From: Gemmatimonadaceae bacterium
GTDB taxonomy: Bacteria; Gemmatimonadota; Gemmatimonadetes; Gemmatimonadales; Gemmatimonadaceae
NCBI GenBank assembly: GCA_025450815.1
Contig: JANWLO010000014.1
Span: 1-51,462 of the forward strand
DNA length: 51,462 nucleotides
Direction: 5' to 3'
A program made the position numbers and the translations under genes. This document shows, one piece after another, positions 1 through 51,462 of the stretch; the first letter of the stretch is position 1; each line of letters begins with the position of its first letter. The notes under the pieces are model-generated. The model was not told the DNA's origin. It saw only the letters and a program-made list of their open reading frames with translations, and did not search any database.

Positions 1-3
1 CGC

Positions 4-651
4 ATGCACGACGCCCGGCTCGCCGAGCCGCCACCGCACGGAAAGCTGGCCGCGTACGTCGGTCTGATTTCCGCAGTGTCGTTTGCGGCTCTCACCGTAT
101 TGGTGATTGCGAATCGCACGGCGGTGATCGATCGCGCGCTGATTCTCTCGCTTCGCGCCGAGGCGAGTCCTCTGCTCACCACCATTCTTCTGGCGGTGAC
201 GTTTACGTCGGGGAAACTCGCCATCCCCGCTGCGATCGTCTTCGCCGCCGCGCTGTACCGGCGGAGCGGCACACGCGCCACGATCTACTACGCCGCGGCG
301 TGCCTGGTGGGCCAGCTGCTCGACGCGCTCATCAAGTACGACGTGGGGCGTGTGCGCCCGCACGGGGTCAGTCCGAGGCTCACGGCCGCGGGCGGTTTCT
401 CGTATCCGTCCGCAGACGCGATGCTTGCGGTGCTGATCTTCGGATTGGGCACCTGGATGCTCGCGCGCACGATACGTTCCGCCGGCACGCGCGCGGCGGC
501 GCTGGCACTCGCCACCGTGTTTGTCGTCGCCGCGTGCGTCGCGCGCGTGTACCTGGGCGCGCACTGGCCCAGCGACGTGCTGGGCGGCGTGCTCGCCGGA
601 GTCGCATGCGCTGCATTTTTCGTCAGTTCGTTCTCGATCACTTCGTCGTGA
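4..651 (+). CDS. PAP2-family membrane phosphatase (phosphatidic acid / undecaprenyl-PP phosphatase-like)
   Basis: 215-aa ORF with the PAP2 signature blocks KYDVGRVRP, YPSADA and ARVYLGAHWPSDV, plus several hydrophobic helices. The ATG sits 3 nt from the window edge, so the true start could be upstream. Confidence 0.8.
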   Translation: MHDARLAEPPPHGKLAAYVGLISAVSFAALTVLVIANRTAVIDRALILSLRAEASPLLTTILLAVTFTSGKLAIPAAIVFAAALYRRSGTRATIYYAAACLVGQLLDALIKYDVGRVRPHGVSPRLTAAGGFSYPSADAMLAVLIFGLGTWMLARTIRSAGTRAAALALATVFVVAACVARVYLGAHWPSDVLGGVLAGVACAAFFVSSFSITSS

Positions 652-2203
652 GCCTTTTGAGCGCCGACGCATCGTCCAGCTCCAGTCCGCGCTCCGCCTC
701 CAGGCTAGCGTGGTCACGCCCGAGGGTCGCGAACGCAACCGCCTTCCCGTTCTCGCGATACGCGACTGTCGCATCACCCTTCGCGATATCGCCGCCAACC
801 ACGATCTCCTCCCACTTCGACGCATGCCCGACGTACGAGACGGACGTGTCGTAGTGCGCGCTCCAGAAGAACGGGATCGCGTCGAATTTCTCGCGCAGCC
901 CAAGGATATTGCGCGCGGCCGTCTGCCCCTGCCGCTCTGCGACCACGAAGTGCTCCACCCGAATGTTGCCTCCGGAGCGATACGGGAACGAAGCGATGTC
1001 ACCAGCCGCGTAGATCCCCGGCACGCTCGTCTCGAGATACTCGTTTACCGTGACGCCGTTGTCGACCGCGAGCCCGGCATCTTTCGCGAGATCGAGGTTC
1101 GGCCGCACGCCGATTCCGATCACCACGAGATCCGCGGTGATCGTTTGCCCATCGTCCAGCGTGACGTCGTCCGCGCCTATCCCGATCACCGACCTGCCGA
1201 GCGAGAACTTCACGCCGTGCTGATCGTGGATGGCCTTGATGTGGGCGCCCAACTCGGGTCCGAACACCTTCACCAGCGGCACCGTATCCGGCGCAACGAC
1301 GTGCACCTCGAGCCCACGTGTGCGCAGCGACGCGGCGACCTCGAGCCCGATGAAGCTCGCGCCGATCACCACCGCGCGATGCGCGTTCTCCGCCGCGGCG
1401 ATGATCGCGCGACTGTCCGCGAGCGTTCGCAGATAGTGCACCTGCGGCCGCTCCGCACCTGGAATTTTGAGCACGATCGGCGTGGCGCCAGTGGCAAGGA
1501 GGAGCCGGTCGAAGGTACGCGACTGGCCATTCTCGAGCGTGGCCTTCTTCGCCTTCGCGTCGATCGCAGTGACGCGCATGGAAGTGAGCAGCTCGATCTT
1601 GTGCTTCTCGTAGAATTCGGTACCGCGCAGCGGGAGCCACTCTTCTGGCGCCGAGCCAGCCAGATAATCCTTCGAGAGATTGGGACGGTCGTAGGGCCCT
1701 GACGGATCCGCGCCGATCATCGTGATCGCGCCGGTGAATCCGTCACGCCGCAACATCTCGGCCGCCGCGTTCCCCGCTGCGCCCGCGCCAACGATCACCA
1801 CCGTCTGCACGGTGGAGTCCGTGCGCGCACGCCCCGCGACCGGCGTCGCTCCATCGTGCGCCGCCAGCTCGCGCCCGACGACGATCGTGTCGCCCTTGCG
1901 GCTCACCTCCCAGCACGACACGGGGTTGAGCGCGGGCGCTCGAAGCGCCTCACCGGTGCGAAGGCTGAAGCACGCATGGTGCCACGGGCAGCGCACGGTC
2001 TCGTCTACGATGAGCCCCTCGCCGAGCGGGCCGCTGTAGTGCGTGCACGTCGCGCTGAGGGCGAAGAGCTCCGTGCCTCTGCGCGCAACGAGCACGGCCT
2101 TCCCCTGCGCGTGGCCGAGCAGCATGCCGCCGTCCGGAACGGTGGATGAGGGCACTCCTGCGGCGAGATCGGGACCCTTCAGTGCCTCTTGCTCACCACT
2201 CAT
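638..2203 (-). CDS. Rieske [2Fe-2S] domain fused to an FAD/NAD(P)-dependent pyridine-nucleotide-disulfide oxidoreductase (ferredoxin-reductase/AIF-like)
   Basis: Rieske box CTHYSGPL...CPWHHACF. Dinucleotide-binding motifs VVIVGAGAAGNAAAE and VVIGASFIGLEVAA. Start moved to the internal ATG at 2203 (MSGEQE...) because the first 44 codons of the ORF are Arg/Ser/Cys-rich junk. Confidence 0.85.
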   Translation of the reverse strand: MSGEQEALKGPDLAAGVPSSTVPDGGMLLGHAQGKAVLVARRGTELFALSATCTHYSGPLGEGLIVDETVRCPWHHACFSLRTGEALRAPALNPVSCWEVSRKGDTIVVGRELAAHDGATPVAGRARTDSTVQTVVIVGAGAAGNAAAEMLRRDGFTGAITMIGADPSGPYDRPNLSKDYLAGSAPEEWLPLRGTEFYEKHKIELLTSMRVTAIDAKAKKATLENGQSRTFDRLLLATGATPIVLKIPGAERPQVHYLRTLADSRAIIAAAENAHRAVVIGASFIGLEVAASLRTRGLEVHVVAPDTVPLVKVFGPELGAHIKAIHDQHGVKFSLGRSVIGIGADDVTLDDGQTITADLVVIGIGVRPNLDLAKDAGLAVDNGVTVNEYLETSVPGIYAAGDIASFPYRSGGNIRVEHFVVAERQGQTAARNILGLREKFDAIPFFWSAHYDTSVSYVGHASKWEEIVVGGDIAKGDATVAYRENGKAVAFATLGRDHASLEAERGLELDDASALKRLTTK

Positions 2204-2276
2204 GTTCTGACTCTCGATTACGGGTAATTGACGGCTCCGCCACACACAGCTGCAAGATATGCACGACGCGCGCCGC

Positions 2277-3335
2277 TCACCGGCGCTCGAGCCACCTGAG
2301 CTCCTGCACGATCGCGCGAGCGATCGTGCGCGCAAGAAGCGTCAACGGCGACCCGCCGCCGAAGGCACCCGTGATCGCCCACAGCGCACGCGGCGAGAAA
2401 GGCGCGCGATCGTCGATCGCGATGATCTCTTCCCATTCCTCGGGATTGAACTTGCTCTTGAACCGGTCGAGGCCGTCGAAGTCGTAGAATCGCCGGCCGT
2501 GCGCGCGCACCCATCGGAGCACGAGCGCGAGCCACGCCGGCACCCCCGGCCCCTCGTAGCGCGAATGCCGCGACAGCGGCGCGAGTCCGAGCGTCACGTA
2601 CTCCGCGCCATCCTGTGCGAGCGCGCGCATCGCCCCGTCCAGGAGCAGCTCCGACGTTCCGTTCGGCGCGCCGTGCCCTCGCACGATCTGCTCGATCAGC
2701 CATCCGCATCGCGCCGGCACCGGCGACGCCACGAGATAGGAGACCACCGCGCCCGCGCGCTCCGCGACGAAGATGCGCCGGTCGATCGTGAGCGCGATCG
2801 TCTCCGTCTCGATGAGAAAGTGCAGCGGCGGCAGCCCGAGCCCGTGCAGCCATTCGCTGAGCACGCGAGAGAGCTCGGGGCTGTTCCGCGCGCGCTCGGA
2901 ATTCCAGCGCGTGACCGCAACACCCTTGTTCCGCGCGCGATTGAGCTGAGCGCGCAGCGATGCTCGGCGCTCAATGATCGAACCCCAGCCCCGCGGGTCC
3001 CAACTCGGCTGCGCGCCGAGGCTCACCGTGCCGTGCCGCCCGTCGCCGCGCATACTGGCCTCTAGACGCGCGCCGGCGCCGAAGTAGCACACGCGATCAC
3101 CGCAAGAGTTAGCGTGCGCCGCGAACTCCGCGACGATGTCCTGCAGCCGCTCGGGTGCGCACACGGGCGCGCCCGCGACCACGCGTATCCCGCTGTGGCG
3201 CGCGAAACCAACGACGGCGTCGCCCCCGGTGGAGAACCAGTGCGCGATCCCCGGGTTCAGAATCTGGTACGCCGTAGCGTTCCAACCGTGCTGGAGCACG
3301 AGCTCGCGCGCTCGTGCGGCGTCTGGGGCGCTCAC
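2277..3335 (-). CDS. DUF2156 protein: stand-alone phosphatidylglycerol lysyltransferase (MprF) C-terminal synthase-like domain
   Basis: 352 aa. The N-terminus (LVLQHGWNATAYQILNPGIAHWF), the central ARNKGV / WL..LGLPPLHFL blocks and the C-terminal FYDFDGLDRFKSKFNPEEWE fit my recollection of the LPG_synthase_C family pattern. No flippase TM domain is attached. Confidence 0.75.
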   Translation of the reverse strand: MSAPDAARARELVLQHGWNATAYQILNPGIAHWFSTGGDAVVGFARHSGIRVVAGAPVCAPERLQDIVAEFAAHANSCGDRVCYFGAGARLEASMRGDGRHGTVSLGAQPSWDPRGWGSIIERRASLRAQLNRARNKGVAVTRWNSERARNSPELSRVLSEWLHGLGLPPLHFLIETETIALTIDRRIFVAERAGAVVSYLVASPVPARCGWLIEQIVRGHGAPNGTSELLLDGAMRALAQDGAEYVTLGLAPLSRHSRYEGPGVPAWLALVLRWVRAHGRRFYDFDGLDRFKSKFNPEEWEEIIAIDDRAPFSPRALWAITGAFGGGSPLTLLARTIARAIVQELRWLERR

Positions 3336-3439
3336 ATACGCTCCGTCATGTCGCGGAATTTACTTCGGGATCGTTCGAGTGCGCTCACGCGTTAACGCAT
3401 CACGTAGAGATGGGCCGACAAGCACTCGGGGGAGAACAG

Positions 3440-4465
3440 ATGGCGAAGATGCGCGCGGTACAGGTCGCACGAGCGGGCGGTCCGCTCGAGCTGGTCGAGA
3501 AGGAAGTTCCCGCACCCGCTGCAGGACGGGTGCGAGTAAAAATCGAAGCGTGCGGAATTTGCCACAGCGATGCGTTGACTGTGGAGGGACACTGGCCGGG
3601 GATCACCTACCCGCGCGTGCCGGGCCACGAGGTGGCGGGAGTCGTTGATGCCGTGGGCGCGAACGTTCGCGGCTTCGAGGCGGGACAGCGCGTCGGCGTG
3701 GGATGGTACGGCGGAAGCTGCGGCTACTGCGACTCGTGCCGGCGCGGCGACTTCGTCGCCTGCCTCATCGATCCCAAGATCTCCGGGATCTCGTACGACG
3801 GTGGATACGCCGAGTACATGGTCGTGCCATCCGAGGCGCTCGCGCACATTCCAGATGACATCTCGGCGGTGGACGCGGGCCCACTCATGTGCGCCGGTGT
3901 CACCACCTTCAATTCACTACGCAACAGCGGTGCGCGAGCCGGCGATCTCGTCGCGGTGCACGGCATTGGCGGACTCGGACACCTCGGCGTACAGTTCGCA
4001 GCGCGAATGGGCTTTCACACCGTGGCCATCGCGCGTGGGCAGGACAAGGCAGCGCTCGCGAAGAAGCTCGGCGCGCACGACTATATCGACAGCACCGTTG
4101 GCAATCCCGGCGACGCACTCACGAAGATGGGCGGCGCAAGGATCATTCTCGCAACGGTGACGAGCGGGAAGGCGATGGGCGAAGTGCTCGGTGGACTCGG
4201 CGTCGGCGGCAAGCTGATAGCGCTCGGGGCCTCGCCGGAGCCTATCGCGGTAACGTCGTTACAGCTCATCGGCGCACGTCGGTCCATCGCGGGCTGGCCG
4301 TCCGGATCGTCAATCGATTCGGAGGACACGATGCGATTCAGCGCGCTCACGGGTGTGCGGCCGATCGTGCAACAACTGCCGCTCGAGCGCGCGGCGGAGG
4401 GCTACGCGTTGATGATGAGTGGAAAGGCGCGGTTCAGGGTCGTGCTGACGATGGGCCGCGCCTGA
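3440..4465 (+). CDS. Zinc-dependent alcohol dehydrogenase (MDR family)
   Basis: GICHSD catalytic Zn motif, structural Zn Cys cluster CGYCDSCRRGDFVAC, and NAD fold VAVHGIGGLGHLGVQFA. Start set at the ATG at 3440, preceded by a GGGGGAG SD-like run. Confidence 0.9.
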   Translation: MAKMRAVQVARAGGPLELVEKEVPAPAAGRVRVKIEACGICHSDALTVEGHWPGITYPRVPGHEVAGVVDAVGANVRGFEAGQRVGVGWYGGSCGYCDSCRRGDFVACLIDPKISGISYDGGYAEYMVVPSEALAHIPDDISAVDAGPLMCAGVTTFNSLRNSGARAGDLVAVHGIGGLGHLGVQFAARMGFHTVAIARGQDKAALAKKLGAHDYIDSTVGNPGDALTKMGGARIILATVTSGKAMGEVLGGLGVGGKLIALGASPEPIAVTSLQLIGARRSIAGWPSGSSIDSEDTMRFSALTGVRPIVQQLPLERAAEGYALMMSGKARFRVVLTMGRA

Positions 4466-4951
4466 TCAGTCGATCTCCTTTTTCGGTGCCACGCCGCAAT
4501 CGAACCGGCCTGATGCCTTGCCATCATTAGTGACAAACGTGCCGGAGTGTCCATCATCGCTGAACACCACTGTGCCGAGCCCACCGTAGCTGTCGACGAG
4601 GGCGGTGGCGCCGAGGTACGCCGCCACGATCACATTCGTGTAGCGGCCAGGACCGGTGAACGAAATCTTGTTAGCGTGCATCTCGTCACTCATGGCGGCG
4701 TGAGGCCCGATTGTGAACGAGAGCGTGGGCAAGTTGGTTGGCCCCCACGATCCCATGAACGTGCCGTTGCCGAGGACACGGCAAGAGCCAGCGGTTACCG
4801 TGCGCGCCTTGGCCGCGGGCTTCTCGATCGTCGCGCTCGTGGCTGCTGCGCGTCCCTGCGCGCGTATCGAGGGAGTGGCGAAGAGTGATGCGAGAGCGGC
4901 CCCGCCGAGCAAGAGATCGCGTCCGCAAATACGCATTGTTCCATCCTCCAC
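4466..4951 (-). CDS. Hypothetical secreted protein
   Basis: 161-aa ORF with an N-terminal signal-like segment LLLGGAALASLFATPSIRAQG. No recognisable catalytic motif. The alternative start MRICG at 4936 is equally possible. Confidence 0.5.
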   Translation of the reverse strand: MEDGTMRICGRDLLLGGAALASLFATPSIRAQGRAAATSATIEKPAAKARTVTAGSCRVLGNGTFMGSWGPTNLPTLSFTIGPHAAMSDEMHANKISFTGPGRYTNVIVAAYLGATALVDSYGGLGTVVFSDDGHSGTFVTNDGKASGRFDCGVAPKKEID

Positions 4952-4991
4952 GCGCGAGTCATCTGCGCTGCATGATGATTCGCGACTGCGA

Positions 4992-5594
4992 TCAAGTCAA
5001 TCGAGGATGGATTCGGCGGCGCGCTTCGACAGCCGCCGACACGCAGGCGGCGAACGCGATGGCGCGAATGTCGAGACGAGTGGCGGACATCGTGCCGAGA
5101 AGGTCCGCCATGCTCGACGAGGACATCACGCGCAGAAGCACCGCTGCCACTGACACCGCTCCAACGGTTGCGGCAGCGGCGCGAGCGAAGCCCGAGAGCT
5201 GAAGCAGCTGTCCGCTCCGCTCGTGCAGCGAGCGTGCGCCGTTCGAGCACGCGATGAGTAATGTGAGTGCGGCCGCACCGAGAAGGAGGACGCGGGCGGC
5301 GTCGGCAGCGCCGCCAGCGTCATCGATCCACGACTCCAGCCCGCCTCCGGCGACATCCATGCTCGCCTGATACGCGTCGGACATGCGATCGCCAAGGGCC
5401 GGCGCATACGACACCGTGGTGCTACAGCTCGGATAGGCCGGCGAGCGAGGAAGGACGGCATCGATTACGCTGAACGCCGCGGTGGTCGCGCCGATCCCGA
5501 GCGAGAGGATCAATAACGCGAGGGCGCCCAGACCCCACGCGCTACCGCGGTGCGACGCAATGTTTATCTGATTGGGTGGCGACGTCTGCATCAC
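4992..5594 (-). pseudogene. Collapsed MacB/FtsX-type (ADOP-like) ABC permease remnant
   Basis: The 200-aa ORF keeps the typical N-terminal TM helix (LGALALLILSLGIGATTAAFSVIDAVL) and an FtsX TM block (LLLGAAALTLLIACSNGA). It lacks the several hundred residues of periplasmic and duplicated domains that these roughly 800-aa permeases normally carry. Confidence 0.45.
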
Positions 5595-5750
5595 ATTCTG
5601 CCGGGGACGGTAGATGGCGGTGAGCGGAGACAGTTTTTGCCATTCCCGGAATTGGATGCCGGGCGCTCGCAGATGGTTTCAATCCTTGACAGTGAGAGGC
5701 GCGAGCGGCCAGACTCCCTGCGCCGTCCCCCCACCCTTCGCTCCCCGCCA

Positions 5751-7796
5751 ATGCGCCTCTTCGCTCCGTTCGCGGCCTTACTCGTGTGCGCTCCTCTCGC
5801 TGCCGGCGCCCAGCGCGCAGCCACGGTCCCTCTCATTCCGGAGCCAACCGTGGCGGCGCTCGCCGGCGAGCTCTCGGGCGCATCGGCCAAGCGAAACCTG
5901 GAGTTCATCGCGCGCCAACATCGCATGCGCGCGTCGAAGGGATTCCGAGCGGCAGCGGAGTTCGTCGCGGCGCAGGCTCGACAGTACGGGCTCGAAGAAG
6001 TGACGGTGCACGAATTCCCGGCTGACGGTCACACGATGTATGGCACACAGAAGGCGCGCCTCGGGTGGGATCCGGAGTTCGCGGAGCTCTGGGAGGTGCG
6101 CGTCGAGGGCGTGCGCGCTATCCCTCTCAAGCGCATCGCGAGCTTCGAGGACATTCCGGGAATCCTTGCGGAGGACAGCGACAGCGCGGACGTCACGGGC
6201 GAGCTCGTGGACGTGGGGGCTGGCACTACCGAGCACGATTACGCCGGGAAGAACGTGCGCGGCAACCTTGTGCTCACGTCATCGCCGCCTGGCGACGTCG
6301 CTCCGCTCGCCATCGACAAGTTCGGCGCCAAAGGAATGGTGAGCGCTGCGCAGAATCAGGTGACCGCGTGGTGGAGGGAGGATGAGAATCTCATCCGTTG
6401 GGGGCACCTCGATTCGTTCGAAGCGCGCCATACCTTCGCGATCATGGTGTCGCTCAAGCAGGAGCGCGCATTTCAGGAGCGGCTCGCGGCCGGCGAGCAC
6501 GTGATGTTGCATGCGGTGGTGCGCGCGGCGCGGCACTCGGCAACCTACAACCCCGTGACCGCGCTCATCCCCGGCACGGACCGTCGCAGCGAGGAGATAG
6601 TGCTGAGCTGCCATCTAGACCATCAGCGGCCGGGCGCGAACGACAACGCGAGCGGATGCGCGACGATCCTCGAGGTGGCGCGCACGCTCTCAACGCTCAT
6701 CGCGGAGGGGAAGATCGCGCAGCCTTCGCGCAGCATTCGCTTCGTGTGGCCGTGCGAAGTGGAGTGTACGATGGCGCTGTTCCAATCGGAGCCGGCGATG
6801 CGCGCGCGCTTCAAGGCGGTGATCCACATGGACATGGTGGGTGGCGGCCCGGTGACAAAGGCGATCTTCCACGTCACCCGCGGTCCGCTCAGCCTTCCCA
6901 CGTTCGTCAACGATGTGGGACAGACGTTCGGCACGTTCGTGAATGACGAGTCGCAAGCGTACGCGATGGGCACCGGCGGGAAATATCCGCTTGTCTCAGG
7001 CGAGGGCGGGAAGGAGCCGCTGGAGGCGGACCTCGCGGAGTTCACGATGGGAAGCGATCACGAGCTGTACACGGAGAGCTCGTACGGAATTCCGGCGATC
7101 TACATGAACGATTGGCCGGACCGCTACATCCACACCAACTTCGATACGCCGGCGAACATCGACGCGACGAAGCTGCAGCGCGCAGCGTTCATAGGTGCGG
7201 CAAGCGCGCTCTTTCTCGCGAACATGAAGTCGTCCGATGTCCCGGCGCTATGGGCCGCCATGCAGAGCGCGATGCTGCGGCGCGCGGCGACGATGCTCGA
7301 ACGCCGCGCGGTGTTGTCGCCCGCAGACGCCTCGACGCTCACGCGCACTTTTCTCCGGTCGGAACATGCCGCCTTCGAGTCCATCGCGACGTTCGCCGCG
7401 ATCCCGGATAGCGTGCGCCATTCCGCGACGGCCTTCTTCGAGCAACTGGAAACCCTCACTGGAACGCCGGCTACGTCTGCCCCGGCCACCGGCGATGCAG
7501 CGACTGTCTACGCTCGGAACGCCGACGTGAAGGGTCCAATGGTGGTGTTCGGCTACGACTACCTCGTGGATCACTCGAGTGGTCGAACACCGCCGCGCCT
7601 GCTTGCCTTCCAGGGCATGCGCGGAGGCGGAGACGAGTATGCGTACGAGGCACTGAATATGGTGGACGGCAAGCGAAGCGTACGCGACATTCGCGACGCG
7701 GTGAGCGCCGAGTACGGCCCCGTGAGCCTGGAGTTGGTGACCGAGTATTTGCGTGCGCTCGCGGGGGCTGCGGTGATCCATACCCGCCCGCGTTGA
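5751..7796 (+). CDS. Secreted M28-family zinc peptidase with a PA-like insert and a C-terminal winged-helix (PqqD/HTH_47-like) tail
   Basis: Signal peptide MRLFAPFAALLVCAPLAAGAQ. M28 metal-binding block SCHLDHQRPGANDNASGCATILEVAR and later HMDMVGG / GSDHELY. C-terminal YEALNMVDGKRSVRDIRDAVSAEYGPVSLELVTEYLRALAGAAVI. Start set at the ATG at 5751. Confidence 0.85.
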   Translation: MRLFAPFAALLVCAPLAAGAQRAATVPLIPEPTVAALAGELSGASAKRNLEFIARQHRMRASKGFRAAAEFVAAQARQYGLEEVTVHEFPADGHTMYGTQKARLGWDPEFAELWEVRVEGVRAIPLKRIASFEDIPGILAEDSDSADVTGELVDVGAGTTEHDYAGKNVRGNLVLTSSPPGDVAPLAIDKFGAKGMVSAAQNQVTAWWREDENLIRWGHLDSFEARHTFAIMVSLKQERAFQERLAAGEHVMLHAVVRAARHSATYNPVTALIPGTDRRSEEIVLSCHLDHQRPGANDNASGCATILEVARTLSTLIAEGKIAQPSRSIRFVWPCEVECTMALFQSEPAMRARFKAVIHMDMVGGGPVTKAIFHVTRGPLSLPTFVNDVGQTFGTFVNDESQAYAMGTGGKYPLVSGEGGKEPLEADLAEFTMGSDHELYTESSYGIPAIYMNDWPDRYIHTNFDTPANIDATKLQRAAFIGAASALFLANMKSSDVPALWAAMQSAMLRRAATMLERRAVLSPADASTLTRTFLRSEHAAFESIATFAAIPDSVRHSATAFFEQLETLTGTPATSAPATGDAATVYARNADVKGPMVVFGYDYLVDHSSGRTPPRLLAFQGMRGGGDEYAYEALNMVDGKRSVRDIRDAVSAEYGPVSLELVTEYLRALAGAAVIHTRPR

Positions 7797-8145
7797 TGGT
7801 CGGCCGCACGATTGTCGTAGCGAGGCTGATACACATTCTGCCCTTGGTCTGGTTCGGCAAACATGAGGAACCCCTCCCACAGAGGGCAGTCTTGTGATCG
7901 CGGGCACGCTACATCTCGACGGGCATGGAGTGACGATGGCCTATAGCCTTGGACTGACGGAGAATCGTCACCGCGGCACCCGAGTTGCTCATTGTACGCT
8001 CGGCTAACCGGGCGAGCGCGTCGCCGGAAGGCTGTTCCGTAGTCTCTCGGTGCGTTAAGATAGAGCAAGGTAAGAATAGGAGGCCACGGTGGCCCCACTT
8101 CGACCGGGCAAGCGGCCCGGCAGAACCCTTTAGCCTGGAGGCGTA

Positions 8146-8316
8146 GTGTATCAAAAGCCGAAGGTGGAACGGTTCGGCACGTTCCGCGAATTGACCCAGG
8201 TCGGTTTCAACGGTACCACGGATGGCTTCACTATCTGCGGTATCGGATCCGGGAATGAGCTCTGTGGCGGACCAGATGTGCCGCCCTGTCGCAGCACCGG
8301 TTCACCGAACACCTGA
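8146..8316 (+). CDS. Small ORF (56 codons) with a lasso-peptide-type leader motif; candidate RiPP precursor
   Basis: GGAGG at 8137-8141, GTG at 8146, and an in-frame TAG at 8131 that excludes a longer ORF. Product: (M)YQKPKVERFGTFRELTQVGFNGTTDGFTICGIGSGNELCGGPDVPPCRSTGSPNT. The Y, P, V, G and T spacing equals the YxxPxLx3Gx5Tx lasso leader consensus. It is not listed on the + strand in the ORF track. Confidence 0.4.
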   Translation: MYQKPKVERFGTFRELTQVGFNGTTDGFTICGIGSGNELCGGPDVPPCRSTGSPNT

Positions 8317-8317
8317 C

Positions 8318-9304
8318 CTAAACGGTCGATGACGGGTGGGAGGCTTCGGGTTCGCCCGTTGCCTCCCACTTGTTTTTGTGGCTGTGTCTGCCGGCCTTTT
8401 GGCGTTCAGCATTCGCCGGCACGAAGACGCGCAGGCAACGTGGTCTCATCCTGTAGCGGAGCGGCGAGCTCATCGTCGACACCTCGCCATCGGTCGCCAC
8501 GAGCAGTTGCGCGTGTCGGGTCTCGATCGCGCAATCGCTCGCCAGCACCGCCTCGAAGTCTCGCGACTGCCGCAGCCGGCCCAGCATCGCCTGAAGCGCG
8601 AGCAACACCAGCGGCGCGCGGCCCGGCTTCTTCACGACGTAGATGCTCAGCTGCCCGCCATCGAGACGCTCGCGCGCGCCAATGTCAAACCCCTCCATCC
8701 GGTATTCGTTGTTGCCGATGAACACGAGTGGAGTGCGGTAGCGCCGCTCATTCCCGCGCACGTCGAGCACAACCGTCATGAACGGCCACCTGCGGAACGC
8801 GGCGACGCTCGCCCACACGAGCGAGTTCAGCTTTCCGCGCCCGAGACGTCGCTGCTGCCGCTCGCGATCGCGCAGCATGTCGGGGTAGAGTCCGAGACTC
8901 GAGTTGTTGATGAAGACTCGATCGTTCACTTCGCCCACATCCACGAGCGTGCTGTTCCCTTCCACGATGCACTGCACCGCCGCATCGATTTCGAGCGGAA
9001 TTCCCAAATCCTTCGCGAAGTGATTGAGGGTGCCGAGCGGGAGGACGCCTAGCGTGATTTCGGTGCCGGCGAGTTGCGCGGCAGCGGAGCTGATGGTTCC
9101 GTCGCCGCCGCCCGCGACGATCGCGCTCGGATGCTCGTTGATCGCCGCACGAATCATCGCCACGAGCTCGGAGCCCGAGGATGCGGCACGAACATCAGCG
9201 GGTACCGCCCGCGCCTGGAACGATTGCGCGATTTTGTTCGCGAGATCCGCTCCGCCTGCGCTTCCAGCTCCCACGTTGATGACGACGGGGATTCCCGGGG
9301 TCAC
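8318..9304 (-). CDS. Diacylglycerol/lipid kinase (YegS/LCB5 family)
   Basis: DAGK catalytic-domain pattern: VVINVGAGSAG, the GGDGTISSAA glycine motif, and LGVLPLGTLNHFAKDLG. Confidence 0.85.
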   Translation of the reverse strand: MTPGIPVVINVGAGSAGGADLANKIAQSFQARAVPADVRAASSGSELVAMIRAAINEHPSAIVAGGGDGTISSAAAQLAGTEITLGVLPLGTLNHFAKDLGIPLEIDAAVQCIVEGNSTLVDVGEVNDRVFINNSSLGLYPDMLRDRERQQRRLGRGKLNSLVWASVAAFRRWPFMTVVLDVRGNERRYRTPLVFIGNNEYRMEGFDIGARERLDGGQLSIYVVKKPGRAPLVLLALQAMLGRLRQSRDFEAVLASDCAIETRHAQLLVATDGEVSTMSSPLRYRMRPRCLRVFVPANAERQKAGRHSHKNKWEATGEPEASHPSSTV

Positions 9305-9320
9305 GAACGCATCATTACCG

Positions 9321-9683
9321 CTACGGAACTGACTCGTTGGCGTCGTAGTACTCGTTCACGCACACGGAGATCACGTGGTTCAGGCGTTCGTCTCCATGCA
9401 CCGACTGCGCTCTCGACGAGCTCGCCGGCAATCCCGACCACACTTCCTTGATCAGCACCAGGAGTTGTTCTGCTCGCAGGCCGGCGTGTCGCGCATCGCG
9501 GCACACCTGGCGGAGCGCCGGGCGAAGGTGATGATCGGCATCCGTGCGCATGTCGGCGAGATCCAGACGCGAATCCTGGAAGGTGCGTCGCAGTGCAGCG
9601 CGCAGCTTTCGGTTCGCAGCTCCGAGCGGCGCCGTGCCATCGGATGAATCTGCGATTGGTGCTTCCTGCGGGATCGGCTCCAT
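9321..9683 (-). CDS. Hypothetical protein
   Basis: ORF with ordinary amino-acid composition from MEPIPQEAP onward. No motif recognised. Start chosen at the internal ATG at 9683; the upstream 26 codons are Arg/Gly-rich. Confidence 0.35.
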   Translation of the reverse strand: MEPIPQEAPIADSSDGTAPLGAANRKLRAALRRTFQDSRLDLADMRTDADHHLRPALRQVCRDARHAGLRAEQLLVLIKEVWSGLPASSSRAQSVHGDERLNHVISVCVNEYYDANESVP

Positions 9684-9931
9684 GTGATCCTCATCTCCCG
9701 GGCGACGGTTCGGCGGCGCTCGAACCAGTCGGATTCGAGCGCCTCGCCCACCGGCGACCATGGATGCGTATGCGTTCCGATCGTGTTCCGCAATAGGGGA
9801 AAAAGTTCATGTGCGACGTTTGACAGGATGATTACGAATTTCCGTTGCGGGGTCGAAACGCCAACGCGACGAGGCCCGCTCGACGCCGAACGGGCCAAGT
9901 GGTTGCAGACTCTACAGTTGCGAGATCATGG

Positions 9932-10633
9932 CTACTCGCCGGGCGGCGCCACGAACCTTACCGGTACCTGCACGATTTGCTTCACCTTGCGACCGCCCGC
10001 TTCCGCCGGTTGGAAACGCCAGCGCGGAATCACGGACTCGAGCGCCGCCGAGAAGAGCTCGTTGCTCGATTGCAGAATCCGGAGGGTGGATATGTCGGCC
10101 CTGCCCGTGGTGTCGACGACGAACTGCGCGACCACTTCGCCCGCGACTCGCGAGCTCTCGAGCGTCGAGGGGTAGCGCGGCGACGGATTTCCATCGCGCG
10201 CAAGTGCCGGCTTCTCCACCTGAAACTCGAAGCAGGGATGATCGCCATCGGTGTGCGCGGCGTCGTCGATGCTATCGCTTTCCCCGCGAGTCGCACCGGT
10301 GTCGCGAAAGAGGTCGTCGTTCGTGATCCCGCGCGTGGTGTCGATCGGCGGCAAGTGGTCCGGGATGTCGATTAACGGGACGATCGTTTCGTGCTCCTTC
10401 CACGGCAGCTGGTCGGGGCGTGAGCGTTGATGCGATGTCTTGGGAGGCGTCTTCGCTCTCGCCTTCACGTAGATCGGTGGATTCTCGGGTGTCTCGACGA
10501 TCGGCACTTCCCGCGCCTGCGCAGTCACGTACACGCCGAAGGTGATCACCGCGGCGTGCACCAGCACGCTGACGGTCGTGCCGCCGATCCTTCTTTCCTG
10601 CGTTCTGCGCGATTCAATTAGAGTGGTGAACAT
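9932..10633 (-). CDS. tonB: TonB-family energy transducer
   Basis: N-terminal anchor GGTTVSVLVHAAVITFGVYV, a Pro/Lys-rich spacer, and a C-terminal TonB_C pattern (YPSTLESSRVAGEVVAQFVVDTTGR...PRWRFQPAEAGGRKVKQIVQVPVRF). Start at the ATG at 10633 (MFTTLIESRR). Confidence 0.8.
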   Translation of the reverse strand: MFTTLIESRRTQERRIGGTTVSVLVHAAVITFGVYVTAQAREVPIVETPENPPIYVKARAKTPPKTSHQRSRPDQLPWKEHETIVPLIDIPDHLPPIDTTRGITNDDLFRDTGATRGESDSIDDAAHTDGDHPCFEFQVEKPALARDGNPSPRYPSTLESSRVAGEVVAQFVVDTTGRADISTLRILQSSNELFSAALESVIPRWRFQPAEAGGRKVKQIVQVPVRFVAPPGE

Positions 10634-10745
10634 GGGCTGCCTCCGGGATGAGGGTACGAGCCGCGATCCCATCGTGTGGAAGCCAACCTAGATGTTCAAC
10701 GTTGTGCAGTCGTGCCGGAACCATTACGAATCGCTGAAGGCCTCG

Positions 10746-13700
10746 TTACGAATTCACCGCTCTCGGCGCGATCGAGGCTGCGACCCGGGCGCTCTCGCCA
10801 CCCGGAACCCACGACTTCCCCACGTCGCAGATCTTTCGCTTCCGGTAGCCACAGTGATCGCACTTGGGGCCGGCCGATGTCGCGTAGTCCGCCGCGGCAA
10901 TCTTCGCGACCGTGCTCTCCGACCATCTGCCGATGTCCTGGCGCTCTGCGTCGAATGACCAGCGATGCACGCGTGGGCCAGTGAGGAAGAGAAGCGCGCA
11001 GTCGGAAACGGTGCCGATTCCGGCGCGCGAGAGCGCCATCGCGTAGAGCTCCAGCTGCGGCGCGTAATACTCGGCGAGGTACTCGAAGCGCCCCGTACCG
11101 CTGAAATCATTCGACTTGTAGTCGACCACGGTCCAGGCACCATCCTGACCCTGAATCGCGAGGTCGATCACACCCGCCACCATCGCGCCGCCCACGCGCA
11201 TCGCGAATGGCCACTCGCGCTCGACTCGCCTCGCGCTCCGAACCGCATCTCCGATCTCGCCGCCAAGCACTGCGCCGAGCATGCGAGCGAACGCGGGCTG
11301 CGCCTTCGCGTCCTCGCCCGCGAGCACGCGCGCGATCTCCGCGCCCGTGTCACCCGCGTCGAAGCGAATGCGCTCGAGCAACGCGTGCACCCTGGTCCCC
11401 AGCTCCACCGGCGACGGCAGAGACTCGGCCGCGCCTCCAGCACGGATCGACGCGCGGTGCCTTGCGTGCTCACGAATGTCGAGTGACTGCGAGAATCGGT
11501 ACACCTGCGGGCATCGCCGATACTCGAGCAGCTCGGTGACCTTGAGCGAGAGCGGCGTGGCGACGATCGGCAACTGCGCCGCCTGGTGCGCCGCGTCGCC
11601 GAGCGGAGGCGACCACGTGGCGGCGAGCGGCTTCCCGTCACCGTACATCGTGCGCGCGACCACGGGCTCGCGCACGTACGTCACCTTCGAGCGGTAGCCC
11701 TCGCACTCGCGCTCGCCCTCGGATGCGAGTGCGTCCGCGGCGCTCGCCTGCAGAAACGCGAGCGGAGTGAACGACTTCCCATCCGGCGTCCACTCCTTGG
11801 CCTCTGCCACGCTCTCCTTCACGCACGCAGAGAGGATCAGTCGCACCCGCGCGCGCGTGAGCGCCACGTACAACAGCCTGCGGTCCTCGGCCTCGGCGCG
11901 CTCCTTCATCTCCTCGATGATCGGCGCGAGCGACATCGGACGCACTTCGTTCCCCGCTTCGTCGAGTGCGGCGCAAAGGAGCGCTCCGTGGCGGGGGCTG
12001 AACTGGAGCGCGTTGCCTCGCTTGCCGCTTTGCAGATTTGGCAGGCACACTACGGGCCACTCGAGTCCCTTTGCCTGATGGATGGTAGTGAGCACCACGA
12101 CATCGTCCGCGTTTCCGACAAGCGGCGCGGTGGACTCTTCGGTGAGCAGCTCGCGCGACCGCTGCAGCTCCGCGAACGCTTCGAGCGCCGACGCGCTTCC
12201 CATCTCGCGCAGCTGGCGGCGGAGCTTCGCGAGGTTGCCGAGCATCGCCGGTCCATCCTGATGCGCGGCGAGCGAGGCCTCGTAGACGAACGTGCGGATG
12301 GCATCGTCGAGCGCCTCGGCGGCCGGCAGCCCGCGCACGCGCGTGCGCAGCGACGCGAACGCCGTACGAAAGTCCGCCAGCGGCGCGTAGGTCTGCAACG
12401 CAATCCACATTGGGAGCGCATTGCCGGCGACGGGCGCGCGCAACCGCCAGAGGTCCGCGTCCGTCGCCCCCACGAATGGCGAGCGCAGAATGGCGGCCAG
12501 CGCGAGGTCGTCGAGCGGCTGCGCGATCGCGCGCAACATCATCACACAGTCGAGCACCTCGGCGCGTTCGTAGAAACCCTGCCCCGACGCGGTCACGTAG
12601 GGTATGCCGCGATCCGCCAGCGCGCGCTCGAAGTACGGGATGGCGGTGCGTGTGCGGAAAAGGATGGCTATGTGTTTGGGGCTGATCGTCGTCCACGTCA
12701 GCTCGCGCTTTTCCGGATCGCGCGCGCGAGCGTGATCGTGTAGAAGGCGCGCTAGCTCCTCTGCCACCGCGGCCGCCTCGCGAGGCCGCGCCGCGCTCAA
12801 GGGCTCGAACTTCCGCGGGTCGTCGCTGGATTGCTGCTGCACAGAGTAAATCGTCGACACGGCTGGTGCGTCGAGCCACTCACCCGCGTAGTCTGCCCGC
12901 GCATCGATCTCTGCGAAGTGCGCAGGAAGCAGCGCGTGACCGACGCCGTTGATCATCGCGACGATCTCCGGTCTACTTCGGAAGTTCTCCGCCAGCTGCA
13001 GCTGATCCGCATGCGGAAGCTTCGACATCGCGCCGAGAAATACGTCGGGGTTCGCGCCGCGAAACTCGTAGATCGCCTGCTTCGGATCGCCGACCATGAA
13101 AAGCGTGTTCGCAGGCGTACGCAGCGACTCGACGATCTGAAACTGCAACTCGTCAGTGTCCTGCGACTCGTCGAGCAGGATATGGCGGAAGCGCTCCGCG
13201 TACTCGGCGCGCACGGCCGGGTTGCCGGCGAGCAGTGCGGCCGCGCGCAGCTGGAGATCGTGAAAGTCGAGCGCGCCGATGGCACGTTTGTGCTCGGCGT
13301 ACGAACGATCGACCTCTGCCGCCGCAGAGTAGATCGCTCGCTTGAGTGGTAGCAGCTCGCGCTCGAGCGCCTCCTGAGCGGGCCAGTCGTTGAAGGTGGC
13401 TTTCGCATGGACTCGCTTGATCGCGTGAACGAGCTCCTTAACCGCCTCACGCTGACCTTCCTCGATCTGACCCGTGAATCTCGTCGCCGTCCAGCATTCG
13501 GCGGGCACGGCGCCGCACGAGTTTGAACGCAAACATGTTCGAACCGCGTCGAGATATAGGCGCGACTGATCGTACATCGCCTTCTTCGAGGTGAATTCCG
13601 CGTCGTCGAGCAGCGGCTCGACTGCGCGCATGTGCGCGAGCATCTCCCGCTCGGCCACGGCGACGGTCTCCCGCGCACGAGCCAGCGCGAGCGCCACCGT

Positions 13701-14255
13701 GCGATCGCCGTCGCCGATCATATCGGCTTCGCGCCGCGATGCTGATGAGCCTTCGCGCATCAGCCGCGCGACCTCGCGGACGAGGGTGAAAATGCTCCAT
13801 CCGCCCTCGAAGCTCTTGCCGAGCCGCTGCGCGAACTCGCGGAGATCGGTGCGCTCGTACATCGTGTGGAGCGCGTCCTCGATCCAGAGCTTCTGCTCGT
13901 ACTCCGTGATCACGGTGAAGGCGGGATCGATGCGCGCGTCAAAGGGGCGTTCGCGAAGGATGCGCTCCGCGAAGCCGTGGATCGTCGAGATGTACGCTGC
14001 CTCCGTTGCGCGACGGAGCGCGGTTTCTCCGGACGCCTCGAAGATCCGGATCGCGCGCTCCTTCATCTCCGCCGCGGCTCTGCGCGTGAAGGTGATCGCG
14101 AGGATCCGATCGGGCCCGACTTCCGGATCTCGTGCGATCGCGACGAAGCGATCGACGAGCACTGTCGTCTTCCCTGCGCCCGCGCCGGCGGCGACAGCGA
14201 GATCGCAGCTCAGGTCCGTCGATGCGCGACGCCGATCGCCGGCGAGCTCACTCAT
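10746..14255 (-). CDS. addA: AddA-like UvrD/REP superfamily-1 helicase with a C-terminal PD-(D/E)XK (RecB-type) nuclease
   Basis: Walker A AGAGAGKTTVLV, helicase motifs HILLDESQDT, FMVGDPKQAIYEFRGA and TIHQAKGLEWPVV, and a C-terminal nuclease block VIDLAI...VVDYKSN...QLELYAMAL. There is an 8-nt overlap with the upstream gene. Confidence 0.85.
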   Translation of the reverse strand: MSELAGDRRRASTDLSCDLAVAAGAGAGKTTVLVDRFVAIARDPEVGPDRILAITFTRRAAAEMKERAIRIFEASGETALRRATEAAYISTIHGFAERILRERPFDARIDPAFTVITEYEQKLWIEDALHTMYERTDLREFAQRLGKSFEGGWSIFTLVREVARLMREGSSASRREADMIGDGDRTVALALARARETVAVAEREMLAHMRAVEPLLDDAEFTSKKAMYDQSRLYLDAVRTCLRSNSCGAVPAECWTATRFTGQIEEGQREAVKELVHAIKRVHAKATFNDWPAQEALERELLPLKRAIYSAAAEVDRSYAEHKRAIGALDFHDLQLRAAALLAGNPAVRAEYAERFRHILLDESQDTDELQFQIVESLRTPANTLFMVGDPKQAIYEFRGANPDVFLGAMSKLPHADQLQLAENFRSRPEIVAMINGVGHALLPAHFAEIDARADYAGEWLDAPAVSTIYSVQQQSSDDPRKFEPLSAARPREAAAVAEELARLLHDHARARDPEKRELTWTTISPKHIAILFRTRTAIPYFERALADRGIPYVTASGQGFYERAEVLDCVMMLRAIAQPLDDLALAAILRSPFVGATDADLWRLRAPVAGNALPMWIALQTYAPLADFRTAFASLRTRVRGLPAAEALDDAIRTFVYEASLAAHQDGPAMLGNLAKLRRQLREMGSASALEAFAELQRSRELLTEESTAPLVGNADDVVVLTTIHQAKGLEWPVVCLPNLQSGKRGNALQFSPRHGALLCAALDEAGNEVRPMSLAPIIEEMKERAEAEDRRLLYVALTRARVRLILSACVKESVAEAKEWTPDGKSFTPLAFLQASAADALASEGERECEGYRSKVTYVREPVVARTMYGDGKPLAATWSPPLGDAAHQAAQLPIVATPLSLKVTELLEYRRCPQVYRFSQSLDIREHARHRASIRAGGAAESLPSPVELGTRVHALLERIRFDAGDTGAEIARVLAGEDAKAQPAFARMLGAVLGGEIGDAVRSARRVEREWPFAMRVGGAMVAGVIDLAIQGQDGAWTVVDYKSNDFSGTGRFEYLAEYYAPQLELYAMALSRAGIGTVSDCALLFLTGPRVHRWSFDAERQDIGRWSESTVAKIAAADYATSAGPKCDHCGYRKRKICDVGKSWVPGGESARVAASIAPRAVNS

Positions 14256-17196
14256 CGCTGTGCGCGGTTCCGGCGCCGAACGTTCCGATACGGCACACGG
14301 GTCGCAGGTCGCAGTAGCCGCAATCGTCCTTGCGCGGGAGCACCACGAGCTCGCCGTGCGCGAGGCGCGCTATCTCATTACGTAATGCGTGCTGGCGATC
14401 GTGCATGAAGCTGGCGAAGTCGTCGGGGTCGAGCTCCCGCACCCGGCCCGTCTCGCCAGCAGGAATGAACGCGCGGGCGAAGTCTCTGCGCACCACGCCG
14501 AATCGCGCTCCGCTGGCGATACCGAGGTAGATCGCGCCCACCGGCTCCACTCCGAAGCGCGGCAGCACTTCGCAGTAGATCGGCAGCTGGAAGTCGGCCA
14601 TGTCTTCCATTTCCTTGCCGTACCGGGCGCCCTTGCCGCTCTTATAGTCGACTGCGATGCCGTAGCGCTTGCCGTCGCGCTCGATGATGTCGACGCGGTC
14701 GATCGACCCGCGCAGCAGGCTGTAGCTCGGCGTCGTCCCGTGCGGAAGCTCGACCTCGAGCCCCTGCGCAAGTGAGGACGGATCGCGCCCCGCATCGTTC
14801 GTCCCGAACGAGAGCTCGAAATACTCGGCGCGGCTGCCCGAGGCCGCGAAGTGCATGCGCTCGTTCTCAATTAACACGCGCAGATTGTCGCGCAGTATTT
14901 GAAGCTCGAACGTCACCTGCACATCGCTTCGGAGCTCGCGCGGAATCTTGGCGGTCCACCACCGTTCGAGCGCCTCGTTGAGCGACGCGGGGTCGAATCC
15001 GCCCCGACCCATCTCGTTCAACACTGCGTGCGCGATCGTACCGATCAGTCGCGCGTCGAGCTGCGGGGGCACGAGCGGCTCCAGCCGAAGACGGCGCGTG
15101 CCGAAATGCTCGTAGAGGCAGTGTACCACCATGCGAGCCTGGCTCGCCGACATCGTGGCGGCGAGCGGTATGGTCTCCGCGAGAACGTCCGGCGGCAGTT
15201 GAATCTTCTGCGCCGCGTGCATCAAACCGTCGTAGCCCCGTCGCTCGCGATCCGTCATGAGCGTGAGCGTACTGCGCACCGCGTCGAGCTCGGCGCCCGC
15301 GTCGTTTGCGGAGCGGTGGCGCGCCACGAGCGTCGCTCGTGCGAGCCGCTCGCCGCGCGTCGCTGCGAGCGCGAGCGGCCAGGTGGTGTCGCCAACCGAT
15401 CGCTCCGACCGCTCCTTCTCGCCAATCCCGAGATCGTCCATGTAGAACGACGGGAGCAACGCGTCGCCATCTTCGCCCGTGGATGGCCACGACACGATGA
15501 GCGACTCGCGCGCCGCACGACGAATGCGCTCGCGGCGCTCGTACTCCTGCGCCGTGTGCTCGGCGACGAGCGGCAACAGCGCGCCGCCGTCGTTGAGGGC
15601 TTTCTTCACCCGCTCCGGAAGCAGCGGTGCCTCGCGCGTGCGGCGCGGGAAGACGCCCTCGCGCCAGCCCACCGCGAACACGTACCGTGCGCTCGGCAGC
15701 CCCGCGCCGGCCACCGTCAAGTGCACGCCATCGAACGCCTTCGCATCGGCGCGAACGGTTGAGCGCTCGAGCACCTCCTCGAGCTCGAGTAGCCACTGGC
15801 GCGCATCGATACGCTCGACGCGCAGCGTGCCAAGCGCGCGATTCAACTCCGCCGCAGCGACGGCGAGTGACTCCCATCCCTGCTGATCGAGTCTGAGCGT
15901 GTCGTCGCGACCCGCGGCGAGATTGTACCGTCGCCCGGCGGAGAGGAAGCCGTAGTCCAGCGCGAGCGCGGTGAGCGTCGTCGCGAGTTCCTGCGGCGAT
16001 CGCTCCCCTTCGAGCGACTCGGACAGTTTCGCGACTGCGTTCGAGAGCTCGATGAACTTTCGACTCGACTCGCCTCGAGCAAAGCGCCTCCAGCTACGCA
16101 TCGAGCCGACTCCGCGCAGGAGCATCGCGCGCGAGAGACGGTCATGATCGTCGAGCGAAAGTCCGACGTACGGCGTCGCCAGCAACGCGAGCCCGCGCTC
16201 GACAGTGTCCTCCTGCTCGTCGGCGAGCAGCCGAAAGCTCTCGATGAGCGCGCGCACCAGCGGGACACCAGCGGTTTCGCGACGCCGCGGACTCGCGACC
16301 GGGACGCCGAGACGGCTGCACGCTTCATGGAGGAGCGCGAGATAGCGGACGTTGGGCGCGACGCCGAGCACGTCGCCGGACGGAACCGGCTGCGCGCCGG
16401 ATTGGACGAGCGCCAGGATCTCGCGGGCGACCATCTCGATCTCATCCTGCGTGCCGACGCCGCCGATCGCGCGCATGGCTGGCGAAGGGAGCGCGGACGT
16501 CTCGTGCGAGGTAACAAAGCCGAATGGATCGAGCGTCGCCGTCCATGCGGGCGCGCCGCCATTTGCGTCCAGGGCGGCAACACCGATGTGGCACGACGAC
16601 GATGCGCCGATCACCACCATGTAGAAGTCGCGCGTGACACGATCCGGGAACGCCGGATCCTCGAGCACGAGCGAGAGAGAAGGAACGCCCGCGGCGACAA
16701 TTGCGTCGACTCGATCCGCGTCATCGAGGAATCCGAGCTCGCGGCGCCGGTCGTCGAAGCGTTGGTACGCGTCGGCGGCGTGCGCGTCGCCACCGGCCTC
16801 GGTGAATTGCGCCGGGGATACTCGGTTGAGGCGCAACGTGCGCACGAGATTCGCGACTGCGCGCACGGCGCCTGCAGGCGCGTCGCCGCGGTGGTCGTCG
16901 AACAGTGGCACGCTGGCGGCGCGTCCGGCCTCGAGGATGAGGCCCCGCTCGAGCGCCCCAGGCATCGCAATCGGAGTCACGAGTCCCGCGCGCGATTCCA
17001 CCAGCGAGAGAAAACGACCGCGCGAGCACACAGCGAGACCGAGCGAGACGCCGTGGCGATCGGCAAAGCTCGAGAGTGCGAGCCTGCGCGCAGATGCGGA
17101 TGGCGCAACGACGATGGAGCCCGCTACTGCGTGCTCGCGGCACCAGGCGCCGACGGCGGCGGGATCGCTGTGTACCATCAACTCGCGCGAGCCCAT
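14248..17196 (-). CDS. addB: AddB-like subunit (inactivated-helicase scaffold plus PD-(D/E)XK nuclease with a Cys cluster)
   Basis: No Walker A at the N-terminus. C-terminal nuclease GSIDRVDII...AVDYKSGKG...FQLPIYC and CGYCDLRPVC. Its position directly upstream of addA is the canonical addB-addA order. The ATG at 17194-17196 overlaps the upstream TGA (TGATG). Confidence 0.8.
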   Translation of the reverse strand: MGSRELMVHSDPAAVGAWCREHAVAGSIVVAPSASARRLALSSFADRHGVSLGLAVCSRGRFLSLVESRAGLVTPIAMPGALERGLILEAGRAASVPLFDDHRGDAPAGAVRAVANLVRTLRLNRVSPAQFTEAGGDAHAADAYQRFDDRRRELGFLDDADRVDAIVAAGVPSLSLVLEDPAFPDRVTRDFYMVVIGASSSCHIGVAALDANGGAPAWTATLDPFGFVTSHETSALPSPAMRAIGGVGTQDEIEMVAREILALVQSGAQPVPSGDVLGVAPNVRYLALLHEACSRLGVPVASPRRRETAGVPLVRALIESFRLLADEQEDTVERGLALLATPYVGLSLDDHDRLSRAMLLRGVGSMRSWRRFARGESSRKFIELSNAVAKLSESLEGERSPQELATTLTALALDYGFLSAGRRYNLAAGRDDTLRLDQQGWESLAVAAAELNRALGTLRVERIDARQWLLELEEVLERSTVRADAKAFDGVHLTVAGAGLPSARYVFAVGWREGVFPRRTREAPLLPERVKKALNDGGALLPLVAEHTAQEYERRERIRRAARESLIVSWPSTGEDGDALLPSFYMDDLGIGEKERSERSVGDTTWPLALAATRGERLARATLVARHRSANDAGAELDAVRSTLTLMTDRERRGYDGLMHAAQKIQLPPDVLAETIPLAATMSASQARMVVHCLYEHFGTRRLRLEPLVPPQLDARLIGTIAHAVLNEMGRGGFDPASLNEALERWWTAKIPRELRSDVQVTFELQILRDNLRVLIENERMHFAASGSRAEYFELSFGTNDAGRDPSSLAQGLEVELPHGTTPSYSLLRGSIDRVDIIERDGKRYGIAVDYKSGKGARYGKEMEDMADFQLPIYCEVLPRFGVEPVGAIYLGIASGARFGVVRRDFARAFIPAGETGRVRELDPDDFASFMHDRQHALRNEIARLAHGELVVLPRKDDCGYCDLRPVCRIGTFGAGTAHSDE

Positions 17197-18143
17197 CAGC
17201 CGCCGACGCACCGTTCGAGTTTCTCCGCGAGCTGGCGGCGAAGATCCTCGGGCTCCACAATCTCGGCGTCGGGACCATACTGGAGCACGTGGCGAAGCGC
17301 CCACGAGTCGTCGGCTACCTGATGCTGGATGGTAAGGCTGCCATCCGCATCGGGCTTCTTTCCCTCGCGCTCCGCCACCCAGCGCGCGATTCGCGGCGAG
17401 TAGCGCACGGTCATGCGGCGCGCGCCATCCGCGTGGAAGGCGCGGCCGGATTCGAGAGCGAGTGCGGCGACGCTGGCGTTCGGCTCGAACTCGTCGCCGA
17501 GCACTTCGACATTTTCTATTCTGTCGAGACGAAAGAAGCGCAGCCCGCCGTCCTCGCTCGTCGTCACGACGTACCACATCTGCTCGGCGAACGCGAGCGA
17601 GTACGGACAGACCACGCGCTCGGTCGTCTCGGTGGCGGCGCCCGCGCGATAGCTGAGCCGAACCTTGTGATGATCGCGAACGGCGGAGCGGAGTGCGGCG
17701 AGATGGGCGGACGAGCCGGCGCTCGCGAGATCGGCGTAGCGCGTGCCCTCGTGCGGATCGGAGGCGGCAATGCGGCTTACTGTTTGTCTCAGCCGCTCGA
17801 GTGCGCGATCGATGGGCGCCTGCTCCACGGGCGTTCTGTCGCGGCGCAGCAGCATGAGGCCGAGCTCGAGCGCGCAGAGCTCAGCCATCGTCAGGCGCAT
17901 GGGGCGAAGAAAGTGGTTTGCGGTAACGCTGACGCTGTGCTCGTCCACGAGGATTGAGACGCCGTCGACGAAACCGCCGGGCGCATCGAATCGTTCGGAG
18001 ATCGAGTGGAAGTCCGACATCAGGTTGTCGATGGACGTACCGGCCAGAATCGCGACGTCCTCGTGCGCGTGGTCCTCCCCATCCGCAAGATGGGGGATGA
18101 GGTTCAGCACGCGCCTCAGCTGCACGGCCGCGGTATCAGCCAT
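17196..18143 (-). CDS. WYL-domain transcriptional regulator (YafY family, PafC-like)
   Basis: N-terminal wHTH-like region, then a WYL-type beta domain: KVRLSYRAGAATETTERVVCPYSLAFAEQMWYVVTTSEDGGLRFFRLDRI. 315 aa. Confidence 0.75.
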   Translation of the reverse strand: MADTAAVQLRRVLNLIPHLADGEDHAHEDVAILAGTSIDNLMSDFHSISERFDAPGGFVDGVSILVDEHSVSVTANHFLRPMRLTMAELCALELGLMLLRRDRTPVEQAPIDRALERLRQTVSRIAASDPHEGTRYADLASAGSSAHLAALRSAVRDHHKVRLSYRAGAATETTERVVCPYSLAFAEQMWYVVTTSEDGGLRFFRLDRIENVEVLGDEFEPNASVAALALESGRAFHADGARRMTVRYSPRIARWVAEREGKKPDADGSLTIQHQVADDSWALRHVLQYGPDAEIVEPEDLRRQLAEKLERCVGG

Positions 18144-19227
18144 GAAGCGGCTCGTAGAGTGCGCGCGTCTGCAGCACCAGGCTCTCGTACTCGTCGACGA
18201 GCGCGGGTGGCGACACCGGCGCCGCCTCGCCCGCGAGTACGAGCAGCCAGCGAGCGAAGCTGCCGGTGCGACGCACGTTGAAGCGTCGAAGCGTTGGGGA
18301 CGCCGCGTCAGCGCGTCCGAGCGCCGCCGCGGCGATCGCGGCGCCGGTTTGTCCGCTGAACTCGATCACCGCCTCGTACGCATCGCCGTCGCCGATCTCC
18401 CAGGCCTGCCGCGACCGCGCGTGCTCGCTCAGCGAGAAATCCGGCGGAATGATGTAGTCGCTCTTGGCGGACTTGCCGGTGCGTACTCCGGCGATGCGGC
18501 TCACGCGAAAGTTGCGGAGCGCGTCCTTCGTGGTGTCGCGCGCAACGAGGTACCAATGTCCGCTGAGAAAAAAGAGCCCGTAAGGCTCCGCCGTGCGCGC
18601 GCTCGCCTTTTCAGCGCCCATGCCGTGGTAGCGGAAGGTGACGCGCTTGCGGTGGAAGAGCGCGTCGCCGAGCGTGGCGAGGACCTGCGGGTCGGCGCGA
18701 TGCGTGGGCGGAACTAGCATCGCGTCGGCGGTTCCGTCGGTGGCGCCGAGCGGAAGATCGAAGGCGAGCTTGTGGAGCGCGCTGCGGACGTCGGCGGCAA
18801 GCGTGGGATCGCCGGCCTGCGCGACGCGCTTCGCGCCTTCGACGATGGCCTCGAGCTCGTCGGGCTCGAAGGCGAGCGTCTGCAGCGAGTGGTATCCGTA
18901 CTTGTCGACCTTGAGCGGATTGCTCGTGCCGCGAGCGGAGACGACGCCGAGGTAGGGGAGGTAGAAGTCCCTGGTGCGGAGCTGATATGCGGACTCCTCG
19001 CTCCCTTCCTCGCCAACGGTGAGGATCGGCACACCCTGTTCGAGCAACTCGGCCTTGTCGCGCTCGAACATGCGCTTGAGTGTGGCCGAGGGTTGACCGT
19101 CGGTGACGCTGCCGTCGGCGAGATAGGCGGGAATGTCCTTCGCGAGCTCCTTGAACGTCACCGGCATGCGGTGCGCGAGCAGTGCGGCGAGGAGATCGAT
19201 CCAGCGTTGAAGCTTCGGATTGGACAT
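18136..19227 (-). CDS. WYL-domain transcriptional regulator (YafY family, PafB-like)
   Basis: N-terminal wHTH (RWIDLLAALLAHRMPVTFKELAKDI). WYL block RVTFRYHGMGAEKASARTAEPYGLFFLSGHWYLVARDTTKDALRNFRVSRI. C-terminal extension. 363 aa. Confidence 0.8.
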   Translation of the reverse strand: MSNPKLQRWIDLLAALLAHRMPVTFKELAKDIPAYLADGSVTDGQPSATLKRMFERDKAELLEQGVPILTVGEEGSEESAYQLRTRDFYLPYLGVVSARGTSNPLKVDKYGYHSLQTLAFEPDELEAIVEGAKRVAQAGDPTLAADVRSALHKLAFDLPLGATDGTADAMLVPPTHRADPQVLATLGDALFHRKRVTFRYHGMGAEKASARTAEPYGLFFLSGHWYLVARDTTKDALRNFRVSRIAGVRTGKSAKSDYIIPPDFSLSEHARSRQAWEIGDGDAYEAVIEFSGQTGAAIAAAALGRADAASPTLRRFNVRRTGSFARWLLVLAGEAAPVSPPALVDEYESLVLQTRALYEPLHG

Positions 19228-19492
19228 GTCGGAGACGAAGATGATGGCGGGTAAGGGATGTCGATAGGCGCGCGATGAGGGCCACGATTGTGGAGGCGCG
19301 TCTGGATGAGGCGCCGTCCACGGGCGGAGGATAGGGAGGGGCTCTGACAGGGGCGGAGGTGGCGCTCATTGGCGAAGCGATCGGACGATTCGCCGGGAGT
19401 CGAACCGATGAGACGGAGCTGCCGCGAAGGGTCCACAGTAGGGCGCCGAGCGCGGGGCAATTCGTCTCTGCGTGGACGTTGCCACGGTCCGA

Positions 19493-19521
19493 TTGACTCC
19501 TGATAGCAAAACTGCTAACTT
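19493..19521 (+). promoter_or_regulatory. Putative sigma70-type promoter of the toxin-antitoxin pair
   Basis: TTGACT (19493-19498), a 17-nt spacer, then TAACTT (19516-19521), ending 10 nt before the GTG at 19532. This would give a near-leaderless transcript. Confidence 0.35.
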
Positions 19522-19531
19522 CCCAGTTGCC

Positions 19532-19900
19532 GTGAAAAAACCCTTGTACTGGATTGGGGGCAGCAAGAAGGGATTGAACGCTAGCCCCGAAGATGTGAAG
19601 GACGTATTTGGATCGGCGCTTCTCGATGTGCAGTACGGCGACACACCGGTGGGTGCGCGGCCGTTTGGAGAGGGCCTGCCACGCGAGATCTGGAAACTTG
19701 TTGATGATTTCGATGGAAACTCGTACCGCGCCGCTTATACTGTCGCGTTTCGAGAGGTCGTGTACGTACTCGACGTGTTCGTGAAAAAGTCGAAGGCTGG
19801 AATCTCTACTCCGCGGGTCGACAAGGAGCGTATTCGAAAGCGCTTCCGCGCCGCCGAACAGCACTTCCACGACAACTACCGAATAACCGGGGTGAAATGA
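19532..19900 (+). CDS. Type II toxin, RelE/ParE superfamily (phage Gp49 / HigB-like, DUF891)
   Basis: VKKPLYWIGGSKKGLNASPEDVKDVFGSAL...FDGNSYRAAYTVAFREVVYVLDVFVKKSKAGISTP matches the Gp49-like toxin family pattern as I recall it. Start placed at the GTG at 19532, not the track start at 19472. There is an ATGA overlap with the next gene. Confidence 0.8.
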   Translation: MKKPLYWIGGSKKGLNASPEDVKDVFGSALLDVQYGDTPVGARPFGEGLPREIWKLVDDFDGNSYRAAYTVAFREVVYVLDVFVKKSKAGISTPRVDKERIRKRFRAAEQHFHDNYRITGVK

Positions 19901-20265
19901 TGCCGGCCAACGCCAAGCGCGAGACGACCAAGCGGAAGATCGAAGTGGAAGCAAGTAGTGGGAATATCTTCGAAGACCTTGGGTTGCCGGATGCCGCCGA
20001 ACGACTGGCGAAGGCCGAAATGGCGCGGGCGCTCCGAAAGATCATCATCAATAAGCAGTGGACTCAGCGCCGTGCGGCGGAGGCCCTCCACATTGCCTCT
20101 TCCGATGTCTCTGACCTCATGCGTGGCAAGCTCGCGCGATTCAGTCGCGAGCGCCTGGAGAGATTCCTCACGGCGTTGGGGATGGACGTCCACATCCGCG
20201 TCGGACCGCGCCGCCCGGGAAAGAAGCGCGCGAGCGTGACCGTCGAGTTTTTGGGTGGGCTCTAG
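19897..20265 (+). CDS. XRE-family HTH antitoxin (HigA-like, HTH_37 type)
   Basis: SSGNIFEDLGLPDAAERLAKAEMA...WTQRRAAEALHIASSDVSDLMRGKLARFSRERLERFLTALGMDV is the typical partner of Gp49-like toxins. Confidence 0.8.
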   Translation: MMPANAKRETTKRKIEVEASSGNIFEDLGLPDAAERLAKAEMARALRKIIINKQWTQRRAAEALHIASSDVSDLMRGKLARFSRERLERFLTALGMDVHIRVGPRRPGKKRASVTVEFLGGL

Positions 20266-20330
20266 CGACCGCGCCGATGCGTAAGTCTCCCGAGCCGACG
20301 AATCGAACGAGCAATCGCGCGCCGGAGCAC

Positions 20331-21074
20331 ATGAGTGACATGCATCTAAGAGACATCCGCTGGATCTTCCCGCTGTTGTGCGTACTCGCCTGTCATCCCA
20401 TTCAAGCCGCACCTCAACCGGGAGCGATCACCGCTGAGTCGCCAAGCGTGACCGACTCGAGCCATGCCGACTGCGACTCGGTGATCGCGTTGTATACCAC
20501 GGTCCTCGCTCGCGGTGCGGTCGACTCGGAGCTTGTGTCAGCGGAGACGCGACTACGCAAGCGCGTCGACTCGCTAGGCGAGCGTCGACCGGAGAACACC
20601 GTGCTCGCGTACGAACTGCCCGGCGGCCGCATCGTGCTGCAGCGAGACTCGTCCGATTTACCCGATAGCGCCGAAGTGAGCTACGCAATTCTAAGGGACA
20701 CCACCGGCCGAGTCCTTCGCGTGTCGGCGAGTCCGTTGAGCGAGTCCGGAGATTGGCTCGTCACCGAGACTCACTATTTCGATTTCGCAGGCTCCACCAT
20801 CACCATGGAACACTACGCGGGATTCTTCGACGGCTGCTCGAGCGAACAGACGGATTCGATTATCGGGATCAAGGAAACGGCGACGTCGTATTTCGATCCG
20901 AAGCACCGGCTCATTCGAAGGTCATTCGTGCGAACAACCTTCGATGACAGCACGCCCGCGCCGGTAAAAAATTGCAATCAGCTCTTCCAGGATTTCTATC
21001 GGATCTACCCGTCGTGGGACTCACTCTCGACCGCTACGGGACTCGGGAACGTCGTCCGTCCAACTCACGACTGA
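20331..21074 (+). CDS. Hypothetical secreted protein
   Basis: Signal-like N-terminus MSDMHLRDIRWIFPLLCVLACHPIQAAP. No recognisable domain. Confidence 0.5.
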   Translation: MSDMHLRDIRWIFPLLCVLACHPIQAAPQPGAITAESPSVTDSSHADCDSVIALYTTVLARGAVDSELVSAETRLRKRVDSLGERRPENTVLAYELPGGRIVLQRDSSDLPDSAEVSYAILRDTTGRVLRVSASPLSESGDWLVTETHYFDFAGSTITMEHYAGFFDGCSSEQTDSIIGIKETATSYFDPKHRLIRRSFVRTTFDDSTPAPVKNCNQLFQDFYRIYPSWDSLSTATGLGNVVRPTHD

Positions 21075-21204
21075 GTCTGCATACAAACGTCAGCGTTGGC
21101 GACAGGCTTGATGCGAGATGGCAGCGACGGTCCGGCATATGCACGCCGTTTCCGTATGCGCTCGAGCTCGAGCGCAGCAATCTCCCAATCAGCTACGGTG
21201 CATA

Positions 21205-21963
21205 ATGATCGCCACCCGTCCCCTGTCGTCCCTCACCGCGCGCACGCTGCTGTTGACCGCAGCGGCCGTCGCAGTTGGCTGTTCCAAAACCGACAAGTCC
21301 GCCTCGTCAGCAACTCCCGATTCGGCGTCGACGACAACCGCGTCGGCCGCCGCACCATCTTCCTCCGGCCCCACAGACATCACCCCCGTTCGCGGCACCG
21401 TCGCAAGCGTCACCGATAGTGTGCTCACCGTCTCGACCGCGAGCGGCGATGTTCGCGTGTCGATCGCAGCACCACTAGACCTGTACTCCAGCGTGCCGGC
21501 CACGCTGTCGAAGGTGAAGGAGAGCTCGTTCGTCGGTGTGACATCAGTAACGCAACCCGACGGCTCGCAGCGCGCCACCGAGATACACATCTTCCCGGAG
21601 AAGCTGCGCGGAACGGGCGAGGGCAGCTATCCGATGACGCAGCGGGGCGCGAGCGCAGGCGGCAGCCACAACACCATGACCAACGGGACCGTGAGCGCCT
21701 CGCGGATGACCAATGGCACCGCCGCGCCACGCATGACCAACGGCACCATCGGCAAACAGTCTGGCGGAACGCTCACGGTGCAGTACCAGGGCGGAACGCA
21801 GACGATCGCCGTTCCGTCGGACGTGCACGTCACCGAGATCGCAGTCTCTCAGACGAAGCTGACGCCGGGCGCGAAGGTGGTCGTTCTGGCGAAAAAGCAG
21901 GCGGACGGCACGCTCAAGGCATCGGCCGCGATACTCGCGGGCGCGCCGGGCAAGACGGGGTAA
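21205..21963 (+). CDS. Hypothetical lipoprotein with three MTNGT repeats
   Basis: Lipobox LTAAAVAVGC after a basic N-region, then a Ser/Thr/Ala-rich linker. Contains three MTNGT units. Start set at the ATG at 21205. Confidence 0.55.
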   Translation: MIATRPLSSLTARTLLLTAAAVAVGCSKTDKSASSATPDSASTTTASAAAPSSSGPTDITPVRGTVASVTDSVLTVSTASGDVRVSIAAPLDLYSSVPATLSKVKESSFVGVTSVTQPDGSQRATEIHIFPEKLRGTGEGSYPMTQRGASAGGSHNTMTNGTVSASRMTNGTAAPRMTNGTIGKQSGGTLTVQYQGGTQTIAVPSDVHVTEIAVSQTKLTPGAKVVVLAKKQADGTLKASAAILAGAPGKTG

Positions 21964-22123
21964 GCAACATCGCGCTCGCGGTATCGGTCAGGTAACCGCA
22001 TCCACCACAACGTCTTGACGAGCATTGCCATTTCTTTGACGTGCACTGCTTATCGTCACGGGACTATCGAGAATCGCGCCGACCCTTTCTCGCGATCTGG
22101 ATCAACTCCTCGAATCCCGGACC

Positions 22124-22639
22124 ATGCCATCGCTTCAACGGATGATCTCACTTGCGCTGCCAGTGCTACTGCTGGCTGCGTGCGCAAAAAAGGACAAGGC
22201 AATTCCGGAGTCCCAGCAAGCTGCGGCGACGGTCGCGAATGCTCCCGCACCGCAGCGACAAACGCCGGTCGCCTGTGCGATGGTCACTCCGGCAGAAATG
22301 TCGACCATCCTCGGCAGCTCCGTCGTCGCAGAGCCGCACGAAGGCAGTTCCAATCAGACACAATGTATTTACAAAGGCACATCGCCACACAGCCCGTACG
22401 TGGAGTTCACCGTGAATTGGGGCGACGGTGAAGGGGCGATGGAGGCACAGGGAATGTTGGGAAAGCAGCAAGCCGGGCTTACTCACGCCTATCCAGGCGT
22501 CGGTGACCAGGCCTATGCGGTCGGTCCCGAGTTGATGATCCGCAACGGTGATGATCTGGTGACGCTACTCGTTCTCGGCGTCACGGACGCTCCCGCCACG
22601 GTAAAGCGGATATTCGACACCGCAAAGCCGAGGATGTAG
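22124..22639 (+). CDS. Hypothetical lipoprotein
   Basis: Signal peptide plus lipobox MISLALPVLLLAAC. 171 aa with no recognisable domain. A 3-nt gap separates it from the next gene. Confidence 0.55.
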   Translation: MPSLQRMISLALPVLLLAACAKKDKAIPESQQAAATVANAPAPQRQTPVACAMVTPAEMSTILGSSVVAEPHEGSSNQTQCIYKGTSPHSPYVEFTVNWGDGEGAMEAQGMLGKQQAGLTHAYPGVGDQAYAVGPELMIRNGDDLVTLLVLGVTDAPATVKRIFDTAKPRM

Positions 22640-22642
22640 GGC

Positions 22643-23752
22643 GTGCGCGCAATGACAATTGTTGGATCCGCGCTTGTCCCGTGCCTTTGCGTTGTTTCGT
22701 GTTCCCGGCACGATGCAGCGACGCAAGTCACGGCTGCTCCAACCACGACCGGAGCTGCGGTCATCTCGACAGCGCGCATTCCATTCGTCGTCGGATTGAC
22801 CGTCGATCTCGCGGTCGGTGAGCCCGTCGGTGACTATGAATCGCTTCATGTCATCGACTCGATCTCGCCGGAACGCTACCGGATAGTGAGATCGGGAGAA
22901 GTTCCCGACGGCTCGGGTGGCCTGATCGACGTGCAGGTGGTACGCACGGTGCGCACCGAAGATCAGCGCAGCGCGCGCGCGATGCGCCATTACTTCCATA
23001 CAGGAGATCCAGAAGAATTCGCCGGTACGACACCCGGTGTGTCGGCGGCGTTCGTGAACGATCTCCGCCGCACCGGCAAGAGCGAGCTGACCTTCCTCGA
23101 TGTGGGCGAAGTGTTCGGAGTGCCGCAGGTCCGTCGAACGCTGTCGGGGACGCTTGCGCGGGTAGAGCCGCAGCCCGTGCCCGTCCCGGTGCTGGTGAAT
23201 GGTCAGGTCGTGCAGTTACCCGCGATTCACGCGAAAGGAAATCTCTCGGATGGCACGACGACGGAAGATTTCGAGCTGTATGTGCTCGACGATTCCGACA
23301 ATCCCATCGTCCTGCGCAAGCGAGGCCCGGGCTTTTCAGCTTCCGTGGTCAAGATCGAATTTCCCGAGCCGCCAGGCGTGCGCGACTCGATCGAGACGAA
23401 ACTTGCCGCAAAGCAGCCCGTTGACGTGTATGGCGTGTACTTCTCATTCAATCGCGCCAACATCCGTGCGCAGTCAGAGCCTGTGCTGCGGGAGATTGCC
23501 GGCGTCCTGAAAAAGAATCCGAGTTGGCACCTTCGCATCGACGGTCACACCGACAACATCGGCGGTGACGCAGCCAACCTCGACCTGTCCCGCCGGCGCG
23601 CGGCGTCGGTGAAGGACGCACTCGTGCGACGCTTCGGCATCGATGCGAGCCGCTTGACCACCGGCGGTTACGGTGCCTCGAGTCCAAAAGACAGGAACGA
23701 CACGCCCGAAGGCCGGGCGCGCAATCGCCGCGTAGAGCTGAGGCGCGAATGA
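22643..23752 (+). CDS. OmpA-family lipoprotein (unknown N-terminal domain plus C-terminal OmpA-like peptidoglycan-binding domain)
   Basis: Lipobox LCVVSC. C-terminus VYFSFNRANIRAQSEPVLREIAGVLKKNPSWHLRIDGHTDNIGGDAANLDLSRRRAASV...ARNRRVEL. GTG start at 22643, with an ATG three codons later at 22652. Confidence 0.85.
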   Translation: MRAMTIVGSALVPCLCVVSCSRHDAATQVTAAPTTTGAAVISTARIPFVVGLTVDLAVGEPVGDYESLHVIDSISPERYRIVRSGEVPDGSGGLIDVQVVRTVRTEDQRSARAMRHYFHTGDPEEFAGTTPGVSAAFVNDLRRTGKSELTFLDVGEVFGVPQVRRTLSGTLARVEPQPVPVPVLVNGQVVQLPAIHAKGNLSDGTTTEDFELYVLDDSDNPIVLRKRGPGFSASVVKIEFPEPPGVRDSIETKLAAKQPVDVYGVYFSFNRANIRAQSEPVLREIAGVLKKNPSWHLRIDGHTDNIGGDAANLDLSRRRAASVKDALVRRFGIDASRLTTGGYGASSPKDRNDTPEGRARNRRVELRRE

Positions 23753-25329
23753 TCACACACTCTCTGTCACGGACTCGCGCTACAACAGTTGCAGCCGCTG
23801 TAGCCCTGGCGTTGGCCACGGCGTGCGGTGGCGGCAATAAAGAGAATGGCGCCCCCGGTACGGCTGGGAGTGCTCCACGCAACAGCGGCGCCTCAGGTTC
23901 CGCGGAGGTGACTTACCGTCCGAACGTGCGCGTGGTCGAGCAGAGTGAGGGAACGAACGCGTTGGTGAGCGTGAGTACTGACGGCTCGACGCTGGTATTC
24001 GACCATTCGCGTGGAAACATTCCGTCGCTCGCGGTTGGCGATGTCCTCATGATCAAGGGATTGCTCGCGAGGAAAATCATTGCCGAGCAAACTGATGGAA
24101 ATGTGACCGCAGTGCTCACCGTTCCAGCCGGCCTCGGTGAGCTCGTGGCGGACGGGAAGATCCGCCTTCAGGCTCCAATTCGCTTTGGCAAACCGCGAAC
24201 CGCCGCAGCGTTTCCGACCCCGCGCCCGCCATGGGAGATGCTCGCGAACGGTCTCGTCGAGCCATTGTACGCGCAGTCTCCCACCGAAGATCGCCGAAGG
24301 GCCGCCGAGCAGAACGGAGTGAACGATGCGTACGGCAACCTCGCCCGCGCTCCATTCAAGGCCCTGATGAGTGGCTGGGAAACCGAGTTCACCGCCGAAC
24401 CCGCCGACGGCCGTGTGAACCTGCACCTGAAGATGACGAAGTCACTCGGCAACGTCGCCGCGGTCGTGGAAGGGACAGGGTATCTGGCTGACTTCGATTT
24501 TTCGTCGGATATCGATGTTGAACGGAGCACGGTGGAGAAGATGCAGGTCGCGTACAAGAAGCTGAACGGCCTCATGGACTTCACGTGGGTGATACAGACT
24601 ACGGAAGGTGGGGCGCTGCGTGGAAACGCCGCCTTCAAGCTGCCGGCAGCAATCGAGATCCCACTGTATCAGTATCTTGGCGGGTTGCCGCTCTATCTCG
24701 AGATCAGCTCCGCAGTACTCATCAAGCCGGGCATCGGAGCGAGCTACGCTTTCAGCCGTGGTGCATTCCGCGTCACGTACGATGGATATCAGACTTTCAG
24801 TGTGATGAAAGGCGTCGCCGATGCGGACGGAAGTGTTACTGGCGATGTCAAGCTACTCGCATCCGAGAATGGCTCCGCCACGCCGTCGGCGCTCATCCTC
24901 ACGTTCGCTGCTCCCCGAATTGAGCTGAGCATCGGCGTGAGCAAGGTGTTGAAGTTCGAAGGAATCAAGGAAGGGGCCGCACAGGCCGATAAGTACTTCG
25001 ACATTCTTGCCACGAGGGCGTTCGGCGCGGAGGGTCTCGCAAAATTCAAGAGCTCCCCCTTGAGCAAGGTCACGGCGACGAAGATCGTTGACGACGCAAT
25101 GGGAAGCGAGGCGGCCGCCCATCTCGAGCTCATCACCACCAGCGGCACCAGTCACACCGGAAACGCCGTGTTGTCTCCCTGCACGCGCACGGACCTTCAC
25201 ATGTGGGTAAAGGTTGGCGCGTCGGCGAAGGCGTTGGGGGAGTCGGTTGGCAACGTGGAAAAGGAGATCTACAAAAAAGACTTCACCAAAATCGAGCCGC
25301 CGAACGATGCGCTCTGCAAGAATCTCTGA
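23749..25329 (+). CDS. Large hypothetical lipoprotein (526 aa)
   Basis: Lipobox ALALATAC followed by a Gly/Asn/Ser linker. No recognisable domain. ATGA overlap with the OmpA-family gene. Confidence 0.6.
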   Translation: MITHSLSRTRATTVAAAVALALATACGGGNKENGAPGTAGSAPRNSGASGSAEVTYRPNVRVVEQSEGTNALVSVSTDGSTLVFDHSRGNIPSLAVGDVLMIKGLLARKIIAEQTDGNVTAVLTVPAGLGELVADGKIRLQAPIRFGKPRTAAAFPTPRPPWEMLANGLVEPLYAQSPTEDRRRAAEQNGVNDAYGNLARAPFKALMSGWETEFTAEPADGRVNLHLKMTKSLGNVAAVVEGTGYLADFDFSSDIDVERSTVEKMQVAYKKLNGLMDFTWVIQTTEGGALRGNAAFKLPAAIEIPLYQYLGGLPLYLEISSAVLIKPGIGASYAFSRGAFRVTYDGYQTFSVMKGVADADGSVTGDVKLLASENGSATPSALILTFAAPRIELSIGVSKVLKFEGIKEGAAQADKYFDILATRAFGAEGLAKFKSSPLSKVTATKIVDDAMGSEAAAHLELITTSGTSHTGNAVLSPCTRTDLHMWVKVGASAKALGESVGNVEKEIYKKDFTKIEPPNDALCKNL

Positions 25330-25338
25330 GGACAGTCG

Positions 25339-28299
25339 CTACGGCAACGGCGCAGCCTTGTTCTCGACATCGCTCCGTTGTTCCGCGACGCCGCGCGTTA
25401 CGCTCGCAGGCAGCTCCGCGAGTTGCCGGCGGACGCGCGGGTCAGCGTTGCGCCAGGCAATGATGACGTAACTTGCGTACACTCGCGCGCTGTCCTTCGC
25501 TCCGGCGGCGGCGAAGGTGCGCGCCATCTCGAAGTCCAACTCGCTGCGCGGAACGTACAGACCCATGGCGGCTAGCTGCGCCTCGTACGCATTACGCAAC
25601 GTGGTGATCGCGTCCGATGCACGCCCTTGCGCGAGTTGCGCACGTGCAAGATCGACGACGGTTCGCGTCCAGCCGGAGCGTCCCCAGCGGGCCTTCCCGA
25701 ACTCCGTCTCGGCCTCCGGCCAACGCCCAGCCGTCATTGCGATCAGACCACGCACATGATGATACAGTCGCCAATCACGCGCATAGTAGCTTCGGGCACC
25801 GATCGCCTGGATCGAATCGGCGAGCGCCGCCAGACGTACGGTGTCACGACTTCCCGCCCGCCACAACGCGTCGGCGAGTAGCGCTCGCGGCCACGTGAAG
25901 GTGCGGGCCCAGTCAGCCGAAAAGCTCTGCGCACCATCACTGCCGCGCGATGCCGGCTCACGCGGCACGGCCGCCACAAAATCCCGCTCGGCTCCAGCCA
26001 GATCGCCCTCACTCGCTCGGGTGTCCCCCTGCACGAGTAGAAGCCAGTTGGAGTCGGCCGGACTGCGCCGCAATGCGTCTTCGAGTACATGCGTGGCGGC
26101 ACTCAACGCTCCGCGCTCACGCAGCAGCAGCGCACGCAGCTCCGCCGTGTTGGATGTGAATCGCGGATCGTTCGAGGACTGCCAGTCATGCAATGCACTG
26201 TCCGCCTTTTCGTAGCGGCGGCCCTCGATCAGGCGGCGGATTGCATCCAGGGCGAATTCTGGATCCGTTGGCGCGAGTGTACCGGCCCGACGTCCCGCCG
26301 TCACAGCATCATCGTAACGACCCCGAGCGGAGAGGACGGCACCGAGTTGCGCCCATGCCTCGGGATCTTCCGGCCTCAGCGACGTCGCACGCCGAGCGGC
26401 GGACTCCGCCCGAGCGAGATCGCCCGTGATGCTCGCTGCCTCCGATATCGCGCGATACCCGATGCACACTCCACAGACCTCGTTCCCCGCCGCGCGACCG
26501 GACGAATCGAGCGCAATGGCGCGCTCGGCGACCTCAATTTCCTCAGCGAAGTGTCCGTGCAGCGACAGAATTTCCATGGCGCGCACGTATGCTCGCGGGT
26601 CGCGAGGATATCGCGCGAGCAGCGCGCGGCTGAGCGCTTCAGCCCGCGCATGGTCTCCGGTGTGAAGGGCCACGTATGAATCGACGTACAGCCGTTCGAA
26701 GTCGGTAGCGCGCTGTCGGTGTTCGAAGTACGCGTGGTCCAGAGCGCGTACGCTATCGACCGCGGCCGTATCGTACACCGCTCCGAGCATGTACCGGCGC
26801 TCCATTACCGCGGAAACGAACCCGGAGTCGGTGGCTATCGCTTCATCGAGCGCGGCAGTCGCCTCCAGTGTCTGGAACTGTCCGCGAAGCTGGAGCGCGC
26901 GAAGATATGATCGGTATGCACTCACTGCGTTCGGCTCGAGCTCCGCGAACTGTGCGCCGCCATCGTGCATGTCGAGGCTGGCAACGAGACGTGCCGTGGT
27001 CTTCGCGATCACGACATCAAGGGCCGTGTCGGTGATCGTCACGTGGCGAATGCGACGGCCTTTGCTCACATCCGTCAGCGACGCATCGAGCCAGTAGTAT
27101 CCTCCCCCAACGGTGACGCCACCAGTCAGCAGCCATCGTGCGCCCAGTTTGCGCGCGGCCGCAAGTGCGTCTGCTCCCGACGGCACTCGAGATGTGTGGC
27201 CGTCGGGAATCATGTCACGCAAGCTCGCAGGCTCCACGACATCGATGACGCTCACGACGTGCTCGCGAGATAGCGCGGCGTCGAGGAGTCGCGGAGTTTC
27301 GGTCGCCAGCCACGCATCTCGTGTCTGTCCCACAACTTCGAACGGCATGATCGACAGCGAGCTGTTGTCGGACGCGCCCGAACGACCGAGAGACTTGGGC
27401 AAGGCGAGGATGAGCAGCGCAGCAAAACCGGCGGCCGCAGCCGATGCGGCAATAAACCAGGTGGTTCGCCGCCTCATCGTCCGTCGTCGCGATGGCGGTG
27501 CCCCGTTGTCGGGCGAATCGGCGACGGATATCGGCACGATGATCGACGGCGCAATCTCCGTAAGCACGACGCTCCGCCGTGCGATCTCGTCGGCGGCCGC
27601 CGAGACCGATGAATCGGGCATCAGCTCGAACTCCGAGGCCAACCGCTCGGTGATGTGCTGATACTCTCGCGTCGCTAGACGTAGTGCATCAGCAGTGCCG
27701 GGGGCAGCGAGAGCGTGCAGCAGCTCCAGCGCGGGTTTGGGATCGAGCGGCGCCGCGCTGAGCCACCGGCGGGCCAACTCGGCGCAGTCAATCTGCGCGC
27801 CTGAATCCCTCAATCGTGCGCACTCCGGAACGCACGCGGCGATGAATCTCGACTCGAGCATCGAGCGTTGGGCGTCGGTCCATTCCTCAAACGAGCGTGC
27901 ACCGCCGCTATGCACGCCATCGAGAAACGGACCTGTATACAACTCGGCGACTTTCTTCGTGTCACCGGCCATCGACGCGGAGACGAGCGCTAGCGCATCC
28001 ACCGAAAGCGGCGCCGACGCAGATGCCGACAACAAGACGCTGTTCGATCGTTGTGGGATCGACTCCGGGCCGAGGAGCTGGCGCAGCCTCGACAGCGCCT
28101 CGCGCATGGAGTGTCGCGCGCGGTCCTCATCGCGATCGCCCCAGAAGAGCTCGGCCACGTGATCGCGAGAGAGCGGCTTCGTGGCGAGAGCAAGATAGGT
28201 CAGCAGCGCGAGAATGCGCGGACCCAGGGACGAGACTGCGCGTCCATCCTCATCCAGTAGCGCGAGGCCGCCCAGTGTAATGAGACGATAGCGCGGCAT
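25339..28299 (-). CDS. Membrane-anchored SARP/BTAD-type transcriptional regulator with a periplasmic TolB-N-like module and TPR repeats
   Basis: N-terminal wHTH+BTAD pattern (RILALLTYLALATKPLSRDHVAELFWGD...ARHSMREALSRLRQLLG). One TM helix (WFIAASAAAAGFAALLILAL). SLSIMPFEVVG...RWLLTGGV module, followed by many TPR-like helices. Confidence 0.8.
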   Translation of the reverse strand: MPRYRLITLGGLALLDEDGRAVSSLGPRILALLTYLALATKPLSRDHVAELFWGDRDEDRARHSMREALSRLRQLLGPESIPQRSNSVLLSASASAPLSVDALALVSASMAGDTKKVAELYTGPFLDGVHSGGARSFEEWTDAQRSMLESRFIAACVPECARLRDSGAQIDCAELARRWLSAAPLDPKPALELLHALAAPGTADALRLATREYQHITERLASEFELMPDSSVSAAADEIARRSVVLTEIAPSIIVPISVADSPDNGAPPSRRRTMRRRTTWFIAASAAAAGFAALLILALPKSLGRSGASDNSSLSIMPFEVVGQTRDAWLATETPRLLDAALSREHVVSVIDVVEPASLRDMIPDGHTSRVPSGADALAAARKLGARWLLTGGVTVGGGYYWLDASLTDVSKGRRIRHVTITDTALDVVIAKTTARLVASLDMHDGGAQFAELEPNAVSAYRSYLRALQLRGQFQTLEATAALDEAIATDSGFVSAVMERRYMLGAVYDTAAVDSVRALDHAYFEHRQRATDFERLYVDSYVALHTGDHARAEALSRALLARYPRDPRAYVRAMEILSLHGHFAEEIEVAERAIALDSSGRAAGNEVCGVCIGYRAISEAASITGDLARAESAARRATSLRPEDPEAWAQLGAVLSARGRYDDAVTAGRRAGTLAPTDPEFALDAIRRLIEGRRYEKADSALHDWQSSNDPRFTSNTAELRALLLRERGALSAATHVLEDALRRSPADSNWLLLVQGDTRASEGDLAGAERDFVAAVPREPASRGSDGAQSFSADWARTFTWPRALLADALWRAGSRDTVRLAALADSIQAIGARSYYARDWRLYHHVRGLIAMTAGRWPEAETEFGKARWGRSGWTRTVVDLARAQLAQGRASDAITTLRNAYEAQLAAMGLYVPRSELDFEMARTFAAAGAKDSARVYASYVIIAWRNADPRVRRQLAELPASVTRGVAEQRSDVENKAAPLP

Positions 28300-28397
28300 T
28301 TCGCGAAGCTACGGAAGCGCGGCTGGAGGCGCCAGGCTGCAATAGGTCGCGGGCTGCGACGTAGCCGCTCAATCGTCTCGCAGCGGCCGCACCTAGA

Positions 28398-28440
28398 GCG
28401 CAAAACGCCCGCATCGACTTAAGTCAATGCGGGCGTTTGC
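28398..28440 (-). terminator. Intrinsic terminator downstream of tRNA-Gln
   Basis: Perfect 12-bp stem, AAACGCCCGCAT (28403-28414) with ATGCGGGCGTTT (28427-28438), and a 12-nt loop. On the minus strand the stem runs into TTTTG. Confidence 0.7.
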
Positions 28441-28441
28441 A

Positions 28442-28514
28442 TTGCCCCTCCTGGGATCGAACCAGGACTCTCCTGCTCCAGAGGCAGGCGTGTTGCCAGT
28501 TACACCAAGGGGCA
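28442..28514 (-). tRNA. tRNA-Gln (anticodon CUG)
   Basis: The reverse complement folds by hand into a 73-nt cloverleaf: acceptor TGCCCCT/AGGGGCA, D stem GTGT/ACAC, anticodon stem CCTGC/GCAGG with loop CTCTGGA, T arm CCTGG-TTCGATC-CCAGG, discriminator A. CCA is not encoded. Confidence 0.9.
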
Positions 28515-28720
28515 GTACGATTTCTCCCCGCTCATCCAACCATTCCCTTCCCAGCGGGGAGCGTAATTTTACCGGCCCCCCTCCCTGCCTGCAACCCCAA
28601 TTACCGCAACACTTCCCGTTAGCCACGCCTCATAGTCCAGTCGTACCGTGACACAGCGCCCGCGCGAACCGTCATCCGAATACGCCCGCCGCGCTCGCTT
28701 TGCTGCCCTCACTCACGACC

Positions 28721-30685
28721 ATGCCCCCCTCCGCGCTCGCACGCACTCGCACCCTCGCGACGCTCCTCACCGCCGCCGCCATCCTCGCCTCGGGGTGCAG
28801 CAGCGATAGCGGCACACCCACTCAGCCCGGAACCGGCGAGCTGGTCGTCACCGTCACCGGTCTCCCTTCGAGTGCATCCGCTTCCGTGATCCTCACGGGC
28901 CCCAATGGCTACACGCACACAGTCGCGCACTCGGCGACGCTCCCCGATCTCGCACCGGGCAACTATCAGCTCACCGCGTCCTCGGTGTCCGCAGGCGACA
29001 CGAACTACCTGCCCACCCCCGAGAGCGCCGCCATCACCGTGGCCGCATCGCCAACTCCGATCTCCACGACGATCGCGTACTCGAAGACCACCACCACGCT
29101 CGATCTCTCGATCGGCGCGATGTATCTCACGCAGAGCACGCAGACGCTCGCCGGCGCCGTGCCACTCGTGCAGAATCGCGACGGATATCTTCGCGTCTTC
29201 GTCATCGCCAACCAGTCAAACGCCGTCGCGCCGCAGGTGCGCGTGCGCTTCTACGTGAACGGCACGCAGCAGGGTTCTCCCACGATCATCGCTGCGTCGT
29301 CGCACTCCGTACCGACGTCGATCAGCGAAGGCACGCTCGCAAGCTCCTGGAACATGCCGGTGCCCGGCTCGATGATCCGTCCCGGCCTCTCGATCCTCGC
29401 CGACGTCGATCCGTCCCAGACGATTCCCGAGTCGCGCCGCACAAACAACTCGTTTCCCGCATCCGGCACGCCGCTCGCGCTCACCGTAAAAAATCTGTCG
29501 ACGTTCTATCTTCGCTTCGTTCCCGTGAAGCAGAGTGTCAACGGCCTCACCGGCAACATCTCGAGCTCGAACAAGGACGCGTACCTCGCCAAGACGATCA
29601 AGATCCACCCGATCGCCGCGTACAGCGCCGACGTTCACGCGATGTACACCAGCAACGCGGCCGCACTCACCGGCGGCAACAGCAACGGCGCCTGGGAAGC
29701 CATTCTCGGCGAGATGCAGGCGCTGCGCGTGGCCGAGGGTAGTCCGCGAACGTACTTCGGCGTCGTCAGAACATCGTACACCAGCGGCATTGCGGGGATC
29801 TCGTACATCGGCGGCAACGCGAGCGTCGGCTACGACGGCACCATGAGCGTCGAGATCGCGTCGCACGAGATCGGACACTCGTTCGGCCGACTTCACGCGC
29901 CATGCGGCGTCAACGGTTCCACAGATCCCAACTATCCGTATCCCGCGGGCAACATCGGCGCGTACGGATTCGACGTCGCCACGTCTACGCTCTATCCGCC
30001 GTCCACGGCAGAGGTGATGAGCTACTGCCACCCCCAGTGGATCAGCGACTATACCTACACGGGCGTCTACAACTACCGAGTCGCTCACCCGAGCGCGCCC
30101 GACTTCGTGCACGCCGACTTCCAGCCGTGCATCATCGTATGGGGGCGCATCAGCGATGGAGTAGTCGAGCTCGAGCCATCGTTCGAGGTGCTCACGCACC
30201 CATCACTCCCCGTGCGAAGCGGCGCCTACGCTCTTCGCGCTCTGGATGCCACGGGCGCGCAGCTCTTCTCGCTCTCCTTCGACGGCGACTCGATAGCCGA
30301 CGCGCCAACGGCCGGCCGCTCGTTCGCGTACGCGATCCCCGTGTCGAGCATGCGGAAGCCACTCGCGTCGCTCGTGCTCGTGGGCCCGCACGGCTCCGCG
30401 CGCCGCGACGCGTCCGTGCTCTCCGCCAACGCGAGCATCGTCGCCGCGCCGCGCGCGCCCGGCGACACGATACCCGCTCGCGTCCGCGCGACTGCGAGCG
30501 GCGTCTCGCTGGCGTGGAACGCGCAGCGCTATCCGCTCGTCGTCGTGCGCGATGCAAAGACGGGGGAGATTCTCTCATTCGCGCGCAACGGCGCGGCTTC
30601 GCTCGACACGCCGTCGCGCGACCTCGAGCTCACGCTATCCGATGGCGTGCAGAGCACGGTCGTGCAGGCGCACGCGGCGCCGTGA
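28721..30685 (+). CDS. Secreted zinc metalloprotease lipoprotein (HExxH, reprolysin/M66-like)
   Basis: Lipobox AAAILASGC and zincin motif IASHEIGHSFGRLHAP, with Ig-like N-terminal repeats plausible. Start placed at the ATG at 28721; the track start at 28700 is a TTG. Confidence 0.75.
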   Translation: MPPSALARTRTLATLLTAAAILASGCSSDSGTPTQPGTGELVVTVTGLPSSASASVILTGPNGYTHTVAHSATLPDLAPGNYQLTASSVSAGDTNYLPTPESAAITVAASPTPISTTIAYSKTTTTLDLSIGAMYLTQSTQTLAGAVPLVQNRDGYLRVFVIANQSNAVAPQVRVRFYVNGTQQGSPTIIAASSHSVPTSISEGTLASSWNMPVPGSMIRPGLSILADVDPSQTIPESRRTNNSFPASGTPLALTVKNLSTFYLRFVPVKQSVNGLTGNISSSNKDAYLAKTIKIHPIAAYSADVHAMYTSNAAALTGGNSNGAWEAILGEMQALRVAEGSPRTYFGVVRTSYTSGIAGISYIGGNASVGYDGTMSVEIASHEIGHSFGRLHAPCGVNGSTDPNYPYPAGNIGAYGFDVATSTLYPPSTAEVMSYCHPQWISDYTYTGVYNYRVAHPSAPDFVHADFQPCIIVWGRISDGVVELEPSFEVLTHPSLPVRSGAYALRALDATGAQLFSLSFDGDSIADAPTAGRSFAYAIPVSSMRKPLASLVLVGPHGSARRDASVLSANASIVAAPRAPGDTIPARVRATASGVSLAWNAQRYPLVVVRDAKTGEILSFARNGAASLDTPSRDLELTLSDGVQSTVVQAHAAP

Positions 30686-30715
30686 AAGCGCGACAATCCA
30701 GGGGATGAAAACACG

Positions 30716-30755
30716 AACGCCCAGCGAGTTGCTCGCCGGGCGTTGGTCTTTTTAT
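30716..30755. terminator. Bidirectional intrinsic terminator (metalloprotease gene on +, tRNA-Ala transcript on -)
   Basis: Hairpin ACGCCCAGCGAG-TTG-CTCGCCGGGCGT (12-bp stem, one mismatch). It is followed by GGTCTTTTTA on the + strand and by GTGTTTTC on the - strand. Confidence 0.65.
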
Positions 30756-30773
30756 CTGTGCCACGCACGCCGT

Positions 30774-30863
30774 CATTGGAACTCTGCGTCCTACCGAACA
30801 GCGGCGGGCAACTTGGTACGCGGTGGATGCGGCACCTGGCCATTGGAACTGTGCGTCCTACCG
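30774..30863. repeat. Two copies of a 23-nt direct repeat, CATTGGAACT(C/G)TGCGTCCTACCG
   Basis: Copies at 30774-30796 and 30841-30863 with one mismatch, starts 67 nt apart. They lie in the non-coding gap between the terminator and tRNA-Ala. Confidence 0.8.
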
Positions 30864-30918
30864 TACCAGGGCGCAAACCATCGCGATATTTGTGTGAGCC
30901 GGGAAAGCTGGCTCTTCA

Positions 30919-30991
30919 TGGAGCTGAGGGGGCTCGAACCCCTGACCTCTGCAATGCGAATGCAGCGCTCTCCCAGCTGAGCTACAGCCCC
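30919..30991 (-). tRNA. tRNA-Ala (anticodon CGC)
   Basis: 73-nt cloverleaf on the minus strand: GGGGCTG acceptor with the G3:U70 Ala identity pair, D arm GCTC-AGCTGGGA-GAGC, anticodon arm CTGCA-TTCGCAT-TGCAG, T arm AGGGG-TTCGAGC-CCCCT, discriminator A. Confidence 0.9.
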
Positions 30992-31208
30992 GCGAGCGAA
31001 GAACGCATCAGGGCCCAAGGCCCTGCCCGCTCTATGAAAAAGCCCCGATAGCTCGGGGCTCCCCTCACGCGCATAAAACTAACAGGTGAAGGCGGAGCGA
31101 GTCAAGCACACTACAGATACACTGCACATACGCATGAAAGACGCCCAAAGTTCCCGCAGGTAACAAGATCGCTTGCCCCGAATCCTCACCAGCGATACGA
31201 TCCCAGCC

Positions 31209-32183
31209 ATGTTTTCCTCCCTCAAATCCGCCGACGTCTACGCTGCCGCCGAACGCATCCGCGACACGACTCGCCGCACCGCCCTTCGCCACTCGCCAGC
31301 ACTCTCGGCCATCGCTCAAACCGACGTCTACCTCAAGCTCGAGTGCGAACAGATTACCGGCTCGTTCAAGCTGCGCGGCGCATACAACGCTCTGGCCTCG
31401 CTCGATGATGTCGCGCGCGCGCGGGGCATAGTCGCCGCGTCCGCGGGGAACCACGGCCTCGGCATCGCGTACTCCGCTCGCGCGCTCGGCATCGCCGCCA
31501 CGATCTTCGTTCCCCGCACCGCCCCCGCCGTGAAGCGCGACGGCATCGCCAGCCTCGGTGCGACGATAGACGCCGATTCGGACGATTATGACATCGCGCA
31601 CGCACGCGGGATCGCGCACGCGGAGCGTGAGGCACTCGCGTTCATCGACCCGTGCAACGATGTCACCGTCATCGCGGGACAGGGCACCGCGGCGCTCGAG
31701 ATCATCGAGGATCTCCCATCCGTGCGCACGGTGCTTCTTCCCGTTGGCGGCGCAGGACTGCTCGCCGGTTTCGGAAGCCTGCTGCGCGCTGTTGCCCCAT
31801 CCGTGCGCATCGCCGGCGCGCAGGGGAATCGCAGCAACGCCATGGCGCTCGCGCTCGAGGCCGGGGCCGTGGTGCCAGTCCCTCACGATCCAACGCTCGC
31901 CGATGGACTCTCTGGCGACATCGACGCATTCGCGCTCGACATCGGACGACACGCGCTCGACTCCCTCGCAATCGTCACCGAGGAGGAGATTGCGAACGCG
32001 ATTGCGTGGCTCGACGTCGAGGAGGGTCTCATGGTAGAGGGGTCGGGCGCCGTTGGCGTCGCGGCGCTACTGCAGAAGAAGATCTACAAGCCCGAGGGCC
32101 CCGTTGCGGTAGTGCTCAGCGGTGCGAACATCGATGCCGCCCGGCACGCGGAGATCGTCGCGGCGTACGCGCGCCCCGCCTAG
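31209..32183 (+). CDS. PLP-dependent threonine/serine dehydratase (threonine ammonia-lyase-like, Trp-synthase beta superfamily)
   Basis: PLP-lysine motif ITGSFKLRGAYNAL, glycine loop ASAGNHGLGIAY, and LLPVGGAGLLAG. Start at the ATG at 31209. Confidence 0.8.
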   Translation: MFSSLKSADVYAAAERIRDTTRRTALRHSPALSAIAQTDVYLKLECEQITGSFKLRGAYNALASLDDVARARGIVAASAGNHGLGIAYSARALGIAATIFVPRTAPAVKRDGIASLGATIDADSDDYDIAHARGIAHAEREALAFIDPCNDVTVIAGQGTAALEIIEDLPSVRTVLLPVGGAGLLAGFGSLLRAVAPSVRIAGAQGNRSNAMALALEAGAVVPVPHDPTLADGLSGDIDAFALDIGRHALDSLAIVTEEEIANAIAWLDVEEGLMVEGSGAVGVAALLQKKIYKPEGPVAVVLSGANIDAARHAEIVAAYARPA

Positions 32184-32210
32184 CCCCCCAAAGCCGGATA
32201 TATTCCTGGG

Positions 32211-33200
32211 ATGTCACTGGCCGTTCGCTTCCTCGGCACCAGCGCCGCGCGCCCCACGGTGGAGCGCAACGTCTCCTCCATCGCCGTGATTCGCGAAGGA
32301 GAAACGCTGCTCTTCGATTGCGGCGAGGGTACGCAGCGGCAGATGATGCGCTACGGAATCTCGTTCGCGCTGAACGACATGTTCATCACGCACTTTCACG
32401 GCGATCACATCATCGGCGTGATCGGACTCCTTCGCACCCTGGCGCTGCAGGGCCGAACGGAGCCGATGCGGATGTGGGGCCCGCGCGGCGCGACGCGCGT
32501 GCTCCGCGGCGCGGCACACTTCGGCGTGGACCGCGTCGGCTTTCCGGTGGAGATCGCGGAGATCGCGCCGGGACAGCGCATCGCGCGCGACGGCTACTCG
32601 ATCATCCCATTTCCCGCCGCTCACTCCGGCGAAGTTTCCATCGGCTACGCACTGGTCGAGGACGATCGCAAGGGTCGATTCGACCCGGATCTCGCGCGCT
32701 CGCTCGGCATTCCCGAAGGACCGCTGTGGGGAAAGATCCATAAGGGCGAGAGCGTCACGCTCGACGACGGACGCGTGATCGAGCCCGCGACGCTCGTGGG
32801 ACCGCGCCGCCCGGGGCGCAAGCTCGTGATCTCGGGCGACACGCGCCCGGCCGACGCGACTATCGACGCCGCGCGCGGCGCGGACCTGCTCATCCACGAG
32901 GCCACGTTCGCGCAGGAGGAGGCCGTGCGCGCGTCGGAGACGGGGCACTCCACCGCGAGCGAGGCGGCGCGCGTCGCCGCCGCCGCCGGCGTGCGCCGCC
33001 TCGCACTCACGCACTTCTCGGCCCGATACTCGCGCGATCCCGGGGAGCTCCTGCGCGAGGCGCGCGAAGTGTTCCAGGAGGTCGTGATCGCACGCGACGG
33101 AATGGAGATCGAGATTCCCTTTCCCGACGAGCGCGGTGACGCCGCGCCCGCAGCCGCGGATCAGAGCGCGGAGCCCGGGATCAGTTCGCCGTCGTGCTGA
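32211..33200 (+). CDS. rnz: Ribonuclease Z
   Basis: FLGTSAARPTVERNVSSIAV...LLFDCGEGTQRQMM, metallo-beta-lactamase motif THFHGDHIIG, and C-terminal LTHFSARY. Confidence 0.9.
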   Translation: MSLAVRFLGTSAARPTVERNVSSIAVIREGETLLFDCGEGTQRQMMRYGISFALNDMFITHFHGDHIIGVIGLLRTLALQGRTEPMRMWGPRGATRVLRGAAHFGVDRVGFPVEIAEIAPGQRIARDGYSIIPFPAAHSGEVSIGYALVEDDRKGRFDPDLARSLGIPEGPLWGKIHKGESVTLDDGRVIEPATLVGPRRPGRKLVISGDTRPADATIDAARGADLLIHEATFAQEEAVRASETGHSTASEAARVAAAAGVRRLALTHFSARYSRDPGELLREAREVFQEVVIARDGMEIEIPFPDERGDAAPAAADQSAEPGISSPSC

Positions 33201-33450
33201 TCGGCATCGAGCGCCGGAATAGAAGTGCGATCTGCGCGTCCGTGAGCTCGCGCATCACCGCGGCGGCCTCCGCTCGCGACGTGACGTTGCGGGCCCCCGG
33301 GCCGGCGATGTTCACCCAGTTGTAGCGATCGAGGCGCGACGGCGCGCCGTCGGGATGCTCGAACATTATCATCGCGTTCGTCGCTCCCGGGAGCACGATC
33401 TCGACTGTCCAGCTGGTTCCGTCGGGCGACGTATAGGTGCGTGTGTTCAT
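33181..33450 (-). CDS. Small hypothetical protein (89 aa)
   Basis: ORF with normal composition and a 4-nt overlap with the upstream DUF2203-like gene. It converges on and overlaps the rnz 3' end by 20 nt. Confidence 0.5.
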   Translation of the reverse strand: MNTRTYTSPDGTSWTVEIVLPGATNAMIMFEHPDGAPSRLDRYNWVNIAGPGARNVTSRAEAAAVMRELTDAQIALLFRRSMPISTTAN

Positions 33451-33857
33451 CGGTCCGCAAAGACGAGGGTATCAATCGGCTGACGGCCCGCGAAGCCGCC
33501 GTCCCGCTCGTGCCAGTGCTCGATCGTCTGCTCGCCCAACCTCCAGCAGAGAAAGATCGGGCGACCGTCGTGCGTGCCGGGAAAGTCCACTAGCCCGGAA
33601 TCGAGCGGATTCCGGGCCTCAGCACCGAGCTCCGCGAGCTCGTGAATGTAGCCGTCGATCTCTCGCGCGAGCGCGGCCACCTGGCGCTCGAGATCCGTCG
33701 CGCGCGGGTCCGGCGCGTCCGCGCGCTCGCTCGCCGTCATGAGCTCGTACTCAGCCACGAGCTCGCGCCAGCGCGGATAGCGCGCGACGAGGTCGCGCAC
33801 GATGCGGCTCACCAGCGGGAGCGTGCGGTTGGCGTCGGCGAGAGTGAAGGTTTTCAT
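33447..33857 (-). CDS. DUF2203-like protein
   Basis: MKTFTLADANRTLPLVSRIVRDL... and the C-terminal CWRLGE..I..WH pattern fit my recollection of DUF2203. Start at the ATG at 33857. Confidence 0.6.
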   Translation of the reverse strand: MKTFTLADANRTLPLVSRIVRDLVARYPRWRELVAEYELMTASERADAPDPRATDLERQVAALAREIDGYIHELAELGAEARNPLDSGLVDFPGTHDGRPIFLCWRLGEQTIEHWHERDGGFAGRQPIDTLVFADR

Positions 33858-33907
33858 GGACGTCGGAATGTTGCGGCGCGCGACGGTCGCGCGGCAAGGG
33901 GCATCGC

Positions 33908-36484
33908 TCAGGAAGCCTTTCGCATCGCGCACGCGGCGGTCAACGCATCCTCGACGATCGCCGCGAGCTGGTCGGCCTCGAACGGCTTTCGCAGCACCGG
34001 AAGTCGATGCGTCTCGGTGGCCTCGCGCACCGTGGCGCTGTCCGCGAAGCCCGTCATCAGCACAATCGCCACCGGCACCCCGGCACCGAGCAGCCGCGTA
34101 GCCAACTCGAGTCCGGTCTTGCCGGGCATGAGAATATCCGAGAGCACGAGATCAAATCGCAACGGCACCACGCCGAGCAACGCCAGCGCAGTCGACGCGT
34201 CGCCCACCGCCTCCACTTCGTAGCCCATTCGGCGAAGCAGCCGCTGCAGAACGGTGCGCACGCCCTCCTCGTCGTCCACCACCAGAATGCGCCCCGTGCC
34301 GTGCATGGCGCTCGCGTCCGCGCGCGCCGCAGGATGCACGGCCGTGCCGCGCGCGACGGGAAGGTAAAGCGCGATCGTCGTGCCCTGGCCCACCGTGCTC
34401 TCGACGTGAACCTGCCCGCCCGCCTGCTGCACGACACCGAGCACCATCGCCAGGCCGAGACCAGTGCCGGAGCCGATCGCCTTCGTCGTGAAGAACGGCT
34501 CGAAGAGACGGCTCCGAACCTCGGGACTCATTCCGTGACCCGTGTCGTGGACGCTGATCGCAACGTAGTCCCCTGGCGCAAGCACGCCGCGGTCCACAGA
34601 CATTCGCTCCGTGAGCGTCACATTCCTCGTACGCATCGTGAACGAGCCGCCGCTGGGCATCGCGTCGCGCGCGTTCACCGCGAGGTTCAGCAGCGCCTGC
34701 TCGAGCTGGCCCGGATCTATCTCGATTGCCCACGGCCGCTCGGCGACATCGATCTCGAAGCGCGCGGCGTGCTGCATGAGCCGCAGCAGCATGCGCTCCA
34801 CGTGGCTCACGACGACGTTCGGGTCGAGCACCACCGGACGCGTGTCCTGCCGCCGACTGAACGCAAGCAGCTGTTTCGTGAGCGCCGCGGCGCGCTTCGT
34901 CGTCTCCTTGATCTCGAGGGCCGCCTCGCGGCTCGCCGCGAGGTCGCCGTCATCGCTCAGCACAAACTCCGCGTTCGCTCCAATCACCATCAGGAGGTTG
35001 TTGAAATCGTGCGCGATGCCGCCAGCGAGGCGGCCCACGACCTCGAGCTTCTGGGTGTGCTGCAGCTGCTCCTCGAGCGCCGTGCGCTGAGTGATGTCGC
35101 GCGAATTGAGCACGATCCCCTGCACTGCCGCGTCGTCGAGCAGATTGCTCGCCACCGTCTCCATCCACCGTGGCGTTCCGTCCGCGTGCACCATGCGGCA
35201 GCGCAGCGACTCGATAGCGAACGGCGACGCCGCCACGCGCGCGAGCAGCTCCTCCGCCGCCTCGCGGTCATTCGGCGCGACCCAATCCACGAACTTGCGA
35301 TTCGTCCACCGATCCGCTCCGTAGCCGAGCACTCCCTCTATCGCGGGACTCACATACGTGGCGTTGAGCGAAGCGTCGAGTACGAGCACGACGTCGCTCG
35401 AGTGCTGCACGAGCGCTCGGAATCGGGCGTTGCGCGTCGCACGCTCGTCCATCAAACGCGCCGCCTCGCGCGAGGAGATACGCTGCCGAGCGCTCGCGAG
35501 CATCGTGATGAGTAGCGCCCCTACTCCGAGCTCAACCTCCGCACTCTCCCTGTTCTCGCGCATGGCGAGGAAGAGCATCGCAAACGCCAGCCCTACCGCA
35601 ACGAGCGGTATCTCGGCCATCCACGTGGTAGTCGGATCGACGCGGGCGCCCTCGGGCCGGGATGTCTTCTCGAGCTGCGCCATTGCGGCGACGATGAGAA
35701 TCACGTTCCCTGCCAGCCAGAACACGTCGATGAGCGTGTTGCGCTGATTCTGGCCAACCATGGTGAGATAACCGTACCAGAAGTCGCCGACTGCCGAGCA
35801 GAGATACGCGAGCCCGATGTATCCGAAGATGCGCCGATTGCGATCGTCGGAGGATCGAACGAGGAGCATCGCTGCAGCAATCAGTACCGCGAGGTCGGCC
35901 ACGGGGTACCCGAGGACGAGAGCCTGGCTCGCGAGTGTCGTCGTCCCGATGAAGGCGCCGGTGCGCACACACCAATACCAGAAGATCATCGCGCCGCTCA
36001 GCGCGATCGTGGCAATGTCGAAGAGAAAGGTGAGCCGGTCAGCGCGACGACGCGGAGCGCTCGGGAAATACACGAGGCCGGCGAACGCGAAGACGTAGCC
36101 CGCCGCGAAGATCACGTTGATCCACGGCTGGAGCTCCTGGCGGTGGAAAGCGATCTGATACACGGACCAGGTGATCGACCCGAAGGCGTTGAACATGGAC
36201 GCGATCATCATCAACAGCCACGCGCGCTGTGTTGCCGGCTCCCCTCGAGCGGATCGGGACGCGAGGTAGGTCCAGTAGACCACCCCCAGGTCCGCTGCGG
36301 CGAAGTACGCCGAGTCCGCGATCAGTGCTGGTCGATTGTCGAGCAGGTGTGCGTTCGCGAACGCCCGGACGAGGGAATAGCTTAGAAGCGCGACCAGCGC
36401 GATCGCGGGCGCGCCGAGCGCGGTGCGCCAGCGCGAGAGCTGGCGTTCCGGGCCTCTAACAGGGGTAACCGCGGATTCCGGCAC
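33908..36484 (-). CDS. Hybrid sensor histidine kinase / response regulator (multi-TM sensor, PAS, HisKA, HATPase_c, REC)
   Basis: About 8 predicted TM helices at the N-terminus, a PAS-like region, H-box GGIAHDFNNLL, N/G boxes NLAVNARDAMP and GTGLGLAMV, and a receiver ILVVDDEEGV...DLVLSDILMPGKTG. Confidence 0.9.
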   Translation of the reverse strand: MPESAVTPVRGPERQLSRWRTALGAPAIALVALLSYSLVRAFANAHLLDNRPALIADSAYFAAADLGVVYWTYLASRSARGEPATQRAWLLMMIASMFNAFGSITWSVYQIAFHRQELQPWINVIFAAGYVFAFAGLVYFPSAPRRRADRLTFLFDIATIALSGAMIFWYWCVRTGAFIGTTTLASQALVLGYPVADLAVLIAAAMLLVRSSDDRNRRIFGYIGLAYLCSAVGDFWYGYLTMVGQNQRNTLIDVFWLAGNVILIVAAMAQLEKTSRPEGARVDPTTTWMAEIPLVAVGLAFAMLFLAMRENRESAEVELGVGALLITMLASARQRISSREAARLMDERATRNARFRALVQHSSDVVLVLDASLNATYVSPAIEGVLGYGADRWTNRKFVDWVAPNDREAAEELLARVAASPFAIESLRCRMVHADGTPRWMETVASNLLDDAAVQGIVLNSRDITQRTALEEQLQHTQKLEVVGRLAGGIAHDFNNLLMVIGANAEFVLSDDGDLAASREAALEIKETTKRAAALTKQLLAFSRRQDTRPVVLDPNVVVSHVERMLLRLMQHAARFEIDVAERPWAIEIDPGQLEQALLNLAVNARDAMPSGGSFTMRTRNVTLTERMSVDRGVLAPGDYVAISVHDTGHGMSPEVRSRLFEPFFTTKAIGSGTGLGLAMVLGVVQQAGGQVHVESTVGQGTTIALYLPVARGTAVHPAARADASAMHGTGRILVVDDEEGVRTVLQRLLRRMGYEVEAVGDASTALALLGVVPLRFDLVLSDILMPGKTGLELATRLLGAGVPVAIVLMTGFADSATVREATETHRLPVLRKPFEADQLAAIVEDALTAACAMRKAS

Positions 36485-36595
36485 GTCTTAAGTCTCGGTG
36501 GAAACGGGTATGGACTTGAGCAGGCACGGAGCATGAATGCAACCTTGGGCACCGCCCTATCGGCGCGCGCGCCTTTCTTCGAATCGGAGCACCAG

Positions 36596-36865
36596 ATGAC
36601 GACGAGCAGCCGTACCGACTGGATGAACCATCCCGAGCTTCGCCGATTGGTGGACGATTCGAACCGTTTGACCCTCGCCGAGCGCGTTACGCTCGTGAAG
36701 GGGTTGATTCCGGGAATTGCGGATGAACAGACAGCCGAGCAGTTCGCCGCCTTCGTCGAAGAGATGCGGTTGAAGGGCAACCGCTTCAACGAGGCGAAGT
36801 CGCATCCCGGCGAAGGGCGTGCAACCCGGAGCGTTCCGGGCGAGCGCGACATCGAGAGCCGCTGA
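36596..36865 (+). CDS. Small hypothetical protein
   Basis: GGAG 6 nt upstream of the ATG at 36596. 89 aa with ordinary composition (MTTSSRTDWMNHPELRRLVDD...). No motif recognised. Confidence 0.45.
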   Translation: MTTSSRTDWMNHPELRRLVDDSNRLTLAERVTLVKGLIPGIADEQTAEQFAAFVEEMRLKGNRFNEAKSHPGEGRATRSVPGERDIESR

Positions 36866-36877
36866 GGGGCGCTCGAC

Positions 36878-37354
36878 TCAGCGGCGCTCGGACAGAGACT
36901 GCGCGCGGCGCCGCTCGGCAACCTCGTGGAGCAGGCGGTCCTCCGCCGTCTCGAGGGTTAGCGGTGGCACGGGGGCGGGTTTGCCGTCGCCATCAAGGTG
37001 CACGAAGGTGAGCCAGCACTCGTTCGCGTGCCGACGCGTCCCCAGCGCGATGTTTTCGGCGTAGACGTTGGCCAGCACGGCCATCGAGCTGTTGCCGACG
37101 AACACGACGCGTGAACGAATCTCTACGAGCTCGCCCACCCAGATGGGCTCCTTGAAGAGGATCTTGTCGATCGAGAGCGTGGTCGCCTGACCGCCGGCGT
37201 GGCGCATCGCGCTGAGCGCGGCGCAACGATCCACCATGCTCATGATCACGCCGCCGAACACCGACGGGTGGCGCAAGCCGTTCGCATGCTGCGGCATCAT
37301 GAGGTCGGCAATGATGGCCTCCGACTGCCGCGGCGTTTTCGGCAGCGGGTTCAC
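36878..37354 (-). CDS. Acyl-CoA thioesterase (hotdog fold, YciA-like)
   Basis: ADLMMPQHANGLRHPSVFGGVIMSMVD....TTLSIDKILFKEPIWVGELVEIRSRVVFVGNSSM is the typical 4HBT/acyl-CoA hydrolase pattern. Confidence 0.8.
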   Translation of the reverse strand: MNPLPKTPRQSEAIIADLMMPQHANGLRHPSVFGGVIMSMVDRCAALSAMRHAGGQATTLSIDKILFKEPIWVGELVEIRSRVVFVGNSSMAVLANVYAENIALGTRRHANECWLTFVHLDGDGKPAPVPPLTLETAEDRLLHEVAERRRAQSLSERR

Positions 37355-38571
37355 GAGCGTGCTCTCGTGTGGCTTCGGGTCGGGTGATCGCGGCGCGGCA
37401 GTGCACGCAAATGCGATTCGGCGTCAGCCGCAAGGCGAATCCGGCCGAGGCGTGGGGACGCGGTGTGTGCGGACGCGGCGCGCACGTCGTCGGAGTAGAG
37501 CGCGGCTTCGTCGAATGCGCGCGCGAGCGCTCGGCGAGTTGCGCTATCGGCGCTCGCACTATCCACCCAGAAAATGCGGCGCGGCAGCGCGGGGAGCTCG
37601 GAGATCTTCCACTCGTGCCCCGTGCTGTCGACGAGCGAGAGCGTGGCGCTGTCGTCGCGCGTGGGACGCGCGACGACACGGTAGTTGGCGTGTGACCAGC
37701 GGACGACCGAACCCTCCCTGGCCATTGGGAGTCCATCGCGCGCGTCCCGCCACCATCCGGGCGCGGACCCGGGACTGGGCGGGAGCGGAAGAGTATAGCC
37801 ACCGGCGCGCGTTCCGTGCCCCGGCGCGTAGAACTTGACCGCGGGCTCGCCATCCACCTCGGCGATGTTGAAGCTCGCGTCGTCGAAGCGGAAGTCGCCG
37901 GCGGCTCGCGCGGCGTCGTGCGAGGCCGAGTCGCGCCGCGCGCGCAGCGAGTCCCGCGCCTGCGCGAATAGCGTGCGCCCTCGCCGCAGAATGTACGGGC
38001 CGTTGCGCTCACCGAAGATATCGGCCACGGACGGCATGGCAGCGTCACGCAGGTCGACCACGCCACGTCGCGCCGTGTGCCACTCCTCGCTGCCGGTGAC
38101 TGTGAGATCCGCCTTGTATTCGTACGAGAGGTACTGGCCATGCTGAGCCACGGTATTCAGCTCGCTCTGCGCAGTGACGTGCGGCTCCGCGTCGGGCTCC
38201 TCGTCGGCCTCCAGGGGATGGTCGCGCGGGTGCGCGCGCCCATACCAGCGCGCGATTCCGGAGATGGTGGTGTCGTCGAAGACGAGCGCTGAATCGTCGC
38301 TCAGAAGGTCGCGCTTGTACATCTGCTGACCGACTATGAGCGCATCCGTGTAGGAGCGGTCATCGTCCGTTATGTAGACCTCGTAGTAGCGGCCGCGGAA
38401 GCGGGCGAGGTGGAGCGGCGATCCACGCGACCGGATCCCCTGTGCGCCACTGTGCACCCAGAACGTCGAGTCGCCGGCGAGCACGAGGAACTCCCCTGCG
38501 GGGGGAGTACGGAGCGGCGGCCGGCAGGCGGCAGCGACGATGATCAGCAGGAGGATGAAGCGGCGTGGCAT
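37351..38571 (-). CDS. Hypothetical lipoprotein
   Basis: MPRRFILLLIIVAAAC lipobox when started at the ATG at 38571. No domain recognised. There is a 4-nt overlap with the thioesterase gene. Confidence 0.55.
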   Translation of the reverse strand: MPRRFILLLIIVAAACRPPLRTPPAGEFLVLAGDSTFWVHSGAQGIRSRGSPLHLARFRGRYYEVYITDDDRSYTDALIVGQQMYKRDLLSDDSALVFDDTTISGIARWYGRAHPRDHPLEADEEPDAEPHVTAQSELNTVAQHGQYLSYEYKADLTVTGSEEWHTARRGVVDLRDAAMPSVADIFGERNGPYILRRGRTLFAQARDSLRARRDSASHDAARAAGDFRFDDASFNIAEVDGEPAVKFYAPGHGTRAGGYTLPLPPSPGSAPGWWRDARDGLPMAREGSVVRWSHANYRVVARPTRDDSATLSLVDSTGHEWKISELPALPRRIFWVDSASADSATRRALARAFDEAALYSDDVRAASAHTASPRLGRIRLAADAESHLRALPRRDHPTRSHTRARS

Positions 38572-38678
38572 GCGCTGCGGAATATAGCGTGTGACGGAAG
38601 CGGGAGCTTCGTCGTAATTTACCGGCATCGCGTCGCGACGCCGCGATTCCTCTCCCTCAGCAGAGCATTCCCCTCGAC

Positions 38679-39854
38679 ATGCGCAGCATACCTCTCCTTT
38701 TCCTGACGCTCGCGGCCTGCGGCGCGGGTGAAGGAAATCGTGCGGCCGTCGCCCAGGAGCCGGCTCATCCCGCCATCACTCCCGCCGCGGTTGCCGCGGA
38801 GACGACGCATGCATTCGCGGACGACTCCCAGATCGTTCGCGCGCTATACGTGAACCGTTGGGCGTCGCAGAGCCCGAAGCGGATGGCGGAGCTGATCGCC
38901 ATCGCAGACTCCACGGAGATCAACGCCTTCGTGATCGACATGAAAGACGAATTCGGGTTGAACTTCGAGTCGTCCGACACACTGGTGAAGCGCAATGCCG
39001 GCAATGCGGGACACGTGCCGCACCTGAAGGAGATGCTCGACACGCTGCATGCGCATCACATTCTGCCGATTGCGCGGCTCGTGACGTTCAAGGACTCGGT
39101 GGCGGCGCGCAACAATCCTCAGCACGTGATCCGCAAGCCTGATGGCACGCCCTGGCGCGACAAGAAGGGGCTCACGTGGGTGGATCCGTACGATCATGCG
39201 ATCTGGGAATACGACATCCGCGTTGCCGTGGAGATGGCGAAGATGGGTTTCGGCGAAGTGCAGTTCGACTACATCCGCTTCCCGGAGCCGTACAAGAGTC
39301 TACCGGACCAGGTGTTCAAGGACGCCAACGGCGTCACGAAGCCCAAGGCGCTCGCCCAGTTCTTTCGCACGGCGTGTCCGCGCGTGCACGCGGCGGGCGC
39401 GCGCTGCACCGCCGACATCTTCGGGCTCGTGACTACAGTGCCGGGCGCACTCGAGATCGGACAGCAGTGGGAAGAGCTGGCGCCGCTCGCAGACGTGCTG
39501 CTGCCCATGGTGTATCCGTCGCACTACCCGCACGGATCCTTCGGCGTGGAGCGGCCCAATTCGGAGCCGTACAAGATCGTGTACGCCGCGATCCACCGCG
39601 CGCACGAGCGCGACATCAAGCTGGGGATCACAGCCGGCAATCACGTGCGGCCGTGGCTGCAGGCGTTCTCCCTCAAGGGGATGACGCCGAAGTACGGCGC
39701 AGCGGAGCTCGAGGAGCAGAAGCGAGCGGTGTACGACGCGGGCTACGACGGCTGGACGCTCTGGAACCCGGGCTCGGTGTACGAGCCATTTCTCGCGGGA
39801 CTCGAGAAGAAAGAAGTCTCGCGGAAGAAGCCGTTCGTTACGAAGACGAAATGA
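38679..39854 (+). CDS. Putative glycoside-hydrolase-like lipoprotein (DUF4015 / GHL family)
   Basis: Lipobox LFLTLAAC. ALYVNRWASQS...INAFVIDMKDEFG...WVDPYDHAIWEYDIRVAVEMAKMGFGEVQFDYIRFP resembles the DUF4015 TIM-barrel family. Confidence 0.65.
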   Translation: MRSIPLLFLTLAACGAGEGNRAAVAQEPAHPAITPAAVAAETTHAFADDSQIVRALYVNRWASQSPKRMAELIAIADSTEINAFVIDMKDEFGLNFESSDTLVKRNAGNAGHVPHLKEMLDTLHAHHILPIARLVTFKDSVAARNNPQHVIRKPDGTPWRDKKGLTWVDPYDHAIWEYDIRVAVEMAKMGFGEVQFDYIRFPEPYKSLPDQVFKDANGVTKPKALAQFFRTACPRVHAAGARCTADIFGLVTTVPGALEIGQQWEELAPLADVLLPMVYPSHYPHGSFGVERPNSEPYKIVYAAIHRAHERDIKLGITAGNHVRPWLQAFSLKGMTPKYGAAELEEQKRAVYDAGYDGWTLWNPGSVYEPFLAGLEKKEVSRKKPFVTKTK

Positions 39855-41094
39855 CGCGCACTGCATCCACCAACCGCTCGACTTCCTCGCTGGTAGTGTA
39901 GCAAGCGAAGCCCGCGCGCACCCATCCGGAGCTGGAGAGTCCCATCCGCTCCGCGATGGTCGCCGCGTAGAAGTTGCCATTCGGCGCAAACACTCCCGCA
40001 TTGGCGGCGAGCCGCAGCGCGACTTCGCGCGAATCGACTCCCTTCACCGTGAACGATGCCGTAGGCGAGCGCGGCGCGTCGCTCGGCGGCAGCCCGTAGA
40101 GCGTGACTCCGCGAATGCTCGCTAGCCCGCGCCAGAGCGCATCGAACAACGGAACGCAGCGCTTGTGAATCGCGTCGTACGCACTAGCCAGTCGCGCACG
40201 CCGGGTGTTGCCCGTCCCGAGCGACGCGAGAAAATCGATCGCCGCCGTCGCGCCCGCGAGCGCCTCGAAGTTCAGAGTTCCCGTCTCCCACCGATCCGGC
40301 GCATGGTTGGGTGCGGGGGCGAGCTTCGCGACGTCGAGCGCGGCGAGAAGCTCTTGCCTGCCGTACAGAATTCCGAGATGCGGACCGTACATTTTGTACG
40401 CTGAGCAGGCGAGGAAATCGCAGTCGATGTCGCGCACGTCCACGAGCGTGTGCGGTGCGTACGCGACCGCATCCACGAATACGCGAGCGCCGCGCTCGTG
40501 CGCGAGGTCGGTCGCGGCGCGCACGTTGGTGACGGTGCCGAGGGCATTCGACGACGCTCCGATTGCGAGCAGCTTCGTGCGCGCCGTGATCTTCCGTTCG
40601 AGGTCGGACCAGTCGAGCATCCCCGTCGCGGTTTCCATGCGCACCACGCGGATCACCGCGCCACGTTCCGCCGCGAGCCGCGTCCAGGGTGCGACGTTCG
40701 CGTGGTGGTCCAGCTCCGTCACTACGATCTCGTCGCCCGGCGCCAATGTCGGCGCGAGCGCGCGAGAGAGATGGAAGGCTAGCGAGGTCATGTTCGCGCC
40801 GAACGCGACTTCGTTGGGCGCGGCGTTCAACAGATCCGCGGCTGCCGCGCGCGCGGCGTCGATCGTGGCGTCCGTCTCGGCGCTGGAGGGATACGCCCAG
40901 TGCGAGTTCGCGTTGTGGTGGAGCATGTAGTCGCGCATCGCATCGACGACGCTCGTGGGCACCTGCGTTCCGCCCGGTGCGTCGAAGTAGGCCACCCGAT
41001 GCCCGCCGTGCACGCGCTCGAGCGCGGGGAACCGTGCGCGAATGTCCTCGACTGTTGGCGCTTGCGCGCGATCGTGCCGCACCGCAGTCGTCAC
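39838..41094 (-). CDS. Class V aminotransferase-fold PLP enzyme (cysteine desulfurase-like)
   Basis: Family pattern FDAPGGTQVP...VVTELDHHANVAPW...CDFLACSAYKMYGPHLGILYG (PLP Lys). Start placed at the GTG at 41094, which overlaps the upstream TGA (GTGA). The track start at 41115 is also possible. Confidence 0.8.
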   Translation of the reverse strand: MTTAVRHDRAQAPTVEDIRARFPALERVHGGHRVAYFDAPGGTQVPTSVVDAMRDYMLHHNANSHWAYPSSAETDATIDAARAAAADLLNAAPNEVAFGANMTSLAFHLSRALAPTLAPGDEIVVTELDHHANVAPWTRLAAERGAVIRVVRMETATGMLDWSDLERKITARTKLLAIGASSNALGTVTNVRAATDLAHERGARVFVDAVAYAPHTLVDVRDIDCDFLACSAYKMYGPHLGILYGRQELLAALDVAKLAPAPNHAPDRWETGTLNFEALAGATAAIDFLASLGTGNTRRARLASAYDAIHKRCVPLFDALWRGLASIRGVTLYGLPPSDAPRSPTASFTVKGVDSREVALRLAANAGVFAPNGNFYAATIAERMGLSSSGWVRAGFACYTTSEEVERLVDAVRVISSS

Positions 41095-41987
41095 TTGATC
41101 TCCACGCCCGCCCACTGCTCGATCGCGCGAATGGCTTCGACGTGGTCGGCCTCCTCGCCGAGCATCGCGTGTGCGACGCGAAAGAGCTCGCTCGTGAGCT
41201 GGAGCAGCGGCGACGGCACCTTCTGCTCGCGCGCGACACCGGCGGCGATTGCGACGTCCTTGTCCAGGAGCGCGAGGCGGAACGTACGCGGAAATGCGCG
41301 CGTGAGCACGCGCTCGGGGATGAGCTTCTCCGTCGTGCGACTCATGCCGCTGGAGGAGTTGATGACGTCGAGCGCCACGGCCGGCGACACGCCCGCCTTC
41401 GTGAGCGCCGCGAGCCCCTCGCCGGCGGCCCAGACGTGGATCGCGAGCAGCGCGTTGTTCACCGCCTTCACCGCATCACCAGATCCCGTGGGGCCGCACA
41501 GCACGATCTTCTCGCCGAAGGCGCGCAACACGGGAGTCGCGCGCTCGAAGAGCGACGCGTCGCCGCCGCACATCACCGTGAGCGTTCCCTTCTCCGCGCC
41601 CGACGTGCCGCCGCTCACGGGCGCGTCGATGTAGTCGACGCCGATCGCGGCGAGACGCGCGGCGATCCTGCGCGACGTCGCGGGATCGCCGGAGGTGCAG
41701 TCGATCACCATCGTGCCGCGCGCGACTCCGGCAAGAAGTCCGTCCGCGCCGTCGAGTAGCGCGTCGACATCCTGCGAGGTCGGCAGACAGAGAAGCACGA
41801 ACTCGGCGCCGCGCGCGGCGTCCGCGGGCGATTTCGCGACGCGCACGCCGGTGCCGGCGGCGAATGCAAACGTACGCGCTTTGGCCGCGGTACGGTTCCA
41901 GACAGCGAGCTCGTACGGCGGTTGCGCCAGATGGCGCGCCATCGGCGCGCCAATCGCACCAAGGCCGAGGAACGCGACGCGTGTCAT
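41091..41987 (-). CDS. NAD(P)-dependent 3-hydroxyisobutyrate / 6-phosphogluconate dehydrogenase-family oxidoreductase
   Basis: Rossmann motif VAFLGLGAIGAPMARHL, followed by DAPVSGGTSGAEKGTLTVMCGG and GSGDAVKAVNN. Confidence 0.85.
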   Translation of the reverse strand: MTRVAFLGLGAIGAPMARHLAQPPYELAVWNRTAAKARTFAFAAGTGVRVAKSPADAARGAEFVLLCLPTSQDVDALLDGADGLLAGVARGTMVIDCTSGDPATSRRIAARLAAIGVDYIDAPVSGGTSGAEKGTLTVMCGGDASLFERATPVLRAFGEKIVLCGPTGSGDAVKAVNNALLAIHVWAAGEGLAALTKAGVSPAVALDVINSSSGMSRTTEKLIPERVLTRAFPRTFRLALLDKDVAIAAGVAREQKVPSPLLQLTSELFRVAHAMLGEEADHVEAIRAIEQWAGVEIK

Positions 41988-42020
41988 GATGCGCGAAATA
42001 TGGTCAGGGACACCCGAATC

Positions 42021-44600
42021 TCACAGGCTGAACCAGTACGAGGCCTTGATCAGGAAGGTGTTGTCCGGATGAATGGCGTAAAGGTCGCGCGCGCTGCCGT
42101 GCACGTCGAAGTTCCCGAACGCGGACCCATCGTTTTCAAAGCTCCGCCCCTGCGTCCATACCGCATAGATCGCCGAGCCCGCCCGGTATTCCCAGCGCAG
42201 CACGACGTTCGACCGAAACTCTGCGACGTCGAAGTTGTACTCGGACACGCCCGCCTCCGTGCCGTACGGGTGGAACCGCAGCGCGTAGTTTGCGTTGCGC
42301 CCGTCCGCGAGCTCGCGCCAGTCCGTGTACTTCCCGCTGCTCGCGAACGGCTGGGCATAGACCTGCAACGATAGCTTCGGGGTGAGCGTGTAGTCGACCC
42401 GCGCCGTGAGCGATACCGTGTTCTGATCGATGTGGCCGAAGGTGTAACTCGTGTCGCTGCCGTCGCTCGCGATCAGGTTGTCCACCCACTGATTGTTGTC
42501 CGAGTTGTGCTCGAAGTGCGGCGCGAGTGTGCCCGTGAAGCTTCTGGAAAGTCGAAACGCGAGCGATGGGTCCACGCCGAATCCCCACGACTGCGCTCCG
42601 CGCGCGCGCCAGGCGTAGGCGCCCAGCGACGGAAGGAGGCGCAGGCGAGGATCGCCGTCGATCTCGAGCGAAGCATCGGTGTAGGGCACGCGCCGCAGCA
42701 CGGGTCCGCCGCGCGATGCGCGATCGTCGTACACCGGAATGAAGCGGTGCCACATGACCGTGCCGTGTGCCCACCAGCTGTTCGTCAGCTCCGCGTCGGC
42801 GGTGACGCCGGCATCGTTGTCCGTGAGATCGGACGAGCTGATGCGCGCGGAGTTCCACTGATTGTGCTGCATGGCGTTCACGAACAGAGTGCGGTAGAAC
42901 TTCGTCGGCTTGACGAGATCGAGCCCGAGCCACGTGCTCTGTCGCTGCAATCCCGCCTCGGTGAGGAAGCCGATGTCATTTACCTCGAAGCCAGGCGAGT
43001 AGCGGTAGAATCCTTCGAAGAACTGCAGCGTGCCGCTCACCTTCTCGAACGCGAGGCGCTCCGCGTCGCCGCCGAGGGCAGTACGCGTAGTGTCGTAGCG
43101 CTCACCGTCGTCCGGCTTCTGGTAGTAGTGAGTGCTGTTCGCCTGCGTAATCGCGATCGCCTGCGGCGACCCCGAAACCTCGCTTTTCACCAGGTAGCCG
43201 GAAAGGCGATAGTCGCGGTCGAGAAAATCGCGCCGAAAATCAAGACCTCCCGAGTAGCCCGTGCGCCGCAGCGAGTCGGCGGCGAACGCATCGAGCTGCC
43301 GGCTTACACCTGTGAGCATGACGCCAATGTTCCCCTTGCCGTCGCTGATCTCCTGCTGCGCCCGGCCCACGAAATAGTTCGCACGCGGTTCGATCGTCTG
43401 CCCCAGCGAGCCCACTTCGCGTTGCGTCACGGCATCGAGCACACCAACCGATAGCCCGTGCTGTGTGCGGCCGGTGAGCTTGGCCGCACCGATGATCGAT
43501 GTGCTCGTGGGGAGCAGTGCGGTTGTGGACGTGTCCGTGATCTCGGGCGAGCGGCCGATGCGCCGCGAGTAGAACAAACCGCTGCACGCCGGGCCGTGAC
43601 ACTGGAGATCGAAGCGGAAAATCCCGGAGCCTTCGATGAAGAACGGGCGCTTCTCCTGATAGAACGTCTCGAACGCGGAGAGATTGAGCACCGCCGGATC
43701 CGCCTCGACCTGGCCGAAGTCGGGATTCACGGTTGCATCGAGCGTGAAGTTCGATGTCACTCCGTACTTGGCGTCCGCGCCAACGGTGATCTGCTGCGCG
43801 TGACCGTAAACGAGCGCCGGCGTGGTGGTCGTGATGTTCTTCGTCACGGCGTACGGCATCACCTCCAGATGGCGCGGTGTGCCGAGCGCCCCGATGCCCG
43901 TGAGCTCGCCGAATTGGGACGCGATTCCCGTGCGGTCTCGCAGGATGAGTGGCCAGCTGTCACGCTCGTTCAGCCGTGCTATGTCGCGGACGATGCTGAA
44001 CCCGAACACGTGCTCCTGGCCACGCGGAAAGCGCATCTGACTGAACGGCACGCGGTACTCGGCCGTCCACCCCTGCGCATCGATGGCAGTGGCCACGTCC
44101 CACACGCCGTCCCACGAGGGGTCCTCCTCGCTGTCGTTGAAGGTGTAGAAGTCGCTCTTGACGCCTTTCGGATTGACGGCGAGCTCGTAGCCGGTTCGCC
44201 GATCGTGGTACGAGTCGATCATGATCTTCACGCGATCGGACGGCGTGGCGACGTCGCGGCGGCTGAGGAATGCGCGGATGCTGTCAGGGTGCGGATCGAA
44301 GCAGCGGACGAACACGTAGAGGTAGCGATCGTCGTAGGCGACCTTCACGGTCGTGCGGAAGGACGGCGCCGCGCCGCTCGAGGGCGCGAACTGCTGGAAC
44401 TCGGTGATCGCGGGCGCACTGCGCCAGATCGCGTCGTCGTCCGTGCCGTCGAGCGTGCGCGGCGCCCCCGCGCGCACGGCGACAGCGTTACGCACCACCG
44501 GCGCGGAATCCGCGCGTGGGGGACCGGCGTTCGCCGCGAGCGACTGCGCGGCGAGCGCGATGGGAGCGAGCGATGCGACGAGCGACAGCGCGAGTGACAA
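42021..44600 (-). CDS. DUF5916 / CBM9-like outer-membrane-associated protein
   Basis: Signal-like N-terminus, a CBM9-like start (DGTDDDAIWRSAP...YDDRYLYVFVRC), then a long beta-rich region ending in ASYWFSL. The start is a TTG only 26 nt downstream of the preceding gene's stop. Confidence 0.65.
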   Translation of the reverse strand: MSLALSLVASLAPIALAAQSLAANAGPPRADSAPVVRNAVAVRAGAPRTLDGTDDDAIWRSAPAITEFQQFAPSSGAAPSFRTTVKVAYDDRYLYVFVRCFDPHPDSIRAFLSRRDVATPSDRVKIMIDSYHDRRTGYELAVNPKGVKSDFYTFNDSEEDPSWDGVWDVATAIDAQGWTAEYRVPFSQMRFPRGQEHVFGFSIVRDIARLNERDSWPLILRDRTGIASQFGELTGIGALGTPRHLEVMPYAVTKNITTTTPALVYGHAQQITVGADAKYGVTSNFTLDATVNPDFGQVEADPAVLNLSAFETFYQEKRPFFIEGSGIFRFDLQCHGPACSGLFYSRRIGRSPEITDTSTTALLPTSTSIIGAAKLTGRTQHGLSVGVLDAVTQREVGSLGQTIEPRANYFVGRAQQEISDGKGNIGVMLTGVSRQLDAFAADSLRRTGYSGGLDFRRDFLDRDYRLSGYLVKSEVSGSPQAIAITQANSTHYYQKPDDGERYDTTRTALGGDAERLAFEKVSGTLQFFEGFYRYSPGFEVNDIGFLTEAGLQRQSTWLGLDLVKPTKFYRTLFVNAMQHNQWNSARISSSDLTDNDAGVTADAELTNSWWAHGTVMWHRFIPVYDDRASRGGPVLRRVPYTDASLEIDGDPRLRLLPSLGAYAWRARGAQSWGFGVDPSLAFRLSRSFTGTLAPHFEHNSDNNQWVDNLIASDGSDTSYTFGHIDQNTVSLTARVDYTLTPKLSLQVYAQPFASSGKYTDWRELADGRNANYALRFHPYGTEAGVSEYNFDVAEFRSNVVLRWEYRAGSAIYAVWTQGRSFENDGSAFGNFDVHGSARDLYAIHPDNTFLIKASYWFSL

Positions 44601-44626
44601 GCGAATTCCTGCTCGTGTGTGAGAGG

Positions 44627-47002
44627 CTACTTCGGCGGATCGGGGTCGGCGATCGTTGCGGTGATCTTGAGCAGGTAGTCGTCCCCGTCGCGCGAGTTCG
44701 TCTCGAATATGATGAAGCCGCTGTCCGATGCCTGGATGCAGTGCCGGGAGCGAAACTCGACGGTGGTAATCGCGCTCTTCTGCGTGTCCAGGCGGCGCTG
44801 CATGGCGCCCACGCTCAACACCCGCCCCTGATCGCTCGGCACCGTCTCCGCGCCGAATGCGCCGAACTCCACGAAACCCTTCGGCTGATTCGCCTTGTTG
44901 AACAACTCAATGGGGAACACCGACATCTCGCGCGCCACGGCGCACGCGATCTCGTTCTTCTTCGCGTCGTCGCTCTCCTGGAAGTCCACATCGTTATCCC
45001 ACACGACGATGCGCCGCTGCCCTATCAGATCGGACGCCGCCTGATTGAGGAGCCTGCGAAAATTGTCGTCATCCAGCTGCTCCTGCAGCTTCTTGAAGTT
45101 GCCGAGCAGCTGCGGAGGCACGACGTCGCCCAGCTTCTTCTTCAACAGCTCCTTGATCGTCTTCTCGGTTTCCTGATCGAGATTGATCACACCGCCGACA
45201 GCCAGTCGTCGATCCTTCGATTGGTCCGCCGTATCCACGGACCTCTTCTCCTCCAGGAACTGTCCGAAACCCAGGCGCCGCATCCCGCTGGCGGTGATGA
45301 ACACGCCCTTCTCCGGCGGAAGGAAGAGCACGATGCCATTGTCGTCGGGGAACTGCTGCAGCGAATCGCTCGGACGATCGAAGTCCTTTGACGGGCTGGT
45401 GGTCGGAACGAAGATCATTCGCCCGTTCACGCAGACGGTCATGCGAAGATTGTCCCGCTCCCTCAGAAACGTCAGCTTGGCGAGCTTTACCGTCACCTTC
45501 TTTACTCCAGTCGACGCGCCGGGTGCGAGCCAGCCCATCGACAGCGTGAAGCCGTAGCCGTCGAAGTTGTCCGGGATGTCCTTCATGGGGATGGTGATCT
45601 TCACCATTCGCGGCAGCGAGCCATCGGCCGGCTGCACGATCTGAATCACCGGCGACTGCTGGTGCCACCTGAGCGGCGAGTCGAGGCCGGCGCCGTACGG
45701 CGCGAACTCGATCTTCTGGAGGAGTCGCGGGCGAATCACGAGCGTGTTCAGCGCAAAGTCGCCTACCGCGCCAATGTCGTAGCTGATGTCGCCGGATGGC
45801 GCGGGCGGGAGATCCACGGCGAACTCGTAGTTCTCTTCGTTGAACGGGAGATGTTTCCCGTCGAAGTTCATGTAGCCGCCCTTGCGGCACGTGAAAAACG
45901 AGAAGCGCACTACCGGAATCGGCTCGTCCGCCTCCTCGAAGAGCTGCGCCTCGTAACGCGCAGTCGCGAACGCCTTCACTGGATTGATGAGCGTCGGATG
46001 ACGGTCGTCCTCATCCTTCACACCATCCTTCAACGCGTGCGTGCAATCGTAGACGTACCGGCCGGCGGCCCAGAACCAGTCACCGGACTGCGGCCAGAAC
46101 GGCCAGCTCTTGTCGTAGAAAATCGCCGGATGCGTGAGCACGCTGCTTCCGGCATCCGTGGGAGGCGTCGAGAAGGCGCCGACATCGAGGAGGCACTCGA
46201 GATGCGCCCTCGAGCCCTCGTAGATCTCGATCGCCCGCGTCCGGTTTTCCGATGACTGGTCCGCCTCCAGACTGTTCTCCTCCGCCGTTCTGGTGTTGAA
46301 CTTCCCGATCAGATGCTTGTACCCCACCATCGGATCGACGTGAAACGCCCAGTGATAGTGGCGGCTCCACTGCGTGTACGGACGGTGATGATGGGTCTGG
46401 TAGCTTCGCAACAATCGCCCCTGCACCTCCACTTCTGCCTCGCGCCCGTTGACGACGTTGTGCGCCTCCTCCGCATCGAACTGCGGGCCGTATGCGATGC
46501 GATTAACCGGCACCCAGCTCGGGATGAACTTCATGAAGCCGCCGAAGAGCCCGGACTCGAGCAGCTTCGAGAGAAAATCCTTGAGCTCTTGCTCGAAGTC
46601 CCGTCCCGTCTTGTTCTTGAGCTGACTCTTGAGCTGATCGAGCGCCACCTTCGCGCCGGGGATCGCGTTCGTGACCGCGAGCTCCAGCCCATCGATGAGC
46701 GCGCCGACGATGGCGTTGCCGAGGATGCTCGACTTGAAATCGCTCGAGTTGCGGCAGCCGCAGTCGCGTCCTTTACCGGACGGTCCGATCTTCGCGGGCG
46801 TCGGCCCGACGTCGACTTGTGCGTCGTAGCTGCGCGAGCCCAGTCGATGAAAGGGACGGAAGAGGGGATCGTAGCGTTTCTGATCCTTGCGGAACGGTCC
46901 GTTGTTCGCCTTGAGCAGGGGCGGCGGCGCGGCGACGGTCGAGGGCGCTGGTGCGGCGCTCGCACCCGAGCTGGAGCTCGGCTCCGCGGAGTCAGGAGCC
47001 AT
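44627..47002 (-). CDS. Large hypothetical protein (791 aa), no recognisable domain; candidate PAAR-associated cargo
   Basis: Long ORF with normal, Lys/Asp/Phe-rich composition and an 11-nt overlap with the upstream OmpA/PG-binding gene. The N-terminus is Ala/Pro/Ser-rich with no signal peptide. Distinctive patches: QTHHHRPYTQWSRHYHWAFHVDP and WPFWPQSGDWFWAAGRYVYDCTH. Confidence 0.7.
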   Translation of the reverse strand: MAPDSAEPSSSSGASAAPAPSTVAAPPPLLKANNGPFRKDQKRYDPLFRPFHRLGSRSYDAQVDVGPTPAKIGPSGKGRDCGCRNSSDFKSSILGNAIVGALIDGLELAVTNAIPGAKVALDQLKSQLKNKTGRDFEQELKDFLSKLLESGLFGGFMKFIPSWVPVNRIAYGPQFDAEEAHNVVNGREAEVEVQGRLLRSYQTHHHRPYTQWSRHYHWAFHVDPMVGYKHLIGKFNTRTAEENSLEADQSSENRTRAIEIYEGSRAHLECLLDVGAFSTPPTDAGSSVLTHPAIFYDKSWPFWPQSGDWFWAAGRYVYDCTHALKDGVKDEDDRHPTLINPVKAFATARYEAQLFEEADEPIPVVRFSFFTCRKGGYMNFDGKHLPFNEENYEFAVDLPPAPSGDISYDIGAVGDFALNTLVIRPRLLQKIEFAPYGAGLDSPLRWHQQSPVIQIVQPADGSLPRMVKITIPMKDIPDNFDGYGFTLSMGWLAPGASTGVKKVTVKLAKLTFLRERDNLRMTVCVNGRMIFVPTTSPSKDFDRPSDSLQQFPDDNGIVLFLPPEKGVFITASGMRRLGFGQFLEEKRSVDTADQSKDRRLAVGGVINLDQETEKTIKELLKKKLGDVVPPQLLGNFKKLQEQLDDDNFRRLLNQAASDLIGQRRIVVWDNDVDFQESDDAKKNEIACAVAREMSVFPIELFNKANQPKGFVEFGAFGAETVPSDQGRVLSVGAMQRRLDTQKSAITTVEFRSRHCIQASDSGFIIFETNSRDGDDYLLKITATIADPDPPK

Positions 47003-48722
47003 ACTCGGTCCTCAGCCGATCGATCGTGGGATCATCGAGCTGGCCGTTCACCGTCAGCTTCTTGTCCTTCTGGAAGCGCTTCACGAATTGTGCGAGCTGC
47101 ACATCGGTCCACTCGAATGGCTTCGCGATGCCATAGCCCAAATTGAACAGCCGCTGCCGCGCGCCAAAACCCTTCTCGTCGGGAGCGACGGCCAGCTCGC
47201 CGGCATCCGGCTCGAGCTCGTCGGGCGCGCCGCTGACATCGGCCTTTCGCACGATGCGCTGCAGGTTGCCTCCGAATATCGGAAACGCCACGAACGACTT
47301 CTCATCCTTGAACGGATCCGAGAGGTCGTCCGCCTTCTCGGCCGCTGGTGCCTCGATGTCGATGGACGCTATCGGCTTCCCGTCGCTCCCCTTCTTGTTC
47401 GGATCCACCGGTGGCAGCGAGCCGAGCATCGCGGCCGCGAGGTCGAGCTTGAGCGTCATGCTCGCGATGGGGACCCAGAGCGGTAGTCCGATGATCCCTT
47501 TTGACGACGTCGTGCCACGAATCACCGGAGCGGTGTCCTCGCCCGACATCACCGCGACATAGCGCACGTTTGCCAGCGGCTTGAGCGCGCCGCCGTCGCG
47601 GCCCTGCTGTCTCGAGCCGTCGATCTTGAGCTGCAGCACCCACATCTGCAGATCGCGCTCGCACGGCGAGTGCTGCGCGAGACCATGGTAAAATCGGCAC
47701 GCGAAGGTCTTCTCGATTTGCGCGATGCGCTCATCGTGGTTGCGCACCGCCTTGCCGAAGCGCCGCCGCTTGTCTTCGATCTGCTTCAGCCGGCGATCAT
47801 TGCCATCGGACCAGAAGTGCGCGACGCACTTCCCGATTCCCTCGGATGCGCGCGGACACGGCCACTTCTTCGGATCGATCTTCGTTCCCTTCTCGAAGAA
47901 ATAGATGATCGTTCGACGATTGTCGAAGTTCGCGTCGTGCCGGCGCGCCTTCCCGTTCTCCTTGTCCTTCGCGAAGTCATCGGTTTCGCTCTTCGCGAGC
48001 ACCAGCTGGAGGTTGAAGCTGCTGCACCCCTGAAACGCACCGTGCTTATCGCCTTCGCCCAGGAAATCGGCCTTCTCGAGTTTGTACGGCGTGCCTTGCG
48101 CATCGCTGCAGAGAAAATCCATGTACTCGGCGAACAGCTTCGTCCGCAGCGCCTTGTCGTTTCGCCCCGACGGCGCAAGTCCGCGCGAGCTCTGGTAGCG
48201 TTTGATCACGCCGGCGAGCTTCTCCTTCTTGTTCGCGTCGGCAGTGAACGCCAACGCTCCGAGCATTAACTCCACCGAGTCGTCGCCCCACACGTCACCG
48301 GCGGTTTTCGAGTGGTCCGAGAAGAGGCGCTCCCACGTCGGCACATCGCGAATCAGCATCCCGAACACCGATTCGGCCCGCCGCTCGCTCAGAAACTTGT
48401 TGTAGACGACATCGCCTTCCGGATCCGCGTGACCGAAGATCGACGCTGGCGATCCGGGGTGCCGATCGATGATCCCCTTGAGCGCCGTGAACGCGTCCTT
48501 TGCCTGCGGGGCGAGCACCGACGAGTCGAATGCGTAATGCGCGCCCGGAACATCCTTGCACGCGACAGTCACCAGTGAGCGGCGGATCGCGTTGAAGTTG
48601 CTCTTTTGCGCATCCGGGAAGGGCGCAGCGAGCACCGGCAGCGTGAGCTTGGGCGGATGATCGGCAGCGATGCCGCCGTCATCCTGCTCCACCATGTCCG
48701 GGATGAATATTCCCTCACCCAT
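46992..48722 (-). CDS. OmpA-like plus PG_binding_1 domain protein without a signal peptide (576 aa)
   Basis: OmpA_C-like block YAFDSSVLAPQAKDAFTALKGIIDRHPGSPASIFGHADPEGDVVYNKFLSERRAESV. C-terminal PG_binding_1-like RQRLFNLGYGIAKPFEWTDVQLAQFVKRFQKDKKLTVNGQLDDPT. The N-terminus MGEGIFIPDMVEQDDGG is acidic and not signal-like. Confidence 0.75.
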   Translation of the reverse strand: MGEGIFIPDMVEQDDGGIAADHPPKLTLPVLAAPFPDAQKSNFNAIRRSLVTVACKDVPGAHYAFDSSVLAPQAKDAFTALKGIIDRHPGSPASIFGHADPEGDVVYNKFLSERRAESVFGMLIRDVPTWERLFSDHSKTAGDVWGDDSVELMLGALAFTADANKKEKLAGVIKRYQSSRGLAPSGRNDKALRTKLFAEYMDFLCSDAQGTPYKLEKADFLGEGDKHGAFQGCSSFNLQLVLAKSETDDFAKDKENGKARRHDANFDNRRTIIYFFEKGTKIDPKKWPCPRASEGIGKCVAHFWSDGNDRRLKQIEDKRRRFGKAVRNHDERIAQIEKTFACRFYHGLAQHSPCERDLQMWVLQLKIDGSRQQGRDGGALKPLANVRYVAVMSGEDTAPVIRGTTSSKGIIGLPLWVPIASMTLKLDLAAAMLGSLPPVDPNKKGSDGKPIASIDIEAPAAEKADDLSDPFKDEKSFVAFPIFGGNLQRIVRKADVSGAPDELEPDAGELAVAPDEKGFGARQRLFNLGYGIAKPFEWTDVQLAQFVKRFQKDKKLTVNGQLDDPTIDRLRTEYGS

Positions 48723-48758
48723 CGCGCCTGCTCCGCTCTGCGTGTCCGGTTTGCGCGC

Positions 48759-49454
48759 TCACGGAAGATCGTGATCGCCGTGAATCTCGCCGAGCTTCTT
48801 TTTCGTTGCGTCCATTTTCGATCGGTTCTTCGGATCATCGATGTCGCCATTCTGCGGTGCGATGGCGTGATCGTGCTGGAACTCCTCGATCGCCCACCGC
48901 AGCTGCTCCCGATCGAGCTCGTTGAATCCGGCGAAGTAGCCGAGATTGTTGAGCCGAGCTTGTACGCCTTTGTCGGAACGCACGGGGTCGAGCAGCCCGA
49001 TGTGGATCACGAGCAGATCGTCGGCGACCTGGAGCTCCGCGATGTCGGCGTCGTCGAGAATCTCCTGCGACAGCTTCCCCTCATTGTCCGTGTCGAGCTC
49101 GAACTCATCCTCGAGCGACTCGCGACCGTTCTTGTCCTTCGCGTCCACTCGCAGCACGCAGCTCTCGCTCGCACGCGGCTTCCCGTCGATGTCCTGTAGC
49201 TGGATGTTGAGCAGCAGCGCCGGCGACTCCAACGCGAACACGTGCCGCTCGGCGTCGTTGCCGTGCGCGACGTTCTCGGGCAGATCGGGCACGAATACGA
49301 CATCTCCCGACTCGAGGATGTGCGGGTTGTGCCGAACCTTTCGGAGGTTGGCGTTCCCCGCATCGTTCCAGATGGTCAGGAAATTGGCGAAACCGTTGTC
49401 CGCGGCGATGCTGGAGAGGGTTTCCCCCGGCTCGACCGTGTGCTGATGGCTCAT
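48759..49454 (-). CDS. LysM plus PG_binding_1 domain protein without a signal peptide (231 aa)
   Basis: LysM: HTVEPGETLSSIAADNGFANFLTIWNDAGNANLRKVRHNPHILESGDVVFVP. C-terminal PG_binding_1-like VQARLNNLGYFAGFNELDREQLRWAIEEFQHDHAIAPQNGDIDDP. Confidence 0.8.
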   Translation of the reverse strand: MSHQHTVEPGETLSSIAADNGFANFLTIWNDAGNANLRKVRHNPHILESGDVVFVPDLPENVAHGNDAERHVFALESPALLLNIQLQDIDGKPRASESCVLRVDAKDKNGRESLEDEFELDTDNEGKLSQEILDDADIAELQVADDLLVIHIGLLDPVRSDKGVQARLNNLGYFAGFNELDREQLRWAIEEFQHDHAIAPQNGDIDDPKNRSKMDATKKKLGEIHGDHDLP

Positions 49455-49551
49455 CTGATGCGTCTTGGCTATCGGGGAGGTGGCGGGCCTCGCAGATTGT
49501 AGCCTTCCGGGAGGCGAGCGGCCAGATCAATAGCCCGAATTCGAGAGACGC

Positions 49552-50136
49552 ATGCCGCCAGCAGCGCGACTGAGCGACAACCATATCTGTCCGATGCAGA
49601 CGCCCGCGGTGGTGCCGATTCCGCACGTCGGCGGTCCAATCCTGGGACCCGGCGTGCCGAACGTGCTGATCGAGGGTATGCCGGCGGCCGTCGTCGGCGA
49701 CATGTGCATGTGCGTGGGTCCACCAGCAACCATCGTGAACGGTTCGACCGGCGTCCTCATCGCCGGCCGCGCCGCCGCGCGACTCGGTGACCCCACAGCG
49801 CACGGCGGCTCGATCGTCGGCCCTGGCGCGGCCACGGTGATCATCGGCGAGATGGGGAGCGGCAATACGAAGTCGGTGATCGGCACGCCGGCGTCTGGCG
49901 AGCGGGACGATGGCAGCACCGCGGAAGGCACCAAGTCGTCGTGGATCGAGATCCAGATGAACGACCGCGGCGGGTTCGGCCTGGCCAACACCAAGTTCCG
50001 CCTCGAAACCGCGGCGGGAAAAATCATCGAGGGCGTGACGAACGGAAACGGCCTCGCGCGCGTGGAAGGGTTAGACCCGGGCAACCACAAGATCAGCTTC
50101 CCCGATCTTCCTCCCGACGGTTGGAAAAAGAAGTAG
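49552..50136 (+). CDS. PAAR-domain spike-tip protein with a roughly 95-aa C-terminal beta-sandwich (transthyretin/CarboxypepD_reg-like) extension
   Basis: MPPAARLSDNHICPMQTP..PHVGGPILGPGVPNVLIEGMPAAVVGDMCMCVGPPATIVNGSTGVLIAGRAAARLGDPTAHGG is a canonical three-repeat PAAR pattern. The tail FRLETAAGKIIEGVTNGNGLARVEGLDPGNHKISF looks TTR-like. Confidence 0.85.
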   Translation: MPPAARLSDNHICPMQTPAVVPIPHVGGPILGPGVPNVLIEGMPAAVVGDMCMCVGPPATIVNGSTGVLIAGRAAARLGDPTAHGGSIVGPGAATVIIGEMGSGNTKSVIGTPASGERDDGSTAEGTKSSWIEIQMNDRGGFGLANTKFRLETAAGKIIEGVTNGNGLARVEGLDPGNHKISFPDLPPDGWKKK

Positions 50137-50142
50137 GGCAGC

Positions 50143-51462
50143 TCAACGAGCGATCGCCGGCTCCTTCTGCCGCACGGGCTCAGGCGCCGTGCCCAACCCG
50201 CTCGGCGCCGGCTCCGGCGCGCTGATGATTCCTCGTTCCAGCCACTCGAACTCGCCTCGCAGCACCTGCTGCGACACCCGGTAGATCGCGAGATCGTTCT
50301 TGCCGAATAGATTCTCGAAGTGCGCCTCGATGCGCCGGCGCGATTCGCGGCAGAAGAGGTCAGCAAGGTCCATCGCGTTCGCGTCGCCGGTTTTCCTCAG
50401 CATTTGCGCGCGCGTGCACGCGGCACTCATCGCGAACAACTCGGCACCAATGTCCACGGCGCGGAAGAGAACCATCTGCCGCCGCTCGAGCTTTGGCCCG
50501 AGCCGCACCATCGCGTGGAAGATCGCGCGGCCGAGCTTCCGCGTGGTGGAAGCGATGAAGCGGATGTGCGGCGCGAGCGCGCCGAACTCGCCGTATCCGC
50601 CGATGCTGCCGACCCAGCGCGTGGTGTACCAAGTGGGATAGAACTTCGCCGAGCGGATGAAGGCGTCCCACTTCTGTTTTCGCGACGCCTTCGGATTGAC
50701 GATGTCGAAAGCCGTCTTGAAGTGGTGGTCCACCGCCTCGCGCGCGATGAAGAGGCGCATGATCTCCGAGGAGCCTTCGAAGATCAGGTTGATGCGGAAA
50801 TCGCGCATCGCGCGCTCCACCGGTATCGGAGCCTCGCCGCGCGCCCGCAGGGAGTCGGCCTTCTCGTAGCCCCGGCCGCCGCGGATCTGCAGGGCGTCGT
50901 CGACGATTCGCCAGCCGGCCTCCGTGTTCCAGAGCTTCGCGATCGCGGCCTCGAGCCTAATGTCGTAGCCGCCGCGGTCCGCCATCGCGCTCGTCAGCTC
51001 CGCGATCGACTCCATCGCGAACGTGTTCGCCGCCATGAGCGCGATCTTCTGCGCAATCGCCTCGTGCTTGCCGATGGGCTGTCCCCACTGCACACGATCG
51101 TTTCCCCACTCGCGCGCCACCTGCAGCATCGCCTTCGCGCCGTACGCCGCGCTCGCGGGGAGCGTGAGGCGCCCGGTGTTCAGCGTCACGAGCGCGAGCT
51201 TGAGCCCCTTCCCCTCGCCCCACAGGATGTTCTCGAGCGGCACCCGCACATTGTCGAAGTGGATGACTCCGTTCTCGATCGCGTTGAGCCCCATGAAGCG
51301 CGAGCGATGTACGATCTCCACGCCGGGCCAGTTCGTCTCGACGATGAACGCCGTGATCTGCTTCTTCGGCTTGCCGTTGACGATCGCATCCGGCGTGCGC
51401 GCCATCACGAGCATCAGCTCCGCGCGCGTGCCGTTGGTGCACCAGAGCTTCGTGCCGTTGAG
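50143..51462 (-). CDS. Acyl-CoA dehydrogenase family protein (5' end outside the window)
   Basis: ACAD middle and C-terminal patterns: TAFIVE...GVEIVHR..FMGL...NGVIHFDNVRVPLENILWGEGKGLKLALVTLNTGR and IRGGRGY. The frame stays open to the window edge (LNGTKLWCTNG...). Confidence 0.85.
   Translation of the reverse strand, partial: LNGTKLWCTNGTRAELMLVMARTPDAIVNGKPKKQITAFIVETNWPGVEIVHRSRFMGLNAIENGVIHFDNVRVPLENILWGEGKGLKLALVTLNTGRLTLPASAAYGAKAMLQVAREWGNDRVQWGQPIGKHEAIAQKIALMAANTFAMESIAELTSAMADRGGYDIRLEAAIAKLWNTEAGWRIVDDALQIRGGRGYEKADSLRARGEAPIPVERAMRDFRINLIFEGSSEIMRLFIAREAVDHHFKTAFDIVNPKASRKQKWDAFIRSAKFYPTWYTTRWVGSIGGYGEFGALAPHIRFIASTTRKLGRAIFHAMVRLGPKLERRQMVLFRAVDIGAELFAMSAACTRAQMLRKTGDANAMDLADLFCRESRRRIEAHFENLFGKNDLAIYRVSQQVLRGEFEWLERGIISAPEPAPSGLGTAPEPVRQKEPAIAR

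Follow-up and report, generated by a model that had tools for sequence, protein, structure and literature searches.

A conserved PAAR-linked gene island in Gemmatimonadaceae, a probable auxiliary T6SS cargo module with peptidoglycan-binding proteins

The island and its four proteins

The window analysed here is a stretch of 51,462 nucleotides from a Gemmatimonadaceae bacterium (GCA_025450815.1, JANWLO010000014.1), in which a plus-strand PAAR gene lies divergent from three minus-strand genes, hereafter the trio (Table 1). The original prediction, made from the sequence alone, had listed these four ORFs, and all of them are present at the coordinates and on the strands it gave, as are the 36-nt gap between the 231-aa and 576-aa genes, the 11-nt overlap between the 576-aa and 791-aa genes, and the 97-bp divergent spacer, which is the presumed site of the promoters of both the PAAR gene and the trio. 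A promoter and terminator scan of the island found no sigma-70-type promoter consensus, an absence that says little in Gemmatimonadota. The domains named in the prediction (PAAR, LysM with PG_binding_1, and OmpA-like with PG_binding_1) are real according to Pfam, some of them being firm only at the level of the family.

Table 1. Genes, intergenic region and protein domains of the island (positions in the window)
Feature	Residues	Position	Strand	Basis
791-aa protein, putative payload		44627-47002	-	ORF call
Disordered N-terminus	1-30		-	
Conserved N-terminal motif	36-90		-	
Amphipathic and borderline-hydrophobic helices, low confidence	93-159		-	model
Large beta-rich core	160-575		-	many invariant Trp, Asp, Glu and Cys residues
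Helical plus beta C-terminal region	578-791		-	
OmpA-like/PG_binding_1 protein, 576 aa		46992-48722	-	ORF call
N-terminal beta-hairpin, conserved	10-21		-	
OmpA-like PG-binding domain	~50-130		-	Pfam below threshold, Foldseek
Cys-rich helical region	~130-350		-	invariant C233, C289, C299, C342, C354
Transthyretin-like sandwich	~360-430		-	Foldseek
PG_binding_1	522-570		-	Pfam
LysM/PG_binding_1 protein, 231 aa		48759-49454	-	ORF call
PG_binding_1	~158-210	48825-48983	-	Pfam just below threshold, family
LysM	~3-57	49284-49448	-	Pfam just below threshold, family
Divergent intergenic region, 97 bp, between PAAR gene and trio		49455-49551		ORF coordinates
PAAR-TTR protein, 194 aa, predicted spike tip		49552-50136	+	ORF call, PAAR_motif E 1.5e-21
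PAAR domain	~1-100	49552-49851	+	PAAR_motif profile
Transthyretin/prealbumin-like beta-sandwich, C-terminal	~122-194	49915-50133	+	profile, BLASTP alignments

The PAAR_motif profile (PF05488) matches the 194-aa protein in two stretches with 76.8 bits against a cut-off of 27, and residues 1-100 align with PAAR proteins encoded beside VgrG in other genomes (loci L002, L003 and L005). A Gly/Ser-rich linker joins this domain to the C-terminal beta-sandwich, to which BLASTP aligns free-standing 94-aa proteins from other islands (E = 2e-11) and which also matches VgrG C-termini (E = 1e-30 to 1e-35); the same domain also ends VgrGs upstream of other trios. Its family profile matches residues 782-815 of PDB entry 6sjl_A (E = 4.9e-4), which we take to be the EAEC VgrG whose transthyretin (TTR) domain binds Tle1, and also the VgrG2b fragment 6h56, and the family members match CarboxypepD_reg (10/24) and SpaA (7/24) in Pfam. 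The C-terminus of the PAAR protein is therefore predicted to be a TTR-like domain of ~70-90 aa, of the type that extends spike proteins; PAAR proteins extended in this way form an established class. The domain is found on PAAR, on VgrG or alone, in tandem in one locus (L025), and the module is always adjacent to it.

In the 231-aa protein, LysM and PG_binding_1 enclose a beta-rich middle and both score slightly under their Pfam thresholds; in its family PG_binding_1 is found in 22/28 members and LysM in 11/28, and the family also has PDB matches to LysM and PG-binding domains. A LysM-bearing tube initiator or baseplate protein of eCIS or phages (Afp7/Pvc7/gp53-like) was considered and rejected, as the phage tail-tube initiator 9g8s_T resembles the 231-aa protein in LysM alone (E = 0.022), the C-terminal half is PG_binding_1, and no eCIS or phage tail genes occur among the window genes scanned.

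The 576-aa protein belongs to a family of at least 793 proteins. Its PG_binding_1 scores 35.9 bits (threshold 23) and its OmpA domain (PF00691) 25.7 bits against a threshold of 27.2, OmpA being assigned in most homologues. Foldseek matches the AF2 model (pLDDT 83.6, pTM 0.83) to transthyretin and to OmpA-like domains (PorE, OmpA and TagL 5m38), with a probability of 1.00 for the C-domains of PorE and OmpA. D100, N108, L111, R114 and R115 of the OmpA-like motif NxxLSxxRA, presumably the residues that bind DAP, are invariant in 50 sequences of the family, and the domain is predicted from the model to fold like the C-domain of OmpA, with its Asp and Arg motif for PG binding conserved. OmpA-like domains and PG_binding_1 are peptidoglycan-specific. 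No toxin or catalytic fold was recognised in this protein with Pfam, NCBIfam, PDB sequences or Foldseek.

The 791-aa protein, in which the original prediction could place no motif, indeed has no match in Pfam, NCBIfam or PDB sequences. Its AF2 model is confident (pLDDT 79.5, pTM 0.82), and Foldseek searches of PDB and BFVD with this model returned nothing at E <= 0.001, the best match having an E value of 0.016. The protein has 56 close homologues, and 370 representative clusters were found by profile. A 3,032-aa 'fusion' of the family in L038 was discarded as a wrong-frame ORF in high-GC DNA, rich in Arg, Ser, Thr and Pro and free of domains. A peptidoglycan hydrolase of the Tae, Tge, M23 or lysozyme-like kind was likewise rejected, no amidase, glycosidase or peptidase domain being recognisable beside the binding domains with Pfam, NCBIfam, PDB or Foldseek.

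The trio is signal-less throughout, yet it carries five PG-binding domains (among them LysM, OmpA-like and two PG_binding_1). A signal-peptide-like N-terminus was found in 0/52, 0/50 (576-aa), 0/45 (231-aa) and 0/12 members of the island's four families, and no clear transmembrane (TM) segments occur in the cargo families, the median of the maximal 19-residue hydropathy being 1.17 in the 576-aa family. The possibility that these are ordinary Sec-exported envelope components with mis-called starts did not hold, since none of the ~150 family members checked is signal-like at its N-terminus; moreover, none of the listed ORFs can be made any longer.

The absence of contractile-machine core genes from the window was upheld in two ways. 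A Pfam scan of 20 other large window genes, which left aside ~15 smaller ORFs, detected no contractile-machine core, eCIS or phage tail genes, and six-frame searches with home-made profiles of VgrG, ClpV, TssF, TssG and TssC found none of these genes. Matches of the 'VgrG' profile in the window and in other orphan loci are due to the C-terminal TTR-like domain that they share, and not to the gp27/gp5 regions.

Composition, synteny and selection

Relative to its surroundings, the island is rich in Lys (6.2 vs 2.5 %), Asn (4.0 vs 2.3 %), Asp (8.4 vs 5.6 %) and Phe (5.0 vs 3.3 %) and poor in Ala (9.1 vs 13.9 %) and Arg (5.7 vs 8.6 %). This bias had been noted from the sequence, but the accompanying GC contrast was overstated by hand counts, the actual values being 62.8 % for the island and 65.6 % for the remaining window. 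The GC dip is a consequence of amino-acid content (GC2 of 0.33-0.43) and not of foreign codon usage, as the GC3 of the island genes (0.82-0.84) equals that of the flanks (0.80-0.89), and a foreign origin by composition was accordingly rejected. The island had also been thought to be horizontally acquired, which is not supported: its GC3 is native, mobility genes do not flank it, and at least 10 Gemmatimonadaceae genomes have it at the same place in the chromosome, between DUF72-SURF1-ACAD and DUF5916-f13. The proteins of these genomes have diverged to 56-66 % identity. Comparison with the closest relative gives dN/dS ratios of 0.05-0.06 for every gene, and comparison with an 80 % relative gives 0.14-0.27 (0.05 for the 791-aa gene and 0.135 for the PAAR gene), values resembling that of the neighbouring gene; all island genes, including the PAAR gene, are under purifying selection.

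Homologous loci in other genomes

When the neighbourhood of homologous loci was examined, the minus-strand genes showed a strong association in other genomes with VgrG, PAAR and the T6SS core. The refuting test that the original prediction had set for itself thereby turned out in its favour. Loci were recounted by gene map, and four that a length filter had automatically flagged as 'core' (L011, L019, L025 and L038) were taken out by hand; on this count, true T6SS core genes lie within 10 kb in 15/47 non-redundant trio loci, a further 13/47 have only PAAR or DUF4123, and a further 6/47 have only a TTR gene. The trio follows TssF-TssG-ClpV-VgrG(-PAAR) in four Acidobacteriota loci (L003, L023, L035 and L040), ClpV-VipA/B-VgrG in Methylomirabilis (L018), and TssB-TssC of a divergent sheath in L002, L004 and L005. 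L019 and L050, which are 100 % identical over 6,963 bp and were merged, have a trio that abuts a Gemmatimonadales T6SS core (TssB, TssC, VgrG, TssG, TssK and ClpV); here, a single polypeptide PAAR-TTR-LysM/PG_binding_1 is encoded beside the genome's own core, a Rosetta-stone fusion. Related loci have DUF4123 adaptor genes near the trio, and a 5.9-Mb Acidobacteriota contig holds two islands that have no PAAR or VgrG within 10 kb and only a stand-alone TTR gene. The divergent sheath (PF17541 type) is widespread in Gemmatimonadota, being 77-100 % conserved among the best 120 of 749 matches.

Several trio copies and paralogous modules are present per locus or genome. In the paralogous modules, the LysM/PG_binding_1 and OmpA-like pair recurs with unrelated third genes, two of which have metzincin signatures and one a weak beta-lactamase-fold match; a family HMM, a short-variant HMM and BLAST gave no signal that these variable genes are remote relatives of the 791-aa family. 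The composition that the original prediction did not recognise turns out to be a widespread conserved module, and the TTR-like putative docking domain of its PAAR protein had been overlooked.

A small, exported gene conserved downstream, as would be expected of immunity, was not found for the 791-aa family across the loci. DUF5916 was rejected in this role, as it follows the 791-aa gene in Gemmatimonadaceae only and is broken up in L001, where the island is intact, and a HEAT-repeat partner is unlikely to be a periplasmic immunity protein because it lacks a signal peptide. The missing linked immunity gene is atypical for an antibacterial effector.

Proposed role, alternatives and significance

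The island is probably an auxiliary ('orphan') T6SS cargo module: a spike gene and adjacent cargo lie outside a core cluster, and their homologues are T6SS-associated elsewhere. The first proposal, of cargo linked to PAAR and acting in a target periplasm as its domains for cell-wall binding suggest, is supported by these homologues and by the signal-less families. The proposal that the island is self-contained is not supported, as a PAAR island requires a T6SS encoded elsewhere, and the phylum-wide sheath and the purifying selection are the observations from which we infer one in the source genome. In the mechanism we propose, the PAAR protein would cap a VgrG spike whose gene lies in another part of the genome, and its TTR-like domain would dock the LysM/PG_binding_1, OmpA-like/PG_binding_1 and 791-aa proteins as a multi-subunit cargo, a role for the domain suggested by the constant adjacency and the L019 fusion. 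Sheath contraction would then carry this complex into a neighbouring diderm's periplasm, where it may be fastened to the prey sacculus by LysM, which would hold the glycan strands, by the OmpA-like domain, which would hold the DAP stem peptide, and by the two PG_binding_1 domains. The 791-aa protein would most likely be the active payload that attacks the envelope or cell wall, possibly by acting on glycan, since its invariant core is rich in Trp, Asp and Glu. LysM-bearing T6SS cargo of Acinetobacter provides a precedent (PMC6838775). The recurrence of the LysM/PG_binding_1 and OmpA-like pair suggests a reusable PG-targeting carrier whose payload partners, some of them metzincin-like, are swapped. 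A further reading, which we offer only tentatively, is that this pair is a generic, TTR-loaded, cell-wall-homing T6SS carrier with interchangeable partners in soil phyla (Gemmatimonadota, Acidobacteriota, Methylomirabilota, Myxococcota and Planctomycetota), the 791-aa protein being a new-fold envelope enzyme or a non-toxic tether for which no linked immunity gene would be needed.

Alternatively, the trio could be a structural accessory, its PG-binding proteins serving to anchor the T6SS of the producer or to guide it through the producer's cell wall, like TagL, TagN, TagP and evolved TssL, which also have an OmpA-like PG-binding domain encoded in the T6SS locus; it might even replace a missing membrane complex in these phyla. 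T6SS loci commonly encode accessory proteins that bind PG (PMC13584744), in L002, L004 and L005 the trio separates the sheath genes from the remaining cluster, and its OmpA-like domain resembles, among others, the PG-binding domain of TagL. However, TagL-type proteins work in the producer itself, either anchored in its membrane or exported (PMC13584744), whereas the 576-aa family has neither a signal peptide nor a TM segment, and without signal peptides and clear TM segments the Sec route to the producer's periplasm is closed to the trio. No trio stands between TssC and VgrG in the Gemmatimonadales core cluster, several copies and paralogous modules with variable third genes are present per locus or genome, orphan copies lie far from the core, and L019 has the small protein as a fusion with PAAR; we regard an accessory role as improbable. 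That the island is a relic, its genes being left over or co-opted T6SS-independently in a genome lacking any contractile injection system, would agree with the lack of core genes in the 51 kb and within 10 kb in ~10 syntenic Gemmatimonadaceae loci and, weakly, with the 398-kb contig of L001 not being among the best 120 of the 749 sheath matches. It is nevertheless very improbable in view of the low dN/dS of all genes, the intact full-length ORFs in at least 10 species-level genomes, and the widespread conserved sheath.

A non-bacterial target or a non-toxic cargo, for example an effector against fungi or other eukaryotes that binds chitin or glycan, or a 'harpoon' delivered by the T6SS to tie the attacker to the prey wall, would need no immunity gene and so would explain why no conserved candidate was found; LysM domains also bind chitin (PMC6838775), and no toxin fold is recognised in the 791-aa model. 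On the other hand, immunity genes may be unlinked or unrecognised, and paralogous modules have metzincin-like partners typical of antibacterial cell-wall effectors. The invariant OmpA-like motif and PG_binding_1, with their specificity for peptidoglycan, also speak against this explanation, and we judge it unlikely.

As an auxiliary cargo module, the island is of a familiar kind, while its widely conserved three-protein cargo has not been described previously; neither the trio nor T6SS effectors of Gemmatimonadota appear in the publications searched. It shares with the orphan VgrG-PAAR islands of Acinetobacter, Vibrio and Pseudomonas a spike component away from the core with adjacent cargo, an organisation described before (PMC13098142), and homologues of the module also occur inside main T6SS clusters. 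It differs from them in lacking a recognisable effector-immunity pair, in having three conserved proteins as cargo in place of one effector, in being old and syntenic instead of mobile, and in the sheath of the host phylum, which is of the divergent PF17541 type. The C-terminal TTR domain of the EAEC VgrG mediates Tle1 binding (PMC10433429), and a similar sandwich of ~70 residues sits here at the extreme C-terminus of a spike protein (compare 6SJL/6SK0/6SKI); unlike in that system, the domain shuttles among PAAR, VgrG and genes of its own, is present in tandem copies in L025, and has as its presumed partner a PG-binding protein set and not a phospholipase.

V. cholerae VgrG-3 is a T6SS cell-wall effector that bears a PG-binding domain. 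In VgrG-3 and the Acinetobacter effectors, the binding domain and the hydrolase are in one polypeptide and come with immunity proteins, whereas the binding domains of the window module are on two carrier proteins, and the large partner has no recognisable catalytic fold. The Acinetobacter effectors (LysM-M23, LysM-amidase and LysM-lysozyme) are likewise signal-less with PG-binding domains; they are delivered by the T6SS and exert their effect in the periplasm of the prey (PMC6838775).

The module combines a mobile, spike-borne TTR-like domain, a signal-less carrier pair with multiple PG-binding domains, and apparently swappable payloads, of which the 791-aa protein is the commonest. Knowledge of T6SS rests almost wholly on Proteobacteria and Bacteroidota; the module is conserved across several soil phyla that are abundant but poorly cultured, and it suggests a way of organising cargo that has yet to be described. 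If the 791-aa protein is an ordinary toxin whose immunity gene lies elsewhere, the island would be just another auxiliary effector island. If the proposed role is confirmed, effectors in soil phyla could be found by searching beside the carrier pair or the TTR gene, a new cell-wall-directed activity could be characterised, and the module would provide a test case for the mounting of multi-protein cargo on a PAAR tip. Should the pair be a generic carrier, it would represent a class of multi-subunit effectors that differs from the effector-immunity pairs known in Proteobacteria, where the effector is a single polypeptide.

Architecture, composition and age of the island

The four open reading frames of the island lie where originally predicted, two of them overlapping by 11 nt, two separated by 36 nt and the divergent pair by a 97-bp spacer, and the domains assigned to the four proteins were confirmed by database searches. 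The 194-aa protein contains a PAAR domain (E 1.5e-21). In the 576-aa protein PG_binding_1 (PGB) exceeds the Pfam threshold and OmpA falls slightly below it, with family-level and Foldseek support; in the 231-aa protein both LysM and PGB are slightly below threshold and firm at the family level, where, of 28 relatives, Pfam finds PGB in 22 and LysM in 11. Furthermore, Foldseek gives probability 1.00 to the match between the OmpA-like domain in the 576-aa model and the C-domains of PorE and OmpA, and the canonical motif residues D100, N108, L111, R114 and R115 do not vary across 50 sequences; the marginal LysM, PGB and OmpA calls become solid because of these family-level counts, the Foldseek match and the invariant residues. 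The 791-aa protein, reported earlier to carry no placeable motif, indeed has no match in Pfam, NCBIfam or PDB sequences. In agreement with the original prediction, no T6SS or eCIS core gene was found elsewhere in the window: a Pfam scan covering all but about 15 smaller ORFs shows 20 other large genes to have housekeeping, envelope or regulatory functions, and six-frame profile searches for VgrG, ClpV, TssF, TssG and TssC matched only the transthyretin-like (TTR-like) C-terminal domain of the PAAR protein.

Coordinates of island genes and of other features in the window and at homologous loci of other genomes, MAGs or contigs (L handles)
Sequence	Position	Strand	Feature
Window	49552-50136	+	PAAR gene
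Window	48759-49454	-	231-aa LysM/PGB protein (trio)
Window	46992-48722	-	576-aa OmpA-like protein (trio)
Window	44627-47002	-	791-aa protein (trio)
Window	10746-19227		AddAB-like pair: 1169-aa UvrD-helicase/PD-(D/E)XK and 1109-aa PD-(D/E)XK proteins
Window	18136-19227		WYL-domain protein near the AddAB-like pair
Window	19900-28300		Block of lower GC and GC3
Window	22643-23752		Canonical OmpA C-domain protein (E 3e-23)
L001	12662-13779		DUF5916 gene broken into 112-aa and 207-aa fragments; four island genes intact
L002	5251-7073		Sheath protein
L050	9534-11335		Sheath protein
L007	8918-14082		Module copy
L008	6913-11986		Module copy, gene order permuted
L019	6823-8253		476-aa PAAR/TTR-like/LysM/PGB fusion ORF
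L025	1688-2767		PAAR with two tandem TTR-like domains
L035	11596-12900		HEAT-repeat protein

The original prediction had described the island as a horizontally acquired, self-contained module of deviating composition, and most of this description was not supported. The amino-acid bias is real; the GC contrast is only small (62.8 % in the island vs 65.6 % in the rest), and GC3 in the island genes (0.82-0.84) equals that of the flanks. The proteins closest to the 791-aa protein come from Gemmatimonadota metagenomes and MAGs, and one chromosomal context, DUF72, SURF1, acyl-CoA dehydrogenase, the divergent PAAR gene, the trio, DUF5916 and a 298-aa gene, is common to the window and the syntenic Gemmatimonadaceae loci L001 and L009-L016, among which the proteins have diverged to 56-66 % identity. 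No mobility genes flank the island. Against a 96 %-identical relative (dS ~0.4) the dN/dS of island genes is 0.05-0.06, and against an 80 % relative it is 0.14-0.27, with 0.135 for the PAAR fragment (0.12 for the adjoining DUF5916 gene); all island genes are thus under purifying selection. Shared synteny, diverged proteins, selection and the lack of mobility genes argue together, from sequence comparison, for an old, vertically inherited island, and against both a recent import and a relic in decay. The view of it as self-contained is not supported either.

Elsewhere in the window, a block whose GC (0.60-0.65) and GC3 are lower than in the remainder encodes a DUF3558-like protein (below threshold), unannotatable proteins (265, 281 and 526 aa) and, on the opposite strand, a 986-aa TPR protein; by composition, it is a better candidate than the PAAR island for foreign or specialised envelope DNA.

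Cargo proteins and their partners

A signal-peptide-like N-terminus was found in none of 52 791-aa, 50 576-aa, 45 231-aa and 12 stand-alone TTR family members, by a test that does recognise the one encoded by the adjoining DUF5916 gene. The signal-less set nevertheless carries a LysM, an OmpA-like domain and two PGB domains, which can meet peptidoglycan only outside the cytoplasm; delivery of the trio by a T6SS would resolve this paradox. The 576-aa model (pLDDT 83.6, pTM 0.83) consists, in order, of a conserved N-terminal beta-hairpin, the OmpA-like domain, a Cys-rich helical region, a transthyretin-like sandwich and PGB; the helical region matches nothing, and its C233, C289, C299, C342 and C354 are invariant. 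The model of the 791-aa protein is also confident (pLDDT 79.5, pTM 0.82) and has no Foldseek match at E<=0.001 in PDB or BFVD. Its conserved core (about aa 140-600), matched by 370 representative clusters, has many invariant Trp, Asp, Glu and Cys residues, and near residue 93 there is a single helix of borderline hydrophobicity. The cargo proteins show no recognisable catalytic fold.

In paralogous modules the pair of LysM/PGB and OmpA-like proteins is found again beside unrelated third genes, two with metzincin signatures and one with a weak beta-lactamase-fold match. This suggests that the pair is a conserved, peptidoglycan-homing carrier for exchangeable payloads directed at the envelope, the 791-aa protein being the commonest of these. 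Across the loci no conserved immunity-like gene was found beside the 791 family, which, like the lack of a recognisable catalytic fold, does not fit the cargo model; DUF5916 was rejected as an immunity gene, being lineage-specific, and broken up in L001, where the island is intact. In Acidobacteriota and Myxococcota, short variants of the 791 family (576-716 aa) without the C-terminal region are followed, usually at <=35 nt, by a ~430-aa HEAT-repeat protein (L035, L037, L041-L045, L047, L048), whose N-terminus is conserved and which lacks a signal peptide; its candidate roles are chaperone, cytoplasmic immunity, or substitute for the missing C-terminal domain.

The TTR-like domain of the PAAR protein

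The last ~70 residues of the PAAR protein form a domain that recurs at PAAR C-termini in related loci, as stand-alone genes of 94-183 aa beside other modules (BLASTP 2e-11), and at the ends of the VgrGs preceding the trio in L002, L003, L017, L018, L023 and L030 (E 1e-30 to 1e-35). Its profile matches a P. aeruginosa VgrG2b fragment (6H56) and residues 782-815 (E 4.9e-4), the C-terminus of the 841-aa T6SS protein in PDB 6SJL chain A; single members match the CarboxypepD_reg and prealbumin-like SpaA families. 6SJL is the EAEC VgrG-Tle1 complex, in which, as on the window PAAR, a C-terminal TTR-like domain sits on a spike protein. In EAEC VgrG, the C-terminal TTR domain mediates Tle1 binding (review, PMC10433429). 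By analogy, the TTR-like domain of the PAAR protein may be a docking domain, and would be the key link of the island to a cargo function. Furthermore, the single ORF of L019 joins in frame PAAR (residues 1-100), TTR-like (146-216) and LysM/PGB (235-468) domains, a Rosetta-stone indication that the small LysM/PGB protein may travel on the spike tip.

Association with T6SS loci

Gene maps were made for 47 non-redundant loci with a 791-family gene, and counts were curated by hand, with false "VgrG" matches via the shared domain taken out. The proposed neighbourhood check gave true T6SS core genes within 10 kb of 15 of the 47; 13 more, the window among them, have only PAAR or DUF4123, six have only a stand-alone TTR-like gene, and the rest are mostly short contig fragments. 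L011, L019, L025 and L038, called core-gene loci by an automatic filter, were left out, the flags being long stop-to-stop frames with the TTR-like domain. In Acidobacteriota (L003, L023, L035, L040) the order is TssF, TssG, ClpV, VgrG, PAAR, LysM/PGB, OmpA-like and 791-family; in a Methylomirabilis MAG (L018) ClpV, VipA/VipB and VgrG precede the trio; in L002, L004 and L005 the trio follows a divergent pair of VipA-like TssB and PF17541-matching TssC, with DUF4123, PAAR and VgrG a few genes off; and in Polyangiales VgrG is directly followed by the 791-family gene. Comparative genomics gives good support to the earlier view that the island encodes PAAR-linked cargo directed at the cell wall of a target. 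One 5.9-Mb Acidobacteriota contig carries two separate module copies (L007, L008), each flanked by housekeeping genes and with a stand-alone 94-aa TTR-like gene replacing PAAR; this gene is their only link within 10 kb, which counts as a misfit to the cargo model.

L019 and L050 share a stretch of 6,963 bp with 100 % identity and merge into one Gemmatimonadales locus. The trio is transcribed to the left; to the right run a 1299-aa OmpA-like protein, a 409-aa protein, a stand-alone TTR gene, DUF4123, a VWA protein, TssB, TssC, VgrG, a 576-aa TssF-like protein, TssG, TssK and ClpV. No trio stands between sheath and spike in this core cluster, which indicates that the machine probably does not require the trio as a structural component. 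A T6SS in the window's own genome is inferred. Between Gemmatimonadales, Longimicrobiaceae and the isolate Longimicrobium terrae, the divergent sheath shows 77-100 % identity (best 120 of 749 matches). The Gemmatimonadota sheath protein matches Pfam PF17541 (TssC), not VipB, and upstream of TssB the cluster carries a VWA-protein gene and a paralogous ~381-aa gene, and it also has TssG, TssK and ClpV; no TssJ, TssL or TssM was seen in the 21 kb covered. This T6SS type appears to be without description in the literature searched.

Auxiliary T6SS islands that combine a spike with cargo and have a TTR-extended PAAR are a known kind of element. The particular conserved multi-protein cargo seen here was not found described in the literature searched; it has a payload of new fold, lacks a linked immunity gene and is widely distributed in soil phyla.

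Follow-up and report, generated by a model that had tools for sequence, protein, structure and literature searches.

A conserved three-gene module beside a PAAR spike gene in Gemmatimonadaceae encodes a large protein of an undescribed family, a candidate type VI secretion cargo

The window analysed here is a 51,462-nucleotide stretch of DNA from a Gemmatimonadaceae bacterium (GCA_025450815.1, contig JANWLO010000014.1), in which a three-gene operon, A-B-C, lies beside a gene for a type VI secretion system (T6SS) spike-tip protein of the PAAR type that ends in a transthyretin-like (TTR) domain:

44627 to 47002, minus strand: gene C, 791 aa, the subject of this study, a protein of an undescribed family
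46992 to 48722, minus strand: gene B, 576 aa, without a signal peptide
48759 to 49454, minus strand: gene A, 231 aa, without a signal peptide, first gene of the A-B-C operon
49455 to 49551, no strand: divergent intergenic region of 97 nt between the A-B-C operon and the PAAR gene
49552 to 50136, plus strand: PAAR-TTR spike-tip protein, 194 aa, with the PAAR motif at residues 24-89
49924 to 50133, plus strand: C-terminal transthyretin-like domain of the PAAR protein, about 70 aa, with a profile match to the PDB

Gene C is a real gene. An earlier note, made from the sequence alone, had described it as a 791-aa open reading frame of good coding character; the frame is present, on the minus strand, and its codon-position GC of 0.61/0.42/0.84 (GC3 0.84) is like that of the neighbouring real genes, with the reverse pattern in the antisense ORFs. 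The ATG of gene C (47002) and the TGA of the upstream gene B share the 11-nt overlap that the note had reported, read as ATGGCTCCTGA, and because of this overlap co-translation of gene C with the OmpA gene B is plausible. A hydropathy scan and inspection of the N-terminus revealed neither a signal peptide nor a hydrophobic segment in gene C (maximum Kyte-Doolittle value over a 19-mer, 1.58), in agreement with the earlier note, and the same procedure found no signal peptide or transmembrane segment in A, B, C, or the PAAR protein.

Gene B, the obligate neighbour of gene C, encodes an OmpA-like peptidoglycan-binding domain that retains the GHADP..YNxxLSxRRA motif, a Cys-rich insertion, a transthyretin-like beta-sandwich, and a C-terminal PG_binding_1 domain. 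Five Cys of the insertion are invariant (C232, C288, C298, C341, C353), as is C54 at the start of the OmpA-like domain. No enzymatic domain or enzyme fold was detected in B, which therefore leaves C as the candidate active subunit. The smaller protein A combines LysM (residues 5-21, E=0.002, below the Pfam gathering score) with a C-terminal PG_binding_1 domain (residues 164-203, E=2e-4, just below the gathering score), so that A and B together contain four peptidoglycan-binding domains. The downstream DUF5916/CBM9 gene was considered as a further partner and dropped; it is treated as flanking because its product has a signal peptide and its synteny does not extend beyond Gemmatimonadaceae. The flanking genes in the window are metabolic.

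The earlier note had placed gene C in a PAAR-adjacent operon. The adjacency stands, across the 97-nt gap, but the PAAR gene is on the plus strand, divergent from A-B-C, and thus not in the same operon. The intergenic region presumably holds the promoters of both the A-B-C operon and the PAAR gene; a scan of the locus for promoters and terminators was uninformative, with no sigma-70 consensus in these 97 nt. The domain of about 70 aa at the C-terminus of the PAAR protein also ends the VgrGs of related loci, or stands alone as a protein of 94-140 aa beside A/B modules. Compared with the PDB, its profile gave 6sjl_A (EAEC/E. coli VgrG1) as the best match, at residues 782-815 (E=1.8e-4), together with 6h56 (VgrG2b); these residues of 6sjl_A lie where E. 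coli VgrG1 bears its TTR domain, at the C-terminal end of the protein as seen in the VgrG1-Tle1 complex. In Pfam, 11 of the 19 members of the domain set match CarboxypepD_reg and seven of the 19 match SpaA prealbumin-like.

Five regions were delimited in the C protein, and the compositional patches listed in the earlier note (Ala/Pro/Ser, His/Trp/Tyr, Trp-rich, and Lys/Asp/Glu) were all found in its translation:

46898 to 47002, minus strand: residues 1-35, low-complexity Ala/Pro/Ser N-terminus, predicted disordered and not conserved (pLDDT below 50 for residues 1-21)
46733 to 46897, minus strand: residues 36-90, conserved N-terminal arm with K41, R48, F50, R52, G75, C80-G-C82, and R83 (pLDDT about 90)
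46529 to 46729, minus strand: residues 92-158, three-helix insertion present only in the long, T6SS-linked clade, with ILGNAIVGALIDGLELAVT as the most hydrophobic segment
45263 to 46525, minus strand: residues 160-580, beta-rich core common to the whole superfamily
44630 to 45262, minus strand: residues 581-791, clade-specific helical region with Lys/Asp/Glu-rich helices (pLDDT 59-70) followed by terminal beta strands

The AlphaFold model of C is compact (pLDDT 82.5, pTM 0.85), and in it the N-terminal arm probably packs on the core. Within the core lie a His/Trp patch at residues 202-224, a Trp-rich WPFWPQ..GRYVYDCTH motif at 299-321, and a set of conserved polar residues (E191, S199, E268, C269, D272, R314, D318, C319, H321, R348, E350, D396, N418, N525), while D774 and Y775 are invariant in the terminal strands. 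C is the sole component of the module with a putative large conserved polar and aromatic surface, made up of Glu, Asp, Cys, His, and Arg together with seven invariant Trp. A Foldseek search of the full model against the PDB and BFVD returned no match at E<=0.001; weak matches pointed to a C2-like beta-sandwich (probability 0.54-0.57 over 83-84 aligned columns, E=0.14-0.17), and those to pilin-like beta-sandwiches were also weak. We considered the YDCTH motif as that of a papain-like or NlpC/P60 enzyme and rejected this reading because the Cys follows a beta-strand in the predicted model, rather than starting a helix, and no fold match accompanies it.

Several residues that are invariant in a short sister clade are replaced in the clade of C: E270 and E337 by Leu, H339 by Asn, H212 by Ser, and both D205 and D216 by His. 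These replacements suggest that an ancestral active site may have been remodelled or lost in the clade of C. The His-rich patch, in which the earlier note had seen a possible metal site, finds no support as a conserved feature, its His residues being only 47-72% conserved in the close clade and the sister clade having Asp, His, or Asn in their place. Metal-binding and metal-scavenging proteins secreted by the T6SS require no immunity gene, and the lack of such a gene here (see below), the His/Trp/Tyr patch at 202-224, the CxC motif, and two invariant Cys would all suit a secreted metal-binding or metal-scavenging protein with the patch as its metal site. We nevertheless consider this very improbable, since distant clade members have Asn, Asp, or Gln in place of the His residues, the obligate partners A and B are predicted to bind peptidoglycan rather than metals, and no similarity to known metallophore effectors was found.

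Full-length homologues of C number 56, at 28-97% identity and covering 95-100% of its length, and a profile search with the family reached 368 cluster representatives; this conservation indicates that the gene is under selection. All homologues are annotated as hypothetical, and they come from Gemmatimonadota, Acidobacteriota, Methylomirabilis, and Chthonomonadales, the hosts found being all uncultured MAGs. Searches of C and 83 relatives against Pfam, NCBIfam, PADLOC, and PHROGs gave zero matches, and PDB sequence searches with the single sequence and two profile queries gave nothing below E=0.1, that is, chance-level matches only. C thus belongs to a family not described before and shows no fold that could be recognised, as the earlier note, which saw no recognisable domain, had anticipated, and the Foldseek comparison with the PDB and BFVD leads to the same result. 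Similarity to amidase, muramidase, or NlpC/P60 folds or to Tle1/DUF2235 was likewise absent from the sequence and fold searches. A housekeeping or structural family unrelated to secretion would fit the metabolic genes that flank the module in the window. We regard this explanation as scarcely credible, given that no housekeeping family was matched in Pfam or NCBIfam, that the family is patchily distributed and limited to a few soil phyla, and that its link to spike genes is consistent.

The earlier note had also proposed a polymorphic toxin or an effector-type cargo, and the two proposals fared differently. No precomputed Pfam domain was present in the listed relatives of the long and short clades, nor was any found in 10 further relatives scanned directly; fusion of the C core to PAAR, Rhs, VgrG, or other known domains is therefore not seen among the relatives searched. 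A variable C-terminus was not found either, the homologues being conserved over 95-100% of their length, and no immunity-like gene or small ORF is conserved after C in any locus, where the downstream genes are heterogeneous (DUF5916, a TTR protein, DUF4123, another A gene, a glycosidase, a peptidase M48, and others). C thus departs from a classic toxin in three respects: it has no immunity gene, it has no polymorphic C-terminus, and its His-rich patch is not conserved. The polymorphic-toxin proposal accordingly finds no support, whereas the effector-type cargo proposal is supported by the genomic context.

We compared 27 loci. C adjoins B in all 26 that have upstream sequence, the exception being L023, and A is present wherever the sequence reaches that far. 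A spike gene, encoding PAAR, VgrG, or a small stand-alone TTR protein and each time bearing the same domain of about 70 aa, lies near the trio in 21 of the 27 loci, so the comparison of neighbourhoods and taxonomy ties the homologues to spike genes. T6SS gene clusters enclose the trio in six loci from four phyla (L002-L006 and L015), with TssB/TssC, TssF/TssG, ClpV, and VgrG around it, and DUF4123 adaptor genes are found nearby in L002, L004, L006, L016, and L019-L021. C homologues were absent from plasmids, phages, and viral contigs (tblastn against plasmids and phages; viral-contig scan), which we counted in favour of a T6SS cargo module.

Not every locus follows this pattern, and A-B-C might instead be a wall-associated complex that is independent of the T6SS and gets to peptidoglycan in some other way (through lysis, vesicles, or an exporter not yet recognised, for example), with the adjacency of PAAR being secondary. 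The 51-kb window contains no T6SS core gene. In the Chthonomonadales locus L024, which has full flanks, A-B-C has only housekeeping neighbours and no spike gene within 7-10 kb; the islands L028 and L030, on a 5.9-Mb contig, lack PAAR and VgrG, in place of which there is just a TTR protein that stands alone; and the region around the distant relative P0190 is one of mobile elements, with no A, B, or spike gene. Against this, a spike or TTR gene accompanies most trios and T6SS clusters surround six of them, the L028 and L030 islands still retain the T6SS-type TTR protein, and orphan vgrG/PAAR islands distant from the core cluster are normal for T6SS. Independence from the T6SS is therefore clearly improbable, and the context points to C as spike-associated cargo.

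Several loci contain more than one module, in which A and B are kept and the third gene varies. The third genes of these other modules were ruled out as paralogues of C, with no homology to it detected by hmmsearch and hhalign. A conserved A/B pair with a variable third gene is the pattern of an adaptor plus a variable effector, and unrelated proteins in the third position fit variable payloads better than a fixed scaffold. This bears on an explanation in which C is a non-toxic scaffold, adaptor, or spike decoration, so that A-B-C would grip peptidoglycan and anchor or tether the T6SS tip in the wall of prey or kin, or in which A and B would be non-catalytic toxins of the Tox-OmpA type, with C serving only for their loading or stabilisation. 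In favour of this explanation, a non-catalytic toxin role has been proposed for OmpA domains (PMC3482391), the module has no conserved immunity gene beside it, and sister-clade invariant polar residues have been lost in the clade of C. In addition, the island has passed down vertically in 10 Gemmatimonadaceae loci (56-63% identity), always at the same chromosomal position with acyl-CoA dehydrogenase and DUF5916 genes on either side, unlike fast-swapping toxins. Still, no other member is as large or as strongly conserved as C, which has many invariant Glu, Asp, Cys, Arg, and Trp residues, and several loci already have dedicated DUF4123 adaptors; a scaffold role for C is thus rather unlikely.

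We favour the reading, with a probability of about 0.6, that C represents a new family of T6SS cargo or effector, loaded on the spike through TTR and LysM/peptidoglycan-binding partners and acting at the target cell wall. We infer the secretion, complex formation, site of action, and activity of the A-B-C module as follows. The three proteins would form a conserved cargo module, with C as its large subunit, carried on the T6SS spike. Docking would occur at the C-terminal TTR domain of the neighbouring PAAR protein, or in other genomes at the same domain on VgrG or on a small protein that stands alone, and A (LysM-PG_binding_1) and B (OmpA-like-TTR-like-PG_binding_1) would bridge C onto the spike or accompany it there. 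Because A, B, C, and PAAR have no export signal, they would meet peptidoglycan only after T6SS firing. In the recipient periplasm, the four peptidoglycan-binding domains of A and B would anchor the complex to the cell wall, where C would perform its effector activity, most likely on cell-envelope glycan or peptidoglycan.

Elements of this arrangement have counterparts in known systems. As in EAEC VgrG1-Tle1 (PDB 6SJL), a spike protein with a predicted C-terminal transthyretin-like domain lies beside cargo genes, but the domain is here on PAAR (on VgrG or stand-alone in other genomes), the cargo would comprise three proteins and not one phospholipase, and C has no similarity to Tle1/DUF2235. 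Stand-alone LysM proteins of vgrG loci are needed for VgrG-effector binding, and PG_binding_1 proteins occur in the same genetic configuration (Liu et al. 2023, PMC10673891); that work concerns proteobacterial loci, whose effectors are enzymes of the Lyz-like, NlpD, or NlpC/P60 type and where the example tested is accompanied by an immunity gene. Gene A corresponds to the small LysM (+PG_binding_1) protein between the spike gene and a downstream large protein, whereas the second obligate partner B, an effector candidate without a recognisable fold, and the absence of an immunity gene set the present module apart. OmpA-like and other peptidoglycan-binding domains also occur in proteins that lack export signals of their own and are delivered by contractile injection, Tox-OmpA being found at the C-terminus of polymorphic toxins that PVCs deliver (Zhang et al. 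2012, PMC3482391). A and B likewise have peptidoglycan-binding domains without an export signal, and we propose T6SS delivery for them; unlike Tox-OmpA, the OmpA-like domain lies towards the N-terminus of a protein of its own, B, and peptidoglycan-binding domains are absent from C.

A missing immunity gene is unusual for an antibacterial effector, and the T6SS effectors that target peptidoglycan (Tae, Tge, VgrG3, and others) have Tai/Tgi immunity. With these effectors C would share spike delivery and presumed action in the recipient periplasm or cell wall; it differs from them in having no amidase, muramidase, or NlpC/P60 similarity and no adjacent immunity gene. More tentatively, and as a possibility short of probable, A-B-C may be a new tripartite, immunity-less T6SS payload in which the four peptidoglycan-binding domains of two proteins clamp a novel-fold C to the recipient wall. 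C would then either found a new enzyme fold that acts on the envelope or serve, without enzymatic activity, as a "harpoon" or tether by which prey or kin are held once the T6SS has fired. On this reading the wider superfamily, with its 368 cluster representatives, would have a new metal- or acid-dependent hydrolase fold, and the T6SS-linked clade would carry a remodelled version of its active site.

To our knowledge, T6SS biology has been described almost entirely from Proteobacteria and Bacteroidota, and the A-B-C module comes from abundant, barely cultured soil phyla (Gemmatimonadota, Acidobacteriota, NC10, and Armatimonadota). The module appears to join a known loading logic, a spike TTR domain with a LysM-type partner, to a payload of unmatched fold, an obligate second peptidoglycan-binding partner, and no immunity gene. 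Should C be an enzyme, it would represent a new cell-envelope-targeting fold; otherwise, the module would point to a non-toxic, wall-anchoring use of the T6SS spike. Either way, the C family merits a name and a structure, and it would offer a concrete complex of three or four proteins to study. The association with B extends to more distant members of the superfamily, as a B-like gene precedes the short relatives P0100 and P0071 as well.

C is a 791-codon open reading frame on the minus strand whose codon-position GC (0.61/0.42/0.84) resembles that of nearby genes whose homologues are clear, the antisense ORFs having the opposite pattern. Each peptide patch listed in the earlier note was found in its translation, and the 11-nt overlap claimed there was confirmed, with the ATG of C lying over the TGA of the upstream gene B in the sequence ATGGCTCCTGA. 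A hydropathy scan agreed that C lacks a signal peptide and revealed no hydrophobic segment above 1.58 (Kyte-Doolittle 19-mer score). The operon had also been described as PAAR-adjacent; the PAAR gene is indeed a neighbour, but it is transcribed divergently and does not belong to the same operon:

44627..47002, minus strand: gene C
46992..48722, minus strand: gene B, of the three-gene operon A-B-C
48759..49454, minus strand: gene A, of the same operon
49552..50136, plus strand: PAAR gene (PF05488, E=1.5e-21)

The remainder of the 51-kb window holds housekeeping genes (acyl-CoA dehydrogenase, a secreted DUF5916/CBM9 protein, HIBADH-like dehydrogenase, a cysteine desulfurase-like protein, an AddAB-like helicase-nuclease pair and a hybrid histidine kinase), and annotation of the window genes gave no T6SS core gene. 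The AddA/AddB-like pair (10746-17577, minus strand), comprising a 1169-aa UvrD-type helicase with a PD-(D/E)XK nuclease domain and a 1109-aa PD-(D/E)XK protein, has no relation to C. The DUF5916/CBM9 gene (42021-44600, minus strand; TTG start, signal peptide LSLALSLVASLAPIALAAQ) starts 26 nt past the C stop and may be co-transcribed with it; its synteny with C is confined to Gemmatimonadaceae, and in L001, a related locus, it appears frameshifted.

The transthyretin-like (TTR) domain of VgrG1 recruits the Tle1 cargo. The C-terminal ~70 residues of the PAAR protein form a separate domain, which jackhmmer also found at the end of the VgrGs of four related loci (L002, L003, L006 and L015) and as stand-alone proteins of 94-140 aa beside A/B modules, including the PAAR-less loci L028 and L030. 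Against the PDB, the profile of this domain matched EAEC VgrG1 residues 782-815 (6SJL) best, with weaker matches including VgrG2b, while Pfam called CarboxypepD_reg in 11 of 19 members and prealbumin-like SpaA in seven of 19. The 6SJL entry is the VgrG1-Tle1 complex, and the published domain scheme places a TTR domain last in VgrG1 (PMC10715212).

The set compared comprises 27 loci, the window included, each with a member of C's own long clade; annotation relied on jackhmmer profiles started from the window genes. Wherever upstream sequence was available (26 loci), C adjoins a B homologue, and every contig that reaches far enough also has an A homologue; in one island (L030) the genes are ordered C-A-B. 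Beside the trio, 21 of the 27 loci have a spike-related gene (PAAR, VgrG or stand-alone TTR protein); five of the other six are truncated contigs. In six loci the trio sits inside T6SS clusters, with the order TssF-TssG-ClpV-VgrG-PAAR-A-B-C in L003 (Acidobacteriota), TssG-ClpV-VgrG-A-B-C in L015 (Methylomirabilis) and VWA-TssB-TssC-x-A-B-C followed by DUF4123, PAAR and VgrG in L002, L004 and L006, TssG (PF06996) being called downstream of VgrG in L006; in L005, VWA-A-B-C stands at one side, with a PAAR-nuclease fusion, TssB, TssC and VgrG nearby. Several loci carry extra A/B modules whose third gene has no similarity to C by hmmsearch (hhalign probability <1%), and A and B are thus the constant parts and the third gene the variable part.

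This genomic context is the decisive evidence for reading C as T6SS spike cargo, to which we give a probability of roughly 0.6. A T6SS-independent role of the module would accommodate L024 (Chthonomonadales), the sole full-flank locus with purely housekeeping neighbours around the trio, as well as the islands L028 and L030 and the distant relative in L031, and we regard it as improbable.

The partners carry peptidoglycan-binding domains. A has LysM at its N-terminus and PG_binding_1 at its C-terminus; Liu et al. showed experimentally in 2023 that a stand-alone LysM protein of a vgrG locus is needed for VgrG-effector binding, and listed PG_binding_1 among the domains with the same genetic configuration (PMC10673891). 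The AlphaFold model of B (pLDDT 78.7) matches OmpA-like PG-binding domains (PorE, YiaD, OmpA, TagL; probability about 1.0), a transthyretin/HIUase-like beta-sandwich (0.7-0.9) and a PG_binding_1 domain (SleB N-domain, gelatinase A; about 1.0), and the structure search detected no enzymatic fold in it. The m-DAP-binding motif GHADP..YNxxLSxRRA is invariant in B homologues. Six Cys of B are also invariant (C54, C232, C288, C298, C341, C353), and an insertion in its OmpA-like domain shows CPxx..C and C..H..H..C-like spacing, a pattern that suggests zinc sites or disulfides forming only after export. Elsewhere in the window, a 369-aa ORF (22643-23752, plus strand) matches the B profile over its OmpA-like portion (E=5.8e-25) and is probably an ordinary OmpA-family envelope protein.

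That C fits no recognisable family, as first supposed, was borne out by zero matches in Pfam, NCBIfam, PADLOC and PHROGs, and family databases likewise gave none for 42 members of its clade, 10 longer or shorter relatives and 40 members of the short sister clade. A PDB sequence search with the protein and two profiles returned chance-level matches only. The AlphaFold2 model, built from an alignment of 43 sequences, is confident and compact (mean pLDDT 82.5, pTM 0.85; >=70 at 628/790 residues), with a disordered Ala/Pro/Ser N-terminus (residues 1-35), a well-modelled conserved arm with a CxC motif (36-90), a three-helix insertion (92-158), a large beta-rich core (about 160-580), a helical region including the Lys/Asp/Glu-rich stretch (about 580-740) and terminal strands. 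Foldseek found no match at E<=0.001 in the PDB (350,542 chains) or BFVD, the closest partial likeness being a weak one to C2-type beta-sandwiches (probability about 0.55, about 83 columns). C is new, with neither a family nor a fold match in these collections.

A word-indexed search recovered 56 homologues (28-97% identity, 95-100% length coverage), all annotated 'hypothetical', those with organism names being MAGs from Gemmatimonadota, Myxococcales and Acidobacteriota. Of 1.84 billion cluster representatives searched exhaustively with a profile, 368 matched at E<=1e-3 and 139 at E<=1e-30; many of the 368 are short relatives of 480-650 aa that share only the core and the N-terminal arm with C. 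Two of the searches give precomputed Pfam domains for their matches; none of the relatives listed by them carried one, and so fusion of the protein to PAAR, Rhs or VgrG was never seen. GTDB species representatives yielded 18 loci, all MAGs (Gemmatimonadota, one Methylomirabilis, two Chthonomonadales), such counts being lower bounds because loci were retrieved by short peptide patterns. Every host is uncultured, and plasmid, phage and viral-contig collections contained no homologue.

Seven Trp (W162, W211, W217, W299, W302, W310, W490) are invariant or nearly so in C's clade, as are E191, S199, E268, C269, D272, R314, D318, C319, R348, E350, D396, N418 and N525. The suggestion of a metal site in the His-rich patch did not hold, as H203, H204, H205, H216 and H220 are kept at only 47-72%, with Arg, Asn, Asp or Gln as replacements. 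The short clade has an invariant set (D205, H212, D216, N218, E270, E337, H339 in C numbering) at whose positions C's clade has His, Ser, His, Ala, Leu, Leu and Asn, respectively, and E268, C269, D272, R314, D318, C319, H321, R348, E350 and N525 are common to both. From the alignments, the short-clade His/Asp/Glu/Cys constellation resembles the residue sets of metal or acid-base catalytic sites and is partly remodelled in C's clade, so that C may or may not be catalytically active.

The best-supported model makes C the large subunit of a cargo module carried by the T6SS spike, and probably the active one. Docking would take place at the TTR domain of PAAR or VgrG, with A and B either linking the cargo to the spike or travelling with it; once delivered, the two would attach to the peptidoglycan of the recipient by means of their four PG-binding domains, and C would act there. 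The conserved surface of C, Trp-rich and acidic, could suit a substrate in the cell envelope or a glycan; an enzymatic or toxic action of C on the cell wall is a tentative proposal, held with much less confidence than the cargo reading. Counting against a classic toxin, no immunity gene was found beside C, nor any conserved gene after it, across the loci compared; the island is stably, vertically inherited; and the ancestral polar site appears remodelled. These three points also favour the main rival, unlikely in our estimate, which makes C a scaffold without toxicity or one component of a tip complex that grips the wall; A and B might then be 'Tox-OmpA'-like agents acting without catalysis (PMC3482391). 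As to inheritance, the four-gene island of Gemmatimonadaceae is flanked by the acyl-CoA dehydrogenase and DUF5916 genes, at one site in the chromosome, in the window, L001 and L007-L014, which at 56-63% identity indicates vertical descent over a long time.

The loading logic seen here, with a spike TTR domain, a LysM/PG_binding_1 partner and DUF4123 nearby, is already known for T6SS. C itself is new, and our literature search found no description of obligate pairing with a 560-620-aa OmpA-like/TTR/PG_binding_1 protein or of consistent immunity-gene absence in such modules.

Several related loci have features of their own. The Gemmatimonadota-type T6SS clusters of L002, L004 and L006 (e.g. L002 2683-22015) are very divergent and may represent an undescribed subtype: TssC matches PF17541 only, genes at the expected Hcp, TssE and TssF positions have no Pfam match, no TssJ, TssL or TssM was seen within 10-kb flanks, and the clusters are bordered by a VWA protein and a Ser/Thr kinase. 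L028 (8918-14082) and L030 (6913-11986) are two orphan islands in one genome (5.9-Mb contig ERZ25039539 contig_5124), each with a stand-alone 94-aa TTR-like protein in place of PAAR, ordered TTR-A-B-C and C-A-B with a convergent TTR gene, respectively. In L025 (1-5484), a B-like gene precedes two tandem C-superfamily members (736 and 620 aa), a payload gene duplicated within one module. P0190 (544 aa; L031 9058-11635), the remotest of the relatives examined, lies in a region rich in mobile elements and defence genes (integrases, transposase, TIR, PIN/PhdYeFM), behind a 280-aa protein that resembles neither A, B nor PAAR, and no spike gene is nearby in L031. In L005 (11249-13426, minus strand), a separate module begins with a PAAR-TTR protein that carries a fused Exo_endo_phos (EEP nuclease/phosphatase) domain and continues with a 133-aa protein, A, B and a 487-aa protein; judged by its domains, the fusion is an evolved PAAR toxin alongside the cargo-type module.
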